DNA from: a virus
Strand: one strand, 5' to 3'
DNA: 64,000 bases
Virus record (IMG/VR): IMGVR_UViG_3300028388_003025
Location: 15,121-79,120 of that record
Shown here piece after piece: positions 1 to 64,000 of the stretch. Below the pieces are notes generated by a model. It saw only the letters and a list, made by a program, of their open reading frames with translations, had not been told where the DNA came from and did not search any database. A program made the translations under genes and the position numbers. Every line of letters starts with the position of its first letter. Positions within the stretch are counted from its first letter, which is position 1.

Positions 1-246
1 AATGCTGAACAGAAGATCTATGACCGCTTTGATCAAACAATTAACTATGTAAAAAAATGTCGCCGAAAGCAAGAGATTAACTCATATGAATCCCTAATGA
101 CATCAACTCCAATGTATAGCGCATATGAAGCCGTAGAGGCAGGGATAGACAGAGAGACTGCAGTCTATATCTTTATGAAGTATATGCACCCGTCATTAGC
201 CATGGTTACGCATAATAGTGTAAGTCAGGGATATCTTTCCACTTGA
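1..246 (+). CDS. 3' end of a hypothetical protein (truncated by window start)
   Basis: Frame 1 is open from base 1 (NAEQKIYDRFDQ...GYLST) to TGA at 244-246; same strand as all neighbours; not in the ORF track. Confidence 0.55.
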   Translation, partial: NAEQKIYDRFDQTINYVKKCRRKQEINSYESLMTSTPMYSAYEAVEAGIDRETAVYIFMKYMHPSLAMVTHNSVSQGYLST

Positions 247-272
247 ATTCAAAAACTCGTACATGCTAGAAT
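243..272 (+). promoter_or_regulatory. sigma70-type promoter (TTGAAT-18-TAGAAT, with extended -10 TG), leaderless start of the gene at 279
   Basis: TTGAAT 243-248, TG 264-265, TAGAAT 267-272, ATG at 279 (6-nt gap), no SD. Confidence 0.55.
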
Positions 273-278
273 GCACAC

Positions 279-818
279 ATGTTAAACCCTTGGTTAATAG
301 CACCATTAATTCTCGGCTACGGCACGGCGGCTGCATGGCTGCTGCGACTTTTTAAACCGACAACTAAACTGAATCACCTCGGCAATCTTTCAACAGGATT
401 TTCTGTAGCATTTGGCGAGGAGCTAATCTTTAGATATGGAATCATGCATTTATTTCTAATAAACTATATTGGCCTTGATCCAAACATTGCATTGATAACT
501 AGCGCGTCAATCTTCAGCATACTCCACTTTCTTGCAGGCATGTACCGCAATGGTATTGAATATGATACGGACATAGAATTTATCATGATAGCTATAGGAT
601 TGTTTCTATTAGGCTGTGTGACCGGTAAGTACTTCTTAACATCAGGCAATATAATAAATGGAATGATATTTCACGCAATGGCTATCTTTGCTGTACAAAC
701 GTTGACTGGCATCATGAACAATGAGGGTGCGGCTAACAAATGGATAATTGACAATGGTCATCAATTCATTCGCCTTCCATACGCTTGGGCGATAATGATT
801 CTTTTCCTAATCAAGTAA
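279..818 (+). CDS. CPBP/CAAX-family (Abi-like) intramembrane glutamic/metalloprotease
   Basis: Multiple hydrophobic helices; motifs EELIFR (EExxxR), FSILH (FxxxH), IFHAM (HxxxN-like, Asn not conserved). Confidence 0.8.
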   Translation: MLNPWLIAPLILGYGTAAAWLLRLFKPTTKLNHLGNLSTGFSVAFGEELIFRYGIMHLFLINYIGLDPNIALITSASIFSILHFLAGMYRNGIEYDTDIEFIMIAIGLFLLGCVTGKYFLTSGNIINGMIFHAMAIFAVQTLTGIMNNEGAANKWIIDNGHQFIRLPYAWAIMILFLIK

Positions 819-1166
819 ATGAGTATCAAAAAGATAACAAGAGAGTTATTAAAGGGCAAGAAGTGGCTACCAGTAACTTACTCAACAATATATGGAATGT
901 TAATACCAATTGCTAAGAAGCATGGCTACGCATTGGCATTGCATGGCTCTATGGTTCGAGACCTAGATCTTGTCGCAGTTCCTTGGACCGCGAAAGCAAG
1001 TAGTCATAGAAAGTTAATTGGATCAATAAAGAAAGCAATCGGATCGCCACAGACGATAAAGAATATATTAGACGATGTTGGCATCAAGCCACATGGCCGC
1101 AAGGCGTATACAATACTTAGTGGCGATAACACTTGGATTGACTTAAGCATCACATCCCTTATATAA
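819..1166 (+). CDS. Small Pol-beta-superfamily nucleotidyltransferase-like phage protein
   Basis: LALHGSMVRDLDLVAVPW (hGS..DxD) and a distal WIDLS third Asp. Confidence 0.6.
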   Translation: MSIKKITRELLKGKKWLPVTYSTIYGMLIPIAKKHGYALALHGSMVRDLDLVAVPWTAKASSHRKLIGSIKKAIGSPQTIKNILDDVGIKPHGRKAYTILSGDNTWIDLSITSLI

Positions 1167-1167
1167 T
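1138..1167 (+). promoter_or_regulatory. sigma70-type promoter TTGACT-18-TATAAT
   Basis: TTGACT 1138-1143, TATAAT 1162-1167, upstream of ORF 1228. Confidence 0.5.
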
Positions 1168-1183
1168 ATTCATGCTCGCAAGC

Positions 1184-1210
1184 ACGAACGAACGAAACGA
1201 ACGAAACGAA
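1184..1210 (+). repeat. Short tandem ACGA(A) repeat in the leader of ORF 1228
   Basis: acga acga acgaa acga acgaa acgaa read directly. Confidence 0.8.
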
Positions 1211-1227
1211 AGAAGGAAGTGATTTGA

Positions 1228-1650
1228 ATGAAGGATAAAACGTCTAAAGACGAGTTTGATTCCACGCTCAAGAAGGTAGCCAAGCAAACGTTTGATACCT
1301 CAGCAGTTTGGGAGATGCTCGCAGATCTCAAGTATTACGCAAAGGATATGTTAGAAGGCAAGGGCATGTCCTCGAAGAGTCCATTACTATTCAGTCTTAA
1401 TGTCATAAAGCCATCCAGGCGAGAGCTTGACAAGATTCTCATAGATGAGAATGGTAATTATCGCGAAACAATACGCGGAGAGCAGATAGCCTCTGTGTAT
1501 CATTACTTAGAGCACTCGGCAAGAGAATTCTCTAATTATGTACACAGCAAGGAAGAAGATGCAGAATATTTCTACACACATGTAATGTCATTCATATGGA
1601 GAGCCATGAATCGAATTGATGAGAATGTAGTGTTCTGCGCCGCATGTTAA
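1228..1650 (+). CDS. Hypothetical protein
   Basis: 140-aa ORF with purine-rich upstream (aggaagtga); no recognisable motif. Confidence 0.65.
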   Translation: MKDKTSKDEFDSTLKKVAKQTFDTSAVWEMLADLKYYAKDMLEGKGMSSKSPLLFSLNVIKPSRRELDKILIDENGNYRETIRGEQIASVYHYLEHSAREFSNYVHSKEEDAEYFYTHVMSFIWRAMNRIDENVVFCAAC

Positions 1651-1678
1651 TTAATTAGCCTGGTGTTTGCGAGCACCA

Positions 1679-1706
1679 TTGACAATTTAATTCATTAGTA
1701 TATAAT
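1679..1706 (+). promoter_or_regulatory. Consensus sigma70 promoter TTGACA-16-TATAAT driving the non-coding segment
   Basis: TTGACA 1679-1684, TATAAT 1701-1706; no substantial + strand ORF follows for ~380 nt. Confidence 0.7.
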
Positions 1707-1711
1707 ACATT

Positions 1712-2012
1712 CCGCAAAGTAAATGTTTGGTGGCCGAATAATGTGCTACGCAGGCATAAGGCACAGTTATTGATGGAGGTAACAATCCATTACCCAACGT
1801 CAAGTGATGAGGGAGAGGTAGCTGGTTCCCGCCCGTAGAAATCAACATGGACAGGACAGTCTTGCAAAATGATAACTACTGCGGAAGGGCGATAAGTTGA
1901 AAGACTAGGTTTAGGTGTTTGCTGGACTTGAGCAATTGTATTGTGGGAAGCCATGATACAGCCAGGCTTGAAAGGCGGCATGTAGATATTTCTTTCCCTA
2001 ACATTTACTTTG
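1712..2012 (+). ncRNA. Candidate ~300-nt structured non-coding RNA of unknown class
   Basis: Perfect 13-bp closing stem CAAAGTAAATGTT (1715-1727) / AACATTTACTTTG (2000-2012); internal hairpins at 1772-1791, 1811-1830, 1858-1906, 1919-1935 and 1937-1960; own promoter. Confidence 0.65.
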
Positions 2013-2056
2013 TTTCTTAATATTCATGCTACTATATATAGAGTGATTAATAATGC

Positions 2057-2085
2057 TTGACTCTATGACTTCTTTTGCATAAAAT
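2057..2085 (+). promoter_or_regulatory. sigma70 promoter TTGACT-17-TAAAAT, leaderless start of the packaging operon
   Basis: TTGACT 2057-2062, TAAAAT 2080-2085, ATG at 2092 (6-nt gap). Confidence 0.65.
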
Positions 2086-2091
2086 ATTCAT

Positions 2092-2394
2092 ATGGTTAAT
2101 CAAATAAATGAGACACCTCTACAACTAGTGTTAAGAACAGCAACTAACGCTATTGCAACTAAAGACAAGACCTTAATGCCGGAATGGGATGAGATCTTAG
2201 CAATTGAGTTAATGACTGCAGATAGCAGAATGGAAATGCCGATGGTCCTTGATTATGTTAACCGAGGCTTAATAGGCAGGTTCTTTAAAGCATTCTGTCC
2301 TACATTATTAGAATACGTATTAGAGAAGGCTGTTAGCATGTATGGCATGCAGCCGAAGGGAGAAGAGGATGCCAGTCCAGAAGAGAAAGAATAA
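2092..2394 (+). CDS. Hypothetical protein
   Basis: 100-aa ORF directly after a promoter; overlaps the next ORF. Confidence 0.7.
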   Translation: MVNQINETPLQLVLRTATNAIATKDKTLMPEWDEILAIELMTADSRMEMPMVLDYVNRGLIGRFFKAFCPTLLEYVLEKAVSMYGMQPKGEEDASPEEKE

Positions 2395-3079
2395 ATCAGT
2401 CGGCGATGGAGTCCGCGCAGAGTCAAGGCGTCAGCTATTGAGCTTAGCGCTGCATCTTGCAGGGAAGCGATTCGGACCTGACTTAAAGAGTTCATTAGCA
2501 GTTCACAAGTGTGGAATGAAATATTTTCTAGACAACGTTGCATTTCCATATGTAGTCTCTGCTTTATTGAAGGGAGACTTCCCTGACGACATGTTAAAGT
2601 ATTTAGTTGATCCTGTAGACCCTAACACTGGAACGCATATTATTGACAAGGTTCAAGAAGATGCGCGTATAGTTAAGGTTGATTCTACTACTGGCGAGGT
2701 ACAAGGTAGTGCAGAGCTAGACATGGCGATGGATACTGTCGAGACTGCAATGATAGATAGCGCATTAGAGTCTGACCTTAAAGATGTCACAGTTAATGAC
2801 ACTAAGCAAGATATTGATATGGTCGAGTCTGAAGAAGACTCTATTACTAAAATAGATGAGGATCTTTCAGAACAACTCGGACCACTTCCCGAACTGGAAG
2901 AAAAAGGGCAGGGGCTCCCCCCAGCATCTGCCCCTCCTCTCAAAGCTGAGGAGTATATTGAGGATGATGAAGAGATTGATAATGTATTAAACAATCTTGA
3001 TGTGTCGGGGATACCTGAGACACCTGAAGAAGCAGTCACCTCTACTTACAGCGTAGAGGAATTAAAAGGATTTGTCTAA
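2369..3079 (+). CDS. Hypothetical protein with an acidic, low-complexity C-terminal half (start probably ATG 2369 rather than 2342)
   Basis: ggagaagagg precedes ATG 2369; D/E-rich C-terminus; stop overlaps the next start (TAATG). Confidence 0.7.
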   Translation: MPVQKRKNKSVGDGVRAESRRQLLSLALHLAGKRFGPDLKSSLAVHKCGMKYFLDNVAFPYVVSALLKGDFPDDMLKYLVDPVDPNTGTHIIDKVQEDARIVKVDSTTGEVQGSAELDMAMDTVETAMIDSALESDLKDVTVNDTKQDIDMVESEEDSITKIDEDLSEQLGPLPELEEKGQGLPPASAPPLKAEEYIEDDEEIDNVLNNLDVSGIPETPEEAVTSTYSVEELKGFV

Positions 3080-4176
3080 TGACTCAGGGGGGCGCTAAAG
3101 ACAAACATACGGACTTAGCCAAGAAAGATGAGCTAGACCTAGCTGCATTGTTCGTTAGTAACAGAACAATTGCTGAAGGACCTTATGGATCTGCAAGAGG
3201 ATCCGATTGGCCTGACTATTGGTGGTATTCAGTTCTTTCATTAGAGAATTCTTTAGAGCGGAAGATATGTGGAGCTAGAATCACTAATGGCGATGTATGT
3301 TTAGAAGATCCTGGCGATAATGATAGATGTGCCGAACATGAGCACTTCACATTCCATGCACCTAATCCTGATGGAGCCTATTCCCTAGATGCTGCAAAGA
3401 ACTTCCTTATAAGTAGGATATCTCATTCCTTTGTAAAGAAATGCAGTAGCGCGTGCGTGATGATAGGCGAATGCCAGAATCCTCCTAAGGGAGAGCCATG
3501 CTTTAGAGAATTAGATGTTTACAACAATATAATACTGCATAAGCTTGCAGACAGTGTTAAGGTTGGCATACCGTTAACCTTTACTCAACTGATAGGATTA
3601 AGGCGATCAGCTATCAACGAGATCCAGATGTTGCGTAACGACGAGTTAATTGCAAGAGAAGGCACTACTGTTCGGCTAGAGAAACTAAAAGAGACAAGGT
3701 ATGGTACAGAGTCTGAAGAGACGTACATTGTTAATCCAGCCTTGATGGCTAACACATATTTAAACAAAGAGAACAAGGACTTGATGAGAGAGTCCCTAAT
3801 GACGTCGAAGGTACAACATGAGAGTAAGATCGCAGAGAAGAACGCAGAATCCAAGAAACTCAATGCTGCTTCTAAAGAAAAGGCTGCAGACATACTTGAA
3901 CATGTATTAAAGGAAGTTAATGACATGCCTGCGCAGATTCCAGGCGTTGGCTCGATGGATGAGGTATTAGCTGCGCATGCTAACTCGAATGCCAAGGTTA
4001 CCGACGATCATCTCAACGAAGAGAAGAAGACGATTGATATAGAGCCCGAGCAGAGTCCAGGCGAGTCGGTCGCTGTTGAAGGGCAGGTTGTAGTAGATGA
4101 AGACAACAACCCTTCTGTAATAGATGAAGAAGGAAACTTGAGACCATTGCCAGGCAGAGCGGAAGCGGAGATATAA
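3079..4176 (+). CDS. Probable terminase small subunit / Zn-finger DNA-binding protein
   Basis: ICGARITNGDVCLEDPGDNDRCAEH resembles the CGA..G..C......RC..H (HGGxSTG-like) Zn motif common in TerS; coiled-coil and acidic tail; two genes upstream of TerL. Confidence 0.5.
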   Translation: MTQGGAKDKHTDLAKKDELDLAALFVSNRTIAEGPYGSARGSDWPDYWWYSVLSLENSLERKICGARITNGDVCLEDPGDNDRCAEHEHFTFHAPNPDGAYSLDAAKNFLISRISHSFVKKCSSACVMIGECQNPPKGEPCFRELDVYNNIILHKLADSVKVGIPLTFTQLIGLRRSAINEIQMLRNDELIAREGTTVRLEKLKETRYGTESEETYIVNPALMANTYLNKENKDLMRESLMTSKVQHESKIAEKNAESKKLNAASKEKAADILEHVLKEVNDMPAQIPGVGSMDEVLAAHANSNAKVTDDHLNEEKKTIDIEPEQSPGESVAVEGQVVVDEDNNPSVIDEEGNLRPLPGRAEAEI

Positions 4177-4644
4177 GTGGCCGTGACAATTGCGATAACT
4201 GAGAATAGCAAGTATACAGTAGATACTGCATCATCTTCCGAGATTATGCCGCGACTCCGCCGTGACTCAGTATGTGTTGAGTGTCCGAGGAAATTCGAAT
4301 GCCTTATGGGTGAAAACCAAAAGGAACCTATAACGTTGCTAGGTGATAGCGAATGCTTCCACAGAATGGTAGCCGACAGGATTGCGTCGATCTATGATGC
4401 TGGCGAGACCATTATTTATAGTCTAGAGGTATCATTCGACAGGTTACTTAGCGATAAGCGCAAGGACAATGGATTGTCTGTATGTGTAAAGATCGTGAGC
4501 AGCAAAGACAAGCTTAACCTGTGCATTGAGGCAGTTTTCGGATATGACATCATTATAAGACAAGAACTCATGGATAAAGTAATTATGACTCATAACACGT
4601 TCGGCTATACCTCATCAGAGTTTGTAACTAAGGTAGAGCGCTAA
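4177..4644 (+). CDS. Hypothetical protein with CxxC-x5-C motif
   Basis: GTG start directly after the upstream stop; CVECPRKFEC; stop abuts the TerL ATG. Confidence 0.65.
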   Translation: MAVTIAITENSKYTVDTASSSEIMPRLRRDSVCVECPRKFECLMGENQKEPITLLGDSECFHRMVADRIASIYDAGETIIYSLEVSFDRLLSDKRKDNGLSVCVKIVSSKDKLNLCIEAVFGYDIIIRQELMDKVIMTHNTFGYTSSEFVTKVER

Positions 4645-6426
4645 ATGGTTTTAGAAGTAGACAATTATAAGCTAGAGTACGAGGGAAATAAACTTTATCT
4701 CCCTCTTACCGACTTATTAAAGAACGAACCTCACCAGACGGAGCCATATCATCCTCAAGGTATATATATAAGAAACAAGATGGTCAGGAAGATAACTGAC
4801 CGTACCGATCTTGACCAGGCGGGCAAAGATTCCCTATTAAGGAAGTTAGACAAGCGAGTATTTACATACGACCACTTCAGGACAGACACTGGCGAACGGA
4901 TGGAGCTTCGACCTTATCAGGTAGGGCTAGCAAATACATGGGCACCTAACATAGCGAACCAATCAAGTCGATCAGTAGGTAAATCAACTTTAATCGAAGT
5001 TGAGGCACTATGGGGCGCGGAAGTATTCCCGGGGTTCCAGACATTGATAGCAACTCAGGGTGAGTCGCAGCTATATCCTATTATGGAGCGTATTATATAT
5101 AGAATAAACAATGATCCATACTTAAAGTCTCAATTGGCAAAGAAGCCGGTACGTAATCCTAAGTATCACATAGTATTCAAGAACGGTCACCAGATATGGG
5201 GATCTATCGCTGGGCCAGACGGAACAAACTTTAACGGGCTTCATGTTCACAGGATATTGGTTGATGAATCGCAGATCATGACGAAGAAGGCATGGACTGA
5301 GTTATGGCGTTGTCGAAACATGGGATCGTTAACTTCAATTAGAATTATGGGCGTGCCTAACGGATTACGGGACAGAAAGTTCTTTGACCTTACTAACGAC
5401 CGCAAACATTGGGAGTGGTTTCATTTTACTCAGTGCATGTTACCTGAATCTAACTTCAATGAAGTAATTAGTGGTGCGAAGGAATATTCCGACATCGGCT
5501 ACCCTGACTTTAACAATCCTGATTTCCTTCAGCAGTTTCTTGGATTGCATGCGGTACCTAGTAGAACTGGTATTGATTTCGATGCATACCTTAAAACAAT
5601 AAAAGAATATGCTTTCTATCAGATCATTGATATACCTAGGTCAGTATTCCCAGAGATCATAACTGAAGACCCAGAACCGATTGCAAGATCGTTCATGGAC
5701 TTTGCTGGCGATCAGGTAAAGGAGATCGACCATTTTATTAAAGACGAAGGGGTTAGCAAGATATTTGCTGGGGCTGACCTTGGTTATGCATCCGACCCTA
5801 CAGAAGTAGTATTATTTTACGAAGACCCTGCTAATAACAATAAGTTAACTGCGATGTGTAGATTCCACTTCGAACGTATTGATTATCCAATCCAGTGTGC
5901 ATTACTAGAATTTTTATTCAATCGCTACCCGATAGTTCGAATGGGCATCGACCTTGGTAACAATGGTCTTGCTGTCCATCAATTCATGATGGCTAAGTCG
6001 TCAAAGTATTCCGAGCGGCTGCGAGGCTTCTTCGCCAACCAGAAGATACTAGTTGGGTACACTGCCGACGATCATGAACAGATAAGGCAGATGAAAGAGT
6101 TTACTACATCAAAGATAAACTCACTTTGCATATCTGATTCAATTACATACAAGCGAGACAAGTTCCGTACCGATCAATACTCTAATGTAGTATATAGAAT
6201 AACATCTGCAGGTAACACTGTATTTCCAAAGGGTAATGATCACATCCTTGATGCCGACAGGTGTATGGTAGCGGCATGGCACTTATATAGAGAACGCTTA
6301 GAAGAGGGTGGTGGTGAAGGAGCGCTTGATCAAAATTTCATTGCATCATTAAAGACGAAGTCACATTTATCTAACAATCCATCTGGAAGTAAGATTGCAG
6401 GTGTTGGGATATTGCCATCAGTTTAG
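4645..6426 (+). CDS. terL: Terminase large subunit
   Basis: LRPYQ adenine-binding motif, Walker A SRSVGKST, Walker B RILVDESQ, RNase H-like nuclease AGADLG...MGIDLG...DHILDA. Confidence 0.93.
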   Translation: MVLEVDNYKLEYEGNKLYLPLTDLLKNEPHQTEPYHPQGIYIRNKMVRKITDRTDLDQAGKDSLLRKLDKRVFTYDHFRTDTGERMELRPYQVGLANTWAPNIANQSSRSVGKSTLIEVEALWGAEVFPGFQTLIATQGESQLYPIMERIIYRINNDPYLKSQLAKKPVRNPKYHIVFKNGHQIWGSIAGPDGTNFNGLHVHRILVDESQIMTKKAWTELWRCRNMGSLTSIRIMGVPNGLRDRKFFDLTNDRKHWEWFHFTQCMLPESNFNEVISGAKEYSDIGYPDFNNPDFLQQFLGLHAVPSRTGIDFDAYLKTIKEYAFYQIIDIPRSVFPEIITEDPEPIARSFMDFAGDQVKEIDHFIKDEGVSKIFAGADLGYASDPTEVVLFYEDPANNNKLTAMCRFHFERIDYPIQCALLEFLFNRYPIVRMGIDLGNNGLAVHQFMMAKSSKYSERLRGFFANQKILVGYTADDHEQIRQMKEFTTSKINSLCISDSITYKRDKFRTDQYSNVVYRITSAGNTVFPKGNDHILDADRCMVAAWHLYRERLEEGGGEGALDQNFIASLKTKSHLSNNPSGSKIAGVGILPSV

Positions 6427-6427
6427 A

Positions 6428-6456
6428 TTGAATTGGTGATTGATTTATTATATGAT
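6428..6456 (+). promoter_or_regulatory. sigma70 promoter TTGAAT-17-TATGAT
   Basis: TTGAAT 6428-6433, TATGAT 6451-6456, SD gagggag before ATG 6471. Confidence 0.55.
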
Positions 6457-6470
6457 AGAGGGAGCGAAAA

Positions 6471-6677
6471 ATGAATAACAAGAAAATAAAGCAGAGGCCG
6501 GTAACGTCTCCGCCTCCAAAGGAGAATAAAATATTTTTAAGCAAGGCGCAAGCCGAACTTTTAAAATTCATGGAGGAAAAGCTTTATGGCAAGTTGACTC
6601 TAGTAATAGAGAAGGGCGAGCCGAAAAGAATATTGAACGCCGAGTATTCGATAAAACTAAGGAATAGTAGTATATAA
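6471..6677 (+). CDS. Small protein, DUF2292/YezD-like
   Basis: LLKFMEEKLYGKLTLVIEKGEPKRI fits the helix + YGxLxLxIxxGxP beta-hairpin pattern of DUF2292-like proteins; SD present. Confidence 0.55.
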   Translation: MNNKKIKQRPVTSPPPKENKIFLSKAQAELLKFMEEKLYGKLTLVIEKGEPKRILNAEYSIKLRNSSI

Positions 6678-6678
6678 T

Positions 6679-6843
6679 ATGGCACAACAAGAAGAGTTAG
6701 TATTTATTTCGGACAGGCAGCTTGGCCTATTAAAATTTATTGAAGCCTTCGATGCCGACAGTGGAGCTATCGAAATTAGTTTTGAGAATGGCGACCCAGT
6801 TATAATCTCTATGGCAGAGAAGGAAGAGAAGGTACTTAGTTAA
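6679..6843 (+). CDS. 54-aa small protein, paralogue of 6471..6677 (absent from ORF track)
   Basis: MAQQEELVFISDRQLGLLKFIEAFDADSGAIEISFENGDPVIISMAEKEEKVLS*; aligns with IFLSKAQAELLKFMEE...IEKGEP; its TAA overlaps the portal ATG. Confidence 0.7.
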   Translation: MAQQEELVFISDRQLGLLKFIEAFDADSGAIEISFENGDPVIISMAEKEEKVLS

Positions 6844-8516
6844 TGTTTGAAGAAATAAGAAAGACTTTCAAGCCTGGTGGTTTTAATAATTTTGGGAAGC
6901 CCACCAAGGCACCAAACCCTAGACTGCCATATAGCCAAGTAAACAAGAAGCCATCTTTACTGGATAAGATAAAGAAGGTAAGACCAAAAGAAGTTACTGA
7001 ACCTGATTATATAGTAGGCAAAGGCAAGATCAATGGCATAAGACCAAAGTCACATGCAACTGACCCTGGCCTTGATGCATTAAAACAAAAAGAGACATTA
7101 TACTTCCCAACCTTCGAAGATAGTATATACACATTAACAAAAGCGAAGGCAAAGCTTTATCGCTTCATGCGAGACACTATTCCTGATATTGATGCAGGTA
7201 TCTGGGCATGGACTAGAATTTGTGACACAAAAAGAAAATTAATTATAAATGGCGGGACTGACATTCAAAAGGCTAAGGCTCTTGAGATTGTCAACATGTT
7301 GGATGAACGTTTATATGAACATGACTTCGTTAAGGCATCTGGTTTTGATTTATTATCAGGCCGTGCATTCATGGATATGTTCACTACTGGATCATCAGCT
7401 GGTGAGGTATGGATTGGCAATGGTGGTAGACAAGTTAACAAATTCCTGACAGTACCACCTGAGAGTATAAGATTTAAAAGAAAGAACAGAGTTGAAGTTG
7501 AAGCGTACCAATATTGGGAGTCTTCAAACAAACTTGCGAAGTTAAATAAGAATACCTTCATATATATGCCACTCAATCTAGAGAGTGCAGAGCTTTATGG
7601 TAAATCAATGTTAACTTCTATTCCATTCGTTTCATTAATACAAAATCAATTAATGAGAGACATGTCTGCAGCAATGCACAATGCTGGCTACACAAAGTAT
7701 CACTATTCAATGACTCCACCTCCAAAGTTGGCTGGCGAGTCAAAGGACGCATACACACAAAGAATCTCTAGCCAGTTCAATGAATTCATTATGCAAATGA
7801 CTAAACTGAATCCAGAAGACAACATTGCTACTTATGACAACATAGACGTAAAGGTTCCTAGCGGAAGCGGTGGCGGTGGCGGCAGCGCAGTAGTCTGGTA
7901 TGATTCGTATAAAGCGGTAGAGGAACAGATCATATCTGGGTTAAAGCTTGCGCCATTCATGATTGGTAGAAACTATGACACCACCGGCGAATTTGGTACA
8001 GCACAGTATGATTTAATTTTAAGAAACGCAACTGCAGTTCAAAGAATAGTTGGAAACATGCTTGCCTGGTTAGCAAACTTAGAGCTAGCAATGAAAGGTT
8101 CTCCATGCCGAGTCCAGATTGAGTATGACAACACTCGTACGGTTGGTGCGCTGTTAGAATCACAAGCTGAGCTAATGAGAACAAAAGCTACTATAATAAA
8201 GCGTAATGAAGGAATCTTATCTCAGAAAGAAACTGCCGAGGAGTTAGGCTATGATCAATACGATCATGATGGACCTAACCCTAAATTTATGAACTCGCAA
8301 ATATCAGTTGACCAAGTGGGAGACACAATGCCTACTAATGGCCAGGCTTCGCTAGACAATATGTCTGAGCAAGAGATATTAAGATTAACTGATCGTGACA
8401 TATTGGATATGAATTTAGATGCAAAGACGATTCGTGAGATTAGACTATTCAAAAGAGATGAGGCTAGCAAAAAACATAGACACATCGAAGAGACTCACGA
8501 TATTGATTTTGGCTAA
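6843..8516 (+). CDS. Portal protein
   Basis: Lies between TerL and the protease; 557 aa; portal-like segments LYGKSMLTS, EQIISGLKLAPFMIG, GILSQKETAEELG. Confidence 0.85.
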   Translation: MFEEIRKTFKPGGFNNFGKPTKAPNPRLPYSQVNKKPSLLDKIKKVRPKEVTEPDYIVGKGKINGIRPKSHATDPGLDALKQKETLYFPTFEDSIYTLTKAKAKLYRFMRDTIPDIDAGIWAWTRICDTKRKLIINGGTDIQKAKALEIVNMLDERLYEHDFVKASGFDLLSGRAFMDMFTTGSSAGEVWIGNGGRQVNKFLTVPPESIRFKRKNRVEVEAYQYWESSNKLAKLNKNTFIYMPLNLESAELYGKSMLTSIPFVSLIQNQLMRDMSAAMHNAGYTKYHYSMTPPPKLAGESKDAYTQRISSQFNEFIMQMTKLNPEDNIATYDNIDVKVPSGSGGGGGSAVVWYDSYKAVEEQIISGLKLAPFMIGRNYDTTGEFGTAQYDLILRNATAVQRIVGNMLAWLANLELAMKGSPCRVQIEYDNTRTVGALLESQAELMRTKATIIKRNEGILSQKETAEELGYDQYDHDGPNPKFMNSQISVDQVGDTMPTNGQASLDNMSEQEILRLTDRDILDMNLDAKTIREIRLFKRDEASKKHRHIEETHDIDFG

Positions 8517-8599
8517 TTTGTTATGTTATACTTTAACATATCCGAGAAGAGCGAGCGGCCTTCCGAGATACCAAATATAAAAATGGAGGTCCGCGCTTA
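8503..8599 (+). promoter_or_regulatory. Head-operon promoter (TTGATT-18-TATACT, with extended -10 TG) and 5'UTR hairpin covering the SD
   Basis: TTGATT 8503-8508, TG 8524-8525, TATACT 8527-8532; GCGGCCTTCC 8555-8564 pairs 9/10 with GGAGGTCCGC 8585-8594. Confidence 0.6.
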
Positions 8600-11341
8600 A
8601 TGGATATTAAAAACATAACCGAGCTTGTTGCACAGCGCAATGACATTTCTCTTGATCAAAAGTTTAGACAGAAGGCAGACGAAGGTGACCTTTCACTAAT
8701 AAAACAATTCGCACTAGATCAGGAGATCACAACGGAAGATGTACATGTTCGTGCAATGTACTTATGTAACGACTTAGTCGATTACTACTTTACTAGATTT
8801 GACGAAGCAGACTTGGATGCGATAGCAGAAATGCTACCTGGCCAGTCAGTTATTGTTGGACACAAGAGAGAGATGGCACCTATTGCTAGATTTTATAAAG
8901 CAGAGAAGGTAGTTCGTACTGATAAGAAATTCATTAACGAAGAGACTGGCGAAGATGTTCGTTGGATCAAAGCTTACTTCTATTGGCCAACTGGTGTAGA
9001 AGGTTCTGAAGATATGAGAAAGAAAATTGATACAGGTGTATGGAAAGAGATTTCTATATCATGGTCATATAAAAGATGCGTATGTTCTATCTGTGGCAAA
9101 GACATGTTACAAGGAATGGCTGCACTATTTGCTGACGAAGATGAAGATGTTTGTAAGCACAGACTTGGAAAACAATACGAAGGCAAACTTTGCTACGGTA
9201 CTGTAAAAGATATTACAAAAGTATTGGAAGGATCTGTTGTATTTAAAGGCGGACAAAAATTTACTGAATTAGCTTTCGTAAGATCTGCTGATGGACAAGA
9301 AGTTAATATAGAAGATGCTGATCCTGAAGTAAGAGATCTAGCTAATGGTACAATGGAATTCTATAAACAAAGAATACTAGGCGCAAATCCTGATGGCGAA
9401 CCAGCAAAGAATGAATTCAGACATATGGCAAGAGCTTTAGAAGAAGCTAAAGTATCTAGCCCAGTATGGTACAACAAAGAAATGAAAAGATTCTTCTGCG
9501 CAGAGTCAGACAGAGATATTGTTTCTTCTATAGTAGAAGGCGCAAGATTTGTTGAAGGTGTTTCTGAAACACAGGACTTCATGCGTGGCGAGTCCGAGGG
9601 AATCGTATCCTGCTTGGCTGCTCCTGTGGATAAGCAGCCTGGCATCTATTTCAAACCAACTAAGCCTCATCGTAGATATGACGAGTCAAATGAATACTAC
9701 AAGGCCGACAGATTAAGAGAGCTAGTTGGCTCTTATATGTTGTCGCCAAAGTATGATGGTATTCGTCTTACTGTTCATAAATCTGAGAACGGCGAGATCA
9801 GAATGTTTACTATGGGTGGCATGGAAGTTGCTCGCAAATTCCCAGCCATAGTAGAGCAAGTTAGAGGTTTTGATCCAAAGACTTTAATCCTTGACGGTGA
9901 ATTAGTTAGAATTAATAAAAACAAAAGAACAACTCATGCAGATGTTTCTTCATATATAAACAATCCTAACTCAGACATTGATCACAGAACATTTACATTC
10001 AAAGCTTTTGATATGGTATATCTAAATGGTGAAGATGTTTCTGAGAAACCATTATCTGAAAGAGTTCATTTATTAAACTCTAATATTCAGACTACTGCAA
10101 ATGTTAATAGAGTAGCTAACATGACTGCTCAAAGCGGTGAAGAAGTTGTTAGCATGATTGACCAAGTATCTTCTAGAGAAGGTGCTGTGATAAAAAAATC
10201 CGACGCGGCTTACGCAGAGGCTCGAACTTGGTATAAATGGAAGCGTCAAGCAGAATTTACTGCAAGAGTTTCTAAAGTTAACAAGGTAGATTCTAGCAGA
10301 TTTACATATAATATTTCTGTACTAGACGAGAAGGATAATTTGGTTGAAGTTGGCAGGACTTATCAGACTGGTGTTGAGGCAGAAGAAGGCGACAATATCA
10401 GAATGTCAGTTGCTTACATTAAAAAGAATGAAGATGGCTCATTAATGATTTCTGAGCCTAACGTAGTTTGCAAAATGTTTGAATCAATCGAGCCAGATTC
10501 TATGATTACTATAGAAAGAATCATGGAAGAGTATGACGAAGATCGTCAAGGCAAGATGAAGAAATGCCCTAAGTGTGGGATTTCTGTTGCTGCAGATGCT
10601 AAGGTTTGTCCTAAGTGTGGATATAAATTCACTGAAGACACTGGTAAGACTGATAAGAAAACAGATGAGCCTAAGGAAGAATCAGATGATTCTAAATCTA
10701 TAGTTGATGACCCTAACAAAACAACTTATAGAATAGAACACCATTGGGATTCTGCAGAGCAATTCAGAATTCTTGAAATTAATAAAGAAGGAAGATATTT
10801 CAACGTCGTTATCCAAGGGGGGATCAACGACGATTTAAGCAAACGTTCAATGAAGCGTGTTGATTTACATGTTGACCTATCTATTGATGATAACAGAAAA
10901 ATCAAAACGAAAGAAAGACAGGACCTACCTGATAGAGCGTTTGCACTAGTATATATGAAGGATGGACAGAAGGTTCGTAAGCTTCCGTTACATAATAGCA
11001 AAGTTTCTTCTGGACATACCTGGACAGGCGAAGATGTTGAGAGAGCGCAGGTATCTTCTGCAGCTCAGTTGATCTCAAAGATTAAAGATGCACCAGATGC
11101 CAAGATAAGAATGGCTAAGAAGCATATCGATAAACATCTTGAAGCCTTGAATGAAGAAGGTATAGAAACGAAGAAGCGAGAAATATGTAATGGAGAAGCC
11201 AAGGTCGAGGTCTTGACAACCGGCGAGATCCGTGTAGAATTAATTAACACTAAACGTTCAGGCATTACAGAGAGATTTCTCCTGCAGCCTGTACGAATCA
11301 ATGGCAAAATTGATTACTACTACAAGGCTATCCAAAGCTAA
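8600..11341 (+). CDS. Prohead protease fused to ATP-dependent DNA ligase, a Zn ribbon and a C-terminal head-associated domain
   Basis: N-terminal LCNDLVD...VIVGH...KKIDTGVWKEISIS...CSICG...EGSVV protease pattern; ligase motifs I PKYDGIR, III LILDGEL, IIIa FKAFD, IV EGAVIK, V WYKWK, then an OB-fold-sized region; CPKCG-x8-CPKCG; LPDRAFA...RKLPLH. Confidence 0.88.
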   Translation: MDIKNITELVAQRNDISLDQKFRQKADEGDLSLIKQFALDQEITTEDVHVRAMYLCNDLVDYYFTRFDEADLDAIAEMLPGQSVIVGHKREMAPIARFYKAEKVVRTDKKFINEETGEDVRWIKAYFYWPTGVEGSEDMRKKIDTGVWKEISISWSYKRCVCSICGKDMLQGMAALFADEDEDVCKHRLGKQYEGKLCYGTVKDITKVLEGSVVFKGGQKFTELAFVRSADGQEVNIEDADPEVRDLANGTMEFYKQRILGANPDGEPAKNEFRHMARALEEAKVSSPVWYNKEMKRFFCAESDRDIVSSIVEGARFVEGVSETQDFMRGESEGIVSCLAAPVDKQPGIYFKPTKPHRRYDESNEYYKADRLRELVGSYMLSPKYDGIRLTVHKSENGEIRMFTMGGMEVARKFPAIVEQVRGFDPKTLILDGELVRINKNKRTTHADVSSYINNPNSDIDHRTFTFKAFDMVYLNGEDVSEKPLSERVHLLNSNIQTTANVNRVANMTAQSGEEVVSMIDQVSSREGAVIKKSDAAYAEARTWYKWKRQAEFTARVSKVNKVDSSRFTYNISVLDEKDNLVEVGRTYQTGVEAEEGDNIRMSVAYIKKNEDGSLMISEPNVVCKMFESIEPDSMITIERIMEEYDEDRQGKMKKCPKCGISVAADAKVCPKCGYKFTEDTGKTDKKTDEPKEESDDSKSIVDDPNKTTYRIEHHWDSAEQFRILEINKEGRYFNVVIQGGINDDLSKRSMKRVDLHVDLSIDDNRKIKTKERQDLPDRAFALVYMKDGQKVRKLPLHNSKVSSGHTWTGEDVERAQVSSAAQLISKIKDAPDAKIRMAKKHIDKHLEALNEEGIETKKREICNGEAKVEVLTTGEIRVELINTKRSGITERFLLQPVRINGKIDYYYKAIQS

Positions 11342-11371
11342 TATTAATATCCGTAAGAGAGGAGAATGTAA

Positions 11372-11995
11372 ATGAAAGAAGAAATGGAAAAGAGAATTAA
11401 CGAAGCAGAAGCTTTATCTGAATCATTGCTTGAAACTTCTGATAAAGAGTTTAAGCGTGAAGATGGCGAATTAGATATCGACATCGCAACAGAAAGAGTT
11501 GCTGAAGGTTCTAGAGTTATTGGAGAACTTGTTGAAGCTGTTCGCACATTGGACGCTGAGGCAGAAGAGGTTCGAAAAGAGCTTGAAGAATTAAAGCCTA
11601 AATCAGAGGCTGCTCAAGAATTGGTTCGTTCTGCACAGAATGAAACAAGAAGATTGTTGGGTGTTGTTGCTACTACAAGAAACGATGAGGATTCTAAAGC
11701 TAAGCTTGAAGATTTCAATAAGCGTGTTGAAGAAGGTAGCATTGAAGTATCTGAGGTTCTTGAACTTCAGAAGGCTGCTCGTGTTGAATATTATGACATG
11801 TTCCCACCTGCAGTAGTTACTCGTGCATTCAATCCTGATGCGTGTCCAGAATGTGGCACCGAAAGAGCTGACGGCATTGAAGAATGTAAAGAGTGTGGAT
11901 TGAAATTCGAAACTGAAGAGTCTGAAGAATCTAAAGCTGACAAAAAAGAGTCTGCTGAAAGATCTTTAAACATCGATAGTTTCAAAGTTAAATAA
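11372..11995 (+). CDS. Capsid scaffolding protein (acidic coiled coil) with Zn ribbon
   Basis: Between protease and capsid genes; E/K-rich helical; CPECG-x8-CKECG; SD aggag. Confidence 0.7.
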   Translation: MKEEMEKRINEAEALSESLLETSDKEFKREDGELDIDIATERVAEGSRVIGELVEAVRTLDAEAEEVRKELEELKPKSEAAQELVRSAQNETRRLLGVVATTRNDEDSKAKLEDFNKRVEEGSIEVSEVLELQKAARVEYYDMFPPAVVTRAFNPDACPECGTERADGIEECKECGLKFETEESEESKADKKESAERSLNIDSFKVK

Positions 11996-12009
11996 AGGAG
12001 GAAAACAAA

Positions 12010-12453
12010 ATGGTTGGAATTAATGAATTTGATTTAGATAAAGCACAAGCAGATCACGTTGCTTACTTTTGCGCTAATACTGGTTTGACAGCTGCAGACG
12101 TTGGTAAACCTGCTAAGCTTGAGGCAGTGACTGCTGCTGGGGTTACAAAGGGGCTTTTCAATATTGCTGGAGATGGCGAAGCTATCTACGGTAAAATCAC
12201 TGTTATCAACGTTCTTAAGAACGATTGGAACTCTGGATCTAATGCTAGCGTTGCAAACGATGGTATTACTGTTCAGAACAAAGGGTTTGCTACATTTGAA
12301 TATGATGCTACTGGAGTTGCCTTAGCTATTGGTGAAAGTATTGTTGGAGACGCTGCTGGTAAAGTGCAAGGCGCTGGAGCAGTTGGACCACATATCGTTC
12401 ACGAGATTGATACAAACAACGAAACTTGTGTCGTTGAATTAAACGCTGGATAA
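12010..12453 (+). CDS. Head decoration / capsid cement protein
   Basis: 147-aa G/A/V-rich beta protein immediately upstream of the MCP; SD aaggagg. Confidence 0.7.
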   Translation: MVGINEFDLDKAQADHVAYFCANTGLTAADVGKPAKLEAVTAAGVTKGLFNIAGDGEAIYGKITVINVLKNDWNSGSNASVANDGITVQNKGFATFEYDATGVALAIGESIVGDAAGKVQGAGAVGPHIVHEIDTNNETCVVELNAG

Positions 12454-12467
12454 AGGAGGAGAAACTA

Positions 12468-13550
12468 ATGAATACTAAATATTTGGAAAAGATTAAAGAA
12501 TACATCGGAGCAGATGCATTCGATCTAGAACTAGGTAAAGACATTTACTCTAGAATAGGTTCTGTAGACGAGGAGTCTGGCCGCATGGTTGGATCTCTTT
12601 CTGATGCTCTAGAAATCATGGATCCTTCGGCTCCTGATTCTAAAGTAGACGCTTTTGAAAGACAGTTAATGAAGAGAGGTCTTATCGTAGATGGACCTAA
12701 CGCTGTAACTGTTGAGCGTTTTTACTCAACTGAGGACAGTGCATTATTGTTCCCAGAGTATATCGACAGACAAGTTCGTATCGGTATGCAAAACTATGGT
12801 CGTATTGATGATATCGTTGCGACAAGAACAAGAATCGATTCTGATTCTTACAAAGCTATTAGATTGGACCTAGCTTCTCAGGCTGACCAATTTAAGCTTA
12901 AGCGTGTTGGTGAGGCTTCACCTTTCCCAACTGCTACATTATCATTGAGCTCTAGCGACATTCATATTTATAAGTTTGGTCTTGAGCTTCAGTCTTCTTA
13001 CGAGTCTATGAGACGTCGTAAAGTTAACACTCTTGATATTCACCTACAACAAATTGGTGCATACATGGCAGACTCTAAATTTTCTGCAGCAGTTGATGTT
13101 GCGGTTAATGGTGACGGTAACAGTAATCCAATCGATACTGTTAACACTTCTACAACTGGTGTTCTTACTTATGAAGACTTAGTTGACTTCTGGTTTTCTA
13201 TCACTCCATACGAGATGAACAAATGGTTAGCTCGTAAGGATGTATGTACAACTATCTTAACTCTACCTGAGTTTAAAGATCCAATGGCTGGATTCACTTT
13301 CCAAAAGACTGGTGAATTGGTTACTCCATTCGGTGTACAACTTGTTCCTGATTTCACTGACACTGTTGATGCCAACAAAATCATTGGTTACGACCAAAGA
13401 AACTTCATCGAAGAAGTTTATGAGCAAGACATGTTAACTGAATCAGAAAAAATCATCTCTCGTCAATTAGAGAAGATGGTAATGTCTGAAGTAGCTGGCT
13501 ACGCTAAATTGTTTAACGAAGCCGGTAAGATGTTAGACATCGCTTGGTAG
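12468..13550 (+). CDS. Major capsid protein (HK97 fold)
   Basis: 360 aa; LFPEYIDRQVR, KRVGEASPFP, IYKFGLELQSSYE, ESEKIISRQ segments typical of HK97-fold MCPs; strong SD; position. Confidence 0.9.
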   Translation: MNTKYLEKIKEYIGADAFDLELGKDIYSRIGSVDEESGRMVGSLSDALEIMDPSAPDSKVDAFERQLMKRGLIVDGPNAVTVERFYSTEDSALLFPEYIDRQVRIGMQNYGRIDDIVATRTRIDSDSYKAIRLDLASQADQFKLKRVGEASPFPTATLSLSSSDIHIYKFGLELQSSYESMRRRKVNTLDIHLQQIGAYMADSKFSAAVDVAVNGDGNSNPIDTVNTSTTGVLTYEDLVDFWFSITPYEMNKWLARKDVCTTILTLPEFKDPMAGFTFQKTGELVTPFGVQLVPDFTDTVDANKIIGYDQRNFIEEVYEQDMLTESEKIISRQLEKMVMSEVAGYAKLFNEAGKMLDIAW

Positions 13551-13579
13551 TCAGATACCTAGTTGATTAGATAACTCGT

Positions 13580-13603
13580 AGGGGGCCTGACTATGGGCCC
13601 CCT
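13580..13603 (+). terminator. GC-rich hairpin after the MCP gene (weak terminator or mRNA-stabilising stem)
   Basis: AGGGGGCC-tgactatg-GGCCCCCT; only a short U tract follows. Confidence 0.5.
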
Positions 13604-13621
13604 CTTAGTAAAGGAGGATTT

Positions 13622-13957
13622 ATGTCTGATATTAAAATTGTAAAAGGAAGAATAACAAAGCCTAATTGTCAATTGTGGGACAGAGCAGCCACTGGTGGTA
13701 GAAAGATCTACAACTATAACAGCGGAATCGTTGATGTTGAAATAACAAGAAATGTTATTAGCTGGGTTGAACAAGGCTTGATGGAGTTGGTGAAAGATGA
13801 TACTCCTGTGGTTAAAGAAGATGATGCTAAAGTTGTTGAAGAGCCAGTTAAGGAAGTTGTTTCTGAGCCTGTTGTTGAAGAAGGCGAAGAAAAGACCGAA
13901 GAGCCAGCACCAAAAAAAGCAAGTAAAAAGAAAAGCAAAAAGAAAAGTAGCGAGTAA
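13622..13957 (+). CDS. Small head-associated protein with a low-complexity E/V/K tail
   Basis: SD aaggagg; directly after the MCP gene. Confidence 0.65.
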   Translation: MSDIKIVKGRITKPNCQLWDRAATGGRKIYNYNSGIVDVEITRNVISWVEQGLMELVKDDTPVVKEDDAKVVEEPVKEVVSEPVVEEGEEKTEEPAPKKASKKKSKKKSSE

Positions 13958-13959
13958 CA

Positions 13960-14502
13960 ATGGAACTAGTTGCGTCTGAGCTTGAGATAAGAGAGAAGTC
14001 TCTTTACAAGGATTGGGGCTCAATTGATCCAATGCTTGTCATTAATGTATCTATGGAGGCACAGGATGTTATTTCTGTATACCTAGATACGCCATGGTCA
14101 GACAATTCAATTTCTGAGTTACGCGATAACAAACAAATTAAACTAGCACACGTCTTATTGGCGTGTGCTTATTTGTATAGAGACAAAGCTGTTGAGGCTA
14201 CTGAAGATAAAGTAACAGAAGAGGTTGGCCCTCTTTCTGAAACTGCAACTGACAGAAACCTTGACTTCTTAAAGTTATATGAAAGATGGGAGGCTATGGC
14301 ATGGAAACATCTCATGGCATATATAAATACTGACGAGCCTCCAGTTTCAAATCCTGATCTATTATCAAAGATGTTGCCAACATATATAGAGAGACACCCA
14401 AGAGCATATGCGGGAACTGTAAGCGGAGTAGCTTCAGGATCATCAATTGTGGGTAGAGATGCTCAAAGAGTAGTATCCGACGGCGACGTCAATATGGTAT
14501 AA
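13960..14502 (+). CDS. Probable head-tail adaptor (gp15/gp6-like)
   Basis: Helical IKLAHVLLACAYLY followed by EEVGPLSET beta-hairpin, typical of adaptors; synteny. Confidence 0.6.
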   Translation: MELVASELEIREKSLYKDWGSIDPMLVINVSMEAQDVISVYLDTPWSDNSISELRDNKQIKLAHVLLACAYLYRDKAVEATEDKVTEEVGPLSETATDRNLDFLKLYERWEAMAWKHLMAYINTDEPPVSNPDLLSKMLPTYIERHPRAYAGTVSGVASGSSIVGRDAQRVVSDGDVNMV

Positions 14503-14509
14503 TCTATCC

Positions 14510-15238
14510 ATGTCTGGATGGGATACAGCACAAAAATATAAATTTGATGATTACATATTTGATCAGCGGATGCGTGTGTCTATTTTAAAGACTGATCCGA
14601 CAAGCAATGGCGCAACAACTATTGAGGTTCATCTTGGATTTAAAAGCAAAGACAAGAATGCTGTAATGGCCTCTTACGAAAAGGCTAGGCAAATGTTTTT
14701 CAAAACAGGATTAAAGTCTGGAAAGTTTTATTACAAATCAGATACTGAATATATTAATGTAAACATAATAGAGAAGGAAGAGATCCTTCATCCTAAGGGC
14801 AAATCGTATTATGTAAGATTAAAGATGGCTACAGAAGATGATCAAAACATTAAAGAGATAGAACATAAAGAAGAGATTATAACCATAACTTCATCCAATA
14901 ATACCCATATATTTAAAACAGTTTCAGATATAACAAACTGGCTACCATTCAAAATGGAGCTAGACATACAGAATAATATGAGCTACATAGAGATTTATCT
15001 TAACGGAAAAGGTCTAGGGTTTGAGTACAGCTTATTGGCTGGAGACATAGTAAAGATAGATACATCAATAGGAGAGTATTCTGTATACAGGGGTGGAAGC
15101 TTAATTGCAAAGAGAAGATATGATGGCGATAACTTAATGATAGTTCAAAACACAAATGAATTTAGCTTTGGCTCAAGCATTACCGATGCAGATACTGACC
15201 TATTCAATCTTAAGATAGATGTTGAGGAGAAAATATGA
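14510..15238 (+). CDS. Virion structural protein resembling distal-tail (Dit/Sipho_tail)-type proteins
   Basis: C-terminal LLAGDIVKIDTS...SVYRGG...IVQNTNEFSF pattern; preceded by TGgTATAAT (14495-14503) 6 nt before the ATG. Confidence 0.5.
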   Translation: MSGWDTAQKYKFDDYIFDQRMRVSILKTDPTSNGATTIEVHLGFKSKDKNAVMASYEKARQMFFKTGLKSGKFYYKSDTEYINVNIIEKEEILHPKGKSYYVRLKMATEDDQNIKEIEHKEEIITITSSNNTHIFKTVSDITNWLPFKMELDIQNNMSYIEIYLNGKGLGFEYSLLAGDIVKIDTSIGEYSVYRGGSLIAKRRYDGDNLMIVQNTNEFSFGSSITDADTDLFNLKIDVEEKI

Positions 15239-15909
15239 TACATGAAATTATTGACCGCTGGACTTCATACTTCCAATCAAGAAGAGAACTAAAATCTTAT
15301 ACAATAAATTATGACTCAGTAAATGTTGGTGCAGTATCATCAAATGGATACAATGTAATCTTTGTTCCTTTTGCAAAAACAAATAAGCAAATGCCAGAGA
15401 GTGAAGGTAGGTATCCATCTTACGATATAGTTGTTAGAGTTATTGCATCTGGATCGAGCGAAGAAGATGCAAGTAGGCGTGCAGAAAGACTTGCTACAAA
15501 GCTAGAGGCTTTGTTCATGGCCAATAGAAAACTCTTTGATAGATCAAAGATATTTAAAGGCAATGCATATTATTTAAACAACACTGATGTGATCGGCAAC
15601 GCATATCCAGAAGATGTTCGAGGCATTACGGAGGGAAGGTCTGGAACTCTTCAAAAAGAAGTTGACCTATTTGTGCGCTGTTATAGGGATGAATACTTGA
15701 ATTCAATACCAGGTGAGAGACCGGTCAAAGCTCCTGGCGATCCTGACGTGCCAGTAGACAAAGATGAATATCTTGGATGGTATATGCCAGAAGATCAATC
15801 CCTTTACTATAGCGGCCTTGACCCATCAAAGATAAAAGTCTCATTCAGCAAAGAGAATGAACTAGCAATGGTATTTGATTTAGATACAGGATTGATTGAA
15901 AGTAATTAG
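15235..15909 (+). CDS. Probable tail terminator / tail completion protein
   Basis: Immediately upstream of the sheath gene; YDIVVRVIA...AERLATKLEALF alpha/beta pattern; ATGA overlap. Confidence 0.55.
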   Translation: MIHEIIDRWTSYFQSRRELKSYTINYDSVNVGAVSSNGYNVIFVPFAKTNKQMPESEGRYPSYDIVVRVIASGSSEEDASRRAERLATKLEALFMANRKLFDRSKIFKGNAYYLNNTDVIGNAYPEDVRGITEGRSGTLQKEVDLFVRCYRDEYLNSIPGERPVKAPGDPDVPVDKDEYLGWYMPEDQSLYYSGLDPSKIKVSFSKENELAMVFDLDTGLIESN

Positions 15910-16009
15910 TTGCATTTTGATTTTCAATGATTTATAATATTATTAATTCAAAGAGGACAGGGATACCGCCCTTTGAGAAATCAAAGTAATTTGAGAGGGT
16001 GGTATACAG
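15910..16009 (+). promoter_or_regulatory. Tail-operon promoter (TTGCAT-17-TATAAT) and 5'UTR hairpin covering the SD
   Basis: TTGCAT 15910-15915, TATAAT 15933-15938; ATACCGCCCTTT 15963-15974 pairs 12/12 (two G-U) with AGAGGGTGGTAT 15994-16005. Confidence 0.7.
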
Positions 16010-18115
16010 ATGACAACTAGAATAATTCCTGGAGTATATTACGAAGAGATAGAAGATAACGTAGTATCGATTAACCAGTTGCCTTCAGGCGTTGTTGGTA
16101 TTGTTGGAACAGCAGACAAAGGTCCGCTTAATACTCCAACAAGAATAACTTCATGGGAGCAATTTATCCAAGTATTTGGAGGCTGGAGAGACGAGCTAAC
16201 TGGGCCTGCGTCTTATCTTTCTGTTCGTAGACAGGGTGTTGAAGAAATCTATTTTTCAAGAATAGCTGGCTCAACAAAAGCAAAAGCAGCACAAGACTTC
16301 AATCAGGCAGGATCGGTAAAAGCTACTTACACGCTTCCGACTCGTGCTGGTGGAGCAGGCGTTGAATCAACGTTGACACTACAAGATGATGGAGCTACTG
16401 ATCTTATAACTATAACAGCTATAGAGGCTGGCGTTAGTGAAGACAGTATTCAAATCACAATCACAGACGGAACATCAGTTGGCTATAGCAACGTATCAAT
16501 TGCTAAGACTGGATTCAATACAGAAACATATTCAAACGTAAGAGTTAAGACTGGCGACAGCAGAGACCTTACAGCACTTATTAATAATAACTCAAAATTA
16601 GTTACAGCCGTAGCGCTTGCCGATGATGAAACACTAGCTAACATAGCAGCTACACCACTTGCTGGTGGCGCCGATTCTGGTTTGGATTCAATTAGCATTA
16701 CTGCAAAACAAGCGGGCACAGAAGGAAACAGCATTACTGTTAAAGTTGATCATGGAGATACTGCTGGAAGAGTTAATGTATTGATCACTGATGGTACTAC
16801 TTCAGAGCTTTTTGAAGACGTTTATCTTGACGGTGTTGGAAATAGAAACTTAGTTGCAATAATAAATGCAACATCATCTCTTGTAACTGCAGAGCAAATT
16901 GCTACTACAGGCACAGGGCCAGATAACAATCCTCACACACAAGTGGCTACAGCTCTTGTTGGTGGAACAGCAGCAACTGTTGCATTCACTTTAACAGCTG
17001 CAGAATATGGTAAGTATGGCGATTCGCTGAAGGTTTCAATAACTGCAGCAATCTCTGGTGGATATAATATAATACTTGTTGATGCTACTACAAACGCTGT
17101 ATTGGAAACATATACCAATGTACCGTTCGCAGATGTTGTTACTACAATAAATGCATCTTCTGAATATGTTGTTGCAACTGCAGGAACATTAGCGGCACTT
17201 GAAGAAGTTGATAGCGTTTATCTTGCAGCTGGAGACAACGGCGCAACTACTGTTGATTCTGATTATATTGGAACTGTAGATGCTAACGGAAACCGAACGG
17301 GGCTATATGCACTATCAGGAGTTGATGTAATAACTATGCAGGTTGCAGCACAGCAATCTTCTACAGCAATTAACCAAGCCAATGTTTCAATATGTGAATC
17401 AGAGGGTGACAGAACTGCTATCATCTCTCTACCTAAAGATTCAACTCTTGCAGAGGTTAAGACTAAGGCAGCATTGACTGATTCTAAAATCACTCAACAA
17501 GCATGGCCATGGAAAGTTGCTACACATCCAGTTACTGGTGAAGATCTAGTTCTTGCACCTGCTGAATTTTTAGCTGGAACACTATGTGCAAATAAAGTTA
17601 ATTCATCTCCAAGCAACAAAGCAATACTTTGGGCTTATAGAGATTACAAAGAATTTGGTCCTAACTCTAATGAGATGGCTGAGCTAATACAAGCAAGAGT
17701 AGTTCCTTCCGCAAGAAAGAAATCTACACTTGATCCTACTGGAAGATTTGTATGGATGTCTGGACTTACAACAACGTCTTCTGTCCATAACAAAGACAAA
17801 CAGATTTCTGTTATCAGACCATTCTTAAACATTGTTGAAGGAATCGTAGAAGGTCTTGACCCATACGTTTCTGAAAACAATACACCATACTTGAGAGCAG
17901 CTGTTAGATATTCATCTAAGAGATATTTAGAGGGATATGTTAAGAGCGGAACTTTATCTAGCTATTCTCTTAAGTGTGACGCAAGCAACAATACAGAAGA
18001 AGATTCTCGTAACGGTTATCTGTATGTTGATATTGATTTATATTTTACTTATCCAGCAGACTTTATAACTCTTAGAGTTAAAAGAGACCCTGCCGGAAAT
18101 ATTGAAGCAGCATAA
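16010..18115 (+). CDS. Contractile tail sheath protein
   Basis: PGVYYEE...GIVGTADKGPLNTPTRITSWEQFIQVFG N-terminus; CDASNNT...GYLYVDI...PADFI C-terminus. Confidence 0.95.
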   Translation: MTTRIIPGVYYEEIEDNVVSINQLPSGVVGIVGTADKGPLNTPTRITSWEQFIQVFGGWRDELTGPASYLSVRRQGVEEIYFSRIAGSTKAKAAQDFNQAGSVKATYTLPTRAGGAGVESTLTLQDDGATDLITITAIEAGVSEDSIQITITDGTSVGYSNVSIAKTGFNTETYSNVRVKTGDSRDLTALINNNSKLVTAVALADDETLANIAATPLAGGADSGLDSISITAKQAGTEGNSITVKVDHGDTAGRVNVLITDGTTSELFEDVYLDGVGNRNLVAIINATSSLVTAEQIATTGTGPDNNPHTQVATALVGGTAATVAFTLTAAEYGKYGDSLKVSITAAISGGYNIILVDATTNAVLETYTNVPFADVVTTINASSEYVVATAGTLAALEEVDSVYLAAGDNGATTVDSDYIGTVDANGNRTGLYALSGVDVITMQVAAQQSSTAINQANVSICESEGDRTAIISLPKDSTLAEVKTKAALTDSKITQQAWPWKVATHPVTGEDLVLAPAEFLAGTLCANKVNSSPSNKAILWAYRDYKEFGPNSNEMAELIQARVVPSARKKSTLDPTGRFVWMSGLTTTSSVHNKDKQISVIRPFLNIVEGIVEGLDPYVSENNTPYLRAAVRYSSKRYLEGYVKSGTLSSYSLKCDASNNTEEDSRNGYLYVDIDLYFTYPADFITLRVKRDPAGNIEAA

Positions 18116-18127
18116 GGAGGTTAGAAA

Positions 18128-18844
18128 ATGGGTTACAACTTTTCTAGGGAAGCACAGTTAAGGGAATTAGACAGATTAAAAGCCCCTCTAGTTGGTAAGG
18201 ATGTCGTAATTGAGATTCACGTACCGACAGACGCTGCTGGAAATCCATCCACAACTGGTGGAACTACAATGATTTACAAGGGACAGTATACAGACGTTAG
18301 TAGATATACCAACTCTCGTATTGTTGAATATGTTGAGACTGGGTATTCTACTCCGCTTAACATTGCAACAAACTATAGTTTTGGTGGAACGCTTGCTAAG
18401 GGTGACGTTGATGATGTTTTATCTCAAATAGCATTTGGTACTACAAAATTAACAAGATCTGGTGGACGTTTATTTAATAGTCCTGGCGATGCAGGAAACG
18501 ATGTTCCTCCAACAGAAACTATTCTTGATGGTGATAGACCATATCTTACAAACGCTACTGCGTATGACAACTGGCAAAGATCTTCACAGTCAGCAATGAC
18601 TATCAATCCTTATATCTTAAAGATATTTAAGGCTTATACTGGTAGTGCAGGTGAAGATACTGTAAGGTCTGGAACCCCATCTGGCGGAGAGTCAATTGAT
18701 TTCTCTAAAGATTATGGTAGGGTTCATATCTATGAAGAAGTAGTATTCTCAAACTTCAGAGCAGTTTCAAATGCTGGATCAGACATATCAACTCACGTAG
18801 TTGATTGGTATGCATCTGGTTGGGAAATACAAGAACTAGCTTAA
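18128..18844 (+). CDS. Tail tube protein
   Basis: Directly after the sheath gene; SD aaggagg; beta-rich. Confidence 0.7.
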   Translation: MGYNFSREAQLRELDRLKAPLVGKDVVIEIHVPTDAAGNPSTTGGTTMIYKGQYTDVSRYTNSRIVEYVETGYSTPLNIATNYSFGGTLAKGDVDDVLSQIAFGTTKLTRSGGRLFNSPGDAGNDVPPTETILDGDRPYLTNATAYDNWQRSSQSAMTINPYILKIFKAYTGSAGEDTVRSGTPSGGESIDFSKDYGRVHIYEEVVFSNFRAVSNAGSDISTHVVDWYASGWEIQELA

Positions 18845-18850
18845 TAACAT

Positions 18851-18898
18851 ACCCGGCAAGCCTCTTGATAATGCTCAAATGTGCCGGGTTTTGTTTTG
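18851..18898 (+). terminator. Intrinsic terminator-like hairpin with a large loop (possibly a skipping-rope-like RNA motif)
   Basis: ACCCGGCA-agcctcttgataatgctcaaatg-TGCCGGGT followed by TTTGTTTT. Confidence 0.65.
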
Positions 18899-18925
18899 TC
18901 AACACATGACTATTTTATTCAACGC

Positions 18926-18954
18926 TTGCGTTACTGAATAATTAATTATATAAT
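18926..18954 (+). promoter_or_regulatory. sigma70 promoter TTGCGT-17-TATAAT
   Basis: TTGCGT 18926-18931, TATAAT 18949-18954, upstream of the chaperone gene. Confidence 0.6.
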
Positions 18955-18987
18955 TCATTCATATTAAAATACATGGAGGAATTACTT

Positions 18988-19335
18988 ATGGCAGAAGAAA
19001 AGAAGACAGCAAAGAATCCGGTTATAGAATTACCAATAAGCAAGAAGAAGATAGAGCTACGAATAGCAACTGGTAAGGACGAGGTCAAGGCTAACAATGT
19101 TAAGCCTATAAAGGCTGGCGATCCAGAATCTTATGTTGCAAATAGACGTGCCTTGCTTTGCTCTACTGTTGTATCTGTTGATGGTGAAGCTGTTGCTTTT
19201 GTTTCTGATAATCTTGACGAGTTACCGCTTAGAGATAGAGGCGTTCTAGAAACTGCATACCAAGCAATCAATGAAGTAACTGAGCAAGACGAATCTGCAG
19301 TTAAAGAGGTAGTTAACCCTTTTTTCGGAAAGTAG
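18988..19335 (+). CDS. Tail assembly chaperone (gpG-like; start probably ATG 18988)
   Basis: SD ggagga 7 nt before ATG 18988; between tube and tape measure genes; IELPIS...LRIATGKDE...LDELPLRDR pattern; ends at a slippery site. Confidence 0.8.
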   Translation: MAEEKKTAKNPVIELPISKKKIELRIATGKDEVKANNVKPIKAGDPESYVANRRALLCSTVVSVDGEAVAFVSDNLDELPLRDRGVLETAYQAINEVTEQDESAVKEVVNPFFGK

Positions 19336-19778
19336 TCGTAATCGGGGATGTCGCTGGTTTCGGCTTAAGTGAAATACTAGACCAAAGTTTAAAAACAATA
19401 GAGAGCTTATACATAGCTTCTGTTGACTATGGTAATCTTGAAGGCAAAGGTCAACAACAAGAAGCTGAGCAATCTCCTGAGAATGTCATAGACGAAGCAA
19501 TCCTTGCTGGTGATATAGTAAAGATAAAAGACGGCGATCCTGATGTTGAAAAAGAAATAAAGAAATGCATCGATAGTTATGAGAATTTAGGAATAGAAGT
19601 TGATCAAAAGATGCGCGAAGAAATATCTAAGAAGTTTTACTATAGATCATCTAACCCAGATGCCAACATGATAGTAGGAACAAGCATGACTCTTGCAGAA
19701 CTTAAGTCACAAACTCCTGTTATAGATAATAAGGAGAACTTTGAAGCAGGTAAAGCACAGGTTCAAGCACATAATTAA
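19320..19778 (+). CDS. -1 frameshift extension of the tail chaperone (gpGT-like); not in ORF track
   Basis: AAC CCT TTT TTC at 19315-19326 contains C CCT TTT / T TTT TTC; the -1 frame is open for 152 codons (FFRKVVVIGDVAGFGLSEILDQ...QAHN*) to TAA 19776-19778. Confidence 0.85.
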   Translation, partial: FFRKVVVIGDVAGFGLSEILDQSLKTIESLYIASVDYGNLEGKGQQQEAEQSPENVIDEAILAGDIVKIKDGDPDVEKEIKKCIDSYENLGIEVDQKMREEISKKFYYRSSNPDANMIVGTSMTLAELKSQTPVIDNKENFEAGKAQVQAHN

Positions 19779-19793
19779 TGCTATAATTAACCC

Positions 19794-22700
19794 ATGGCTT
19801 TTGATAATATCGATGAACTTCAGTTACGCCTGCAACAACTTGAGGGCAAGATATATGGCGGCACAAGTGGCGAAGACATATTAGATCTTTTTGAAGAGAA
19901 GGAAGAACTTGAAGGAAAGCTAGCGCGTGCAAAGTCTTTTATCTCAAATACGACTGACTCTGATTATCCAAATCTATATTTAGAAAATACTATATACGAT
20001 CAAAACAAAGCAAATCTGCAGAAGATGATCTCACAGCAGGAGACAGAACTAATTCATGCTGATAATTCTTTTAAGTCAGAATCATATAAAGAATTTTTAA
20101 GAAAAGATATTTCCACAAAAAAGAAAACTATAGACAAGATGATGGGCAAGAGCGTTCCACTAACAAAAGAGTTTAGTAATTTTTATGGCGAAGACATTTC
20201 TATAAAAAATAAAACACATTCATTAATAGATACGCACGGAATAGGCAGGGCCTATCAAAGGTTTCTTAAAGATATGGAAACTGGAAAGGTCTCAAAAATA
20301 GATTCTGCTACTGGGATTGCATATGATAAAAACATGCTAACTCCTGCAGACATATTTAAAGATGCAAGATCTGCGCTTGCTGGAGCTGTAACTAACATGT
20401 CTGGCAAGAATGATGACATTGTCCCAATAATAATGGCTAGATCAAATGCATTTGATTTAGCAACTATAACAGAGGCTTTTACTGACCCGTATTCTAAGCA
20501 ATCAAGAATGGTCGACATGATAAGAGATGGTAGCGTGAAGCTAGCTGGCGATCCAATATTAGTTAACAAGTTATCTTTATACAACGCAAACAAGCTTGAA
20601 AGGCTTAATGATACTGAGATAGAGTTCTTCAGAATGATGGAAGGGAATAGGTTGAAGTTTACTCCTATCGGAGCCAGGGCTGCAATGTTTCCTGAAGGCA
20701 GAGCAACATATGTCAAGAATAGAATAACAAAAGGGAAAAATATATCAGCAATAGGATTGTCTAGACTAAGGGGGTTAGACAGCGCTGCATCATTTTCTGG
20801 CGCGTCAAATATAATCGACGAGTCGGTGACAGCCTATAACGAAGTATTTAAATACATTGCAAATAATTTCTTTGGCAACGTTGGCGCAAAGGTTGAAAGA
20901 GTTGATAGGCTTTTTGACGAAATATTTTATGGCAATCCAGAAGATGGGGCAAAAAGATTAACGAAGTTTATATCCAGAGAAAGCATTGCCCAGCCAATAA
21001 GAGAGAAGATAATTGAATCAATATATGGATACAAGCCATCTAAGAGACAAATAAGGGCTGAATATAAAAGCATATCAGAGGCTGTAATATCCTGGGTTAG
21101 AGGAGAAAGAGTATTTCCAAATACAAAAACTATAGGGACAGGATCTGAGCCAGGCAAGCAGTATATAACTGGAGATTTCAGGACAGTAATGTCTAGGTCA
21201 GCAATGAGAAAGAAAGCTACACAGAAGTTTATACCTACAGGTCACGACATGAGAGCGTTTATTAGCGCTAGAGAGTCGCAGCTTATAGAGAAAAAATTCC
21301 TGCTAAAAGAAGATAAGTGGAGTTTGTGGACTGGAATATTTACTAAAGATACTGACGAGATAAAAGAGGTTACTCAAAAGATATTAAAAGAAGAACCATA
21401 TGCTGCTCTTGGTGGTGGATTCAAATCGGCAAATAGAACTATAAACGAAATAATAAGAGCTTCATTCATGGCGGAGTCATCGCTAGACATTGACGAAGCT
21501 AGGGATATATTCCTTGCCAGCAGAGCTGCAAACTACTCTCAAGATAGTAAGAAGTTCGCTTCATATGCAAGAAGAACAAGAAGCATGGGATACGATGATT
21601 TCGTTTCTATGTCAGAAAGATTTAGAACATATAGAGGTCGCGGGGATTCATTAAGAAATTTACAAAGACTAACCCTTCAAGGCTTTAGAAATATGAATTC
21701 ATTAGAGTCTTCTGCTAAATCATATGGTTATGATGCGCTTATAAGTAGAATAGCAAAAAGTTTAGATAGAGATTTAATATTAAAGACAACAGAGTCAGAC
21801 GTAGGAATGGATATACTTGATAGTGTGAAAGGTATAAACCTTAGACAAGCTGCAGTTGAGCTGCTTTATGATCAACTGTCAGCATCTGGAGTGTCATTAA
21901 AGAATGTTAAGTCAAAGAGGGCAGAGCTTTCAAAGACAACATTGCACGGCATGATAAACCCACTACTGCTTAGAGACAGGGGAACGAATAGATTTGCTGG
22001 AAGAATGTTGTTCGATATTCCTGACAGGGCCGCAGGGCAGGTTGGTGATTTTGCTTCTGAATATTTAAAGATATTTAAAAACAACCCTGGATTATTTTCA
22101 TCAATGATGGATGTGTCTGGCTTAAACTTAATGGCGCAGCCAATGAACAAGGCTGGCGGTTTTACAAAACAGAATATAAACATGCAGCTTAACGATGCTA
22201 AGGATTTTATTTCAAAGTTTATTGATCCATCATCTGGTAAGGCTAGGCAAAATATGACGTCTAGAGACAAGGTTATGTATCGTATGTTCATAGGCCAAAG
22301 TGGATCACAAATGATTGAAGACATAGATAAATATAAGCAAAGCCTTTCTGAGGCAAGGCCAGCAATAAATGATATTGTGGCAAATGCAAATAGAAATAAT
22401 AAGCTAAAAAGAATAATGACAAATCTATCTTCAATCGATAAGGCTGATCTAAACAGGATAGATTCGACATATTCTGAAATGGTTGACAACATGAAGCTTC
22501 AGGTATCACTGCTTGGTGGCGACCCGAATTCAAAAGAGTATTCAGATTTTATAGTTGATGAATCTGCGCGGGCATTAAACAGAATAGTAATGGGTTCTAA
22601 CATGGACAATATATTTACTGCCAAGCTAAAGATGGTGCTTGATGAAAACGATTTAAAGGTTGGCAATAGGCTTGACGTTAGACGAAACACATATAGCAAT

Positions 22701-25700
22701 CTTAGGGATAAAAGGCTAATAGGTTTTGACTTAGAAACACACGGAACAAAATATTCTCAGGGCGACGTTTACCAATTTGGAGCTACAGTAAGAAGAAAGG
22801 GAAAGACTACTAACTTTGCCGTAACATTGCCATTCACGTTTAAGGAAGGCGGGAAGAGTTCTGCACTTGTTGGGGCATACACTGGAACACAAGGGCCATC
22901 AAAGAAAGATCTTAGAAGATTAAGATCATTAAACAAATATATATCTGGACTTGATCCAGATCTAGCTGGAACATATTTTGCAGCTTACAATGCAGAGTTC
23001 GACTTAAAGAAGCTAGACTCCTGGATAAATGCTGTCGAGGGTTCTGCAGATGGACTTACTGCTGACCCATACTATCAAGAGTTAAAGAAGTTTCAGAAGT
23101 TTGTTGGCAGAGCCACTAGAAGAGGGAAGACAATCGATGTATTTGATGTTGTAAAAAATGTCAGCATAAATGACAAGTCATTTAGGACGTCTACTTCTCT
23201 ATCGCAAACAAAGGTAGCGTCAATGCTTGGCATAATGTTCTCTAATGCTCATGACGCTGGTGCAGACACGAAGGCAATGATAGATGTTTTACTTGAGCTA
23301 GAAAAGAAACATGGGAACTTGTTTTCATATGGTGCACATAAGGGGAATAGATTTGTTGGCTCGGTAGAAGCTGGGGCAGGCTTCCTAGGAACAATGACAA
23401 AGATGTATGACATTGCAGATGAAGTTGCTAAGAGGCATGGGTCAAGCAATTACGAAAGAAGGCAATTCATAAAGATGATTGAAAAATCAGCTAGGTCAAC
23501 AATGACAAAAGCTGTAAGGATTGTGTCAGAGAAGTCTATGTTCGAGCACGGCAGAGGCGCCAATGTTGGCGACAGCGTGATGGATATGACCAAGGCCAGA
23601 AGGGTAGAGGTTGCACCAGAATCTGTTGGCGCAATAAAGGAAATGCTTATTGATATAGCGAGTATAGACAATAAAGATTCCTTTAGAGCTCTATTAGACA
23701 GGGGCTTCAATAGTGGGGTTAACAAGCTTTATCAAAAGGCGTACCAACTGGTAGAGGGTGATAGAGAAGTTGTTAGCCTAATGAAGTATCTGCCTACTAG
23801 AAGAACAAAAACAAGTAGCAGTCAAGTAATACAAGAAGTGGTTAAGAGGATAAGATCTGGAGCATTAACCAACACAAGGCAAATAAAGGGTGCAATGCCT
23901 AGGATTATATTTGATCTATACCTTGAAAGCATAAAGCCAAAGAAGGAATTAAGGGCGACACAGTCATTTATAAAAGGTTCATACACAGTAATGAAAGGTA
24001 TTGGCAACTCAATAATGCGACGCGGAATCCCGACAGACGCAGAGGTGGCAGAGAATGTCAGAGCCCTTAGGGCCAATAAGGCTTACTCATATATATATAA
24101 AACTGCTGGAGATATAGAAGACAGGCTAATGGCTGCTTCAAGAAAGTATATAGAACCAATAACAGAAACAATAATGAAGCCTATCAATTTCTTTGCTGAT
24201 AAGGAGTATGAAAGATTCGTTTCCTCTAAAGGATTTGGGAAGATAGACGATTTACTATCAGCATCTGGAAGCGCTGATGATATGCAGAAAGTTTTAGAAC
24301 ATAGAGCTAGACTACATAGGAACGCTTTTAAATACAAACATATAAACACTGCATTCAAGGGAGTGAAGAGTGGACTTGGTAAAGTTGGTAGAGTGATTGG
24401 GCTTGGTGGAAAGCTAGGATTAAATATTCTAGACGCATACCAATTTGCAGATTCTGTATCAATGTTGTTTGGAAAGTCTGTGCACTTAAAGGGAATGCGC
24501 CCTGTACTTATAGATTCTAAAGAGGCGGCTAGACATGCCGTTATGTCTGGTGCGTATGAAAGCGAAAAAGACTTTAATGCACAGAGAATATATGGAGCAT
24601 TTTGGACAGCAAAAGGAATAAAGATGGGCGGCACAGGCGTTAACATATTCCTAAGAGGAGCAGGCAAAGGTTTAGCCAAGGGAGCCCTAAAAGGTCTTGG
24701 TAAAAAAACAATATCAAAATTCGGTATAGGTGCTGGGCTTGCTATGATACCAGTCGTAGGCCCATTTTTAGCTGGTGCATATGGTATTGCAATGGGAATA
24801 TCAATGGCTATAGACATTGTTGGCCTTGGCCAAATGTTCATGGGTGGCCAAGGCTTTTCTACTCTAGATATATTTAGGACAGCTACAGCATATAAGTATG
24901 ATTCACTAGGTCGAGAGTACACAACTAGGGAGTGGTCTCTCTGGGCAAAGATGCGTGGTCACACTGCGCCTGGATATGCCGACGACTCTTCAAGCGGTAT
25001 AAAGCTGCTTGGTGCAGCAGCAGCAATAGCTGCATTCAATGCTCATGGATCAATGCGTACACATAATGTCTCTGATATAGAAGACTTAATGGGTGCTACA
25101 GCAAAAAGAGCATTGATAAAAGACCAGTCAAGCGCACTGCTTAATAGCCTAGAACAAGTTTTCAAAGGGGGAGTCGAAACAAAAGACAAGAAAGCTTTTA
25201 GGTCAATGTTAATTGATACACAGCGTCGCCTAAAGAAAGAGGTAGCAACAGGATTAATACCTGAATTTGAAGGTACCTCAATAAGGCGTCAGTTAGTTAA
25301 AATAAACAGGATGCATAAAGCTGGGTATGAAGGGGGCACAGTTAGCGCTGAGCTAGTAAGAACACTTGCCGATGCTAAATATTACATGATGTTCGATAAA
25401 TACAGAGGCATGAGCATCAAGCAGCGAGACTCGTTGAGACAAGTAATGTTCTCTGAAGATCTAAAGCCTTATCTAAACGAATATAAGCATGCATTGTCAA
25501 TGTCTGTTAACTATCTAACATCAGGAAGTGAAGGAAAGATAGCAGATATATTTAAAGATAATAATATGCTTGGCGAAGTAGCCTCAATTATTGGCAAGCG
25601 TGGAGACAAGAGAATAGATTCTAGTTCGTATGAACATATGGTAGATCTAGTTAAGTCTCAGTTAAAGGCAAAGACTGATAAGTTACAGAGAGTTCAAAAC

Positions 25701-28700
25701 TTAGCAACTCAAGGCAATGTTGGCTATGAGGCAAACTTACTGAGAAAGGCATACATAAGTTCTGGGTTTTATAAGTCAGATGCAGTTAAGCAATTAAAAG
25801 GAACTATAAACCTTTATGATATGACTGGCGAGTTTGGCAATCCAGGAGAATTTAAACGCTTTGTTAGTCAGTATAAAAACGTTAAGACTGCAGGGAAATG
25901 GCTTGCAACTAGTCTGTGGTTCACTCCAGTAGATAAGCTTGCTGAAGCATATTATATTGGATCGCTACCTGAAGAAGACAGAGATGAAAGGCAGAGAGCC
26001 GCTGCTGCAAAGATAATGACGTTTGGCCCACTACAGGGATTCAATGTTCTAACTGCTGGGGCAAATAAGAATTCAAGCATTCAGACTGTAATGATGAATA
26101 TGGATGCTGTTGAGGGTGTAAAGAATCCATTAGTTGGCATAATGATGTCATTTTACTTTGGCCAAAATAATGACATATATTCAAAGAGCTCAAGATATAA
26201 GTCAGGGCCATTCAAGGATGGAGGAATGCTTAGTGGGATTAAGTTAGCTACTGCAGAGGCGCTTAATACAGCAGCAACAACTACGCTTGTTGTTAAGGGT
26301 GCGGAAGTTGCTGGTGACTTTCATACTTCTAAACTATCAAAGCTAGACAATCCTACTGTATTGCTTTCATACCACAAGAACCGTATGCACTCATTTTATT
26401 CTGAAGGAAGCAATGTTAAGAAATTGAGATCACAGATAATAAAACTAAAACAATCAATCGTTGAAGGAAAGGTTGATGGAGGAGAATCTAAGAAGATAAT
26501 TAAATATTATGACAAGATGATAGCTGACTTAGATAATTTAGATTATTCAAAATTCAAGAAAGCAATTGATAAAGACTTTGCACAGATGACTGATATGATA
26601 AAGACTAGGTATAAGGATGCGAATGAACATATATTAACAAGCACTTTCAAAGAGAACATGGATGATAGTACGAAGTATATGTCGTCTTTCTATAAGTCAT
26701 TTACAATTAGAACAAGACCAGAGGGCATGCCATCTACTACCGCTACAATAATGACACAAACTATTATGAAAGGCTTAGGCCTTTCGCCTAGAGATAATCA
26801 AGCAATTAATGCTGCATTCAATTTAGGCAGCATGGCATATATGGCGCTAGCATCTGCGACAATAGCTAATGCTAATTATGGATACGACACGTATGCTACG
26901 AATGCTTATATAGATGGATTAAAAGCCTTGCATTATATGGAAGAAAATATTGCTGGAGATATAGCAAATATTCCTCTTGCAAACTTGCCAATGAATTTAA
27001 GAAAGTCACTAGGCTCATTTTTAGATGAGAGAACCAGAGAGCTTAATAAAAGCAGAACAGGAAAATTGTTAAGGCTACCTGGAATTAATAAGTCACAAAT
27101 GTTCTGGCAGGACGTAATGGGCCTTGGTCTATCAAGGGGCAATAAGAAACTTACAACAATGCAAGCTGCAACTAGAGCTGGTTATACTAGAGAGCAGGTT
27201 TTAAAAATGATCGCCCAGTATAGATCAGAAGCTCTAATGTCTCCGACCAAGAAGGTTTTATCGTATTCTGCAGAGGAAGGTAAGTTGTCTAAGCTTGGCA
27301 TTGACAATAAGATGAGGAAAAAGTTAGGCCTTGATGAATATACTTTGGATAAGATGGAAAAGCTTGCGCAGTCAGGATTGATTTCAGATCCAGGAACCTT
27401 TGTTAATAAGCGCGCATTGTTTTCATTACAGAAGAAGAAAGTCCACGGAAGCCTAACCTTCGCTGAAAAGAAATTGTATAGGGAACTAGTTGGTGCGTAT
27501 ACTGGCGGAGTAAGACAATATGAAGGTTATGAGAAGTTGTTTTACAAGCCAAGATATGGACTAGAAATGTTTGCAAAAGAGATTGAAATAAATAGCATAT
27601 ACTCAAATGCAGTTAACCCAAGCGGAAGTCTAGACTTTGCTTCGCTTCTTCAGGACGCAAGCATTAAAGAGCAACAGACATTTATGAATACAAATATGTG
27701 GACGCCGCTTCAAGATGACAATACTTCGCTTGCAGTTGAAGGCCACAAAAACTTTGTTGTTTTGTCATCACTTGCATTGTCTCGTGATCCAGACTTTAGA
27801 AAAAGATTTGAGAATATATCAAAGAAATACAACGTGGTAACTGGAACAACTGGCAAGGGTGGAATGAGAGACGCAATAAACATAGCCTCTTTCCTAATGC
27901 ATAAGAAAGGCGATTATAAGGGAGCTGCAGATATATCAGACAGGTTCTGGTTTGGAGATGCGAATAGAGCCGTTGAAGAAGCTAGGATGTTTAATCTTGG
28001 CAGTGAATACCACGACCTATGGAAGTCACAAATGAATGACGCAGAAGCTATGCGTAAGACATTATCTGATTCTGAGTTCTATGATTTTATGGTTGAGTCA
28101 TCTACATATATTGCATCTAAAGATAAAGCGCTAGCAAATTTCTTCGTTGGTTCAGATGACAAAATGCTTAAAGAGGTTAAGCGCCGAATGTTCTTTAAGT
28201 TCGGTGAAGACAAGAAGTCAATGAGGATAATGGAAGACCCAGTAACTGGCAAGGTAATATTTAAACCAGGCGGACGAAAGACGAGAAAGAGATTCGTATT
28301 CGATAGGCGTAGAAATATATTTAAAAACTATAGCTACTCAAGCGGGTTTAATGGCGCTGGGTTTAAGCCAGATAGCTATCATAACAAGATGGTTCAGGCA
28401 TACCTCAAGATAGATGAGAACTTGCTGTATACTGCACAATCATATGTTATAAGCCTAGATAAGGACGATGTAGTTCCGAAAGAAATGAAAAATGCGCACA
28501 TCGTAATCGAGCAGGGCAACGCAGAACACTCTCTTGCCTTTAATCCGGAAACAAATGAATGGCATGTTCAGGTAAGAAATATAGACCCACAACTAAACTA
28601 TGAAGAAAAGAACAGGTTCTTTACTCGCCACAACTATAAAAAACAGCTTACTGCTGAAGCGAAAACTCTTGTATCTATGAAGACAGATTTACAGGAGCTT

Positions 28701-29090
28701 TCTAAAGCGGTATCTCGTGGGTCAGTAAATGAAGAAGGTGAATTTGAATACGTTCCAGGCAAGTCTCCTCTATCTAAAGATAAGGGGCATGCAGCAAAGA
28801 TGCAGCGAGTATTTAACAGATTAAAGACAGAGGCCAAATACGTAAGAGATGATAATAGCAGACGAACAGAAATGGAGAATAGCCAAGCTGCTGTGAAATT
28901 AATGATAGAAAAATTGAGACAAATTGGAGGAATAAACAAGGAATCAAAGAAGCTAAAAAAGATGGCTAATAAATATTGGCTAGATTTTATGTCTTTTGAT
29001 TACTATTCTAAAGACAGCTTAGAACAACTTATAACGACAGACATATCAGAAATAAGCTATAATAGTCTTAACAAGGTGGTTGTATATTAA
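19794..29090 (+). CDS. Tape-measure-position protein (3098 aa) with an internal DEDDh 3'-5' exonuclease domain
   Basis: Follows the G/GT chaperone; long, helical, K/A/S-rich, with a Gly-rich hydrophobic segment (~24600-24860); exonuclease motifs IGFDLETHG, AYNAEFD, AHDAGAD at ~22716-23300. Confidence 0.8.
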   Translation: MAFDNIDELQLRLQQLEGKIYGGTSGEDILDLFEEKEELEGKLARAKSFISNTTDSDYPNLYLENTIYDQNKANLQKMISQQETELIHADNSFKSESYKEFLRKDISTKKKTIDKMMGKSVPLTKEFSNFYGEDISIKNKTHSLIDTHGIGRAYQRFLKDMETGKVSKIDSATGIAYDKNMLTPADIFKDARSALAGAVTNMSGKNDDIVPIIMARSNAFDLATITEAFTDPYSKQSRMVDMIRDGSVKLAGDPILVNKLSLYNANKLERLNDTEIEFFRMMEGNRLKFTPIGARAAMFPEGRATYVKNRITKGKNISAIGLSRLRGLDSAASFSGASNIIDESVTAYNEVFKYIANNFFGNVGAKVERVDRLFDEIFYGNPEDGAKRLTKFISRESIAQPIREKIIESIYGYKPSKRQIRAEYKSISEAVISWVRGERVFPNTKTIGTGSEPGKQYITGDFRTVMSRSAMRKKATQKFIPTGHDMRAFISARESQLIEKKFLLKEDKWSLWTGIFTKDTDEIKEVTQKILKEEPYAALGGGFKSANRTINEIIRASFMAESSLDIDEARDIFLASRAANYSQDSKKFASYARRTRSMGYDDFVSMSERFRTYRGRGDSLRNLQRLTLQGFRNMNSLESSAKSYGYDALISRIAKSLDRDLILKTTESDVGMDILDSVKGINLRQAAVELLYDQLSASGVSLKNVKSKRAELSKTTLHGMINPLLLRDRGTNRFAGRMLFDIPDRAAGQVGDFASEYLKIFKNNPGLFSSMMDVSGLNLMAQPMNKAGGFTKQNINMQLNDAKDFISKFIDPSSGKARQNMTSRDKVMYRMFIGQSGSQMIEDIDKYKQSLSEARPAINDIVANANRNNKLKRIMTNLSSIDKADLNRIDSTYSEMVDNMKLQVSLLGGDPNSKEYSDFIVDESARALNRIVMGSNMDNIFTAKLKMVLDENDLKVGNRLDVRRNTYSNLRDKRLIGFDLETHGTKYSQGDVYQFGATVRRKGKTTNFAVTLPFTFKEGGKSSALVGAYTGTQGPSKKDLRRLRSLNKYISGLDPDLAGTYFAAYNAEFDLKKLDSWINAVEGSADGLTADPYYQELKKFQKFVGRATRRGKTIDVFDVVKNVSINDKSFRTSTSLSQTKVASMLGIMFSNAHDAGADTKAMIDVLLELEKKHGNLFSYGAHKGNRFVGSVEAGAGFLGTMTKMYDIADEVAKRHGSSNYERRQFIKMIEKSARSTMTKAVRIVSEKSMFEHGRGANVGDSVMDMTKARRVEVAPESVGAIKEMLIDIASIDNKDSFRALLDRGFNSGVNKLYQKAYQLVEGDREVVSLMKYLPTRRTKTSSSQVIQEVVKRIRSGALTNTRQIKGAMPRIIFDLYLESIKPKKELRATQSFIKGSYTVMKGIGNSIMRRGIPTDAEVAENVRALRANKAYSYIYKTAGDIEDRLMAASRKYIEPITETIMKPINFFADKEYERFVSSKGFGKIDDLLSASGSADDMQKVLEHRARLHRNAFKYKHINTAFKGVKSGLGKVGRVIGLGGKLGLNILDAYQFADSVSMLFGKSVHLKGMRPVLIDSKEAARHAVMSGAYESEKDFNAQRIYGAFWTAKGIKMGGTGVNIFLRGAGKGLAKGALKGLGKKTISKFGIGAGLAMIPVVGPFLAGAYGIAMGISMAIDIVGLGQMFMGGQGFSTLDIFRTATAYKYDSLGREYTTREWSLWAKMRGHTAPGYADDSSSGIKLLGAAAAIAAFNAHGSMRTHNVSDIEDLMGATAKRALIKDQSSALLNSLEQVFKGGVETKDKKAFRSMLIDTQRRLKKEVATGLIPEFEGTSIRRQLVKINRMHKAGYEGGTVSAELVRTLADAKYYMMFDKYRGMSIKQRDSLRQVMFSEDLKPYLNEYKHALSMSVNYLTSGSEGKIADIFKDNNMLGEVASIIGKRGDKRIDSSSYEHMVDLVKSQLKAKTDKLQRVQNLATQGNVGYEANLLRKAYISSGFYKSDAVKQLKGTINLYDMTGEFGNPGEFKRFVSQYKNVKTAGKWLATSLWFTPVDKLAEAYYIGSLPEEDRDERQRAAAAKIMTFGPLQGFNVLTAGANKNSSIQTVMMNMDAVEGVKNPLVGIMMSFYFGQNNDIYSKSSRYKSGPFKDGGMLSGIKLATAEALNTAATTTLVVKGAEVAGDFHTSKLSKLDNPTVLLSYHKNRMHSFYSEGSNVKKLRSQIIKLKQSIVEGKVDGGESKKIIKYYDKMIADLDNLDYSKFKKAIDKDFAQMTDMIKTRYKDANEHILTSTFKENMDDSTKYMSSFYKSFTIRTRPEGMPSTTATIMTQTIMKGLGLSPRDNQAINAAFNLGSMAYMALASATIANANYGYDTYATNAYIDGLKALHYMEENIAGDIANIPLANLPMNLRKSLGSFLDERTRELNKSRTGKLLRLPGINKSQMFWQDVMGLGLSRGNKKLTTMQAATRAGYTREQVLKMIAQYRSEALMSPTKKVLSYSAEEGKLSKLGIDNKMRKKLGLDEYTLDKMEKLAQSGLISDPGTFVNKRALFSLQKKKVHGSLTFAEKKLYRELVGAYTGGVRQYEGYEKLFYKPRYGLEMFAKEIEINSIYSNAVNPSGSLDFASLLQDASIKEQQTFMNTNMWTPLQDDNTSLAVEGHKNFVVLSSLALSRDPDFRKRFENISKKYNVVTGTTGKGGMRDAINIASFLMHKKGDYKGAADISDRFWFGDANRAVEEARMFNLGSEYHDLWKSQMNDAEAMRKTLSDSEFYDFMVESSTYIASKDKALANFFVGSDDKMLKEVKRRMFFKFGEDKKSMRIMEDPVTGKVIFKPGGRKTRKRFVFDRRRNIFKNYSYSSGFNGAGFKPDSYHNKMVQAYLKIDENLLYTAQSYVISLDKDDVVPKEMKNAHIVIEQGNAEHSLAFNPETNEWHVQVRNIDPQLNYEEKNRFFTRHNYKKQLTAEAKTLVSMKTDLQELSKAVSRGSVNEEGEFEYVPGKSPLSKDKGHAAKMQRVFNRLKTEAKYVRDDNSRRTEMENSQAAVKLMIEKLRQIGGINKESKKLKKMANKYWLDFMSFDYYSKDSLEQLITTDISEISYNSLNKVVVY

Positions 29091-30145
29091 TGCCAATTAG
29101 CTACGATGATTATATGAGTAAGATAGAGACTTCTGGCAGTAAGTTCACAACAGGCTCTGCATATTCTTTTTCTGTTACAGGATCAGGGTACTCGTCTGTA
29201 TATGCATCTAACAATGCAAGTAAACAGAATTTATCTGCATCGAATGTTTCAAAGAAGATAGGTGTGGGCCCTGAGGGCATATCCCACCTAGGAAATGCTA
29301 GTGCATTTGGCAAGTTCAAAAGAACAAGTATAGAAAGAAAGTATCAGGCAGATACAGAATATTATATAAGGAAAGACTATACGAAAGCCGTAACAACAAT
29401 GCAGACCTATTCCGATTATGGTTCTGGGCCATTAGGGAAAGCAAATAGGAATATATTTGATATGGGTGAGCTTACCTATTCAAGAACAAGTACCCGCAGG
29501 ACATATGACACAGCTTCTTCTAAGCTTCCAAACCACATGAACCCAACTGCTCTTGATGACACTTCGTTTCAGTATGGTGTTACTGGATCTACATTTGCAA
29601 AGATAAATACATCAAATCCATATAAATCAATGTCTGTTCTCTACAGCATGCAATTGATCAATACGGATACCAAACAGGTAGATTCGGATCTAGTCAATAA
29701 GTATTTCAGTTCTGCTACAAAGGATCCAACTGTATTTTCTAACGCTGTAAAAACGTTTAATCAAATAGAAAAGAAAACTCGTGCCTTGCGAAAGTCTGGA
29801 GAGCTACCAAAGGGAGATGGCGGGACGGCAACATTAGGTGCAGATGCAACAGAAGATGGTGTGTCTTTCTATTACTTAGATAAAGATGGCAAAAAGCTAG
29901 AGGTTGCAACAATGCCAAACGTCTCGCCAGAGGATGCTGAAATAATAAGCATGGTTAAGGCTGGCGCACTTGCTGGCTCTATCGATAATGGTTCCAAGAC
30001 TTCAAATCCATACTATAGGCTTTTGACTTCTGGAAGTATAGACGCCAAGAAATTGGACATAGTAATGAAGCACGGCTTCCTTTCTAACGCAATGAACATT
30101 TCTGATGCATCGTTTGCATCAATTAACAAGATATTTGTGATATAA
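29090..30145 (+). CDS. Hypothetical virion protein (S/T/K-rich)
   Basis: TAATG coupling to the TMP stop; within the tail module. Confidence 0.65.
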   Translation: MPISYDDYMSKIETSGSKFTTGSAYSFSVTGSGYSSVYASNNASKQNLSASNVSKKIGVGPEGISHLGNASAFGKFKRTSIERKYQADTEYYIRKDYTKAVTTMQTYSDYGSGPLGKANRNIFDMGELTYSRTSTRRTYDTASSKLPNHMNPTALDDTSFQYGVTGSTFAKINTSNPYKSMSVLYSMQLINTDTKQVDSDLVNKYFSSATKDPTVFSNAVKTFNQIEKKTRALRKSGELPKGDGGTATLGADATEDGVSFYYLDKDGKKLEVATMPNVSPEDAEIISMVKAGALAGSIDNGSKTSNPYYRLLTSGSIDAKKLDIVMKHGFLSNAMNISDASFASINKIFVI

Positions 30146-30152
30146 TTATTCC

Positions 30153-31154
30153 ATGGCATTTGTAGTAAATAAGATAGATTACACACAGGCTAGGGATAAT
30201 CTCAAGCAAGTAAAGCTTTTTGGCAATCCTATAGATATAGGCCCAGGAAATCAAAAGTGGCTTGACGAAGCTGCAAAGAAAAACTCTAAGGTAAATCAGT
30301 TATCATCTATATTATTAGGAAAAGAAAAAGATGCAGTAGTTCTCGAAGAGTATACTGGCAATAAAGATAATGGCAGATACTTTGTATTTGTTGAATATAA
30401 AGATTGGCAGAACCAACAACGAAGAGGCATCACTGGTGATGGCAACATGATATTGTCTACCATGAGTGAAATAGAATTTACAGACTCTCAGGTTCTACCA
30501 GATGTAAATGTTCCTGGCATGGGTGCAATAACAATGAACATGGGGCCTAATGCTAAGTATATAAACTTTAAAGGTATGTTTATGTTTGACAGGCCAGAAG
30601 AGTCTGTCGCTTGGCTGGAAGAAAGAAAAGATTCTGGGGCCGTATTTAAATTTCATTACAAGAATTGGCATAGATATGCAATGATTGCCAGATTAAATTT
30701 TAAAGCTGGCAAAAATCATGAGCATATATCTTATGAGATAGGGTTAAAGTTCCTCTCGTTCGATCAGGAAGATGTAGTTAATATTGTAAAAGATTCATCT
30801 AAGAGAACTAGGCTATCAGAGTTTGCTATGTCTGAAGTCTCAGGAAGATTATTATTAGCATATGCCGACGCTGCAGCTTCTGTTACTGGCCTTAATGATA
30901 AGGTTGATGAGTTCAGTGCATTTCTAGAAAATGCTGAAAAGAATTTCGGCTTCATATCATCAGTAATATCTGGTGCAAGTAACTCAATGAATGTTTTATT
31001 GCAGAACAATGTCTTAACAAAGGCAGCAAAAGAAACAAAAAGAGTGCTAGGCAATGCTACTGCAGATTTAACTAAAAGCCTTAATGCTGCTGGTAATTTT
31101 AATAAAACTATTGACAATGCTGTTTCAGATATAAAATCTAAACTAGGATTCTAG
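30153..31154 (+). CDS. Probable tail-tube initiator / baseplate protein (gpU-like)
   Basis: VNVPGMGAITMNMGP..YINFKGMF...LEERKDSG..FKF pattern; position after the TMP. Confidence 0.55.
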   Translation: MAFVVNKIDYTQARDNLKQVKLFGNPIDIGPGNQKWLDEAAKKNSKVNQLSSILLGKEKDAVVLEEYTGNKDNGRYFVFVEYKDWQNQQRRGITGDGNMILSTMSEIEFTDSQVLPDVNVPGMGAITMNMGPNAKYINFKGMFMFDRPEESVAWLEERKDSGAVFKFHYKNWHRYAMIARLNFKAGKNHEHISYEIGLKFLSFDQEDVVNIVKDSSKRTRLSEFAMSEVSGRLLLAYADAAASVTGLNDKVDEFSAFLENAEKNFGFISSVISGASNSMNVLLQNNVLTKAAKETKRVLGNATADLTKSLNAAGNFNKTIDNAVSDIKSKLGF

Positions 31155-31163
31155 GAGACATTA

Positions 31164-33098
31164 ATGACTACTGATCTTGTAAATAATTACAACGCAGCTT
31201 CTGACTTCTTGCAGAATGCAGAAACTATCTTAGGATCAAATCTATTATCTCAGGTAGTTATAAACAGGCTGAATGGAGTTATAAAAGATCAAGACAAGGC
31301 TGATTATTTTAATGCAATTAAGTCTGGACTATCAAGTGTTCAGGAAGAGTTAACACTCGTAGACACTGGTGAGTTTTCTAGCTTTACACAATCAGAGAAA
31401 CTATCACCGCCTGGTGCATTGTATGGCAATGAGGATGAAGTAGTTTCTCCAGGTGTTGCTGAACAAGCTTCGTTCAGCGTAATGCATCCAAATGTTCTCG
31501 ATTACGATATACCAGTAGCTGGCTCAACACCAAAGCCTGGGTATTTAATGTTCTACATAGGACAAGACACAAGTCACTCACACTTAATGGCATGTCAAGG
31601 CTTGGCTCCGCAATCTTTTACAAAGCACGTAAACGTCCTTTCAGTTCCAAATATAGGCGAGAGCAATGAATTTGAAACCTCTCCACAACAGATAGCCTAT
31701 CCATTTGTTATGAAATATAGTAACTCTGTTGATCCACTTGAATATAAATATTTAATATTTTATGCGTCAGAGAATCAAAACATAGACGGGACACTGGATA
31801 GCACTTGTGATATACGTGTAGTGAAGTGGACAGGAGAAATAAACCCTGACACAGGAGACTTTACATATAACGGAAATAGCACTATAGACGCGGTGTCTAT
31901 AGATGTTGATGGTAATAAAGTATTTTCTAGTGGTGATTTAGTATTAGAGCATACAGCTGAGGTGCCTAGCCTTTATGCTCCATACGCAGAGTATGAAGAA
32001 TCTACAGGCATTGTACACATATGGTACACAGGTCTCGATGCACAATCTGCAACGTCTGCAATCTATTATACTCAAACTACTATAGCTAACTTAACAGCTG
32101 GCACGCCATCATTAGTTGCATTGTCTCCAGTACCATTCATTTCATTGCAAAGAGGAAGTGATGGATTGATTGCTGCAAATGAATCCATCTTTAGAAAAGA
32201 CGGGTCGACATTATCATTAGGCAATCATTGTATAGCATTTAAGGGAAAGCTTTTAGCTAGAGGATCAAGGCAGTATAGGCATTGCTGGCTGAGTGTTGAA
32301 GCATTTTCTGAGGCTGGCGATTCAGAGTACATATGTCTACATGCAATAACGCCAACAGAAGTAATTACAGAGAGTTACAATCCTAGCCCACAAATACATA
32401 GTATAGTTGGCGACAAAGACGATTTCTCTTCAGCAATATCTAGATGTTATGCTCCTGCAGTCTACTCTGTTAATGGTGAAGATACTTTTTATACTTGGTG
32501 GACGTCTGGTTCAGAATCTAAAAGCTTTATAGCATTTGCTGGAAACAAAACACTAGCATCTAAGTATTGGGCAGAGACACCTGCGTCTGTTGTGTTCAAT
32601 GAAATGCAAGGTCAAGAGGCGGCTAGAGCATTGGTTGACTCATCTAATGAAGGTCAGACAAATAACTTTTATGTATTTAAGGCTGGAGAGTCAAGCGCTG
32701 AAGTGCCGATGAACATACCGGAATTTCCGATAAGCTTAACTGTACCTGAGGATATTTATAATTTTGATATAGACAAATCCATTAAGATGACAACACAGGC
32801 ATCAATCGATGCTAAGGAGCCTATTGACAGCTCCATAAGTTCTAGCAAGTTTGATAGCTATACTGGCAGAAGCCAACAAAGAAAAGACGTCTACTTAGAG
32901 GGCTATTATGTTTGTAAGCCTGGCGACACACTTGATAGGATAGCCTCTTTGTATTATAAAGACTATATAAAGGATGACATCCCATTCGGAGTTATACAAT
33001 ACGCCGGAATGATTTCAAGCGTTAATGGCGACATAGATGACATAGACATAACTCCAGGACTTAAGCTTAACATACCAGATCCAAGAGAGTTGAAATGA
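31164..33098 (+). CDS. Baseplate protein with a central beta-propeller-like region and a C-terminal LysM (gpX-like) domain
   Basis: YYVCKPGDTLDRIASLYY...NG...ITPGLKLNIP is LysM-like; blade-like repeats AYPFVM..YLIFY, YAPYAE..HIWYTG, YAPAVY..YTWWTSG. Confidence 0.7.
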   Translation: MTTDLVNNYNAASDFLQNAETILGSNLLSQVVINRLNGVIKDQDKADYFNAIKSGLSSVQEELTLVDTGEFSSFTQSEKLSPPGALYGNEDEVVSPGVAEQASFSVMHPNVLDYDIPVAGSTPKPGYLMFYIGQDTSHSHLMACQGLAPQSFTKHVNVLSVPNIGESNEFETSPQQIAYPFVMKYSNSVDPLEYKYLIFYASENQNIDGTLDSTCDIRVVKWTGEINPDTGDFTYNGNSTIDAVSIDVDGNKVFSSGDLVLEHTAEVPSLYAPYAEYEESTGIVHIWYTGLDAQSATSAIYYTQTTIANLTAGTPSLVALSPVPFISLQRGSDGLIAANESIFRKDGSTLSLGNHCIAFKGKLLARGSRQYRHCWLSVEAFSEAGDSEYICLHAITPTEVITESYNPSPQIHSIVGDKDDFSSAISRCYAPAVYSVNGEDTFYTWWTSGSESKSFIAFAGNKTLASKYWAETPASVVFNEMQGQEAARALVDSSNEGQTNNFYVFKAGESSAEVPMNIPEFPISLTVPEDIYNFDIDKSIKMTTQASIDAKEPIDSSISSSKFDSYTGRSQQRKDVYLEGYYVCKPGDTLDRIASLYYKDYIKDDIPFGVIQYAGMISSVNGDIDDIDITPGLKLNIPDPRELK

Positions 33099-35062
33099 TT
33101 GAGAATTACATAGAAGATATAAGAAAAGGACTTAATCCACTTGTCTTTGTCAAGATATCCAAGTCAGGAATTGATTATACTCAAGATAATGATGGAGATA
33201 TAGATACTGTAGAGAAGATAACTATCTCAGACTTATTTGATTCGACTAAAAAGAATATAAAGTTTTCTGAAATAATAGACAGGGCCCAAGAAAAGGCTTC
33301 TTTACTTCCAAAGAAAACCAGCGTTAAACAGCTAGACAAATATATAATAGGAGATTTGCCAGGGCATCCAGGTAAGCACGTCTCTATCGCAGAGACTGAA
33401 GAATATTTAGAGCTAAATAATATATTCTCACTAAAGGTAGAGAATAATCAAGAATCAATGGCGGATACATTTAGGTTTTCTATTCCTTTATCATCAATGT
33501 ATTTTGACTCAAAAAATGCATCAAAGATATTTACATATATTAAAAAGCTAGTATCAACGCTTCAAACAAAGGAAGAGATAGATAGCAGATCAATCAACCA
33601 ACAGTATACACATCTCAATAAAATGAAAAGCTCTGGTAGATATGTTGAAATATATTATGGATATAAGGAACAGATCCCAGACGGAGAAGAAGTTCATGAT
33701 GTCTACGACCAGCACTTTAGCAGGTTCGTTGGGTGTGTTGACTTTTGTTCTGTAAATGAAATATATAATATAATTAGTTTTTCTGGCAGAGATCTAGTTG
33801 GGCTAATGATGGATATAAAGTCTTCTGTAGACTTTTCTCAAAGCCTAAAGAATGTGTCATCTGTAGTAAGAACAAGCGTAATGAAAAACACAGGCTTAGT
33901 CCTGCTTGAAAATACTTATACTGACTGCATGATTAAAGGCACAAAAAAAGAAAGAGTTAAAGACTCAATACTTACAACCCAAGGCCAGATAACTAGCTTC
34001 TTAAAATCAGTTAGCACTACTGGAGAGAGATACGAAGAAGAAACAGGAAACATATTTGAAATAGCTGAAAAAGTTTTTGATCCAGAAAAGGCTGGGGATT
34101 CAAATCAAAAAGAAATAAACAGGTATGCGCAAGCAGCGAAAGCCTTTCATAACTCATACGGAAATGAAGCTATAAATTTTTGGGATATATTACAATTTGC
34201 AGCGACAATAACAAACCATGTTGTATATCTAATACCAGGAACAAATATAATATATTTTGGAATACCTGACTACTCACTATCAAAGGGTTCTATAAATTTG
34301 CCAAGCAGAGATACCAATACTGGTGCAATATCTAATGGCAAAGAAGTCAATACACTTCAATTTAGATATAGTATGCCTGTGTCAAAACATTCAAAGAAGA
34401 TATTGGTTGCAACATCATCATCTAATGCTGGAGGATATTATTCTTATGTCATATGCCCTAAAGAGATATTGGGAACAGGCGGAACTGTGTCTTCATTTGT
34501 TAGCGACCTAAAGGCAAAGCTTAATGCTTTTGCAGCTAAAGATTCTAATGTAAATAAATCATCTCTTGCTACAGATTTGATGTACAGAGTAAAGACCAAG
34601 GATGGCTTTCAAGACTATTCAATAATATTTGCGGCTACTGGCAGTAACTTTGGAGATGCTAAAGACTTGTTTAGGTTCTCTTCCATAGTTGCATACAAAA
34701 GATTATTGGTTGATACAGTAAAAATAAATGCCATGGTTATTGGTGATGGCACGATTAATACAAGTTATGCGTCTACTATAAAAAATGCTTCAATTCTTGA
34801 GAGAATATTTAATTATAATGATACAACACTTGTTAATGATACTGAATATAATGGTGTAAAGTTTAAAGTGGCAGAAGCAACGCATGAATATACTTCAGAA
34901 AAAGGATTCTTCACAAATCTATTATTGGAAAAATCTTTCCTTGAAGATATGAGAAGCACATCTACAGGGTTAGATAATGGAATTTATTGTATAGAGCTTC
35001 AGTTAGACCAGGAAACAGTTGCTGGCCTTAGTCAAGATAAAGGAAGCAGGATATATAACTAA
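33095..35062 (+). CDS. Baseplate hub protein (gpD/gp27/gp44-like)
   Basis: ADTFRFSI, VEIYYGY, FVGCVD, ISFSGRD, WDILQ..A, EATHEYTSEKGFFTNL patterns; position before the spike gene. Confidence 0.8.
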   Translation: MIENYIEDIRKGLNPLVFVKISKSGIDYTQDNDGDIDTVEKITISDLFDSTKKNIKFSEIIDRAQEKASLLPKKTSVKQLDKYIIGDLPGHPGKHVSIAETEEYLELNNIFSLKVENNQESMADTFRFSIPLSSMYFDSKNASKIFTYIKKLVSTLQTKEEIDSRSINQQYTHLNKMKSSGRYVEIYYGYKEQIPDGEEVHDVYDQHFSRFVGCVDFCSVNEIYNIISFSGRDLVGLMMDIKSSVDFSQSLKNVSSVVRTSVMKNTGLVLLENTYTDCMIKGTKKERVKDSILTTQGQITSFLKSVSTTGERYEEETGNIFEIAEKVFDPEKAGDSNQKEINRYAQAAKAFHNSYGNEAINFWDILQFAATITNHVVYLIPGTNIIYFGIPDYSLSKGSINLPSRDTNTGAISNGKEVNTLQFRYSMPVSKHSKKILVATSSSNAGGYYSYVICPKEILGTGGTVSSFVSDLKAKLNAFAAKDSNVNKSSLATDLMYRVKTKDGFQDYSIIFAATGSNFGDAKDLFRFSSIVAYKRLLVDTVKINAMVIGDGTINTSYASTIKNASILERIFNYNDTTLVNDTEYNGVKFKVAEATHEYTSEKGFFTNLLLEKSFLEDMRSTSTGLDNGIYCIELQLDQETVAGLSQDKGSRIYN

Positions 35063-35940
35063 TGCAAGGATATACTTACGAAGGTGCAATATCAGACCTA
35101 ACTGCAATGGACTCAATGCCAGGGACTTATACTCGTCGCGGAGATGTTCAAGGCAAAGTCCATAGTATTGCAAAGAACGCTACAACAAGCATCAGAGCCT
35201 TCAAGGGCTTTGTGGTTAGCGATAGGCCTTACACAAACTCTGATGGTATTGCATTAATGAAGGTAAGGAATCCCAGGTCGCTAACAATAGAATGTAAGTT
35301 ATCTACACCTATAGGCGGTAGAGATAGAGTAAGGGACTACACTCCTACAAAGGGAGATGTTGTTTACTGTATTCACTGCATGGATGATGACTATCCAATT
35401 ATTTTCGCATTTCCTAATGGACACTCAGGTAATAGGCAGTGGGCAAGACTTGAGCCTGGCGAAGAGCGTGATGTTTACAGAAATAAAACATATATGTGGC
35501 ATAAGATAAATGGTAGTTGCAACTTTAATATTCGTAATAATTATTTATTAGAAGTTGCCAATGACTTTAAATCTATAATCAAAAACAATTACACACTTGA
35601 AGTTAAAGATACTATCAATATATCTTCAGTAGATAGGACCTGGATATACGCAGGCTCATTCCTTAATCTTAAATCAGCTAAGAATGTTAATATAAGATCA
35701 GAGTGGTCTTCTATAAATATGCGTGCAGCTAAAAACTTTTGGGCCCAGATAGATGGAAAAGTTGAGCTGAAATGTGCTAATATACTACTAGGGGCTAGTG
35801 AAGGACATGAGTTGGCGCTTAAAGGAACGACAGCGCAGCTTGAGTTTAATACTCATACGCATATAGGTAATTTAGGTTTTCCTACTGCACCACCAACTGT
35901 CCCAATGAATGCGTTAGCATCGGAGGTAAAAGTTGTATAG
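35062..35940 (+). CDS. Baseplate central spike (gpV/gp5-like)
   Basis: OB-fold YTPTKGDVV, beta-helix-like repeats, C-terminal FNTHTH (HxH metal-binding tip). Confidence 0.85.
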   Translation: MQGYTYEGAISDLTAMDSMPGTYTRRGDVQGKVHSIAKNATTSIRAFKGFVVSDRPYTNSDGIALMKVRNPRSLTIECKLSTPIGGRDRVRDYTPTKGDVVYCIHCMDDDYPIIFAFPNGHSGNRQWARLEPGEERDVYRNKTYMWHKINGSCNFNIRNNYLLEVANDFKSIIKNNYTLEVKDTINISSVDRTWIYAGSFLNLKSAKNVNIRSEWSSINMRAAKNFWAQIDGKVELKCANILLGASEGHELALKGTTAQLEFNTHTHIGNLGFPTAPPTVPMNALASEVKVV

Positions 35941-36346
35941 TGTCCCTAATGATATAATGCTTGACACAGAAACGAACGAACTTACGTTTAATGCTCGTGG
36001 CGATCTAATGACAGCAGCTGACCTCGTTGGTGAAGATAATAAGATAAATGCAAGCGTTAAGCAATGGGTTAGAAATAGAATTTTACTTGATTACTTAAAT
36101 GGACACCCAGAGCTTGAGAGTTTAAATAACTATGTAAGCGAATTAAATACAGACAATCTAGAGGTCTCAACGCTTTCTACTATAAATAAGTATATAGAAA
36201 CTGCGCTTCTTGAGAATGAGTTCATAGAATCTGTATCAGTATCAACATCTCAAGATAAGGAAGACTTATCTTTGATATTAAATATAGATTATGTTGTATA
36301 TGCGTCAGCATCTACTGATAGTTTACAAGCAATTTGGGAGGTTTAG
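35933..36346 (+). CDS. Baseplate wedge/sheath initiator (gpW/gp25-like)
   Basis: Between spike and baseplate J; IETALLENEFIESVSV...LNIDY pattern. Confidence 0.7.
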   Translation: MYSVPNDIMLDTETNELTFNARGDLMTAADLVGEDNKINASVKQWVRNRILLDYLNGHPELESLNNYVSELNTDNLEVSTLSTINKYIETALLENEFIESVSVSTSQDKEDLSLILNIDYVVYASASTDSLQAIWEV

Positions 36347-36347
36347 G

Positions 36348-37451
36348 ATGGGATTTTTACCAATAGGGCTGGAGCTTTTAACTTATGACCAGATAGTCAA
36401 CGATATAGTTGATGTATTTGATGCAGAGGACAAACATGCTACAGACGCAAGAACAATAGGATCAGTTCAAAGAACATATATAGAAGCTATAGCGTTACAA
36501 ATATTTAAGATACATAACAGACAAAGAAAATTAATGTCTCGTCCACACTGGGCATCGGCATCTGGTAAAGATCTAGATGATTTAGCTGCAGGATATGGGC
36601 TCACAAGGGAAGATGCATCAAAATCTTCTGGTCCATTAACCTTCTATAGAAGCACAGCAACACAGCCAATCCTAATTCCTGCAGGAACAAGGGTAGTTAG
36701 ACCAGCCTCTGGTAGCGTTGAGGAGCTTGGATACTATACATTGTCAGACGTATATCTAGGCATTGGCGTAGCGTCTCAAACAGTTGATGTCGAGGCGGAG
36801 TCTACAGGAGAAGTTGGAAACACTGGCATAAGAACAATTACACAAACTAGCGTAGCGGGAATCACTGGCGCTTATAACCCATCTGAATATACTAATGGCA
36901 GAGACATAGAAAGTGATGATGAGTTAAGAAGAAGATTATCATTGCTGTTTGCATCAATGCAGAAAGCAACTATTGATGCAATTAAATTCGCTGCATTCTC
37001 AGTGGCTGGAGTTGACTCTGTTGTTATATCAGAGAATGATCCATACCCTGGATATATAAAAGTATATACTTCAGACGAGAACGGTATTCAAACGCTGAGC
37101 ACAAAGCTTGCCGTTGAGGATGCTATAGAGGAATATAAAGCTGCAGGCATTACTGTTGTTGTAGACAAGCCTCAAATAAGATATGAAGCAATAACTGTTC
37201 AGGTCAATATAGTAGATCCAACATTATATGTAGATGTAAAAGACGAACTTGAACTATCTCTAACTAATTGGCTTAATCAGTTTGCCATGGGAGAAGCATT
37301 GTTAATATCAGAGATAATTGCAAAACTTCATGAGAGTTCAAATGTTTATAATGTTGAGTCAGTAGTTGCACCAGCGACAGACATAGAGCCATTAAACAAT
37401 CAAATAATAAGGCCATCTTCAATTAATGTGGAGATAACAAATGCCGCTTAA
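36348..37451 (+). CDS. Baseplate J-like wedge protein (start probably ATG 36348)
   Basis: ASGKDLDDLA..YGLTR, IPAGTRV, GEVGN, GRDIESDDELRRR; SD gggagg before 36348. Confidence 0.92.
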   Translation: MGFLPIGLELLTYDQIVNDIVDVFDAEDKHATDARTIGSVQRTYIEAIALQIFKIHNRQRKLMSRPHWASASGKDLDDLAAGYGLTREDASKSSGPLTFYRSTATQPILIPAGTRVVRPASGSVEELGYYTLSDVYLGIGVASQTVDVEAESTGEVGNTGIRTITQTSVAGITGAYNPSEYTNGRDIESDDELRRRLSLLFASMQKATIDAIKFAAFSVAGVDSVVISENDPYPGYIKVYTSDENGIQTLSTKLAVEDAIEEYKAAGITVVVDKPQIRYEAITVQVNIVDPTLYVDVKDELELSLTNWLNQFAMGEALLISEIIAKLHESSNVYNVESVVAPATDIEPLNNQIIRPSSINVEITNAA

Positions 37452-38565
37452 TAAGTTTCTAGAGTCAACAGTAAAAGTAGACAAGACTACTGCGCTGAAG
37501 GTTCTGGAATCATTGCCAGAGCCAATGCAACCTACGTTATTAAAGAATGGCGCTGGTATACTAGAGAGTCCTACATACTTATTTCTCCACAAGCTTTTCA
37601 AAGACTATGTGGATAAGTTTAATCAAGAATATAATGAGATGTATAACGGGCTGACGCTTAAGACTGCCTATGGGTTTTGGTTAAAGATGTATGGAGCTTC
37701 TGTAAACATTGCACCTATATCTGGAGAGACTATAGAGAATCAATATACCTCAGACGAGACTGTTGTAGTAGAAGTTGATGAAATAGTTAAGGTTGTTTTA
37801 GGGCATTCAGCTGGAGGAGCTGAGCTTCATTATTATAAAAGACTTAATACTCAGCTTCCGTTAACAGACTTATCAACAATTGATTTCACTTCTTTAGACT
37901 GGCAAGATGTAACTACATATGATGAACCAGAGGCTACATTTAAAGCAAGAATAATAAATGAAATATTTAAAAACAAGGTATCAAATATTGCAATCAAGGA
38001 TGCACTGCAACCTTTTTCCTCTACTGAGGTTTTTGTTCTTGATAAGCTAGGAGCTTCGGCATCTTCAAGCATTGGAATACAAACAATACCGTCCGAACTC
38101 CCATTCCTTTCTTATGACGAACAAGAGATATACACTTCACTATCTTCAGATATTGATTCATCAGTGCTTACAATCCAGCTTGATGACACTTCGTTCTTCC
38201 CAGACTCTGGCGTGATACAGATCGGTCAGGAGTATATGTTATATAGTTCAAAGGATTCTAGTAATATATACGTAGAAGAAAGAGGATATGCAGAAACTTC
38301 TGCAGCTCCTCACTATGCAACAAATAGAGTTTACTATGCTACTAGATTTTTTAATATGTTTCTCGATGCCTTTAATGTTTTAGGTGGCCTAACGACAGAC
38401 GCTGATGGAAATCCTGCTGTAAGCGGTGCCTTTGAGTTTGATATATATATCACACCATATCCCAATACTGACAATACAATAAAGACAATTACTAATATCG
38501 TCAACTCTTTTAAAGCATCTGGAACTAAGTTCAATCTTAAAATCGGGTTGCCCTATAGTGGCTAG
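37441..38565 (+). CDS. Baseplate wedge protein (gpI/gp48-like) with insertions
   Basis: TAYGFWLKMYG, EATFKARI, IVNSFKASGTKF; follows baseplate J. Confidence 0.7.
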   Translation: MPLNKFLESTVKVDKTTALKVLESLPEPMQPTLLKNGAGILESPTYLFLHKLFKDYVDKFNQEYNEMYNGLTLKTAYGFWLKMYGASVNIAPISGETIENQYTSDETVVVEVDEIVKVVLGHSAGGAELHYYKRLNTQLPLTDLSTIDFTSLDWQDVTTYDEPEATFKARIINEIFKNKVSNIAIKDALQPFSSTEVFVLDKLGASASSSIGIQTIPSELPFLSYDEQEIYTSLSSDIDSSVLTIQLDDTSFFPDSGVIQIGQEYMLYSSKDSSNIYVEERGYAETSAAPHYATNRVYYATRFFNMFLDAFNVLGGLTTDADGNPAVSGAFEFDIYITPYPNTDNTIKTITNIVNSFKASGTKFNLKIGLPYSG

Positions 38566-38583
38566 AAAGGTTATAATTAGAAT

Positions 38584-39042
38584 ATGCCAGGCTCATTAAT
38601 TACAGTTCGTGAATACACAGAAAACGACACAGAGATGTCCATCTTTGACTTCGGTTATATAGCTCAAGATCAGATAGGATTCTCTAAGCGATTAGTAATA
38701 TATAACAACTACGATGCGCTTGCTAACGTTGGTGACGCACTAGCTGTTAATATATGTGCCTATGACGATGAAGACAAGAACGCTGCAACAGAGCCAATAG
38801 TTGGTAAATGGATAGAAGCTAGACAAGTTGAATACAATGGCGTAGCTCTTGATGATCAGCCTTGGACTCCGATAGGCGGATCAAATAAGCTTCTGCTTCC
38901 TTATAACTCAGCGAAGATAAATGGATCTGACGGAGAGCGTGGATCAAGCACTATTATAGAACTGAGGATGAATATTCCTCACGACATTACAATATATGGC
39001 GAATACAAACCGTATATATGCCTAGAATATGAGGAAGCTTAA
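38584..39042 (+). CDS. Hypothetical virion protein
   Basis: Beta-rich 152 aa; TTGCCC-18-TATAAT promoter with ATG 6 nt after the -10 box. Confidence 0.65.
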   Translation: MPGSLITVREYTENDTEMSIFDFGYIAQDQIGFSKRLVIYNNYDALANVGDALAVNICAYDDEDKNAATEPIVGKWIEARQVEYNGVALDDQPWTPIGGSNKLLLPYNSAKINGSDGERGSSTIIELRMNIPHDITIYGEYKPYICLEYEEA

Positions 39043-42000
39043 TGGTAAAAGGTAAACAAGTATACTCAGCTGGTGAGCTATATACAACGTCAGCAGTAAA
39101 TCAAGAACAATTAGATAGAGAGATTGGAGATAGCAATCTAATATCAGACCTTATAACCAAGGGCAAGGTAATAATTGGAGACACAGGCTTAAAGGGAGTT
39201 GCTGGATCTTCAGAATTTTCTATAAACCCAGGCACGGCATATGCATTGCAGAGTAATGATATTGTAAGGCGTATAGCCCTTGAATCTTTTATTGAATACG
39301 AGCCTCAAATGTCTGTTGATAAGAACACAGTTGTTGTGGATCACAAGATAAAACCTGGCGGCACAGTGAGAGTTTACAAAGCTTTCGCAGCAAACAGATT
39401 CATCGAGATGGAATCAGTTGGCGAAGGCGATGGGACTATCGCTCAATTTGATTTACAATATGTTTCCGATGGCGACGATGCTGATCCTAATTTTGTATAT
39501 ATAAACGAGAACGCTATCGATCCTTCTAAGTGGTTCTTTACAACTGGATCTAATGGTCAGTCTCAAAAAGCAATTAAATTTAATCAAACAACTTCAGAGA
39601 TAGAAACAGATAACGCTCAGGCAGATTGGAACCTGACAGGGCTTATATTAAAACTATCTCTCTTTAATCCAGCAACACTCAGCTTTATAAACGTAGATGT
39701 TAACTTTGTTGGCGCGAATCCGCTTGCAACTAATGATGTTGTTGCGCAAATTCAATCAGCAATAAACAATGCTGGCATGAATCCTTATTATCAAGCGACG
39801 ACAAGCGCAAGTAAGATAAGTATATCAAGTATAAATACAGGCTTTGACAAGAGAATTAAAATAATTTCAAGCGGTAGCACAGCAATAGGCGTTGGGCTTC
39901 TAGAATACAGTGGAGCAAATTTAGACACAGAGGTTGCTGGCTCTGGTGAGGTTACATTATATGATAGGGTTTATTGTTCTTACACTAGATATTATAAGGA
40001 TTATTATGGAAGCTTTAGCTTAACCGACTATAAAACAATAACGCTTAATGATGATCTAACTAGTGAAGAGGATCAGAATGAATCAATTCCAGTTATCGTA
40101 GAATATGAGCCAGACCTTACATATTATTATGGTGGTGATGAATACTCAATAGCAGCTCTGCCATCTAGTGGTAATAGCCGATATGATTTAGTATACATCG
40201 AGTTTAAAGAAGATAAAAAATACCATGAACAATTCTTTTTCAATACTGATACATTAGCACCAGAAAGAAAAACATCTCTATCTAGAAATGTATATAGTTA
40301 TGAGATTAAAGTTTTATCAGCAGCAGAGGCCGCTACGAATCCTCCGCATGTTGATATTGACGATTTATTAAATTCATCAACTGGTGTTAGTCCATATGCC
40401 ATACCACTATTTGAGGTTCTAGTAACTGATGCTGGCGCTGTTTCTATAGAGAATAACATTATAGGTTCGGTTACTGGCACTCAGGACGTAAACTATTTAA
40501 GACTATCTGACTATAGGTTCTATAATTCAAACCTAGATAATTTTAGACGAAGAGAAATTGATGTTCCAATAAAAGAACAATGGACAGTCACTACAGGCAA
40601 TTCAACTCAGATATTAAACTTTGACGAAGAGTATGGATATTGCATAGCAGATGATTATGTTACAGTTGCTGACCAGAACCCTAGTGGAGATCTTGTATAT
40701 AGAGATGCAGCTGGAGCTCCTGCGGCAGAAGATATTGATAACTTAATATTCGCAAAGATAACAACAGCAACTCCTGGTTCCGAAGAAGTCACGTTCTATC
40801 GTGGCGATCCAAATGGAACTCTCGGTGTTGACTATAATGTATTCACAACAGCTTCAAATGAAGACTGGATTCTTAACTACTATATAAGATCAACGATAGA
40901 AAGAATGCCTGTTGATATTTTAAAAACACTATCAACAAACGGAATGGCAATAGATTCTGGCGCATTAACTGAAACAGCTAAGAACTTAAGAAAGCTTAGG
41001 GTAGACTTTAATACTGTAATGAACGGCAAGCTTACCTATATTAAGAGTTTGCAAGAAATAAAATGGACAGCAACCAGATTCTTATTTAGAGACATAGATG
41101 GTTCTTCTGTCAATACTCTAACAGCCAGTGCGGCCAATGTTGCAATAGCTGACGGAGAATATGCTTATGTTATATTTGACAGAACTGGCGCCACTGTATT
41201 AAATGATGAAGTAAAAGTGGACTCAAACCCTTGGGCCCTACATCCTGATTATGAAAACGATTTAATAATTCTTGGCGTAAGAGATGGGCAAGACTTCTTT
41301 TATGCAAATGATTCTAATAGTGGTACTGGCGGTGGCGGAGAGTGGGTTGAAGAAGTCAATGCTCCAGCCACAATGACTGGTTCAAATCAGCTAGTTATAC
41401 CAGACGCAGACGACGTTGCTGATTCTATATATTCTATTGGAAGGTTTGTCAGAATTGAAACAGTTGAAGGACTGGGTGCTGAAAATTATTACTATGCTCA
41501 AATATCTGCAGTAGCTAGTGCTCCACCAAACTTCACAATAGATATAGAGAATGTTCAAGATAAAGATGGAACATCACAAACAATTACTAGCGGAGCTACA
41601 ATATTATCTTTTAAATATGTTGCCATGCAGATGAAATATATGGGAATAAACAATGATGTCAACCCACAGAACAAAGCCTTGCTAGATCACGTAAGTGACT
41701 TTTCAATTCACAATTCTTTTAAATATGTATTTAACACAGAGAATCTTTCATCACAAATTGGTGTAGGGGGATCCGGATTATCCTTTACAATGACTTCTGA
41801 TGGAGAGACAGACTCTATAGTTGTATATCATAATGGTGTTTTACTTGATCCTGCAAGTGAGTATACTGTTAATTCAACAAACTCTTTTACAATTATTGGC
41901 AACGTTGATCCTGATGATAGCGTTTTCGTATCATATGCACTGCTAGGTCAGGAGCAAGGATTCGTGTTTAATGAAGACTTGGGCGTTCAAGGCATAGGAA

Positions 42001-42836
42001 GCGTGTTCACAACAGCACAAGAATTCGTTCCATCATCTATAATGGTATTTAGGAATGGCGGTTATTTAACCTTAGGTAGTACTCCAAATGGATATACTGT
42101 AACAGATTCAAATGAAATAACATTAGGCAGTGCTTTGACTGCTGGAGAAACTCTTGTTGTGCACTATGATATAGCTGGAGGAGATACGAACTTTGTCATA
42201 TTCAATGAGAACGTTTCTAGTCAAGCACCAGGATCTACATTCTCTTTAGTCAACGCGTTTTTTCCAGACTCATTAATGGTCATAAGAAACGGGCAGGTAC
42301 TAACACAAGGAATAGACCCAGGAGACTTTACGGTTTCTGGAACAAGAACATTTACCCTCAATACTCCAGCAGAAAGCTGGGAATCTATAGTCGTTACATA
42401 CAATAGACAATGGACTACAGTTGCTGCACTTATAGATTTAACAGATGTAAATCTAGAAAGCCCTGCAGAAGGAGATGTTCTTACATATAATGCAACTTCT
42501 GAGAAGTGGGAAAATACAGTTCAAAAAGAATATATTACGCTTAAGGCAATGGTTCCTTCAGTAAGTTCTTATCTAGACATAGCATCTATTCCTTGGGACG
42601 GAACTATAACTGGAGTAAAAATCAAGTGTGACCAAGGTACTGCAAACTTAACTGCTAGTCTATATAAAAATGGCGCCAGCTTAGTCGCTGGACCGACAGC
42701 ATTATTAAATAATAACTGGACAGATCCAGGCCCATTGGCAAACACGTCTGTTGTAATAGGGGATACACTTAACTTAGATGTTTCTTCTTACACAACAGGA
42801 ACAGTGTTACTTATTGAGGTTGAAATAACCCGATAA
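39042..42836 (+). CDS. Large tail fibre / baseplate attachment protein
   Basis: INPGTAY and RYDLVYI baseplate-attachment-like motifs; three ~75-aa repeats (VYHNGVLL, VFRNGGYL, VIRNGQVL); DLTDVNLESPAEGDVLTYNATSEKWEN fibre motif. Confidence 0.75.
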   Translation: MVKGKQVYSAGELYTTSAVNQEQLDREIGDSNLISDLITKGKVIIGDTGLKGVAGSSEFSINPGTAYALQSNDIVRRIALESFIEYEPQMSVDKNTVVVDHKIKPGGTVRVYKAFAANRFIEMESVGEGDGTIAQFDLQYVSDGDDADPNFVYINENAIDPSKWFFTTGSNGQSQKAIKFNQTTSEIETDNAQADWNLTGLILKLSLFNPATLSFINVDVNFVGANPLATNDVVAQIQSAINNAGMNPYYQATTSASKISISSINTGFDKRIKIISSGSTAIGVGLLEYSGANLDTEVAGSGEVTLYDRVYCSYTRYYKDYYGSFSLTDYKTITLNDDLTSEEDQNESIPVIVEYEPDLTYYYGGDEYSIAALPSSGNSRYDLVYIEFKEDKKYHEQFFFNTDTLAPERKTSLSRNVYSYEIKVLSAAEAATNPPHVDIDDLLNSSTGVSPYAIPLFEVLVTDAGAVSIENNIIGSVTGTQDVNYLRLSDYRFYNSNLDNFRRREIDVPIKEQWTVTTGNSTQILNFDEEYGYCIADDYVTVADQNPSGDLVYRDAAGAPAAEDIDNLIFAKITTATPGSEEVTFYRGDPNGTLGVDYNVFTTASNEDWILNYYIRSTIERMPVDILKTLSTNGMAIDSGALTETAKNLRKLRVDFNTVMNGKLTYIKSLQEIKWTATRFLFRDIDGSSVNTLTASAANVAIADGEYAYVIFDRTGATVLNDEVKVDSNPWALHPDYENDLIILGVRDGQDFFYANDSNSGTGGGGEWVEEVNAPATMTGSNQLVIPDADDVADSIYSIGRFVRIETVEGLGAENYYYAQISAVASAPPNFTIDIENVQDKDGTSQTITSGATILSFKYVAMQMKYMGINNDVNPQNKALLDHVSDFSIHNSFKYVFNTENLSSQIGVGGSGLSFTMTSDGETDSIVVYHNGVLLDPASEYTVNSTNSFTIIGNVDPDDSVFVSYALLGQEQGFVFNEDLGVQGIGSVFTTAQEFVPSSIMVFRNGGYLTLGSTPNGYTVTDSNEITLGSALTAGETLVVHYDIAGGDTNFVIFNENVSSQAPGSTFSLVNAFFPDSLMVIRNGQVLTQGIDPGDFTVSGTRTFTLNTPAESWESIVVTYNRQWTTVAALIDLTDVNLESPAEGDVLTYNATSEKWENTVQKEYITLKAMVPSVSSYLDIASIPWDGTITGVKIKCDQGTANLTASLYKNGASLVAGPTALLNNNWTDPGPLANTSVVIGDTLNLDVSSYTTGTVLLIEVEITR

Positions 42837-42840
42837 GCTC

Positions 42841-42849
42841 TGATATAAT
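42841..42849 (+). promoter_or_regulatory. Extended -10 promoter TGaTATAAT at the head of the poly-Ser/radical-SAM operon
   Basis: TGATATAAT 42841-42849; SD aaggag before ATG 42868. Confidence 0.6.
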
Positions 42850-42867
42850 TTAAGTAAGGAGAAAATT

Positions 42868-43071
42868 ATGACAAGAGAAGGTTTAAGAGAAGTACAAGTA
42901 GCATTCTATTGGGGCGCTAAAACTGCAGCAGAAATAACTACAATAGAAGGATCGGGTGATGCAGCTGCTGGAGACCTTGTTTACAATAGCGACGACTCTT
43001 CCCTTCTTGTTTTCAATAGTACGTCTGGAACATTTGTAGCTCCATATGCCGAATGGTTCCCTGGTTCATAG
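42868..43071 (+). CDS. Small hypothetical protein (fibre-like GDLVYNSD motif)
   Basis: SD aaggag; AAGDLVYNSDDSSLLVFN resembles short trimeric fibre segments. Confidence 0.65.
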   Translation: MTREGLREVQVAFYWGAKTAAEITTIEGSGDAAAGDLVYNSDDSSLLVFNSTSGTFVAPYAEWFPGS

Positions 43072-43090
43072 TAAAATCTTGGAGGATTAA

Positions 43091-43693
43091 ATGAGTAATT
43101 TTGATATAAAAGAGATACAAGACAAACTTGATCTAGACTTTAAAAGTTTTGATAAAGGCAATGCCCCACAAGATGTTTTGTTTAACTATAAAGGTGAAAG
43201 CACAGAGAATAAGATAGAACTTTTCAAGCTTCTATTAACTCATGGCGCTGTCTTAAACAGCTCAATGCTTTCAAATCTTTGGTTTTTAATTAGATCTGGA
43301 GCAGACTTGTCAGATGATTTCTTTAAGTTAGATGCCGTATGGTTCAATGATCTTGAAGAATTTCTTGATATAAAAATAGAATTGAAAAAAGAAATAGATA
43401 TATTCACAAGAGAACTTGTTAAGTATTACCTTGCAGTTATGGCCTCTGCTTCATATGAAATGGAAGGCTCTGACGAAGGAGCCGAAGGAATTCCTTATAC
43501 ATTCCAAAGAGTATTGCTAAGCACTGACTTATTTTCTTTATCAAATTTAGTATACAAGGTTGATTTAAATACAAAAGATTTACCAATAGTTTCAGGCTCT
43601 GTAAAAATATTGAGTGCACTTGTTGGTAAAGCTAAATTTATAATGAGCTTTGCTGAAGATGTATTAAACAAATCTGTAGAGGTAGATAGGTAA
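43091..43693 (+). CDS. Hypothetical helical protein, coupled to poly-Ser protein A
   Basis: SD ggagg; TAATG overlap with 43693. Confidence 0.75.
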   Translation: MSNFDIKEIQDKLDLDFKSFDKGNAPQDVLFNYKGESTENKIELFKLLLTHGAVLNSSMLSNLWFLIRSGADLSDDFFKLDAVWFNDLEEFLDIKIELKKEIDIFTRELVKYYLAVMASASYEMEGSDEGAEGIPYTFQRVLLSTDLFSLSNLVYKVDLNTKDLPIVSGSVKILSALVGKAKFIMSFAEDVLNKSVEVDR

Positions 43694-44286
43694 TGGCGCC
43701 AACTATATCATATCAAGCAGTAATAGATGCAGTCTTGGCAGACATAGAAGCTAAGTGTTCTAATGTTGGAACAGACACTGTTCCTGCAGCTGCTAAAAGC
43801 GCTGTATATTATTCTGAGTCCGGAACCTATGATCTTGGTGGAGCTTTTGAATTAGGCGCGGGGATCAATTCTGTCCCTACAATTTTAAACCTAGTTGCCG
43901 CAGCTACTGTTCAAACACAGCTTGATGCGTTTTTATTACTACATGGCATGGACAGTGCTAGTGGCAAGATGACATCCAAGTTCTTTTTTAGACTAATAAG
44001 TTTATTGGCATGCTTTTATTCTGCAAGAGTAGTACATGCAACATATGCTGCAGGTCAAAGTCTTGTTATATATAACTCAGGCGCTGTAACTTATAATACT
44101 CCAGTTGTCACTGATGATCAGAACCTTGTAACAATTACAGATATAAACGATTTAATAACAAACTTTAAAGATAATTATTCTAATGTTGACAACATTGCAA
44201 ACCTAGGCTATTACACTTCTGCTACTAGCAGCAGTTCTAGCAGTTCTTCGTCGAACTTTATTGCCTATTTTAATTTAAATGGATAA
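43693..44286 (+). CDS. Poly-serine protein A (candidate precursor/substrate)
   Basis: 9 consecutive Ser codons at 44227-44253, then NFIAYFNLNG*; paralogue of 44300..44995. Confidence 0.85.
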   Translation: MAPTISYQAVIDAVLADIEAKCSNVGTDTVPAAAKSAVYYSESGTYDLGGAFELGAGINSVPTILNLVAAATVQTQLDAFLLLHGMDSASGKMTSKFFFRLISLLACFYSARVVHATYAAGQSLVIYNSGAVTYNTPVVTDDQNLVTITDINDLITNFKDNYSNVDNIANLGYYTSATSSSSSSSSSNFIAYFNLNG

Positions 44287-44299
44287 GGAGTATATATAA

Positions 44300-44995
44300 A
44301 TGTTTCCAAACTTGAAGACCTACGGACAACTATATGACGAAGGATTGGCTTATGTAAAAAGCATCTGCAAAAATATAGACAGCTACGATGTGTCTGTTCC
44401 AGACTCCTTGAAACACGGAGCAATATTAACGAGAACTGCTCCACATAACTTGATTGACCCAGCCGTTGCAGCAACCCCAGCCCAGGTAGATTTAACACAG
44501 ACTGCTATTGCCGCAACATCAACAGCAACAGTAGACTCTCAATACCAGGCATACTTCAATGCAAATGGTTTTACTACTGCATCATCTACGTACGCAAACA
44601 CTAAAGCAATCGTTAATTACATTTCACTTCTTAGTGCGTTTATAACTGCAAGATGCGTCACTGTAAAGAATCCAGAAGCTCCAGCAGAAGCTGAGGTTAT
44701 GTATGACGATGGAGCTGTAACATATCCAACAACTGTAGAAAACAAATATAGTATTGATTACATACAAGAAGAAGATTTTGATGCTCTTTACTCTACGTTC
44801 TTTGACTCAATGTCCAGCACTTTGAAGGTTCAGTTCGTAAGCTCTGCAGCAGCACTTAGCTCATCTTCATCCAGTTCGTCATCATCTAGTTCGTCAAGCT
44901 CATCTAGCTCATCATCGTCTAGTTCTTCTAGCTCATCATCATCTAGCAGTAGCTCTAGCTGTTTGTTTGTAGCGTATTTCAACCTTAATGGATGA
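44300..44995 (+). CDS. Poly-serine protein B (candidate precursor/substrate)
   Basis: 34 consecutive Ser codons at 44858-44959, then CLFVAYFNLNG*; SD aaggag; ATGA overlap with the first radical SAM gene. Confidence 0.85.
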   Translation: MFPNLKTYGQLYDEGLAYVKSICKNIDSYDVSVPDSLKHGAILTRTAPHNLIDPAVAATPAQVDLTQTAIAATSTATVDSQYQAYFNANGFTTASSTYANTKAIVNYISLLSAFITARCVTVKNPEAPAEAEVMYDDGAVTYPTTVENKYSIDYIQEEDFDALYSTFFDSMSSTLKVQFVSSAAALSSSSSSSSSSSSSSSSSSSSSSSSSSSSSSSSSSCLFVAYFNLNG

Positions 44996-45909
44996 GCTCC
45001 TATTTAAAGATTTTACAGTTTCTCTTATGGGAGAACTGTAGTAACGGGTGCGAATTTTGTCTGTTTAAAGATGGCAATTTTTACAATGAAGAAGAAAAAA
45101 TATCCTCTATAGACAATGCTATTTCTATAATAAAGAAAAAAGAAACTATTGATAAGTATGACGGCGTCGGACTGATAGGCGGCGAGGTCCTTGAAAGACA
45201 AACTCCAGACGTTGAGTCTAAGTGGTTTGAATTAATAGACTATATAAATAGTAGCGAATATAAAACAGTGTGGCTAGCAACCAGCTTATTGTATAAAGAT
45301 AATTCTTTACTGCATGAAACAATAAACAGGCTTAAAGATGTACACATATATCTATGTACAAGCTTTGATGTTGAAGGTAGATTCAATGAGATTAAAAAAG
45401 AAAATTGGCATAAGAATATAGCATCAATTGATTACGATAATGTCACGATCCACACATCAATTATATTAAATGATTCACTTATTGATGCATTTAATAATCA
45501 TAAGCGCCTTTTAGATAACGTACCAAACTTTAGCTTTATTGCCCCGCAATTAAATGCTACAGAACATTGGGGAAAAGATCTTAAAGACTATAATAGCCTT
45601 TTGAGAGAGCTACATAACACATATCACCCCGGCTTCTTTATAAAGAACAGGTCAGTTTTGTTAAAATTTGTTAGAGAATTTTTTATGCATTATGGTAAGA
45701 ATATACTTAAACATTCAATTGAGATTAAAACGCATAGTTATGATACAATAATACCAAGCAGATTTTCTGAAGACTATTATAAAGACAAGTGGTTGTCTTC
45801 AAGCAAGTTTAACCTTGGCTGTGGCCACGAGAATTATTCTAAATTTTATTTAGACTCAGACAAATGTGTGTTTTGTGATATTGAGGAGGTTCTTAATTGC
45901 TTAGAGTAG
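44992..45909 (+). CDS. Radical SAM protein, CGH-x12-CxxC family paralogue 1
   Basis: LWENCSNGCEFC, LIGGE, TSFDVEGRF, CGHENYSKFYLDSDKCVFCD. Confidence 0.9.
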   Translation: MSSYLKILQFLLWENCSNGCEFCLFKDGNFYNEEEKISSIDNAISIIKKKETIDKYDGVGLIGGEVLERQTPDVESKWFELIDYINSSEYKTVWLATSLLYKDNSLLHETINRLKDVHIYLCTSFDVEGRFNEIKKENWHKNIASIDYDNVTIHTSIILNDSLIDAFNNHKRLLDNVPNFSFIAPQLNATEHWGKDLKDYNSLLRELHNTYHPGFFIKNRSVLLKFVREFFMHYGKNILKHSIEIKTHSYDTIIPSRFSEDYYKDKWLSSSKFNLGCGHENYSKFYLDSDKCVFCDIEEVLNCLE

Positions 45910-47474
45910 AATTAAATAAAGACGAAGAGTCTGTAATTAATTGCTACCAAATGTATCATGACGCTATAACAACAATACTAAGGCCAGACGGAGAAGTTAT
46001 ATCTATAGAAGAAGAGAGGCTTGTAAGAACTAGACATGCTTTAAGAGATGTGGCCAACCCTAACAAACCCTTTTTAGACTCTGAGATACTATGTAAAAGA
46101 GTCTTCCACAATGATAATGATGGCTATTTAAAAGAAGTATATGCTAACGAGTATGATCACCATATAGCTCATGCATATGGAGCATTAACACAAAGCGGTA
46201 TGTGGGATCAGGCTGCAATATTGGTTGTAGATGGTTGGGGTAAGGACATCAACACAGAAGAGTTTAATAGTATAGCAATATTCTCTGCAAATAATGGTGA
46301 GATAGAAACAAAAAGAGTCTATGATATAGCTTATTCTATAGGCGTCATGTATTCATACTCAAGCGAAATGGTATTCAAGCATGAGTTTACAGAAGGAAAG
46401 TTTATGGGACTGGCCACGCATGGCGATGCAAAGTCTGTGCCAAGGCTTTATACTATTGACGAAAGTACTGGAGATATATCTTATTACAGTGAGGCATACC
46501 CAATAAAAGAAGAACACAAAGTCCACAACAATGGCTGGAATACTCACTTATTGAACTGGATCTATAATGAGGTATATCCTCTTTGCAATAGCGATGCAGA
46601 TTTCGCAGCAACAATCCAAAAAGAATTTGAGCTAATTATGTTTGAACTTGTTAAGTATATTAAGAATACTGTAGGTGGTGACCGCTTAATAATAAGTGGA
46701 GGCTGTGGTCTTAACTGTACGTTTAATGGCAAGTTGCTGGCAGCTAATATATTTAAAGATGTCTACATCCCACCTATGTGTACAGATCAAGGAAGTTCTA
46801 TAGGTGTTTTATCTGCATATAAAAAGCAGAATATAAACAAGACACTTAAATATAATACTATAATCCATCCATTGCCGGATGATATTAAAGAAGTAGATAT
46901 GGAGTGGGTGGCTAACATGCTCAAGTCTGGCAAGATAGTTGCATGGTTTGAAGGTGGCTCTGAATATGGGCCAAGAGCATTATGCCATAGAAGCTTGCTT
47001 GCTGTCCCTAACAAGAAAGATGTAGCAGACAAGGTTAACAGAATAAAAAACAGGGAGTTGTGGAGGCCGTTAGCTCCCGTAGTTCTTGATACAGAGTTTG
47101 AAAAGATGTTTGATTGTAAGCCTGGCGTGCTACACGAATTCATGCTTTCAACAGAGACTGTCAGTGAAGATTATAGAGAAAAGGTGCCGGCAGTTCTTGC
47201 TAAAGACAATACTACAAGGCCACAAATACTCTTTAATGATTTAGACAATTCTGTATTGTATTCTATTATGAAGTCATTTGACTTGCCTGTGTTACTTAAC
47301 ACATCCTTTAATGACAGAGGAGAGGCAATATGTGAGTCTCCAGGGGATGCTATAAGGTTTGTAAACAAAAGAGATAAAGAAGATGTGGTGCTTATATTCT
47401 GTGACGGTAATAAGATTTATAACTATGCTAGAATGTCTAAACCACTATTCAATGGAGATACTGATGGCAAGTAG
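45897..47474 (+). CDS. Carbamoyltransferase (NodU/CmcH/TobZ family)
   Basis: EEERL, HHIAHA, VVDGWG, EGKFMGLA, GGCGLN, EYGPRALCHRSLLA, IKNRELWRPLAP, LLNTSFN. Confidence 0.95.
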   Translation: MLRVELNKDEESVINCYQMYHDAITTILRPDGEVISIEEERLVRTRHALRDVANPNKPFLDSEILCKRVFHNDNDGYLKEVYANEYDHHIAHAYGALTQSGMWDQAAILVVDGWGKDINTEEFNSIAIFSANNGEIETKRVYDIAYSIGVMYSYSSEMVFKHEFTEGKFMGLATHGDAKSVPRLYTIDESTGDISYYSEAYPIKEEHKVHNNGWNTHLLNWIYNEVYPLCNSDADFAATIQKEFELIMFELVKYIKNTVGGDRLIISGGCGLNCTFNGKLLAANIFKDVYIPPMCTDQGSSIGVLSAYKKQNINKTLKYNTIIHPLPDDIKEVDMEWVANMLKSGKIVAWFEGGSEYGPRALCHRSLLAVPNKKDVADKVNRIKNRELWRPLAPVVLDTEFEKMFDCKPGVLHEFMLSTETVSEDYREKVPAVLAKDNTTRPQILFNDLDNSVLYSIMKSFDLPVLLNTSFNDRGEAICESPGDAIRFVNKRDKEDVVLIFCDGNKIYNYARMSKPLFNGDTDGK

Positions 47475-48420
47475 CGAAGATAAAAGTTGTAGACCTTTAG
47501 GTATTCAAGTATGGAATGATTGCTCAAATAATTGTAGCTTCTGTGTACAGAAGCACTTTATAAAAGAAGTAACGCCACTTCACAAGAAGAAGCGATCAAT
47601 AGGCCTAGCAATGTCTCAGGTTCTAAACAACGATATAATAAAAGAATATCAAGGAGTCATGCTTATAGGTGGCGAGATATTTGGAGGCCAATTAAAAGGC
47701 CTTTATTCTGACTGGTTTGATCTGCTTGAGGCCTTCAATACTGCAGGATTAAAGCATGTAATACTACAAACAGGCCTCATGTATGAAGATGTTTCAGATC
47801 TTATCGAGTCCTTGGCCATAGTTAAAGATATAGAACAGGTAGTTATATCGACTTCATATGATACGCTAGGCAGATTCTCCAAGAAAACTAAAGACATTTG
47901 GGACAAGAATTTGTTGCTACTAGAGAAGCTAAAGAAGAAGTATAAGTTTCAGATCAATGTTTCTGTAATAATGACCCAAGCATTCATTGATGAGTATCTA
48001 GCTGGGAACTTTGTACACCCTAAAGGGGCTGACAGAGTTAGCTTATGCATCCCTCATATGTTTTCTGACCACCGTGATGCTCTTGATAATCCAGATCAAT
48101 ACTCGGACAAACTAAGAGATAGTGAATGTGAATACTCTGACAGGTTTTTGCCATTAAGGGATATTGATAAGCTTGCAGAGTTTGCTCACAAGTTCTCTGC
48201 CCAGTATGGATATGGAGGACTTGGCAGCTTTATAGAGTCAGCACAAGATATAATTCCATCATTTACACAAGACAATGATGTAGAACCTACCGACTTCATG
48301 CCTCGTAGTAGATGTGGGCACCTATTGATAGCACAATGTTATTCTGACAGCAACGAGTGCCTTGCTTGTGATCTTGAAAAACTAATACCAAATATAAAGG
48401 AGTTGGCAAAGAATGGATAA
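47464..48420 (+). CDS. Radical SAM protein, paralogue 2 (start probably ATG 47464)
   Basis: VWNDCSNNCSFC, LIGGE, TSYDTLGRF, CGHLLIAQCYSDSNECLACD; SD ggag before 47464. Confidence 0.9.
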   Translation: MASSEDKSCRPLGIQVWNDCSNNCSFCVQKHFIKEVTPLHKKKRSIGLAMSQVLNNDIIKEYQGVMLIGGEIFGGQLKGLYSDWFDLLEAFNTAGLKHVILQTGLMYEDVSDLIESLAIVKDIEQVVISTSYDTLGRFSKKTKDIWDKNLLLLEKLKKKYKFQINVSVIMTQAFIDEYLAGNFVHPKGADRVSLCIPHMFSDHRDALDNPDQYSDKLRDSECEYSDRFLPLRDIDKLAEFAHKFSAQYGYGGLGSFIESAQDIIPSFTQDNDVEPTDFMPRSRCGHLLIAQCYSDSNECLACDLEKLIPNIKELAKNG

Positions 48421-49216
48421 GTCTTATTGCGCACACCTAGATTCAAACTCTATGTTTGTTCGCTTCAAGGAGAATAGTTCTGACTTAATCTTTAGCTGTT
48501 GTAGTAACAGGGCTACAGATAACTTTGGCGATAAAGAATGTACTATCTCTTGTGATAACAGATCTGAAAATATAGATATGAAAAACGTATTAGGCATAGG
48601 TGCATACGGCAAATGTAATATACAGTGCAGGTATTGCAACTCTTCTCAGGTAGAGGTTAGTAGCGACTATTATGATATACTTGAAAAGAATATATTAGAG
48701 CGACTAGACCTTTCAAAAGTAGAGAAAATGTTCTGCGGTAGTGGAGAGCTTTTCTGTGACGAAGGTTTGCAGTCCTTATACAAGAAGATATTAGCAATAA
48801 ATCCAAACATTAAGGTTGTTATAGAAACAAATGGCATAGCATGGGACGAGAGTATTTTAGATAATATAGGTATGACAAGCTGTATTGATTCCATTCAGCT
48901 TCATTGTCCAGCATATGATGATGAATCATATAAAAAAATAACAGGGTTTAAAGGAGGTTATTCGCTATTTAAGGAAAAGGCAAAAGATATTTTTGATTTT
49001 TCTAATAGATATGGAATAGAAGACAGTGTAATAATTAATATACTGTTGACCCAGGATCTTAATGCTATAAAATATATTAAGACTATATTGGAAGACTTTA
49101 AAGATTTAAAAATTGGTGTAGCTTCTGTCTTTGGCTATGGTAGCCTAAGCAAGAGAGAACAACAAAGCTTGGCTGCAAGATTTGACGCACCTAATATTGA
49201 GTTTTTATTTTATTAA
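48413..49216 (+). CDS. Radical SAM protein with an N-terminal Cys-rich (SPASM/twitch-like) segment
   Basis: YCAHL...FSCCS...ECTISC before GKCNIQCRYC; GSGELF; ETNG. Confidence 0.8.
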   Translation: MDKSYCAHLDSNSMFVRFKENSSDLIFSCCSNRATDNFGDKECTISCDNRSENIDMKNVLGIGAYGKCNIQCRYCNSSQVEVSSDYYDILEKNILERLDLSKVEKMFCGSGELFCDEGLQSLYKKILAINPNIKVVIETNGIAWDESILDNIGMTSCIDSIQLHCPAYDDESYKKITGFKGGYSLFKEKAKDIFDFSNRYGIEDSVIINILLTQDLNAIKYIKTILEDFKDLKIGVASVFGYGSLSKREQQSLAARFDAPNIEFLFY

Positions 49217-49230
49217 TAGGAGGAAGAAAG

Positions 49231-49974
49231 ATGAATGATGCAGAATTATTAGATTTTTTTAAACAGAAATATGCAGGTCATGACTATAATGAGCAGGTGT
49301 TTACAGATAACATAAACCTATTCTCACTTGCTGACGATGAGATTGTTATAAACTTTTGTGGTTGTGAATACAGAGGATGCAACTTTTGTACACACTCTAA
49401 GGATAATGGGCTTAACTATATCCCTATCGAAAAGCTTAAACAAATAATACTAGGCTTGAACATACCTTCAATTGGCCTTTCTGGTAGTAACTTAAATAGT
49501 TATCCAGACCTGGTTGAGCTATATGATTGGCTTGAAGAGAACAATATTACAATCACAAAGATAAGAGGACTTACTCCTGCCGGGCAAGTTGCTAGAGATA
49601 TACTAGACAAGGCATCATTACTTGGTCCAGACGCAGTGGCTATAAGAATAATGGCGGGATCTGACAGAATGCTAGAGGCTATGGGTGCTAATTTTACAGT
49701 TCAAGATATTGAAACTGCTATATCCCTAGCATCAAGTGCGGGCAACAAGGTTTCATTACATGTATTATGTGGATATCCTGGTGATGCTCAAGATAATATT
49801 GATGGTATTAACTCTTTAATTCAATATAATAATTGTCAGGTATGTCTTTGCAGGTTTAACCCACCAGAATGGTTTGAAGGTTCAGCTATGGACGAGCAAG
49901 AAATGCTTGATCTGTATAAAGACTTTAAAGAAATAGATAATTTGTATGGAGAAAATACAAAGTATTGGGTGTGA
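49231..49974 (+). CDS. Radical SAM protein with a MiaB/class-B-like core and Cx4Cx2C motif
   Basis: GCEYRGCNFC, GLSGSNL, AGSDRMLEAMG, LCGYPGD; no obvious B12-binding or TRAM domain. Confidence 0.75.
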   Translation: MNDAELLDFFKQKYAGHDYNEQVFTDNINLFSLADDEIVINFCGCEYRGCNFCTHSKDNGLNYIPIEKLKQIILGLNIPSIGLSGSNLNSYPDLVELYDWLEENNITITKIRGLTPAGQVARDILDKASLLGPDAVAIRIMAGSDRMLEAMGANFTVQDIETAISLASSAGNKVSLHVLCGYPGDAQDNIDGINSLIQYNNCQVCLCRFNPPEWFEGSAMDEQEMLDLYKDFKEIDNLYGENTKYWV

Positions 49975-49978
49975 ATAC

Positions 49979-50905
49979 ATGAAGCTTCCTATAAAGAACT
50001 TTAAAGAGTTTATCCCCAAGCACGAAGAGTATATAAGAAGTAGTATTATATTCTTTCCAGACTGTGATTTTAATTGCAAGTTCTGCATATACAGAAATTG
50101 CCACGACATGACTACTATTGAAGATAGAGAGGTCATACTAAAGAAGGCTATAAAGCTTGTGTCTGATCCAAAGCTTAAGCCAACACCAATACTATCCTTG
50201 GTTGGTGGCGAATTCTTCGGAACCAAACTTAAAGGTCTTGAAGATTTGTGGCTAGAACTAATGACTGTTTGTTACAACTCTGGCTTTGAATTGATACAAG
50301 TACAGACCTCGTTGATGTTTAAAGAGATGCCATTGTTAGATAAGACAGCAGAAATACTCAAAGAAAAGTTGTCGGTCGCTACATCATATAATGAAGAGGG
50401 AAGATTTTCCAATACAAGGAAAAGCAATTGGAGAAAACATCTTGACCACTATAAATCTATAGGGGCTAACGTGTATATAATATATACTCTTAGCCAAAAC
50501 TTTATAGACAAATTATATAATCATGAAGTTTCTTTTGAGCCAGATACTGATAGGCTATTTAGATTGCCTACAATACCGTATGGTGAAGACTGTATTTATA
50601 ATAACTCTGATGAATATTATGAATATGTTAAAAGAAATATAGATAAATATCCTGAGAACTTTTTTATATCAGACAGGGAGAAGCTTATAAGCGTTATAAA
50701 AGAGTATGACGAGATGACTCCAAGAGCATTCTTTGCAAGCATATATTTTGAACGTTCATTTATATTGCACAAATATCCTGATATATATTACAATCATGTG
50801 TTTAATGAGTGTGGACACTCAATACTTGGTATGAACTATTTCAACGAAGAGCATGATTGTATATTATGCGACATTGAAGAAGCTTTTAAAGAGGAGGTTG
50901 AGTAA
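49979..50905 (+). CDS. Radical SAM protein, paralogue 3 (start 49979 or 49946)
   Basis: FFPDCDFNCKFC, LVGGE, TSYNEEGRF, CGHSILGMNYFNEEHDCILCD. Confidence 0.88.
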   Translation: MKLPIKNFKEFIPKHEEYIRSSIIFFPDCDFNCKFCIYRNCHDMTTIEDREVILKKAIKLVSDPKLKPTPILSLVGGEFFGTKLKGLEDLWLELMTVCYNSGFELIQVQTSLMFKEMPLLDKTAEILKEKLSVATSYNEEGRFSNTRKSNWRKHLDHYKSIGANVYIIYTLSQNFIDKLYNHEVSFEPDTDRLFRLPTIPYGEDCIYNNSDEYYEYVKRNIDKYPENFFISDREKLISVIKEYDEMTPRAFFASIYFERSFILHKYPDIYYNHVFNECGHSILGMNYFNEEHDCILCDIEEAFKEEVE

Positions 50906-51820
50906 ATGAGCATGATTCAGTACGGTCTATTCCCTAACTGTTCTAATAGATGTAAGTTTTGTCTTATAAAAGAAAGAGAATTCTTTTCTATGGATCAAGT
51001 AATTAGTGAGCTTGATAAAGTTATAAAGAATATTGATTATATTGATTGGGAAAATAAGTTTGACGCTGGAATATCTCTGCTCGGTGGAGAGATATATTAC
51101 ATAACAGATGAGAAATATAGACAAAAGTTTCTTGAACTTATAGATACTATAATAGAAAAGATATTAAAAGTATCTAAGAATCCTAATGTCAGATTTTCTA
51201 CTGTAACTAATGGGATATATAATCCAGAAAACCTTCTGTTTCCAGCAATAGACAAGATTGCTGATGCTGTCGGAATTAGCAAGGTAGATGTTAACTTTAG
51301 CTATGATCTTAAATACAGATATTCTAGTGAGGAAGATAGGCTACTTGTCCTAGAAAACATAAACAAGTTCCATGAAAGATACAACTATATTACAGGAGTT
51401 CAAATGGTATTGACGCAACACTTAATTGAAAAGGTTAAGGCTGGAGAGTTTGATGTAAATGATTTTGAGAAAGACGTTATCCCAGGAAATTGGCTTGCAT
51501 TGTTGTACCCGCACACAGTAAGGACTGGCGAAGCTCTTGGCGATTTTAATTTCAATAGAAAAGATTTCATTTGGTTTTATAATTATTTAAGAGAGGCGAA
51601 CCCAAGATTGTTCAGAGCCTTCACTAACTCAACAAAGAATAGTGGAAAGTTTAAACACACCGGCTTATTCTTCAAGGGAACGTCAGGAGGTTTTGATCAA
51701 CCGCCTGTCTTGTCTGACGGCAAAGAGTTGATAAACCCCAAGTGCGGCCACTCAATAATATACCAGTGTTACTCAGACTCTGACAAATGTGTCTTGTGTG
51801 ACATAGAATCGATCAGTTAA
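50906..51820 (+). CDS. Radical SAM protein, paralogue 4
   Basis: LFPNCSNRCKFC, LLGGE, FSYDLKYRY, CGHSIIYQCYSDSDKCVLCD; SD ggagg. Confidence 0.9.
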   Translation: MSMIQYGLFPNCSNRCKFCLIKEREFFSMDQVISELDKVIKNIDYIDWENKFDAGISLLGGEIYYITDEKYRQKFLELIDTIIEKILKVSKNPNVRFSTVTNGIYNPENLLFPAIDKIADAVGISKVDVNFSYDLKYRYSSEEDRLLVLENINKFHERYNYITGVQMVLTQHLIEKVKAGEFDVNDFEKDVIPGNWLALLYPHTVRTGEALGDFNFNRKDFIWFYNYLREANPRLFRAFTNSTKNSGKFKHTGLFFKGTSGGFDQPPVLSDGKELINPKCGHSIIYQCYSDSDKCVLCDIESIS

Positions 51821-51823
51821 TAT

Positions 51824-52648
51824 ATGAATTGCTTTAACATAAAGCTAGGCGATCAGCAACTAGAGAGCGGTCCAATAGCGATAATAAATATGATACTCGT
51901 TTGGATGAGGCTTGCTAGCGAATTCAAAGCAACCATTAGTGTTGATCTTAGCCAGTATGAAGCTTATTATAAATGCAGTATATTAGAAAGATATTTTCTT
52001 CCAATGCTAAATAGCGATATAGATACTGGAGTGGACTTTAGCTTAGTTCATTCAATATATCCTTTTGGCTTGCTTGACTCAATAAATGGAGACAAGGATT
52101 TCTTGCGATCTATTTCTGAAATACAGAAAAGAAATCTTGTCTTTAATAATACATGTATTAAAAGAATTGATTCTGACTTAATTCATTTTAACAAGCTCAA
52201 AAAAGAAGGGGCTTCTATTATGGGGGCTCTCGTTAGAGGTACTGACTACCTTAGTATAACTGGGAAGAATGTTCCAAAATGGCCAGACAATAAACGCATA
52301 ATAAAGTATTGTGAAAAGATAATGAATGACAATCAACATACACACTTGTTTCTTGCTACAGAAGATAGTGATGTATATGCAGCGTTTAAGGATAAGTTTG
52401 GAGAACTATTGATAGATATAGACCAGCCAAGGTTCTCTAGAAAAGACTTTGTATTGCCTGGGCAACTTAATAAAAAGCTTTATGATAACAATATGCTTAT
52501 GGCAGATAAGTACATTAGCTCTTTATATGCCCTTAGTGAATGCGACTCTTTTGTTGGCACGCCGACTAGCGGATCAATATTTGTTAGTATACTAAAACAA
52601 GACTTTAAATTCTTTAATATATTCTATAAGGGAGCTGGCAATGATTAG
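51824..52648 (+). CDS. Fucosyltransferase-like (NodZ/O-FucT-type GT-B) glycosyltransferase 1
   Basis: GALVRGTDY, LFLATED, LSECDSFVGTPTSGS match the three conserved fucosyltransferase-family motifs. Confidence 0.8.
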   Translation: MNCFNIKLGDQQLESGPIAIINMILVWMRLASEFKATISVDLSQYEAYYKCSILERYFLPMLNSDIDTGVDFSLVHSIYPFGLLDSINGDKDFLRSISEIQKRNLVFNNTCIKRIDSDLIHFNKLKKEGASIMGALVRGTDYLSITGKNVPKWPDNKRIIKYCEKIMNDNQHTHLFLATEDSDVYAAFKDKFGELLIDIDQPRFSRKDFVLPGQLNKKLYDNNMLMADKYISSLYALSECDSFVGTPTSGSIFVSILKQDFKFFNIFYKGAGND

Positions 52649-53507
52649 TAAATATACTAGAGTTTGTTATAACAATGGCGCACAAGGCATAGGCGGCTTA
52701 TTTCTGATAGGCCTAAAAGGAATCTACAGCAATGTAGACTCGTCCACGCCAGTCATAGATATGTCAGAATCTGCATATTATTGTGAGCAATTTGATAATC
52801 CAAATATCTGGGAGAACTATTTTAAACAGGTTGATATAAGCTTAAATGAACTCAAAGAACTTGCTCAAGATAATGTAACTGTAGTTAATGAATCTTTTTC
52901 TGAGCCCTATATAAAAAGGTTTACATCTAAAGCGTATGATTATTTAAAAGACACTTATGAAAAATATGTTAGCTTTACTGATGATATAGAGAAAGAGTTT
53001 TCCGAAAGCTTACAAGCTATCGCTGGAAAGAAATGCCTGGCAGTGTGTGGCAGAGGTACGGATTATTTATATGCAAATCCTGAAAGACACGCAATAATGC
53101 CAGAACCATACTTCTTACTCGAAGAGGCTGAAAGATTTGTTAATGAGCATGGATATACTCATGTGTTCTTAACAACAGAAGATCAGCATATATTTGATAT
53201 GTTTAAGTCAAAGTTTAATGAGAAATTAATAGCAGTTGATATGCATCGTGTTACAAGACTAGAGGTTCTCAAGGCAGGAACGATATGCAATATACCTATG
53301 GATATGGTAGCCTTTACTAAAGCGTATCTTAAGTCTATATTCTTAATGTCTAGATGTGATGGCTTTATTGGCGGAAGCAATGGCTCAGCCTTAGCTTCTA
53401 TAGTAATGAGAGGCAACAAAGAATTTGGCGACTTGAATATATACTATCTTGGCAATATAAGAAACTATAGAAAGTACAATATATATACTGGAGAGGGTGA
53501 TAACTAA
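52641..53507 (+). CDS. Fucosyltransferase-like glycosyltransferase 2
   Basis: GIGGLF, NIWENYFKQ, AVCGRGTDY, VFLTTED, MSRCDGFIGGSNGS. Confidence 0.82.
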   Translation: MISKYTRVCYNNGAQGIGGLFLIGLKGIYSNVDSSTPVIDMSESAYYCEQFDNPNIWENYFKQVDISLNELKELAQDNVTVVNESFSEPYIKRFTSKAYDYLKDTYEKYVSFTDDIEKEFSESLQAIAGKKCLAVCGRGTDYLYANPERHAIMPEPYFLLEEAERFVNEHGYTHVFLTTEDQHIFDMFKSKFNEKLIAVDMHRVTRLEVLKAGTICNIPMDMVAFTKAYLKSIFLMSRCDGFIGGSNGSALASIVMRGNKEFGDLNIYYLGNIRNYRKYNIYTGEGDN

Positions 53508-54568
53508 TGAGATATGCAGATCCTGATAAAATAAAATCATATCAAACAGAGTTATGGCAAGAGTGTAACAACCTTTGTGCCTATTGTTATCTTGGGCAAG
53601 AGAATAGAAAAACTCCAGATTCTGTAAAAGAAGAGTCACTAAGAATATTTCTTAAGAAGTTAGACAGCTTTGATTTCGAAAACTACAACAACATATCATT
53701 TATTGGCGGGGAGTTCTTTCAAGGACAATTATCTACACCAGAAATAAAAAGGTTATTCATGGAGATAATGAACAAAGTTCATTGCTTTATGAAAGAGGGC
53801 AAGTTAAGATCTGTATGGATAACAGCAACTCTAACCATAGGTGATCAGCCAGAACTTTACGAGGTTATAGAGATGTTTAAAGATATTGAAATTGATCCAG
53901 AAGATAGACAGAAAGGCTTGTGGATATGTACAAGCTATGATGTTATTGGCAGATTTCATTCAGATAAAATGCTAGAGACCTGGCAAACACATATGCTTAA
54001 AATGCATAATGACTATCCTTTTGTTAAGCTAAACACTACCATTATAGTTATGGGCAAGTTGTGCGATATGTATCTAGACAACAAGTTCTCATTTAGAGAG
54101 TTTATCGACAAATACAATACAGCTATATTCTTAAAGCAACCAGGATCTGGCACCCTTAATGACGAGAGGGAGAGGGATGTATCTAATCCTAAAGACCTAG
54201 AGCGACTTAAGAAAGTGATAATGGAAGAGCGAGTCCCAGGGATGTTCCCTAAGAGGAAGCTGTTCTTAAAGTTCTTAACTAAGTTTGCAAAAGAAGAGCC
54301 TGAGTTGTACGATAGATTATACAACATAGAATACAGAGCTGACGTGTTAGTCAGAAACTTTAATAGCATTGACCGTCTTGATAAATCTTTTGAGAGAGAT
54401 AAACATGCTGTAATAGAAGACCAGGCATCTACCTGTATTAATGACTGTGGGCATATAATAGAATATGCTGCATATATTGATTGTGATAACTGTGCCATAT
54501 GTGATAGGAACGAAGTCTGGGAGGCGGTTCATGGCGCACATCACAAACTATTTGGAATAAAGGAGTAG
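53507..54568 (+). CDS. Radical SAM protein, paralogue 5
   Basis: LWQECNNLCAYC, FIGGE, TSYDVIGRF, CGHIIEYAAYIDCDNCAICD. Confidence 0.9.
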   Translation: MRYADPDKIKSYQTELWQECNNLCAYCYLGQENRKTPDSVKEESLRIFLKKLDSFDFENYNNISFIGGEFFQGQLSTPEIKRLFMEIMNKVHCFMKEGKLRSVWITATLTIGDQPELYEVIEMFKDIEIDPEDRQKGLWICTSYDVIGRFHSDKMLETWQTHMLKMHNDYPFVKLNTTIIVMGKLCDMYLDNKFSFREFIDKYNTAIFLKQPGSGTLNDERERDVSNPKDLERLKKVIMEERVPGMFPKRKLFLKFLTKFAKEEPELYDRLYNIEYRADVLVRNFNSIDRLDKSFERDKHAVIEDQASTCINDCGHIIEYAAYIDCDNCAICDRNEVWEAVHGAHHKLFGIKE

Positions 54569-54577
54569 GAGGACATC

Positions 54578-55474
54578 ATGAGTAATAGCTACGAACATCC
54601 AATGTACGAGTTCCTTGTGTGGAATGATTGTGGAAACAATTGTAGATTCTGCTGGCAAAAGCATTTTAATGACAAGACAAAGATGCTTGAGTCAGAAGCA
54701 GACAAAACAAAATCTTTACAAGAAGTTTTTAGAATGATTAATGATCCTGAGTTCTTTGAGGCAGGTTCTGACATATTACTTTGCGGTGGTGAGATATTTG
54801 ATAATCTAAATTACAATCTAGACCTTGCCTTGCAGGATATTATAAGACTTATAGTTGATAAGATTAAGAAGAAGGAGATTAGATATTTCTATATGAATAC
54901 TAATTTGATATACAAAGACCTGACAGACTTGTCAGTTGTATTGCAATATCTTGCTACAAATGATGTACTTGGCAACTTTATATTCACAACATCATATGAT
55001 ATTTATGGCAGGTATAAGGATAAAGAAGCTGAGACATTGTTCCTAAGGAACCTTAAAGTAATCAAGGCAAGCTTTCCTAACATAAACATAGCTGTAAACA
55101 TGATAATGACTAAGCAATTATGTAGCGAAATACTAGATAATGGCTTTTCTATAAAAGAATTCTCTGACTTCTATCAAGTAAAGGTGAACACCATCCCGTA
55201 CATAACCCTACATGAAGATATGCAGCCTACAAAGAACGAGGTATTTAAGGCTCTCTTAAAGATAGACAAAGAACTTCCTGGTTATTTTAAGCACTATACA
55301 GAAAACTTTGATTTAGATCAGAAGAAAATACTGCTTGAGTATATAAAAGATATTGGATACCAGGAGTGTACATCGGAATACGATGATTGTGGCCACAACA
55401 CTAACTTTAAGAAGGCATTTTCTGATGGTTCTTGCTATATCTGTAACTGTAAAAATTTACTTGAATCTATGTAA
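54578..55474 (+). CDS. Radical SAM protein, paralogue 6
   Basis: VWNDCGNNCRFC, LCGGE, TSYDIYGRY, CGHNTNFKKAFSDGSCYICN; SD aggagg. Confidence 0.9.
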   Translation: MSNSYEHPMYEFLVWNDCGNNCRFCWQKHFNDKTKMLESEADKTKSLQEVFRMINDPEFFEAGSDILLCGGEIFDNLNYNLDLALQDIIRLIVDKIKKKEIRYFYMNTNLIYKDLTDLSVVLQYLATNDVLGNFIFTTSYDIYGRYKDKEAETLFLRNLKVIKASFPNINIAVNMIMTKQLCSEILDNGFSIKEFSDFYQVKVNTIPYITLHEDMQPTKNEVFKALLKIDKELPGYFKHYTENFDLDQKKILLEYIKDIGYQECTSEYDDCGHNTNFKKAFSDGSCYICNCKNLLESM

Positions 55475-55478
55475 AACG

Positions 55479-55487
55479 TGATATAAT
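55479..55487 (+). promoter_or_regulatory. Extended -10 promoter TGaTATAAT, leaderless start of 55494
   Basis: TG 55479-55480, TATAAT 55482-55487, ATG 55494. Confidence 0.6.
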
Positions 55488-55493
55488 TATCAC

Positions 55494-55940
55494 ATGCGCG
55501 TTACTATTTACGGCGATGGGGTAATAGAGTTTCGGCTCAACAAAGACATATACTTCCTGGAAAAGGTCATAAAAGCTAGGCTTAAAACTGGCGACTACAT
55601 AATAGAAGATATAATCAGCCCTGTAAGGCTAGAGTCTGCTGCTAGTAACCAGAAAGAACTATGCACCATGCACGACTTTGGGTGGAGCGCTATATGTAAA
55701 CATGACTATGTAATGGACTTAGCTCCTATACATCTAAGCCCAGCAGGATCAAAGAAGAAGACAGACCACAAGGTATTGATAAATTTCAGAGATAAAGATT
55801 CCAATATAAGAATATATAATCTGATCAGAGATGAAATGGAGAAGGCTGGATACTTGCGCATAACCATTACTGATGACAGGCACGGCCCATCTGTTGCTGA
55901 CAAGCTATTATCTTGCTTTAAAAAAGACAATGAAGCTTGA
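55494..55940 (+). CDS. Hypothetical protein
   Basis: 148-aa ORF after a promoter. Confidence 0.7.
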   Translation: MRVTIYGDGVIEFRLNKDIYFLEKVIKARLKTGDYIIEDIISPVRLESAASNQKELCTMHDFGWSAICKHDYVMDLAPIHLSPAGSKKKTDHKVLINFRDKDSNIRIYNLIRDEMEKAGYLRITITDDRHGPSVADKLLSCFKKDNEA

Positions 55941-56136
55941 TGAAGAAACATACTTCTCTATATTAATCATTATAATAATGCTTAGCCTTGCTGTGCATAG
56001 CGTAGCTTTACACTATTTCTTAAAACAAAAGACTCAGACTATTGATGGCCAGCTAAGATACATTAAAAATATGCGTAATACTAATGTTAATAAGTATTAT
56101 GGAGCAGTGTGGAATAGAATAGAATCAGACAACTAA
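55930..56136 (+). CDS. Small single-pass membrane protein (lysis accessory?); start probably ATG 55930
   Basis: YFSILIIIIMLSLAVHSVALHYFL hydrophobic helix; next to holin/endolysin. Confidence 0.5.
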   Translation: MKLDEETYFSILIIIIMLSLAVHSVALHYFLKQKTQTIDGQLRYIKNMRNTNVNKYYGAVWNRIESDN

Positions 56137-56177
56137 CTGTGCTATAATTTTATTATCAAAAATTTGGAGGAATTATT

Positions 56178-56597
56178 ATGGAAGTTTTAGATTTAGCAAG
56201 AGAGTTCTTAGTATCAAACCCGCTATCAGGTAACCCATGGCAGATATTGGTAAAGCTGGTGTCATGGACATTTATTTCAGCATTCCTATACTGGGTAGCT
56301 GACAAGTTTCTTAATGGTGTCCTAGAGAAAAATGGTGGCGTATATAAAGTTGCAGTATCAAAAGCAAAACTTGGAGTGACAATGTTTGCTGGACTATTTT
56401 TCAAATATGTTATAAACCCATTCATTGCTTTTGTTGAAAGAATTGACGACGAAGGCATCGACAAGATAAAAGAAAAACTACCTAAGTCTGGAGAAAAAAT
56501 ACAAGATGATGTTATTTCTTTGGTTGATGAGATAGTTGTAATGTTTGAGGGTACTGTAAAAAAGTTGAAGAAACTAAAGAAGGACATATCGGACTAA
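56178..56597 (+). CDS. Putative holin
   Basis: Two hydrophobic helices and a charged C-terminus; SD ggagg; TGcTATAAT at 56140-56148; coupled to the endolysin gene. Confidence 0.55.
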   Translation: MEVLDLAREFLVSNPLSGNPWQILVKLVSWTFISAFLYWVADKFLNGVLEKNGGVYKVAVSKAKLGVTMFAGLFFKYVINPFIAFVERIDDEGIDKIKEKLPKSGEKIQDDVISLVDEIVVMFEGTVKKLKKLKKDISD

Positions 56598-57061
56598 TGT
56601 TTAATGACGAAAGAGTAACTGAAAACTTTAAGTCTATAGAATATTTTAAAAAGCAAGACGACTTTGTTAAAAAAATACACGACAAGGGCCGTCCTTTAAG
56701 ATGGTACATAGATAAAGAGCTTGCTCATAGAAACCAGGCAATCAGAGATATACTTAATAGGGCATATAAAAATCCTGTATATGTCAGCATAACCTCTGGG
56801 GCAAGGACTGCAGAATATAATCAGCAACTTAAAGACAGGGGCTATAACGCTAGTGATGTTTCTCAACATATGTTTCAGAGAGCAACAGATATACAGGCTT
56901 ATTACTTTAATGACAATGGAGATAAAGTATTTATACCATCTGCAGACATAATTGAAATACTTAAGAATAACTTTAAGTATGGAGCTTATGGTGCCGTTAA
57001 TGAGTACACTGTACATCACGATACAAGAAATGCAGACGGCTGGGTTGAAATAAAATATTAG
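56597..57061 (+). CDS. Endolysin, Peptidase M15A-type Zn peptidase
   Basis: ITSGART..YN, SQHMFQRATD (H-x6-D), VHHDTR. Confidence 0.85.
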   Translation: MFNDERVTENFKSIEYFKKQDDFVKKIHDKGRPLRWYIDKELAHRNQAIRDILNRAYKNPVYVSITSGARTAEYNQQLKDRGYNASDVSQHMFQRATDIQAYYFNDNGDKVFIPSADIIEILKNNFKYGAYGAVNEYTVHHDTRNADGWVEIKY

Positions 57062-57069
57062 GGATTTAA

Positions 57070-58149
57070 ATGGCTAGCAATGTTGATTTATATATAGGTA
57101 GACAGTCAGATGCCAATGCTAGAGGAACTTACTTAATCTCTGGCGGTCAAGCCTCTGATGTATTATCTGATCTTTTGATAGACAGGGTTCAAGCTTCTTC
57201 ATATATGCTAGATGAAGAATATTATGTATATTCTGGCGGATCAGACATAGCTGTAGGTCCCAATATTTCTAACGGCATTGTTTATCTTGACGCAACAGGA
57301 CTTGTAATCACAGATGACGCATCATCTATTCCTGATTATGCAATATTTCTTGCAACATTTGACTCTGACGGATCAAGGATAACAAGGTTCAGTCCTTTGT
57401 TTGGTTCTGAAGAATTAGACATATCAGAACTTATTGAAGACACTACATGCTTTGTATTCCCTGGAACAAGTATAATATCTGTATCGACAGACCCAGGAGG
57501 ACTTGATGTTTCATGGGCAGGAGACCTAGAAGTAACTCTTGCAAATTCTAATGCTGGAGCAGCAACTAAGAATATAGTAGAGGCTGCTAATGCAGTTATA
57601 GATAATGGAGAGATAGTTTATGTTTCTGTTAATAGAGCTGTAGATTCTCAAGTAATTACCCCAAACATAATTGATCTTGCTTCTGCAGACTTATCACAGA
57701 ATGATGTTATACTTTTTTATAATCTTAATGGCGTTATCTATGCTCCGAGAATCCCTGGGTTTCAACCAGCAGATGATGGTTATATTTATAATCCTGCAAA
57801 TATTAATGGAGCTACATATATAACTTATGATAATGCTACTTCAGAAATGTCTGCAGTCACTGTGCAACAAGCAATTGATGAGCTTGATACAAGGATTGAA
57901 GAGCTTCCAATCTTCTTTGCAGAAGAAGAAGTTCAACCAACTGCCACTAATACTCCTGGTAATACAACCTTCATACCAGCAAACATTGGTCAAGTTGAAA
58001 TATTTGTTAACGGCATACGTATGATAAACGGAGCGACAAGAGATTTTACTGTCGACGTAAGCGGAGTAGTAACATGGAACGATGTTAATGCTGGCTTCGA
58101 TTTAGAGACTACTGATAAAGTCTTTTACAAATATGTTAAGCAGGCCTAG
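57070..58149 (+). CDS. Tail fibre/baseplate-associated protein
   Basis: Shares a segment with 39042..42836 (ANAVIDNGEIVYVSVNR vs ANVAIADGEYAYVIFDR); ITYDNATSEMSAVTVQQAIDEL fibre motif; IFVNGIRM..DFT module. Confidence 0.7.
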   Translation: MASNVDLYIGRQSDANARGTYLISGGQASDVLSDLLIDRVQASSYMLDEEYYVYSGGSDIAVGPNISNGIVYLDATGLVITDDASSIPDYAIFLATFDSDGSRITRFSPLFGSEELDISELIEDTTCFVFPGTSIISVSTDPGGLDVSWAGDLEVTLANSNAGAATKNIVEAANAVIDNGEIVYVSVNRAVDSQVITPNIIDLASADLSQNDVILFYNLNGVIYAPRIPGFQPADDGYIYNPANINGATYITYDNATSEMSAVTVQQAIDELDTRIEELPIFFAEEEVQPTATNTPGNTTFIPANIGQVEIFVNGIRMINGATRDFTVDVSGVVTWNDVNAGFDLETTDKVFYKYVKQA

Positions 58150-58152
58150 AGT

Positions 58153-58704
58153 ATGCCTAAAAGATTCACCGTATACAAAGATAAGATACAGAGATATGAA
58201 GGTCTTGAAGATACTTTCACAATCGGCAGCGTTGTATACAATAATATATTCCTAGAGCCGATTGGATCGGACAGAGATGTTATAATTAGCGATGATGTAA
58301 ATGCATTGGCGACAATACTTTATGTTACAAATATAGGTACAATTCATTCGTTGATAGTAAAGGTTCATTCTGGAGCACTTGTAGGAACTATCCCACCTGG
58401 CGGAACTGCTATACTTTATCATAAGGGCGACGACAATTGGGCTATAATAAAGTCAATCGACGCTATTGCCAATCCAAACTTCTTGTCAGAGCTTGTTATC
58501 ACAACAAAAGATCAGAATGTTTATACGCTCGTCAATACTCCATCTGATCCAACCAAAACACATGTATATATAAATGGCCAGAGATTAATTTATACAGATG
58601 ATTATACCGTGTCTTCGAATCAGCTAACTCTTTATCCAGATTCTATAGGATTTAACATTGAAGATGGGTATAGACTTATTGTAGAATGGTTAATACAAAC
58701 TTAA
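58153..58704 (+). CDS. Fibre-associated beta protein
   Basis: C-terminal VYINGQRL..DDYT module shared with neighbouring genes. Confidence 0.7.
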   Translation: MPKRFTVYKDKIQRYEGLEDTFTIGSVVYNNIFLEPIGSDRDVIISDDVNALATILYVTNIGTIHSLIVKVHSGALVGTIPPGGTAILYHKGDDNWAIIKSIDAIANPNFLSELVITTKDQNVYTLVNTPSDPTKTHVYINGQRLIYTDDYTVSSNQLTLYPDSIGFNIEDGYRLIVEWLIQT

Positions 58705-58713
58705 AGGACTATT

Positions 58714-59109
58714 ATGCTAATACCGTCTAAACAACTTAAATATGATTTCAATAAAATACCAGACTGGGAAACAGCAACTCTATACAAGGTTGGATATGCT
58801 GTGTTTTATAACAATGCTATCTTTATATGTACTGAAGAACATACATCTGGTGCAACTCTTGACTATGCAAAGTTCGCAACATCAATAGAGATAATGACAG
58901 AAGATGTCTTCTCTTTAATATTAGGAACTAATGACTATACATTATCAGGGACGCCAATAAGGCCTAATGATTCACTTGTGTTTATAAATGGCCAGAAGCT
59001 GAAATACAATACAGACTATACAATAAGCGCTGATGTATTAACACTTATACCAGCAGCTCTTGGCTATGTGCCAAGCGATAGTTTGTCAATGAGTGTACAT
59101 TGGTCATAG
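58714..59109 (+). CDS. Small virion protein with a CBM5/12-like carbohydrate-binding module
   Basis: WETATLYKVGYAVFYNNAIFICTEEHTSG (W...Y..G..V.Y....C...HTS), plus a VFINGQKL..DYT module. Confidence 0.7.
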   Translation: MLIPSKQLKYDFNKIPDWETATLYKVGYAVFYNNAIFICTEEHTSGATLDYAKFATSIEIMTEDVFSLILGTNDYTLSGTPIRPNDSLVFINGQKLKYNTDYTISADVLTLIPAALGYVPSDSLSMSVHWS

Positions 59110-59152
59110 ATATATAGTATAATTAAAACAACAATATCGGAGGGAACATATT

Positions 59153-60166
59153 ATGGTTAGAATAGCTGACGAACAAGTCAATCACCTGGAAGGAATAGTT
59201 TTAAAAGTAGACAATTATACACCGCCATCGGCAGGGGCTGGGTTTTCGGAAGCGGCTCTAACTACCGCTATAAACGCAGTGTTAACACCTATAGAAGATG
59301 GTCTCGGATCAAACCTTGCAGATACATTTGCTGGTAACGACTCAACACCAGGGCTTGCTTGTCCATTAGAAAAACTTTGTGAAGTAAGAGACAATGCTTC
59401 TCAAGACCCACGCAATGATGATGTCACAAATTCAGAGATACATTGTTTAATCTCTAGAAAATATACATCACATTCATTTGTTACAGTGACTGGTATTGAT
59501 ATTGACTTTGTTTCTCAAGCATCTCCAGCTGATGCAATTAATAATTATATTAGTTTTGATAATACGACTGGCGAAATATCTTATTCATCTGACGGTGGAT
59601 CAACATATGGAGCAGCGGTAGACATAAGCACGGCAGCAGTTAATGATGTTTTTAAACTTAATGATAATGGTAGTACGTCTTATGTTGTTATAAGAGTAAA
59701 TGGAGCAGCATTGCCAGTAGCAATAGTTGATGAAGTATTCACAGTAGCTGATGATAACTATGCACTCGGATTCTTTAGTTGGTCTGCAGGCGCATATATA
59801 CCAGTGTTTAATAATAACTTAGCAGCAATTGATTTTGGAATCCCTGTTATCTGTAGGTGGGAAGCAAAGAAGCCTTCTTATAATCTAGACATAATGTCAG
59901 GCAAATTTCTTGATGTTGTTTCTGCAGGTGCAGAAAAATATTATGTAGAGAAGCTAACTCCATCAGCGCTAAACACAATCCCAGATCTTGCATACGAACC
60001 AAGTGTTCCAGCAAGAACTAGCCTTGAAGTTAATGGTGTTGATTTAGTTTATGGAGCTGGCGATGGATTTACAATTGCAACAAAAGCAGTTACTGTTTAC
60101 CCTTCTAATCTTGGTTATAACATTCAAACTTCTTTCGACGTTGTTGCAAAATACTTTAGAGTTTAG
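59153..60166 (+). CDS. Fibre-associated structural protein
   Basis: SD ggagg; TATAAT 59118-59123 upstream; C-terminal LEVNGVDL..GFT module. Confidence 0.7.
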   Translation: MVRIADEQVNHLEGIVLKVDNYTPPSAGAGFSEAALTTAINAVLTPIEDGLGSNLADTFAGNDSTPGLACPLEKLCEVRDNASQDPRNDDVTNSEIHCLISRKYTSHSFVTVTGIDIDFVSQASPADAINNYISFDNTTGEISYSSDGGSTYGAAVDISTAAVNDVFKLNDNGSTSYVVIRVNGAALPVAIVDEVFTVADDNYALGFFSWSAGAYIPVFNNNLAAIDFGIPVICRWEAKKPSYNLDIMSGKFLDVVSAGAEKYYVEKLTPSALNTIPDLAYEPSVPARTSLEVNGVDLVYGAGDGFTIATKAVTVYPSNLGYNIQTSFDVVAKYFRV

Positions 60167-60175
60167 TGAGGCATT

Positions 60176-63154
60176 ATGGTTTTAGATGGGTCACAGCTTA
60201 ATTTAAGAGTAGCCGACATAGCTTCTGCTGAAGCGCTAGGTGGAGCAATTCACCAAATGATATATGTTGATGTTACAGAAACTATGTATAGATACGTAGT
60301 ATCAGGCGCAGCGTTAACTCCAGACAGTAAATATATATTAAACACACTTGATGCTGGAGACACAAGACTTGTTGGAGTTTCTGGCAAGTATGCTCTTGAG
60401 CCTAAAGAACTATTAAAGCTTGATACAACTTATGTTGTTAGTGGCACAGAAGCATTAGGTCAATCGTTTTGGAATGCTGACAAGCATTGTATGTCTACAG
60501 TCTATGAGTTTGGCGCAGTTTATGATCACGGCTTTGAGCTATACAAGTTCGGAACTGATGAAGGGAATAATTTTCCTGAAGGATCTCCGGTTTCATCTAA
60601 GGGCGTTGTCGGAAACAAGGTTGCGTTTGAGCTAACAGATGCATCAAGCACATCAACTAATCACCATAAATATATAGGATTAATAACAACAGCTCCTGAT
60701 TCTGGAAACAGATTTGTAACCAGAGAAGGTGATGTTAACGGCATTGATACTACAGGTGCAACTCTTTCTTTTGGCGGCGCAGAGTCATGGAATGAAGGGG
60801 ATATACTATATGTAGATCCTGTTAATCCTGGCTATATGACAAATGTAATGCCTGATGCTCCTAATAATGTAATACACGTAGGTGAAATAACAATAGGACA
60901 TGCTACTGAGGGTCAGATTGCTCTACTAAGAAGCGTTCACGAGAGACTCACTGAGCTTGCAGATGTAAACGGAACAGCTCTCACATATACTGGACAGTTT
61001 CCAATCTGGGATCAGACGAACGGTTTCTTTGATTTCACACACGACTTCTTGCAAAAAGGAGATGGTACTGGCCTACCTAATCAGTCAGACACAGTTATAA
61101 CATATAATGAAACTACCCGAGTTCTTAGCATTAACCCTGTTGGGGCTAGCTTTGACTACTATATTAAAGGCAAGAAATATACATCGACGGGCCTCGACTT
61201 CGCCGCGCATGCAGCAGTTACTGGTGGATATTTTCTCTATATTGATTCAAACAATAATCCACAAGTATCAACAACTCCATGGACTATTATCGGAAATGAA
61301 GTTCCAGTTGCTTATGTGTATTATAATTCTGTTCTTGGAGAAGCATTTGTTTTTAATGAAAGACATATGTCTACAAGAAACTTAGAAGCTCACCTTGAAT
61401 TTCATGAAGCTATAGGAACACGTTACGTTTCTGGCCTAGCCGCAAGCGCTTACAACCTTAGCCCCGTGACCCCAGTAGATGCAGATAACCAATTTAGCAT
61501 TGCTTTTGGAGAAACAAGAGATGAGGATATTCCTAATGATATAGCTGGAGTAGCAGCTGCTGGTCCATACTATATATTCTATAGATCAGGAGCAAGCGGA
61601 GACTGGACCTGGGTTACTAGCACAGTCCCTTTCCCTGTTGGCACATATGTTCAATATAACGAAGATACAGGAGCAACATGGCAATTAACAGACATGGCTG
61701 CAAACAAATATATAAATGTATATGTTATAGCCATTCAAGAAATTAATGGTGCTAAACAAACAGCAGTAATCATTGATCAAAATCAGCATGATAATTTAAC
61801 AGAAGCTCAAGGATCTTCCTTTACAGAAGATATAAGTACAGGAACGTTTCCTTTTCAAGAGATTGCTCTAATCCATAAGTTCACGCTAAGAACTAGTGCA
61901 GCATATACAAGTACTGGTAAATGTAGGGTTGAAGCATATGAGGACTTAAGAGGAACAACAGCTAGACAGATAGTTTCAGGTGGCGCATCTTCTCAGCATA
62001 ATTCATTAGCGGGCCTACAGCTTGCAGGGCTGGGCGTTACTTACGGGCACATAAATGATCAAGCACAAATAATAGCAGGGGTTAAGACCTTTAGTAGTTT
62101 TGCTATAACACCAAGCTCTGCACCAACTACAGATTATCAGGTAGCTAATAAAAAATATGTTGATGACAATATAAGTGGGCCTATTATTTCTGATGCTACA
62201 TTAGCAGGTGCAGGAACAGTGGCAAGTCCATTAGGCATTGATTTATCAAATGCAAATAGCTGGACAGGGCTGCAAACGCTTACATCTCCATCTGCCGGAA
62301 ATACAGACAGGACAGTGTTGGCAATAAATGGTATCGTTAATGAACCTACGACTAATCCTTTTGCATTATCAATAGATTACTCTGTAACAGATGTAGATAG
62401 TACGAGAGATTTTGGAAAAATATCTTTTAAAACTAATGATACTTCTGAAAATATAAATACAGAGTTTTCAATTTCAACTTATAACAACTCGTCTTTATCA
62501 GAGAAATTCGTTATTGAGCCTAATGGAACAATAATATCTAAGGTTACAGGTTATGAGAATTTAGTAACCTCTGATAATGATATACCAAACAAGAAATATG
62601 TAGATGATAATGCAACAAGTCCAGCTGGAAGCAACATGGAAGTTCAATATAATAATAGCGGTTCATTTGGAGCTAGTAGTGGGTTTAAGTATAATGCTAT
62701 GGCAGAGGGAATAGAGCTATCTGGTGGAGCACCAACATTTTCTTTAACAGATGCTTCTACAACAACTGCTCAATTTTTCATGGACGGGTTAGGAAATCTA
62801 GCACTAAATCAATTCTTAACAACACCAAGTTCTGCACCTACAACTGATTATCAAGTAGCTAACAAGAAATATGTAGATGACAATGGTGGAGTTGCTACAG
62901 ACAGCTTTAGCGTTAAAGCATCTGGTGGAGATGAAGCATGGAGTGGTTCAGGGCCATATACAGCAACAAGAACAGCGGCAGAGCATGGTATTGGTCAAAC
63001 ACCAGCCTATGCTTTATTGATAAAATGTTATGAGAGTGATGGCTCTACGGGGTATGATGAAGTTATTCCCAGCAATATTAATATTAATGCTAGTGGTGAT
63101 GTAGAAATTACAATGCCTACTAATAATGACTTATACGTCTATATCTCAGGGTAA
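60176..63154 (+). CDS. Tail fibre / receptor-binding protein
   Basis: T/G/S-rich beta protein; repeated (V/P)ANKKYVDD-type fibre motifs; SPAGSNMEVQYNNSGSFGASS fibre motif. Confidence 0.8.
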   Translation: MVLDGSQLNLRVADIASAEALGGAIHQMIYVDVTETMYRYVVSGAALTPDSKYILNTLDAGDTRLVGVSGKYALEPKELLKLDTTYVVSGTEALGQSFWNADKHCMSTVYEFGAVYDHGFELYKFGTDEGNNFPEGSPVSSKGVVGNKVAFELTDASSTSTNHHKYIGLITTAPDSGNRFVTREGDVNGIDTTGATLSFGGAESWNEGDILYVDPVNPGYMTNVMPDAPNNVIHVGEITIGHATEGQIALLRSVHERLTELADVNGTALTYTGQFPIWDQTNGFFDFTHDFLQKGDGTGLPNQSDTVITYNETTRVLSINPVGASFDYYIKGKKYTSTGLDFAAHAAVTGGYFLYIDSNNNPQVSTTPWTIIGNEVPVAYVYYNSVLGEAFVFNERHMSTRNLEAHLEFHEAIGTRYVSGLAASAYNLSPVTPVDADNQFSIAFGETRDEDIPNDIAGVAAAGPYYIFYRSGASGDWTWVTSTVPFPVGTYVQYNEDTGATWQLTDMAANKYINVYVIAIQEINGAKQTAVIIDQNQHDNLTEAQGSSFTEDISTGTFPFQEIALIHKFTLRTSAAYTSTGKCRVEAYEDLRGTTARQIVSGGASSQHNSLAGLQLAGLGVTYGHINDQAQIIAGVKTFSSFAITPSSAPTTDYQVANKKYVDDNISGPIISDATLAGAGTVASPLGIDLSNANSWTGLQTLTSPSAGNTDRTVLAINGIVNEPTTNPFALSIDYSVTDVDSTRDFGKISFKTNDTSENINTEFSISTYNNSSLSEKFVIEPNGTIISKVTGYENLVTSDNDIPNKKYVDDNATSPAGSNMEVQYNNSGSFGASSGFKYNAMAEGIELSGGAPTFSLTDASTTTAQFFMDGLGNLALNQFLTTPSSAPTTDYQVANKKYVDDNGGVATDSFSVKASGGDEAWSGSGPYTATRTAAEHGIGQTPAYALLIKCYESDGSTGYDEVIPSNININASGDVEITMPTNNDLYVYISG
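62108..62884 (+). repeat. Internal repeat TPSSAPTTDYQVANKKYVDDN (62108-62170 and 62822-62884) plus a partial copy near 62578-62610
   Basis: Identical peptides with many synonymous differences. Confidence 0.85.
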
Positions 63155-63157
63155 ATA

Positions 63158-64000
63158 ATGTCAGTTTATAGCACAGACGGAACAATAGCCAACTCACAAT
63201 TAAAACAAGACATCACGAAAAAAATGGTTATTTGGAACAAGCTTGGTTCGCAGACTGAAGTTGAGAATAGTGAAATAGGTTCAAGTCCAGTAATCACAAG
63301 AGCAGATATTACCTATAGTACAGGTAAGTTTGATTGGAATGAAAATATTTTTGGAGTGGAAAAAGGTTGTTTGGAGTTTTGGTGGAAACCTAACTATGAG
63401 ATGACCAATGTTAATAGATATGCCTTATTTGATGGGAGTAATAATTTTGATGGAGGTTCGACTTCAAGAACTCTTTTATGGTGGTATGGTGACGACCCTA
63501 GTGGAGGAACTCTTATAATTCAAAGGGTTGGAGCACCACCAGATAGTGATTTTGAGGCTTTGCCTGGGGTAACTTTTACAAGTAGTCAATGGTATCATGT
63601 GGCATATGTATGGGACAATTCAGGGACATCAACAATTGATAATTCTGGTGATACGGTTAGAGTTTATTTTGATGGAGTTTCTGTCTTTTCTGCAAGCTCA
63701 ATTTATTCACCGACAAATAGGTCTTTGAGATTAGGCGGATGGATAAACACAGGAGCAAACGCTGAGAGGGCAAACGCCTATTTTGACAATCTAAAAATAT
63801 ATAACTATGCTAAAACAAATTTTAGCGATAGGTTTACAGAATACCCTCAAAAAATAAACGGCACAAATGTTTCAACTACTCCTTATAAACAGCTAATATT
63901 GTGGAACAAGCTTGGTTCGCAGACTGAAGTTGAGAATAGTGAAATAGGTTCAAGTCCAGTAATCACAAGAGCAGATATTACCTATAGTACAGGTAAGTTT
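63158..64000 (+). CDS. LamG/concanavalin-A-like tandem-domain virion protein (runs off window; not in ORF track)
   Basis: ATG 63158, frame open to the window end; GCLEFWWKP, QWYHVAYVWD, RVYFDG, LRLGG, AYFDNLKIYN. Confidence 0.85.
   Translation, partial: MSVYSTDGTIANSQLKQDITKKMVIWNKLGSQTEVENSEIGSSPVITRADITYSTGKFDWNENIFGVEKGCLEFWWKPNYEMTNVNRYALFDGSNNFDGGSTSRTLLWWYGDDPSGGTLIIQRVGAPPDSDFEALPGVTFTSSQWYHVAYVWDNSGTSTIDNSGDTVRVYFDGVSVFSASSIYSPTNRSLRLGGWINTGANAERANAYFDNLKIYNYAKTNFSDRFTEYPQKINGTNVSTTPYKQLILWNKLGSQTEVENSEIGSSPVITRADITYSTGKF
63233..64000 (+). repeat. Exact in-frame direct repeat of at least 99 bp (63233-63331 and 63902-64000)
   Basis: tggaacaagcttggttcgcag...acaggtaagttt identical in both copies, 669 bp apart. 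Confidence 0.92.

Follow-up and report, generated by a model that had tools for sequence, protein, structure and literature searches.

A predicted promoter-driven RNA of about 300 nt with paired ends, located before the packaging genes of a remote phage

The phage record IMGVR_UViG_3300028388_003025 contains a segment that we predict to encode a discrete, promoter-driven non-coding RNA of ~300 nt, with both ends sealed in one helix, and to represent an "orphan" accessory gene; in our estimate this reading has about an even chance of being correct. The record is a linear virus sequence of 79,120 bp (~72% complete by estimate), and the window, i.e. the whole stretch of 64,000 nt that was analysed and to which coordinates refer unless stated otherwise, comprises its bases 15121-79120. 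What goes beyond chance is a conjunction: the best promoter of the record, a helix placed at its predicted +1, and an ORF-free segment of unusual stability.

The candidate occupies a protein-free gap of 441 nt between ORF140 (1228-1650) and ORF100 (2092-2394), which is the largest ORF-free stretch of the region. Upstream of the gap, on the + strand, lie genes for an M16-type peptidase, a CAAX-protease-like protein and ORF115. From the gap to the window end all genes are on the + strand, among them those of a divergent large terminase (TerL, 4645-6426, ~2.6 kb downstream of the gap) and of the portal protein (6843-8516), which corresponds to phrog_3753 with E 7e-39. Besides this conventional large terminase and portal, the phage encodes a 3098-aa protein of tape-measure size. 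The portal is at most 25% identical to its best matches in a set of 50,697 phage records; the phage is remote from anything cultured, and nearly all of its genes are without families.

Promoter, predicted start and closing helix

The elements discussed below, all on the + strand, are the following (P, pair probability).

1138 onward, + strand: promoter P1138, TTGACT-18 nt-TATAAT, 11/12, with predicted +1 at G1174
1173-1185, + strand: 5' end of the ORF140 transcript (promoter P1138, predicted +1 at G1174), complementary to 1663-1675
1663-1675, + strand: 3' strand of the ORF140 helix; the stop codon is 13 nt upstream, the -35 element of P1679 4 nt downstream
1679-1706, + strand: promoter P1679, sigma-70-type, TTGACA-16 nt-TATAAT, 12/12 (TTGACA 1679-1684, TATAAT 1701-1706), intergenic
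1713-1714, + strand: predicted transcription start, 7-8 nt past the -10 element, placed by spacing; G1714 is the nearest purine
1714-1730, + strand: 5' strand of the closing helix P1, from the inverted repeat and the MFE fold
1733-1762, + strand: predicted weak hairpin A, MFE helices with P 0.48-0.63
1764-1824, + strand: predicted three-way domain B, basal stem with P 0.58; includes the hairpin 1771-1777/1786-1792
1825-1893, + strand: predicted domain C, CCC/GGG and CCGUAG/CUGCGG helices with P 0.47-0.74
1899-1996, + strand: domain D, a long bent hairpin of 98 nt with 36 pairs, P 0.76-0.96
1997-2013, + strand: 3' strand of P1, from the inverted repeat and the MFE fold
2014-2025, + strand: U-rich tail UUCUUAAUAUUC adjoining P1, where transcription may stop weakly or the RNA may end
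2018-2030, + strand: 13-nt word TAATATTCATGCT, which recurs unchanged in the -10/start region of P1138 (1164-1176)
2057-2085, + strand: promoter P2057, TTGACT-17 nt-TAAAAT, with predicted +1 at the A of the ORF100 start codon (2092)

A previous model-made inspection of the window, here called the sequence-only reading, had pointed out a consensus TTGACA/TATAAT promoter and, behind it, a segment whose ends form a perfect 13-bp stem. Both are real. P1679 is present where it had been described and matches the consensus at 12 of 12 positions; it is the sole match of this quality on both strands of the entire 79,120-bp record, and one of three host-type promoters that fall within 920 nt (at 1138, 1679 and 2057). 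In sigma-70 promoters the usual spacing between the -10 element and +1 is 7-8 nt, and the start predicted from this spacing, C1713/G1714, coincides with the first base of P1. The perfect inverted repeat 1715-1727/2000-2012, in which all 13 core pairs are of the Watson-Crick type, extends to 16 nt at a 94% match, and in the MFE fold it grows to 14 bp (1714-1727/2000-2013) followed by the two GG/CC pairs 1729-1730/1997-1998, with a mean pair probability of 0.96 and a duplex energy of -17.6 to -18.0 kcal/mol. The pair probability of P1 stays at 0.96-0.97 in transcripts that start from +1 or from the +1 of the upstream promoter (1174-2100) and that run to 2100 or 2400; it drops to 0.13 in the context 1600-2400, which adds bases upstream of +1.

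By itself the stem is not a significant feature, since perfect 13-bp inverted repeats within 400 nt are expected 0.5 times in the window according to Markov shuffles, and one was observed. In a free search for partners over 3 kb the energy of P1, there -16 to -18 kcal/mol, is likewise ordinary (random starts gave a mean of -13.7 and a minimum of -22.1), and we therefore claim no energetic significance for it, only its perfect continuity and its anchoring at +1.

No canonical terminator follows P1, and none is found between 2013 and ORF100. The word TAATATTCATGCT, which overlaps the U-rich tail, occurs in two exact copies (1164-1176 and 2018-2030), and the related AATATTCAT in four + strand copies in the 79-kb record: three of them lie within 920 nt, the third at 2083-2091 in P2057, and the fourth ~2.7 kb before the window start. 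Two of the three clustered copies overlap predicted -10/start regions, while the remaining one, after the closing helix, is without a -35 element. The recurrence may mean that the phage has a start-site motif of its own, or may be left over from a duplication.

Coding potential and interior fold

The gap is non-coding and does not qualify as a small protein gene. Its + strand ORFs are limited to 31 and 33 aa, with GTG/TTG starts; it has no usable Shine-Dalgarno sequence, the SD-like words being without a start codon at a workable spacing; and the peptides from its six frames gave no match in a tblastn search against 197 loci. The gap is also without counterpart among known RNA families. A permissive search of 1600-2120 with all 4227 Rfam models, those for tmRNA, RNase P, 6S, SRP, group I/II introns, riboswitches, T-box, pRNA, GOLLD, ROOL, HEARO and raiA among them, returned zero matches up to E=10, and ARAGORN detected no tRNA or tmRNA in the window. 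The view of the sequence-only reading that the segment bears no tRNA, tmRNA or RNase P signature agrees with the empty ARAGORN output and with the Rfam result, and the comparison with Rfam that it had proposed as a check leaves the candidate RNA without a family even at E<=10. With the 4227 models of Rfam 15 at gathering thresholds, the only match in the window is an abiF RNA motif (RF03085) at 18852-18889 (+), which scores 48.3 bits against a gathering threshold of 37 and is located between two + strand genes of the tail region.

The fold of the candidate is strand-specific. For the full 313-nt segment the z-score is -2.92 on the + strand and -1.54 on the - strand, and for the interior without P1 it is -2.0 and -0.6, respectively. 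The MFE of the candidate, -94.9 kcal/mol, lies below those of all 119 sampled 300-nt windows, the best of which reaches -88.7. The core has a GC content of 0.45-0.49 with a strong excess of G over C and is flanked by AT-rich sequences (GC 0.24-0.35), and neither of the other two long gaps in the window is structured (z -0.48 and +0.32).

When the sub-domains are folded alone, only the 3' domain beats shuffled sequences. This is domain D, whose apical stem comprises 11 bp, including three G.U pairs, and a GAAG loop; the corresponding hairpin 1936-1946/1951-1961 has a pair probability of 0.96. The domain D region (1900-1996) has a z-score of -3.05 on the + strand versus -0.2 on the - strand, an asymmetry that is due to the G.U pairs. 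In a 100-nt scan domain D ranks 25th among 640 windows, and many coding 100-nt windows fold equally well by z. The region 1731-1860, which includes hairpin A, folds no better than shuffles (z -0.49), and domain C is poorly supported, given that the region 1810-1910 has a z-score of +0.15. Within domain B, the hairpin 1771-1777/1786-1792 has an 8-nt loop, GGUAACAA, and appears in the MFE fold with a probability of 0.86.

All internal hairpins listed in the sequence-only reading are present as sequence, and those at 1771-1792 and 1936-1961 reappear in the MFE fold; the others turned out to be weaker or are replaced by alternative pairings. For instance, GGGAG/TTCCC and AGTCTTGCAA/TTGAAAGACT (with one mismatch) exist as sequence, and the MFE fold uses neither. 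A pseudoknot between CGCCC and GGGCG, also suggested there, is not needed, as these bases are partly used in an ordinary nested helix of the MFE fold. The broader proposal of a large phage ncRNA stands as far as its non-coding, promoter-driven and strand-specific character is concerned; less favourably, two of the three sub-domains fold only as well as shuffled sequence, and the fold comes from a single sequence. We regard the support for a structured RNA as moderate, not strong.

These values have to be weighed against the possibility that the gap is no more than a spacer, in which a promoter, real or accidental, happens to lie and in which the stem and hairpins are functionless. We hold this to be unlikely. 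The 0.5 repeats expected by chance and the ordinary energy of P1 in the free search agree with it, and so does the 300-nt scan, with a mean z of -0.70, a standard deviation of 1.16 and 5% of windows at or below -2.9; as noted, many coding 100-nt windows reach equal z, and conservation was seen in none of the relatives compared (see below). Chance would nevertheless have to bring together three independent features, namely the unique 12/12 promoter, the helix at +1 and the lowest energy among the sampled 300-nt windows. It would also have to produce the GC-rich, G-skewed core between AT-rich flanks, a 441-nt gap that is unusual in a tightly packed phage arm, and a neighbouring unit of the same design, to which we now turn.

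The ORF140 unit and the alternatives

In the ORF140 unit, too, the first bases of the predicted transcript pair with the last ones. The helix 1173-1185/1663-1675 comprises 13 bp including one G.U, with an energy of -24.1 kcal/mol and a pair probability of ~1.0 in the full 509-nt fold, and its energy was reached by none of 400 fixed-distance controls and by none of 40 free 3-kb searches. Since the G.U pair is valid only in + strand RNA, this helix is RNA-specific. Two adjacent units that pair their first with their last bases favour a reading of the repeats at the level of RNA, and suggest that the paired ends serve end-sealing or excision from read-through transcripts. RNase III helices enclose the 16S/23S rRNA precursors, where long-range pairing of the flanks frees an RNA with defined, protected ends; the RNase III sites of phage T7 early mRNA, on the other hand, are local hairpins and not enclosing stems. 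The ORF140 mRNA and the candidate RNA resemble the rRNA precursors in that both carry enclosing helices, and differ from them in the shortness of the predicted helices (13-16 bp) and in the position of these right at the predicted +1, which would make a cut on the 5' side superfluous. A far more speculative thought is that sealing of 5' to 3' ends is a general design of the transcripts in this lineage, of which the two adjacent units would be examples.

The same arrangement could also be read at the level of DNA, with the arms of the repeat as protein-binding sites, either in an invertible switch of the cwpV/flgB type or as terminal repeats of a small non-autonomous mobile element. In the cwpV switch of Clostridioides difficile, the promoter lies outside a pair of imperfect 21-bp repeats, which are separated by 195 bp and placed 57 bp ahead of the start codon (PMC2784873). 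The candidate shows a comparable layout, i.e. promoter, inverted repeat, a few hundred bp, inverted repeat, operon, with arms of 13-16 bp that are 266-272 bp apart and 79 bp before ORF100, and with the promoter outside. Its core repeat is perfect and purely Watson-Crick, and it is absent from the nearest relative compared, as an insertion would be. Repeats that flank a short segment near a promoter are thus present as in known invertons, whereas a nearby recombinase and an orientation-dependent signal are missing: no tyrosine or serine recombinase (PF00589, PF00239) was detected at E<=0.1 in the 79-kb record, and inversion of the segment in silico creates no terminator or promoter in either orientation, so a switch would alter nothing obvious. 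The enclosed segment is, moreover, sensitive to its orientation in RNA, the sense transcript having an energy of -95.0 kcal/mol and the transcript with the segment inverted -75.4, a difference of 19.6; a strand-asymmetric fold of the interior is not something that a DNA switch needs. The repeats are also shorter than those of C. difficile, and the left arm lies exactly at +1, whereas in cwpV/flgB it lies tens of nt downstream of +1. Against a mobile element speak the absence of a target-site duplication in the flanks, the uniqueness of the arm word in the window and the single copy of the element in the record; a miniature inverted-repeat mobile element was rejected for the lack of a second copy, of a target-site duplication and of any match in phages or plasmids. 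Finally, the sister helix of ORF140 includes a G.U pair. We consider a DNA element improbable and retain it at all because the record is only ~72% complete and a host enzyme could act on the repeats.

If the repeat acts in RNA, it might still do so in cis, as a structured 5' leader of ~380 nt of the packaging/late operon, for which P1679 would be the promoter. Such a leader could stabilise the 5' end, be the place where the transcript is processed, or, like the put RNAs of HK022, alter RNA polymerase so that it reads through. We regard this as unlikely, though by no means far-fetched. It is in line with the lack of a terminator between 2013 and ORF100, with the common direction of the downstream genes for ~60 kb, with the predicted persistence of P1 in transcripts to 2400, and with the ORF140 unit, where the end-sealing helix is found on an mRNA. 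ORF100 itself, however, the first gene of the packaging arm, has no Shine-Dalgarno sequence before its start at 2092 and has a promoter of its own, so placed that the mRNA would begin without a leader. Translation from an AUG far inside a transcript would therefore be poor, and the packaging operon would not need P1679. The helix, for its part, extends from the first base to 79 nt before the start codon and encloses a complete unit; the nearest relative keeps the operon and not the sequence; and the segment has no match to the cis-antiterminator families of Rfam. Only 6 nt separate the end of P2057 from the ORF100 start codon, and judging from this sequence arrangement ORF100 may be translated from a leaderless mRNA.

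We thus return to the discrete RNA as the preferred reading. From the features described above, we infer its transcription, 3' end, stability and role as follows. Host RNA polymerase would start at P1679, and the first base, G1714, would open the 14+2-bp helix, whose partner strand follows ~285 nt downstream. Because the helix leads from the first base to this partner, the product would be an ncRNA of ~300 nt (start at 1714, end around 2013-2020) in which a single helix joins the two ends and encloses a branched interior; the 98-nt bent hairpin 1899-1996 is the best-supported part of this interior. The terminal helix would guard both ends from 5'-end-dependent and from 3' exonucleases. From read-through transcripts, a double-strand nuclease like RNase III could cut the RNA out at the helix, as in rRNA precursors, and the U-rich run past the helix would perhaps add weak termination. 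Since ORF140 and the RNA each have a host-type promoter of their own, the RNA may be read as early, strongly made and trans-acting; it would then bind a protein, which could be a target in host defence or takeover or else a phage factor.

Relatives, known phage RNAs and possible roles

Comparison with other phages did not extend the candidate beyond a single sequence. The homologue search that the sequence-only reading had recommended yielded nothing in the fetched loci, among IMG/VR word matches, or in phage and plasmid records: the gap has no homologue in ~375 fetched loci by blastn and nhmmer, a covariance model of domain D (R1) finds only itself, and blastn in distant mode gave no match in 50,697 phage records and 72,556 plasmids. 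Three exact 15/16-mers searched over IMG/VR produced 31, 91 and 8 matches, which we attribute to chance because there is no extended similarity around them and no other gene in common with the phage beyond one, a 126-aa match of 35% identity in a single locus, far from the RNA.

Searches with TerL and ORF140 revealed no close relatives in IMG/VR, and a TerL alignment yielded only one locus from that database, L002. Alignment of TerL yielded 80 loci of ~30% identity in metagenomes and another 80 in GTDB genomes, also ~30% identical and mostly from Hydrogenedentota and Nitrospirales MAGs; the portal alignment added 4 further loci, and for the ORF115 family 80 loci were compared. TerL has closer relatives in P0002 (76% identity) and P0004 (68%); the gap was compared with L002 and with the more distant loci. 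In L002, the nearest relative compared, TerL is 53% and the portal 58% identical, and homologues of ORF365 and ORF100 are conserved. The packaging arm of L002 begins with a gap that is about as long as the one analysed here and has no sequence in common with it. This L002 gap was rejected as a structural counterpart, as it contains tandem repeats and no enclosing stem: at 2956-3019 of L002 there are three 22-nt tandem repeats with the core GCCTAGGCATGGAGTA, each with a palindromic GCCTAGGC, which possibly serve together as binding sites for a protein, for instance in a pac site or an operator.

Among characterised phage RNAs, the pRNA of phi29 (RF00044) offers a parallel in setting. pRNA is known from no phages other than small podophages of the phi29 type, whose genomes are protein-primed; the phage analysed here has at least 79 kb and a conventional terminase and portal. 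Like the candidate, pRNA is phage-encoded, has a strong host-type promoter and is linked to packaging genes, and its 5' and 3' ends are paired in a helix that closes a multi-helix junction (PMC3753930). It differs in size (~120-174 nt, versus ~300 nt for the candidate, which has no match to the pRNA model at E<=10) and in its ring-forming loop-loop pairing, while the candidate is known here from its predicted fold. Mining of IMG/VR has uncovered ~8,500 candidate structured RNAs (csRNAs), of which some regularly precede terminase or packaging genes (PMC10690425). These, as well as GOLLD and ROOL, resemble the candidate in being intergenic phage RNAs to which no function has been assigned. However, csRNAs are defined by covariation among homologues, whereas the candidate is a single sequence, and GOLLD and ROOL are both in Rfam and neither matches it. 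The put RNA of HK022 is a promoter-proximal structured RNA at the head of a long phage operon, as the candidate could be. It measures ~70 nt and has two stem-loops, in contrast to the closed 300-nt unit described here, which is followed by another promoter and has no Rfam match.

As for function, nothing that we found supports any of the roles put forward in the sequence-only reading, i.e. ribozyme, anti-defence decoy or packaging; a packaging or decoy role for the candidate RNA is unsupported. Its position nevertheless makes it a reasonable candidate for host takeover, counter-defence or packaging, as it combines the strongest promoter of the record with a place before the packaging genes and in an accessory block. 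That it should found a class of phage RNAs of its own seems to us very improbable; in this reading it would either be an RNA part of the machinery with which a large contractile-tailed phage packages its DNA, such RNAs being known so far only from phi29-like phages, or divert a host immune protein as a decoy. We also considered antisense targeting of mRNA starts and rejected it, the duplex energies to start regions being no better than those of shuffled RNA. Bases 1962-1974 of domain D are a perfect 13-nt complement of codons 8-12 of the portal mRNA (6865-6877); such a match is expected 0.3 times by chance and is thus not significant on its own.

Should the candidate prove real, it would be an RNA gene without relatives in an almost unknown phage lineage, and would add to the small set of stable RNAs, besides tRNAs, that phages encode. 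The paired-ends design that it has in common with the neighbouring mRNA may point to a strategy of transcript stabilisation or processing. As the prediction concerns a single sequence, its value is that of a well-defined, testable candidate, and not of a discovery or an established new RNA class.

The rightward arm starts with the accessory block, which comprises the M16-like peptidase, the CAAX-protease-like protein, a putative minimal nucleotidyltransferase and ORF140. The arm opens with the M16 (insulinase-type) peptidase at positions 14152-15366 of the record and a CAAX/Rce1-like membrane protease at 279-818 of the window. The putative nucleotidyltransferase is ORF115 (819-1166, +), a member of a widespread family of small phage proteins (92 database matches, 306 IMG/VR loci, phrog_35913) for which no Pfam match was found. 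The family has an invariant HGS-x3-D-x-D motif, and a confident structural model of ORF115 (pLDDT 89.8) matches the palm of pol-beta-type nucleotidyltransferases (Pol lambda/mu, terminal uridylyltransferases; Foldseek probability 0.9-1.0, E ~5e-3). On account of this motif and the palm match, ORF115 looks like a minimal nucleotidyltransferase.

The TerL relatives of ~30% identity (L118-L197) are common in MAGs of Candidatus Hydrogenedentota and Nitrospirales, and some of the MAG contigs that carry them are several hundred kb to several Mb long. This suggests a prophage or phage-derived element that is widespread in these phyla.

Follow-up and report, generated by a model that had tools for sequence, protein, structure and literature searches.

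The genome of an uncultured tailed phage encodes, among its head genes, a single polypeptide in which a prohead protease is fused to an ATP-dependent DNA ligase. The fusion gene (P0001, 913 aa) lies at 8600..11341 (+) of the window, the 64,000-nucleotide stretch of DNA analysed here, which is part of a 79 kb record with an estimated completeness of ~72%. The gene product is predicted to be a capsid-maturation protease that carries a passenger on its C-terminal side; this passenger would consist of the ligase nucleotidyltransferase domain and OB fold, a Zn ribbon and a decayed 3′-phosphoesterase-like domain with an unnamed LPDxAFA module. By its sequence the passenger is related to the bacterial break-repair ligases and is predicted to be LigD-derived. 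Through the fusion, the ligase probably becomes part of the virus head. We propose, with about even confidence, that the prohead protease and its end-joining passenger are loaded into the head and that the passenger is delivered with the DNA to seal ends or nicks.

The fusion gene in the head module

The original prediction placed one uninterrupted 913-aa ORF in the interval from portal to scaffold, and this arrangement holds: 8600-11341 is stop-free, full-length homologues exist elsewhere, and direct reading finds the gene's own ribosome-binding site, GGAGG (8585..8589, +), 10 nt before the ATG at 8600. The upstream neighbour is the portal gene (6843..8516, +; phrog_3753, E 7e-39). In the interval between protease and capsid lies a scaffold-like gene (11372..11995, +), whose 207 aa translation is acidic and helix-rich and has a C-terminal Zn ribbon; the protein gave no family match, and contig L002 has a homologue (51% identical) in the same position. 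Further downstream come a decoration-like gene (12010-12453; phrog_4588) and the gene for the major capsid protein (12468..13550, +; phrog_3922, E 3e-74, and PF25209). The fusion gene, with the portal gene upstream and the scaffold-like and capsid genes downstream, occupies the slot of the protease. The 79-kb record yielded neither a second prohead protease (S78, S78_2 and ClpP searches, those with S78 and S78_2 at E up to 1) nor an XkdF protease. The protein in tape-measure position of the same phage includes a DEDDh exonuclease-like segment (phrog_192, E 6e-13), which would be a second DNA-end enzyme on a virion protein.

The protease domain

The prohead protease domain, predicted earlier at ~8700-9290, was located to residues ~30-230 (8687..9289, +) by its match to phrog_16951 (E 1.5e-31), by modelling and by its conserved residues. 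The AlphaFold2 model of the domain has a pLDDT above 95 (residues 30-225). Alignment of this model by VIA-align showed a match to T4 gp21 (5jbl) with a Z of 9.8 and an rmsd of 3.4 over 135 residues, and to 36 herpesvirus assemblin entries with Z 6-8.9, while the next match reached only Z 4.6. The top BFVD matches of the model are prohead serine proteases (E 1e-15). The family that holds the domain, phrog_16951, is annotated as "unknown function", and residues 1-340 gave no Pfam match at E up to 5, PF04586 (S78) and PF14550 (S78_2) included.

His88, G146, Ser152 and Glu210 are invariant across 71 relatives, and from this conservation the codons of His88 (8861-8863), Ser152 (9053-9055) and Glu210 (9227-9229), all on the + strand, are the candidate catalytic ones. 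His88 and Ser152 align with the corresponding His and with the Ser of SIGF in P0023, a relative whose residues 17-157 match Pfam Peptidase_S78 (E 6e-9), P0023 being itself a row within alignment A3, which inflates the profile probability. The domain contains a Cys/His Zn-type insert (C162-H187; 9083-9160, +), of which C162, C165, C185 and H187 are nearly invariant in 71 sequences. On the strength of the model, residues 30-230 are confidently assigned to a prohead protease of the T4 gp21/assemblin fold, and proteolysis is predicted.

The protease domain is followed by a linker (residues 231-345; 9290..9634, +) that is 27-30% identical within the clade and includes a small alpha/beta unit (~268-340). 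This unit matches 1no5 weakly (Z 4.6), and at its position some relatives have a GG..G.SDHD.D motif; it may be a relic of the minimal nucleotidyltransferase-like domain found in some relatives.

The ligase domains

Residues 346-549 (9635..10246, +) form the nucleotidyltransferase domain of an ATP-dependent DNA ligase (PF01068, E 3e-25), the PF01068 match covering residues 373-548 with 89 bits against a cut-off of 26. Comparison of human LIG1 with the fusion by phmmer (E 4e-13) has the motifs in register, and all those named in the original prediction are present in this alignment: motif I (KYDGIR, 9749-9766) with its Lys (Lys384) at 9749-9751 as foreseen, motif III (9884-9907), motif IIIa (9998-10030), motif IV (10178-10198) and motif V (10229-10246), all on the + strand. 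K384, D386, G387, R389, D432, G433, E434, F470, D471, E527, G528 and K532 are invariant in 18 of 18 fusions, and motifs I-V are intact and invariant even among fusions that are 25-30% identical. Within the clade the nucleotidyltransferase is the second most conserved domain, with 61-63% identity versus 68-70% for the protease.

The region that had been described as OB-fold-sized corresponds to the ligase OB-fold domain (residues 550-640; 10247..10519, +), modelled with a pLDDT above 90. Foldseek matched it with a probability of 1.0 to 2cfm, 4eq5 and 9dfa, of 0.98 to 6rar and of 0.97 to the T4 ligase, and its probability-1.0 matches include the OB domains of archaeal ligases.

The ligase had been called complete, which is correct for motifs I-V and the OB fold but not for motif VI, whose position (10469-10486, +) is occupied by CKMFES instead of RxDK in P0001 and by IRVSEY in P0002-P0004. 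Motif VI is required for self-adenylylation by the canonical ATP-dependent ligases, as established in work on the Chlorella virus ligase and on capping enzymes. Among the sequences compared, canonical motif VI (RxDK) is lost in the window clade alone: (K)RxDK is kept in P0133, P0135, L004, L006, L023, P0006, P0008 and P0023, and in P0034 only the DK pair of the motif remains. A shifted basic/acidic pair (K/R...E) persists at this position in the window clade, which may have a variant motif VI.

The Zn ribbon and the C-terminal domain

A C4 zinc ribbon (residues 653-677; 10556..10630, +) scores above the cut-offs of PF13248 and PF13240, in agreement with its earlier placement at ~10565-10630. 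It shares 46% identity over 35 aa with the near-C-terminal Zn ribbon of the scaffold-like protein (P0270), and is followed in the sequence by a Lys/Asp/Glu-rich linker up to ~10714 (+). The remaining residues, 706-913 (10715..11338, +), form a beta-rich domain modelled with low confidence (pLDDT 30-50). Residues 690-913 gave no Pfam match at E up to 5, and a search for short stand-alone homologues of them found none. The domain is interrupted by the LPDRAFA...RKLPLH module (residues ~771-862; 10910-11185, +). Direct reading found both motifs of the "head-type domain" of the original prediction (LPDRAFA, 10925-10945; RKLPLH, 10976-10993; +), but that label has to be given up: the motifs belong to an unnamed module inside a domain that is LigD phosphoesterase-like in relatives. 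The module also occurs in P0129, P0133, P0135 and L004, and an ESM Atlas query with it yielded no usable name.

In a distant clade of fusions, the same position is held by a LigD-type phosphoesterase (hhalign probability 99.8), with PF13298 matches of E 9e-4 to 2e-7. For the C-terminus of the window clade, hhalign against PF13298 gave a probability of 1.6% (E 0.03), the model being of low confidence, and hhalign against the C-terminus of the distant clade was not significant. ESM Atlas leads for the C-terminus belong to LigD_N clusters (feature score 0.86-0.87; TM 0.41-0.46, 0.65 by target). By our own reading of the motif YRIEHHWD..QFR, the window clade keeps the first His and the Arg and has lost the second His and the Asp, which leaves the phosphoesterase-like domain with one of three metal ligands. 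From its position, the short motif and the language-model leads, the C-terminal domain is probably a degenerate LigD 3′-phosphoesterase-like barrel. The LigD-type phosphoesterase at the end of the distant-clade proteins suggests that broken or dirty DNA ends are the substrate, and the LigD (end-healing) ancestry, missed in the original prediction, is the best clue to the type of DNA end acted on.

Because motif VI is degenerate, as the phosphoesterase-like domain seems to be, the reading of a complete, active ligase is weakened. The passenger of the window clade might then be no enzyme at all but a decayed chain retained as scaffold-like or internal mass of the head, or as a core protein that binds DNA. 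The confinement of the motif VI loss to this clade, the phosphoesterase-like and nucleotidyltransferase-like relics devoid of catalytic residues and the Zn ribbon common to the fusion and the scaffold-like protein would suit such a role. We consider it rather unlikely, however, given that the nucleotidyltransferase active-site residues (K384, D386, G387, R389, E434, F470, D471, E527, G528, K532, K546 and K548) are all kept in four sequences that are ~53% identical overall, and that this domain is conserved nearly as strongly as the protease.

Recurrence of the fusion

Full-length homologues (52-53% identity with 99% coverage) are present on independent contigs, of which at least four (P0002-P0004 and L002) have the same domain order and gene order; in L004 and L008 the fusion lies beside portal and capsid homologues. 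A survey of the domain architecture, suggested as a check of the original prediction, showed that the fusion recurs: a ligase-like domain is found in ~26 of the 149 nearest protease-domain representatives, and in Zixibacteria or Ignavibacteria MAGs there are at least 14 loci where a gene for a protease-ligase-phosphoesterase adjoins a homologue of the capsid gene. The pairing of protease and ligase persists in relatives that are 25-35% identical, always adjoining portal and capsid genes, and the portal-fusion-capsid order of the window is repeated in L002, L004 and the MAG loci. An assembly error, raised earlier as a possible origin of the fusion, is ruled out by these independent contigs of ~53% identity and the same gene order. 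With dozens of more distant fusions in addition, it is hardly conceivable that an assembly or frameshift artefact joined two separate genes.

In other arrangements, a ligase is joined to an S78 protease recognised by Pfam (P0023) or has an XkdF protease at its C-terminus (P0034). Putative S78-type protease motifs read in the C-terminal parts of L023 and L003 had weak family matches (phrog_617, E 2e-7, for L023; phrog_15531, E 0.0065, for L003) and are not counted here. In MT835508, the closest gut-phage relative on deposit, the capsid gene is immediately preceded by a gene for a protease of 304 aa that stands alone, which identifies the ligase as a later addition, a passenger. The 50,697 deposited phage records searched yielded no cultured member. 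A search of five Zixibacteria or Ignavibacteria genomes for a homologue of the terminase of the window returned an empty answer, which is not proof of absence. A structure search also found the protease fold fused to ferritin/Dps domains.

The fusion ligase is the sole ligase match in the record, and no replication genes were recognised within its 79 kb; the missing part of this ~72% complete record may hold the replication module, another ligase or Ku. Both observations would be compatible with the fusion being only an expression device, from which the protease releases itself in the cytoplasm, leaving a soluble ligase to serve late replication, recombination or concatemer repair. This is quite improbable in view of the long-kept linkage to head genes, even in cellular loci with head genes alone, and of the several independent domain orders that couple a ligase to head proteases. 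Moreover, late timing is unfit for a replicative ligase, and this ligase has neither an N-terminal DNA-binding domain nor a clamp motif.

A proposed route for the ligase

Prohead proteases co-assemble with the scaffold inside the procapsid, and the fusion would thereby place tens of ligase copies in each head. We infer that the encapsidated passenger is freed by maturation cleavage in the poorly conserved linkers, and that the ligase most likely remains with the DNA packaged in the mature head and enters the host alongside the genome. If active there, it would seal genome ends or nicks before phage gene expression, the purpose being circularisation or the repair of nuclease damage. A complex prediction for the capsid protein and residues 640-913, with a score of 0.00 and an uncertain partner fold, speaks neither for nor against an association. 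Other considerations count against delivery. As a rule, the prohead protease and the scaffold are broken down and leave the head before DNA enters, so the passenger could leave with them, and the passage of a folded passenger of ~60 kDa through the tail would demand its unfolding.

Alternatively, the ligase might act in the producing cell, where, tethered to the procapsid through the protease domain, it would seal nicks during packaging and then be degraded or expelled with the scaffold. Such an activity would agree with the place of the fusion gene in a late head operon, with the usual exit of proteases and scaffolds from the head, and with ATP being present in the cytoplasm and absent from the sealed capsid. 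T4 encapsidation, according to a passage of PMC10893049 citing Zachary and Black 1981, needs DNA ligase. We nevertheless regard action in the producing cell as unlikely: the protease is within the shell and the terminase handles DNA on the outer side of the portal, so that no DNA would reach the ligase until it had entered the head; the LigD/phosphoesterase ancestry suits double-strand ends better than concatemer nicks; and the exonuclease-like segment in the tape-measure position points to delivered enzymes.

Delivery with the genome, the reading that we prefer, can be made more specific. Tentatively, and with some doubt, we suggest that the head-borne ligase is pre-charged, having taken up AMP while still in the producing cell, and is injected in this state, each copy sealing one strand. 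Sealing would then need neither host ATP nor host ligase, and the ligase together with the tape-measure-position exonuclease segment would constitute a virion kit for trimming and joining genome ends. An alternative task of the kit would be to mend breaks made by restriction or CRISPR systems; in either case it would act ahead of all phage gene expression.

Significance

The circularisation of phage genomes is usually credited to the host ligase. If the ligase does travel inside the capsid, a phage can supply the infected cell with a DNA-sealing enzyme of its own, and both genome circularisation and early survival against nuclease-based defences, in the first minutes of infection, would have to be rethought. 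We know of no injected DNA ligase; were the enzyme indeed pre-charged and injected, it would be the first, and would represent a widespread cargo class anchored to the prohead protease that includes Zixibacteria chromosomal head-gene clusters. The fusion marks the prohead protease as a natural enzyme-loading handle, and fusions of the protease (to ligase or to ferritin/Dps) could find direct use in the engineering of protein-delivering phage capsids. A search of the literature outside subscription journals found no description of a prohead protease-DNA ligase fusion and no DNA ligase identified as a virion component. What is already known is the occurrence of assemblin-like peptidases in predicted injected multi-domain proteins.

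Comparison with known systems

The fusion shares its fold, its His and Ser motifs and its gene position between portal and capsid with the known proteases HK97 gp4 (MEROPS S78), T4 gp21 and herpesvirus assemblin. It differs in having a Cys/His insert that separates the Ser strand of the protease from its Glu strand, and 680 additional passenger residues. Its protease is, moreover, unmatched by the Pfam S78 and S78_2 models.

LigD, the NHEJ ligase of bacteria, combines ligase, 3′-phosphoesterase and primase-polymerase domains and has Ku as its partner. The fusion likewise contains a minimal ATP-dependent ligase that lacks an N-terminal DNA-binding domain, and its relatives have a LigD_N-type phosphoesterase after the OB domain. 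The primase-polymerase (AEP) domain of LigD has no Pfam match in P0001 or in the scanned relatives, and a search for Ku (PF02735) found none in the 79-kb record (~72% complete) or in five fusion-carrying genomes. The window clade, unlike LigD, has lost motif VI, and its phosphoesterase-like domain is probably degenerate. Mycobacteriophages Omega and Corndog require LigD for circularising their genomes at cos sites, and the idea of a phage that needs end-joining for circularisation is common to both systems (PMC12848934); Omega and Corndog use the LigD of the host, whereas the fusion ligase is phage-encoded and head-linked.

Assemblin-like peptidases were described in predicted injected polyvalent proteins of phages and conjugative elements by Iyer, Burroughs, Anand, de Souza and Aravind 2017 (PMC5512222), and passages of that paper predict that these proteins are packaged and injected with the DNA. 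As characterised there, polyvalent proteins are multi-domain, are encoded among virion genes and unite unrelated enzymatic domains with a head-morphogenesis domain (PMC5512222), features in which the fusion, a single head-operon polypeptide with protease, ligase, Zn ribbon and phosphoesterase-like domains, resembles them. The peptidase is C-terminal in the polyvalent proteins of these passages, whereas it is N-terminal in the fusion. All three mentions of "ligase" in the paper refer to RNA ligases, and the passages searched name no DNA-ligase or LigD-phosphoesterase passenger (PMC5512222).

The T4 internal proteins, Alt and the N4 virion RNA polymerase are, according to passages of PMC5512222 and PMC10893049, enzymes that enter the head as it assembles and are injected together with the DNA, and it is as a similarly head-loaded, injected enzyme that the fusion ligase is proposed here. 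The T4 internal proteins and Alt carry a capsid-targeting sequence that is cut by gp21, and ~100 copies of GFP can be loaded into T4 proheads by means of a capsid-targeting sequence (PMC10893049). While the T4 internal proteins rely on a short targeting peptide, the proposed vehicle of the fusion ligase is its covalent link to the protease itself.

The fusion gene within the head module

The fusion gene is a single unbroken ORF of 913 aa (8600-11341, + strand) between the portal and scaffold-like genes, as the original prediction had it, with a GGAGG ribosome-binding site 10 nt 5' of its ATG. The head module starts with a weakly matching terminase-like gene (4645-6426) and continues with the portal gene (6843-8516; phrog_3753, E 7e-39), the fusion gene, the scaffold-like gene (11372-11995), whose 207-aa product is acidic and helix-rich, a small decoration-like gene (12010-12453; phrog_4588) and the major capsid gene (12468-13550; phrog_3922, E 3e-74). 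A tail sheath gene is found downstream (16010-18115), and the phage is therefore contractile-tailed. No replication module was recognised in the 79,120-base IMG/VR record, of which the window covers bases 15121-79120 and whose completeness is estimated at 72%. The phage lacks close cultured relatives: the highest-scoring capsid matches in the 50,697 deposited phage records are gut-metagenome fragments of 36-38% identity. An M16 (insulinase-type) peptidase gene (positions 14152-15120 of locus L038; PF05193, E 4e-11, and PF00675) runs into the start of the window; its location upstream of packaging genes is unusual in phage.

The N-terminal domain is a predicted prohead protease

The N-terminal domain (residues about 30-230) has no Pfam match and is hit by phrog_16951 ('unknown function', E 1.5e-31); an exhaustive HMMER search yielded 1,135 cluster representatives of it at E <= 1e-3. 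The AlphaFold2 model, built with a 71-sequence alignment, has a pLDDT >95 across the domain. The closest VIA-align match of the model is T4 gp21 (Z 9.8, 135 residues, rmsd 3.4), followed by 36 herpesvirus assemblin entries (Z 6-8.9), after which scores fall to Z 4.6, and a Foldseek search of viral models has its best matches, starting at E 1e-15, in prohead serine proteases, COG3740 head maturation proteases and XkdF proteins. His88, Gly146, Ser152 and Glu210 are kept in all 71 sequences, and the nearly invariant Cys162, Cys165, Cys185 and His187 form a Zn-type insert. The N-terminus of P0023, a relative, matches Pfam Peptidase_S78 (E 6e-9), and its His and SIGF Ser align with His88 and Ser152, the proposed catalytic residues of the window protein. 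No second candidate protease was found in the record with S78, S78_2 and ClpP models. Fold, invariant residues and gene slot all agree with the prohead protease originally proposed: judged from the modelled fold and the gene position, the domain is in all probability a prohead protease in function, and its subfamily, marked by a Zn insert, is unannotated. Structural neighbours of the domain in BFVD include the uncultured-phage proteins A0A6J5N5R9 (679 aa) and A0A6J5RFH1 (622 aa), annotated as ferritin/Dps-domain proteins, which suggests that such proteases may also anchor cargo other than ligases.

The ligase core and its accessory domains

Residues 346-549 constitute a nucleotidyltransferase domain (PF01068, E 3e-25; human LIG1, E 4e-13) with motif I (KYDGIR, Lys384 at nt 9749-9751) and motifs III, IIIa, IV and V, all of which are invariant in 18 fusion proteins of only 25-30% overall identity. 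What had been described as an OB-fold-sized region is a confidently modelled OB domain (residues 550-640, pLDDT >90), matched with a probability of 0.97-1.0 to its counterparts in archaeal, T4 and Pmar-Lig ligases. The motif VI position reads CKMFES in the window protein and IRVSEY in its three closest relatives; (K)RxDK stands at the end of the OB domain in all more distant relatives bar P0034, a metagenome protein that has the DK pair only. In Chlorella virus ligase and in capping enzymes, self-adenylylation depends on motif VI. The term 'complete' ligase therefore needs a caveat: by its motifs I-V and OB fold the passenger belongs to the ATP-dependent ligase superfamily, without the canonical motif VI.

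The predicted Zn ribbon is of the C4 type (residues 653-677, nt 10556-10630) and scores over Pfam cut-offs. A similar ribbon (46% identity over 35 aa) lies close to the C-terminal end of the scaffold-like protein (11372-11995), and in both proteins a Lys/Glu-rich tail follows (ribbon and tail at 10556-10714 in the fusion); P0003 and P0004, two close homologues, have additional copies of the ribbon. Because scaffold C-termini usually bind capsid protein, we speculate that the shared ribbon is a candidate capsid-binding piece, or else a DNA-binding element.

The model of residues 706-913 is of low confidence (pLDDT 30-50). At the same position, a distant clade of fusions has a 3'-phosphoesterase of the LigD type (hhalign probability 99.8, E 8e-30; PF13298 matches), whereas the match of the window clade C-terminus to the LigD phosphoesterase is not significant (hhalign probability 1.6%). 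ESM Atlas feature and structure searches with residues 700-913 led to LigD_N clusters, as leads only (feature scores of 0.86-0.87; TM of 0.41-0.46 relative to the query and 0.65 relative to a 120-aa target). In our own reading, the domain may be a decayed phosphoesterase barrel. Of the canonical H..HxDxR, its motif YRIEHHWD..QFR retains the first His and the Arg, whereas the second His and the Asp are gone. This putative barrel is interrupted by the LPDRAFA...RKLPLH module, which is not in Pfam. Elsewhere the module directly follows the protease in P0129 (a protease-scaffold protein), occurs in two copies in P0133, and follows the OB domain in P0135 and in locus L004. Its designation as a 'head-type' domain holds in so far as the module travels with head proteases, with the caveat that it is here inserted inside the phosphoesterase-like barrel.

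Some fusions have a further short domain with the motif GG..G.SDHD.D / GS...HDIDIL, which we take to be typical of minimal Pol-beta-type nucleotidyltransferases, between protease and ligase (P0005, P0006, P0008, P0010, P0013, P0020, P0021 and P0023) or after the ligase (L006:9767-13456). The domain is not recognised by Pfam, and the acidic residues are missing from the equivalent window region (residues about 268-340). If genuine, minimal nucleotidyltransferase, ligase and phosphoesterase would make up a three-activity end-repair chain in some fusions.

The loss of motif VI and the decay of the accessory domains are what would be expected of an enzymatically dead passenger, retained as ballast or as a DNA-binding core protein; this possibility is opposed by how strictly the nucleotidyltransferase core is conserved. 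Identity between the window protein and P0002-P0004 is 68-70% in the protease, 61-63% in the nucleotidyltransferase domain, 56-63% in the LPD module, about 50% in the OB domain, 36-47% in the C-terminal beta parts and 27-30% in the linker; the ligase core is thus under selection almost as strong as that acting on the protease.

Recurrence of the fusion

Full-length homologues of 52-53% identity are encoded by protein clusters P0002-P0004 and by the viral contig L002, which has the gene order of the window (terminase, portal, fusion, scaffold-like, decoration-like, capsid). In loci L004 and L008, a fusion of 799 aa lies between portal and capsid homologues that are 39-40% identical to those of the window. 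P0023 joins a Pfam-recognised S78 protease to a ligase, P0034 (1,596 aa) combines an ATP-dependent ligase (475-652) with a C-terminal XkdF-type (S78_2) protease (1465-1574), and the L006 protein (1,229 aa) has protease, ligase, minimal nucleotidyltransferase-like motif and phosphoesterase. The presence of the fusion on independent contigs excludes an assembly artefact, and the fusion is both real and recurrent.

A ligase-like domain follows the protease in 26 of the 149 closest protease-domain representatives, the others being mostly stand-alone proteases of 250-400 aa or 450-650-aa forms. The protease of MT835508, a deposited gut-phage fragment, stands alone (304 aa) immediately 5' of the capsid gene, which argues that the ligase is an acquired passenger. 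None of the 50,697 deposited phage records has the protease and ligase parts in one place.

A scan of a single genome for each prokaryote species placed the distant clade in about 20 MAGs of Zixibacteria and 'Ignavibacteria', with 28-35% identity over residues 41-644. All 14 loci examined for gene order (among L040-L058) have the protease-ligase-phosphoesterase gene followed by a ~150-aa gene, a 140-aa decoration-like gene (phrog_4588), a capsid homologue (phrog_3922) and two conserved genes (483 aa and 281 aa) of no assigned function. These capsid homologues share 37-39% identity with that of the window and 75-93% with one another. A portal homologue lies 3-4 kb upstream of the fusion in most loci; in the complete chromosome CP070839.1, 1.3 Mb separate the sole portal homologue from the fusion-capsid cluster, which is flanked by ordinary cellular genes. 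The cluster resembles a typical prophage less than it does a set of head genes that has been conserved and perhaps domesticated (gene-transfer-agent-like or capsid-compartment), and the MAG loci show the ligase-protease-capsid association to be old and maintained.

Proposed function

Prohead proteases, which process head proteins, are built into the inside of the procapsid, and proteins can be loaded into heads when attached to an internal component. T4 proheads took ~100 GFP copies each via a capsid-targeting sequence (PMC10893049). Going beyond the architecture, we infer, with even chances of being right, that a LigD-derived ligase is loaded into the head, freed by cleavage and delivered to the next host. 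The protease domain would be the loading handle that brings the ligase inside the head, cleavage would fall in the poorly conserved linkers, and the ligase would remain with the packaged DNA, enter the next host alongside it and seal genome ends or nicks there. An injected ligase, if shown, would be a first. A LigD ancestry would fit double-strand ends; cos-site circularisation of mycobacteriophages Omega and Corndog is reportedly LigD-dependent (PMC12848934). The protein encoded in the tape-measure position (19794-29090; 3,098 aa) matches phrog_192 ('DNA polymerase exonuclease subunit', E 6e-13) at 22500-23600. This putative DEDDh exonuclease-like segment lends support to the proposal and would add another DNA-end enzyme, carried on a normally ejected protein.

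Alternatively, the ligase may work in the producing cell, during packaging; encapsidation in T4 requires ligase (Zachary and Black 1981, cited in PMC10893049). The fusion may also be a polyprotein that serves expression only.

Comparison with known systems

The likeness of the passenger ligase to LigD is partial: the phosphoesterase is uncertain in the window protein, a LigD-type primase-polymerase domain was found neither there nor in the relatives scanned, and Ku was found neither in the 79-kb record (estimated 72% complete) nor in five fusion-carrying genomes. The protease domain resembles S78 proteases in fold and gene position, and differs from them in failing the curated S78 models and in its Zn insert. 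Packaging and injection have been proposed for 'polyvalent proteins', multi-domain proteins that contain MuF, portal or assemblin-like peptidase domains (Iyer et al. 2017, PMC5512222). The literature searched, which lay outside subscription journals, contained no description of an N-terminal peptidase or a DNA-ligase cargo in such proteins. The window fusion shares the overall logic of polyvalent proteins, and is distinguished by the N-terminal position of its peptidase and by a DNA ligase as the cargo.

Follow-up and report, generated by a model that had tools for sequence, protein, structure and literature searches.

Tape-measure proteins (TMPs) of phages are usually viewed as rulers and channel formers, and the enzymatic domains that they occasionally contain cut the cell wall. 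In phage 80alpha the TMP, whose C-terminus is located at the tail tip, has been resolved at the neck alongside the DNA within the tail, and it probably acts as a pilot protein that is ejected (bioRxiv 10.1101/2024.12.10.627806). Cargo of another kind is found in Thermus phage P23-45, where gp96, a TMP of 5,002 amino acids, carries an active virion RNA polymerase in its N-terminal part and transmembrane and metallopeptidase domains elsewhere, as in many TMPs, with the polymerase proposed to stay with the TMP pore during DNA entry (Chaban et al., 2024, PMC10770324). An initial annotation of the locus described below had taken peptidoglycan hydrolases to be the usual TMP cargo, which is a fair generalisation, although a cytoplasm-acting TMP fusion had already been published in the form of the gp96 RNA polymerase (PMC10770324). 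Outside the phages, Tme is a tape-measure-related effector of the contractile injection system of Streptomyces davawensis (Nagakubo et al., 2024, PMC11126660). A literature search found no paper describing a DEDDh exonuclease domain in a phage TMP.

The locus considered here belongs to an uncultured phage genome, present as a contig about 72% complete, of which the window, a stretch of 64,000 nt (IMG/VR record IMGVR_UViG_3300028388_003025, positions 15,121 to 79,120), was analysed; all features given below lie on the plus strand. The tail module runs in the order sheath, tube, -1-frameshifted chaperone, 3,098-aa ORF and baseplate. The tail sheath gene (16010..18115) matches phrog_23 (E 1.8e-46) and the sheath of Alicyclobacillus phage MMB025 (E 8.5e-31), while the probable tail tube gene (18128..18844) is named from its position and from its best, though weak, match, the MMB025 tube (E 0.011); a terminator-like hairpin (18850-18898; dG -17.4 kcal/mol, z -3.5) comes after it. 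The tail assembly chaperone pair (18973..19778) was recognised by sequence and three-frame translation. Its short form occupies 18973-19335, with a slippery T_TTT_TTC at 19320-19326 and a -1 frame that stays open to the TAA at 19776-19778. The baseplate wedge genes (gp25-like, then Baseplate_J-like; 35933..37451) match phrog_120 (E 1.4e-5), phrog_6 (E 3.6e-58) and Pfam Baseplate_J (E 5.3e-30). Between chaperone pair and baseplate genes, in the tape-measure slot, lies an uninterrupted ORF of 9,297 nt (P0002, 19794..29090), and no other ORF in this interval has TMP-like size or hydrophobic features. The gene order is collinear with that of MMB025, whose corresponding slot holds an annotated TMP of 783 aa, but BLASTP finds no similarity between that protein and the 3,098-aa ORF, and phrog_192, the exonuclease family discussed below, has no match in MMB025 or in MT835508.

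The ORF has a sole strong hydrophobic segment, rich in Gly and Ala (24711..24842, aa 1640-1683; Kyte-Doolittle maximum 1.74), located C-terminal to the exonuclease domain. It contains no Cys, whereas Cys makes up 0.70% of the residues in the 39 other ORFs that were counted (P = 4e-10). Its composition is uniform along the whole length, with no compositional island at the exonuclease domain, and no internal repeats were found. The only family that it matches is the exonuclease; no TMP PHROG or Pfam match was obtained with either the whole protein or ten overlapping pieces, TIGR02675 reached just E 0.05, and an ESM-Atlas search with aa 1240-3098 was uninformative. A hidden RNA polymerase was also considered, but DxDxD (the DFDGD type of two-barrel RNA polymerases) and related patterns occur nowhere in the 3,098 aa. 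The initial description of the ORF as a tape-measure protein is supported by its slot between frameshifted chaperone and baseplate and by its hydrophobic segment, but by no family match. Because TMPs are notoriously diverse in sequence, the missing family match weakens the assignment without excluding it. By position, the ORF is assigned as the TMP, being the sole one able to fill this role in the myovirus-type tail module.

Within this ORF, a DnaQ-like DEDDh domain with all five catalytic D/E/D/H/D residues had been proposed at 22716-23300; translation in the frame of the uninterrupted ORF reproduces every string quoted in that proposal, and profiles, a custom HMM and motif alignments agree with it. 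ExoI, FDLETHG (22725..22745, aa 978; catalytic D979 and E981), aligns with DFETTG of the PolC exonuclease 2p1j and with the DtETTG consensus. ExoII, YNAEFD (22986..23003, aa 1065; catalytic D1070), follows 91 aa later and aligns with HNANFD of 2p1j and the hNAsFD consensus, and a further 83 aa separate it from ExoIII, NAHDAGAD (23244..23267, aa 1151; H1153-x4-D1158), which aligns with the aHrAlaD consensus. The superfamily pattern is complete, with D-x-E at ExoI, N-A-x-F-D at ExoII and, at ExoIII, H-x4-D, the hallmark of the DEDDh subfamily. The string IDVFDVVK, also listed in the proposal, is no canonical catalytic motif and sits in an insertion of the custom-HMM alignment.

The widest extent of the domain (22587..23507, aa 932-1238) is given by phrog_192, matched at E 2.6e-14 in the genome search over profile positions 67-373 of 397, at 1.8e-10 on the 195 aa originally delimited and at 7.9e-13 on a 400-aa piece. 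The PADLOC DEDDh model is covered almost end to end (profile positions 2-138 of 139; aa 977-1166; E 8.7e-10), NCBIfam models for epsilon, PolC and DinG-related DnaQ match the domain at 3e-5 to 3e-4, and its best match in ESM-Atlas is a viral DnaQ-like exonuclease cluster with a score of 0.93. The custom HMM, built from 63 viral DEDDh domains, scores 38.4 bits with all three Exo motifs aligned, versus at most 3.4 bits in 500 block-shuffles, none of which contained the ordered motif triad; it places the core at aa 972-1172, and the profile matches extend a little beyond the limits first given. For the 195-aa segment, Pfam RNase_T (PF00929) stays at 17.4 bits (E 0.0069), short of its gathering threshold of 24 bits, and it has no match in the genome search. 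A sequence search of the PDB returned just a weak match to the PolC exonuclease (E 0.36, covering ExoI and ExoII), with the ExoIII half at chance level. Judged by these comparisons, the segment is a true, highly diverged DEDDh homologue and not a chance set of motifs.

A structural check of the segment, as suggested in the initial annotation, gave the same answer with AlphaFold when guided by a 60-row MSA (pLDDT 75, pTM 0.77; order beta1-3/alphaA/beta4/alphaB), where single-sequence modelling of aa 936-1209 reached a pLDDT of only 35. The rows of the MSA were known DEDDh domains selected by their ExoI/ExoII motifs, and the modelled fold is accordingly not independent of the homology call. All top Foldseek matches of the model are DEDDh nucleases (E ~5e-6), and VIA-align gives a Z of 15.0 to 3'hExo (1w0h; 180 residues, 3.4 A) and of 12-13 to TREX1/2, epsilon, ExoI, DinG and Cas2-DnaQ. 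Modelled with an MSA of DEDDh domains, the segment is thus predicted to adopt the RNase-H-like alpha/beta DEDDh fold.

A phmmer search of 1.84 billion representative proteins returned the protein itself and two spurious repeat proteins (TPR and Ig-like), which matched via an 'LDPD.AGTYF'-like string. Homologous-protein searches with the domain region, with the whole protein and with the domain alone (E up to 10) found only the query. Among known phages there was no match by tblastn with the domain, the N-terminal 935 aa or the C-terminal 1,598 aa, nor by megablast with the gene, and a search for related loci with the sheath as query found none. In sequence terms the domain is an orphan, with no relative found among the 1.84 billion representative proteins. 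The nearest relatives of the head proteins, at about 37% identity, come from human-gut phage contigs whose tail layout differs, and so were of no help here. An independent fusion of TMP and exonuclease was verified in another uncultured phage (L055), where a 2,096-aa ORF matches phrog_192 at aa 136-341 (E 4e-26) and seven TMP PHROGs at aa ~690-1450. A second exonuclease-bearing giant, L029 (2,512 aa), has helicase, HNH and transglycosylase genes as neighbours and no recognisable tail genes. No sheath gene was found on the L055 fragment or in the L029 record.

The reading favoured here, at a probability of roughly 0.55, is that the ORF is a contractile-tail TMP which, beside its ruler and membrane parts, carries a DEDDh exonuclease as cargo within the third nearest the head (aa ~966-1180, followed by a helical stretch up to ~1238) and is released at infection. 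On this reading the phage probably carries a ready-made enzyme for trimming DNA or RNA ends into the cell along with its genome; both the delivery and the catalytic activity of the predicted exonuclease we infer by analogy. The TMP would be stored extended in the tail tube, reaching the baseplate with its C-terminus and lying beside the DNA end with its N-terminal part, and would exit the tail at infection, as is thought for TMPs. The hydrophobic segment at aa 1640-1683 may contribute to a membrane channel, while the exonuclease would refold on the cytoplasmic side and trim free 3' ends through a two-metal mechanism. Both storage and refolding are assumptions of this scheme, since it is not obvious how three or more copies of a folded 25-kDa domain would fit into the lumen of a tail tube. 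As to the substrate, the leading though tentative candidate would be 3' ends of DNA where the genome enters, with the ends of the incoming genome itself as the likeliest, closely followed by host or defence-derived linear nucleic acids, also at low certainty.

If the genome's own termini were the substrate, a possible functional partner, proposed by inference, is encoded in the head-gene block of the same genome. There, a 913-aa ORF (8600..11341) contains a LigD/NHEJ-type ATP-dependent ligase domain (Pfam DNA_ligase_A_M, E 3.3e-25; TIGR02779 NHEJ ligase, E 1.6e-29), preceded by an N-terminal domain matching phrog_16951, a family of unknown function. Trimmed termini might in this way be made joinable for the LigD-type ligase. 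A stronger version, which we regard as rather unlikely, would have the virion equipped with an end-joining kit composed of the TMP exonuclease at the leading DNA end and the ligase as a head protein. The exonuclease would trim or resect the termini on entry and the ligase would close the genome into a circle before it could be attacked by host RecBCD or defence nucleases, with neither a host repair protein nor new gene expression needed. Such trimming would resemble the single-strand-annealing joining driven by the 3'-exonucleases of vaccinia or T4 polymerase. Ku has no match on the contig, itself about 72% complete, and the prohead protease models S78 and S77 have none in the genome, a comparison made void by the S77 control, which matched nowhere either.

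The alternative that survives best retains delivery and changes the target. The exonuclease would then be a counter-defence or host-takeover nuclease acting on linear nucleic acids other than the phage genome, such as the ends of host DNA, the 3' ends of mRNA or tRNA, retron or guide RNAs, or linear signalling oligonucleotides. The complete active site and the TMP slot speak for this reading too, and injected multidomain phage proteins bearing conflict enzymes are an established theme, that of the "polyvalent proteins" (PMC7824862). DEDDh domains also occur in defence systems, as the CRISPR-associated DEDDh model of PADLOC illustrates, which makes the fold a common one in phage-host conflicts. 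However, no feature of the present genome ties the domain to a particular defence system, and just three to six copies would be delivered per virion, few for bulk degradation. Degradation of cyclic oligonucleotides is mechanistically the least likely of the roles proposed, because the established mechanism of DEDDh enzymes starts at a free 3'-OH, from which nucleotides are removed, and cyclic molecules have no such end; this also counts against cyclic signals as targets of a counter-defence nuclease. Overall, we consider a counter-defence role unlikely but worth keeping in view.

A less probable alternative is that the DEDDh fold has been exapted and is inactive, serving the TMP as a module for structure or nucleic-acid binding, for instance by holding the DNA end without cutting it. 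The domain is indeed extremely diverged: phmmer gives at most 10 bits to every single DEDDh domain fetched (those of L055 and L029 included), the Pfam score lies below its cut-off, insertions of about 20 and 30 aa separate the motifs relative to the DEDDh family, and aa 1023-1031 have low pLDDT in the MSA-guided model. Against this, identity to 59 aligned viral DEDDh domains is 12-22%, or about 17% overall, yet T982, G984, N1066, A1067 and F1069, all conserved in the family, are kept beside the five catalytic residues, a pattern expected from selection on catalysis. Least probable of all is that the giant ORF encodes a non-structural multidomain protein, or that just a shorter C-terminal product serves as the ruler, for although it lacks a TMP family match, would call for a tail about 465 nm long at the usual rule of thumb of 0.15 nm per residue if its whole length were measured, and has in L029 an exonuclease-bearing counterpart that does not adjoin recognisable tail genes, no rival TMP-like ORF exists between chaperone and baseplate, the frameshifted chaperone pair is directly upstream, composition is uniform, internal promoter and terminator signals are no more numerous than in shuffles, and P23-45 shows that a 5,002-aa TMP with an N-terminal enzyme cargo can exist.

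Should the delivered TMP exonuclease prove recurrent and catalytically intact, many uncultured phages would deliver an enzyme that processes nucleic acids precisely where and when their DNA enters. This bears on the protection, maturation or circularisation of genome ends, on the way in which early defences are met, and on how a tail can store folded enzymes and let them thread through it. The LigD-type ligase in the head block of the same genome turns the first of these into a concrete, testable hypothesis, while giants that lack Cys may point to a constraint that passage through a tail places on protein sequences in general.

Compared with described systems, the domain shares with the DEDDh family (Pol III epsilon, PolC exonuclease, RNase T, ExoI, TREX1/2, ERI1/3'hExo, Cas2-DnaQ, S. 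aureus DinG and phrog_192) the three Exo motifs, H-x4-D and the modelled fold, but occupies aa ~966-1180 within a 3,098-aa protein instead of standing alone or being joined to a polymerase or helicase. Tme differs in belonging to a bacterial contractile injection system and not a phage, and in ending with a C-terminal EndA-like endonuclease (DRGH / H-N-N) in place of an internal DEDDh exonuclease. Like the present ORF, it is nevertheless a TMP-like giant of a contractile machine with a nuclease domain and hydrophobic and coiled-coil segments, and its gene also lies directly upstream of baseplate genes. P23-45 has a long non-contractile tail whereas the present phage has a sheath, and the cargo of gp96 is a two-barrel RNA polymerase with DFDGD, whereas here it is a DEDDh exonuclease without DxDxD; activity and virion presence are demonstrated for gp96, and both are predictions for the present ORF. 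The two are alike in being giant TMPs with an N-terminal nucleic-acid enzyme that needs the cytoplasm, a location that is deduced in the present case. In L055 the exonuclease lies at the extreme N-terminus, whereas the present domain comes after some 965 residues of unknown function, and a specific kinship of the two domains is undetectable (phmmer at most 10 bits). The architecture is nonetheless shared, as in L055 too the protein is Cys-free and the exonuclease stands N-terminal to the TMP-homologous and hydrophobic region.

Within the giant open reading frame (ORF) at 19794..29090 (+), which runs uninterrupted for 3,098 amino acids (aa) in the slot of the tape measure protein (TMP), a DnaQ-like DEDDh 3'-5' exonuclease domain had been proposed at 22716-23300 (aa ~975-1165). 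Translation of this interval in the frame of the giant ORF reproduces all of the strings quoted in the initial annotation, and the three catalytic motifs are intact on the + strand: ExoI, FDLETHG, at aa 978 (D979, E981); ExoII, YNAEFD, at aa 1065 (D1070); and ExoIII, NAHDAGAD, at aa 1151 (H1153, D1158), whose H-x4-D spacing is that of the DEDDh form.

The segment is homologous to DEDDh exonucleases and exceeds chance, being recognised by several independently built profiles. PHROG 192, 'DNA polymerase exonuclease subunit', matches with E-values of 1.8e-10 (the 195 aa first delimited), 7.9e-13 (a 400-aa piece) and 2.6e-14 (genome search), with profile positions 67-373 of 397 covering aa 932-1238. 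The PADLOC model of a CRISPR-associated DEDDh nuclease is matched over positions 2-138 of 139 (E 8.7e-10), while NCBIfam models of Pol III epsilon, PolC, the DnaQ/DinG family and exonuclease I give E-values of 3e-5 to 1e-2; Pfam RNase_T stays below threshold on the segment (17.4 bits vs a cut-off of 24). In the language-model Atlas the nearest cluster is a viral 'putative DnaQ-like 3'-5' exonuclease' (score 0.93). A PDB sequence search returns a sole near-match, the PolC exonuclease 2p1j (E 0.36), in which ExoI pairs with DFETTG and ExoII with HNANFD. In addition, viral DEDDh domains were collected by a degenerate DNA pattern spanning ExoI to ExoII, and the 63 with H-x4-D among the matches listed were used to build a custom HMM. 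This model matches aa 972-1172 with the three motifs in register (38.4 bits full-sequence, 35.7 best domain); the best score in 500 block-shuffled copies of the giant-ORF protein is 3.4 bits, and the ordered ExoI-ExoII-ExoIII triad occurs in none of them (0/500). Judged from its sequence, the segment is a real DEDDh domain, highly diverged and complete in its catalytic motif set.

The extent of this divergence is considerable. No sequence relatives of the domain were found among 1.84 billion representative proteins; the two reported hits are repeat proteins, matched through one short string. Word-indexed searches found nothing beyond the query itself, whether run with the domain region or the whole ORF (proteins of 1,703-5,422 aa) or with the domain alone (168-538 aa), and known phage records contain no match. 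Pairwise scores against each of the 63 fetched domains do not exceed 10 bits, and the rows of the alignment are 12-22% identical to it. D979, E981, T982, G984, N1066, A1067, F1069, D1070, H1153 and D1158 nevertheless occupy the fixed columns of the family, and the retention of precisely these residues amid such divergence suggests selection on catalysis.

AlphaFold modelling, also proposed in the initial annotation, fails from the single sequence (pLDDT 35) but, with a 60-row alignment (MSA) of the query and fetched viral DEDDh domains, reaches a pLDDT of 75 and a pTM of 0.77. The order of strands and helices in this model agrees with the DnaQ fold. Foldseek top matches are all DEDDh nucleases (E ~5e-6), namely S. 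aureus DinG, Cas2-DnaQ, RNase T, CRN-4, epsilon, TREX and ExoI, and VIA-align gives Z 15.0 to 3'hExo (1w0h, 180 residues, 3.4 Å) and Z 12-13 to other DEDDh nucleases. Because the MSA itself consists of DEDDh domains, the model indicates compatibility with the fold and is not independent proof of it.

In the remainder of the giant ORF nothing further could be recognised. Neither the ~965 residues before the exonuclease nor the ~400 between it and the single strongly hydrophobic, Gly/Ala-rich stretch (aa 1640-1683) have recognisable content, and the ORF shows no internal repeats, no compositional island, and internal signals of promoters or terminators are not in excess. The DxDxD motif is absent from it, so nothing points to a two-barrel RNA polymerase. 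Furthermore, none of the 3,098 residues is Cys, compared with a mean of 0.70% in the other 39 window ORFs counted (P ~4e-10), which may reflect a constraint on proteins passing through the tail.

That the domain lies inside a TMP is likely by gene order, but TMP families give no match to the protein, searched whole and as ten overlapping pieces; the case for a TMP rests on position and is coherent. The major head protein (12468-13550; phrog_3922, E 2.6e-74) and the tail sheath (16010-18115, +; phrog_23, E 1.8e-46) are followed by a 238-aa tube candidate (+), assigned by gene order, and directly 3' of it by a hairpin with a U-run (18850-18898, +; dG -17.4 kcal/mol, z -3.5). This hairpin looks like a terminator or attenuator parting the genes of the abundant sheath and tube proteins from those of chaperone and TMP. 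A 120-aa ORF (+) then ends in the slippery heptamer T_TTT_TTC (19320-19326), after which the -1 frame is open for ~150 further codons (19327-19778), an arrangement characteristic of the G/GT tail chaperone pair. Such pairs precede tape measure genes, and the giant ORF is the next gene. Downstream (29090-35940, +) stand five ORFs of 351, 333, 644, 655 and 292 aa with no meaningful family match, the 333-aa ORF alone having sub-threshold ones, and 3' of these the gp25-like and Baseplate_J genes (+), recognised by family matches. The two ORFs immediately 3' of the giant ORF (29090-31154) are not ruler-like; both likewise lack Cys. The Alicyclobacillus phage MMB025, whose sheath is the most similar among annotated phages, has the same gene order, with collinear matches in sheath, wedge and post-TMP protein (the 644-aa ORF, weakly similar at E 5e-5), and its TMP slot holds a TMP of 783 aa.

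The search for DEDDh domains in other TMPs, likewise suggested earlier, was productive. Among the 63 bona fide domains from the matches listed, at least two lie in ORFs above 2,000 aa, on unrelated viral contigs. The first, L055 (2,096 aa; 428-6718, -, of IMGVR_UViG_3300009504_000032), has an N-terminal exonuclease, matched by phrog_192 at aa 136-341 (E 4e-26), and after it a region (aa ~690-1450) that seven PHROGs for 'tail length tape measure' recognise, with hydrophobic segments at aa 1029-1088; by its sequence matches it is an independent TMP-exonuclease fusion. The second, L029 (2,512 aa; 5224-12762, -, of IMGVR_UViG_3300044630_004832), carries DEDDh at aa 1294-1475 and is either a TMP or a polyvalent-type protein; the genes that flank it encode a helicase (phrog_62, E 2e-103), an endonuclease of the HNH kind and a transglycosylase. 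From these giants, therefore, an exonuclease N-terminal to the membrane or ruler part is a recurring architecture. The present ORF represents it in a phage with a contractile tail, and with extreme divergence. Both giants also lack Cys.

Delivery and function of the exonuclease are plausible by precedent. The giant-ORF protein would be located in the virion, stored extended in the tail tube with its N-terminal cargo near the DNA end; upon ejection the exonuclease would refold and, by a two-metal mechanism, hydrolyse strands from their free 3' ends in the 3'-5' direction. DEDDh chemistry needs such an end, so cyclic oligonucleotides are an unlikely substrate. One local clue favours work on DNA ends: a 913-aa ORF (8600-11341, +) that bears zinc ribbons and an ATP-dependent DNA ligase domain of the LigD/NHEJ type (Pfam 3.3e-25, TIGR02779 1.6e-29) lies within the head-morphogenesis block, followed by a coiled-coil scaffold-like ORF and then the head protein. 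The domain N-terminal to its ligase matches only phrog_16951 (no known function), the ORF is matched by neither S78 nor S77, two models of prohead proteases, and packaging of the ligase protein into the head would be a guess. Mycobacteriophages of clusters J and O reportedly circularise their genomes by NHEJ (Pitcher et al. 2006, as cited in PMC3706429). A search for Ku on the contig gave no match; this 79,120 bp record, of which the window is bases 15,121-79,120, is rated ~72% complete by CheckV, and GC of the window is 37.9%. Elsewhere in the window, a 179-aa ORF (279-818, +) has a match (E 1.2e-10) to PF02517, the family of Rce1-like CAAX proteases, which is frequent in abortive-infection or immunity contexts.

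Comparable systems have been described. In gp96 of the Thermus phage P23-45, a TMP of 5,002 aa, an active virion RNA polymerase makes up the N-terminal part, and the authors propose that it acts at the TMP pore during DNA entry (PMC10770324). Tme, an effector of the S. davawensis CIS, is TMP-related with a C-terminal EndA-like endonuclease (PMC11126660). The TMP of phage 80alpha is bound to the tail tip by its C-terminus, was resolved alongside the DNA within the tail at the neck, and is probably a pilot protein that is ejected (bioRxiv 10.1101/2024.12.10.627806). Literature searches brought up no account of a phage TMP with a DEDDh domain. Enzyme cargo in a TMP is of a known kind; exonuclease cargo is apparently unpublished, though recurrent in metagenomic phages.
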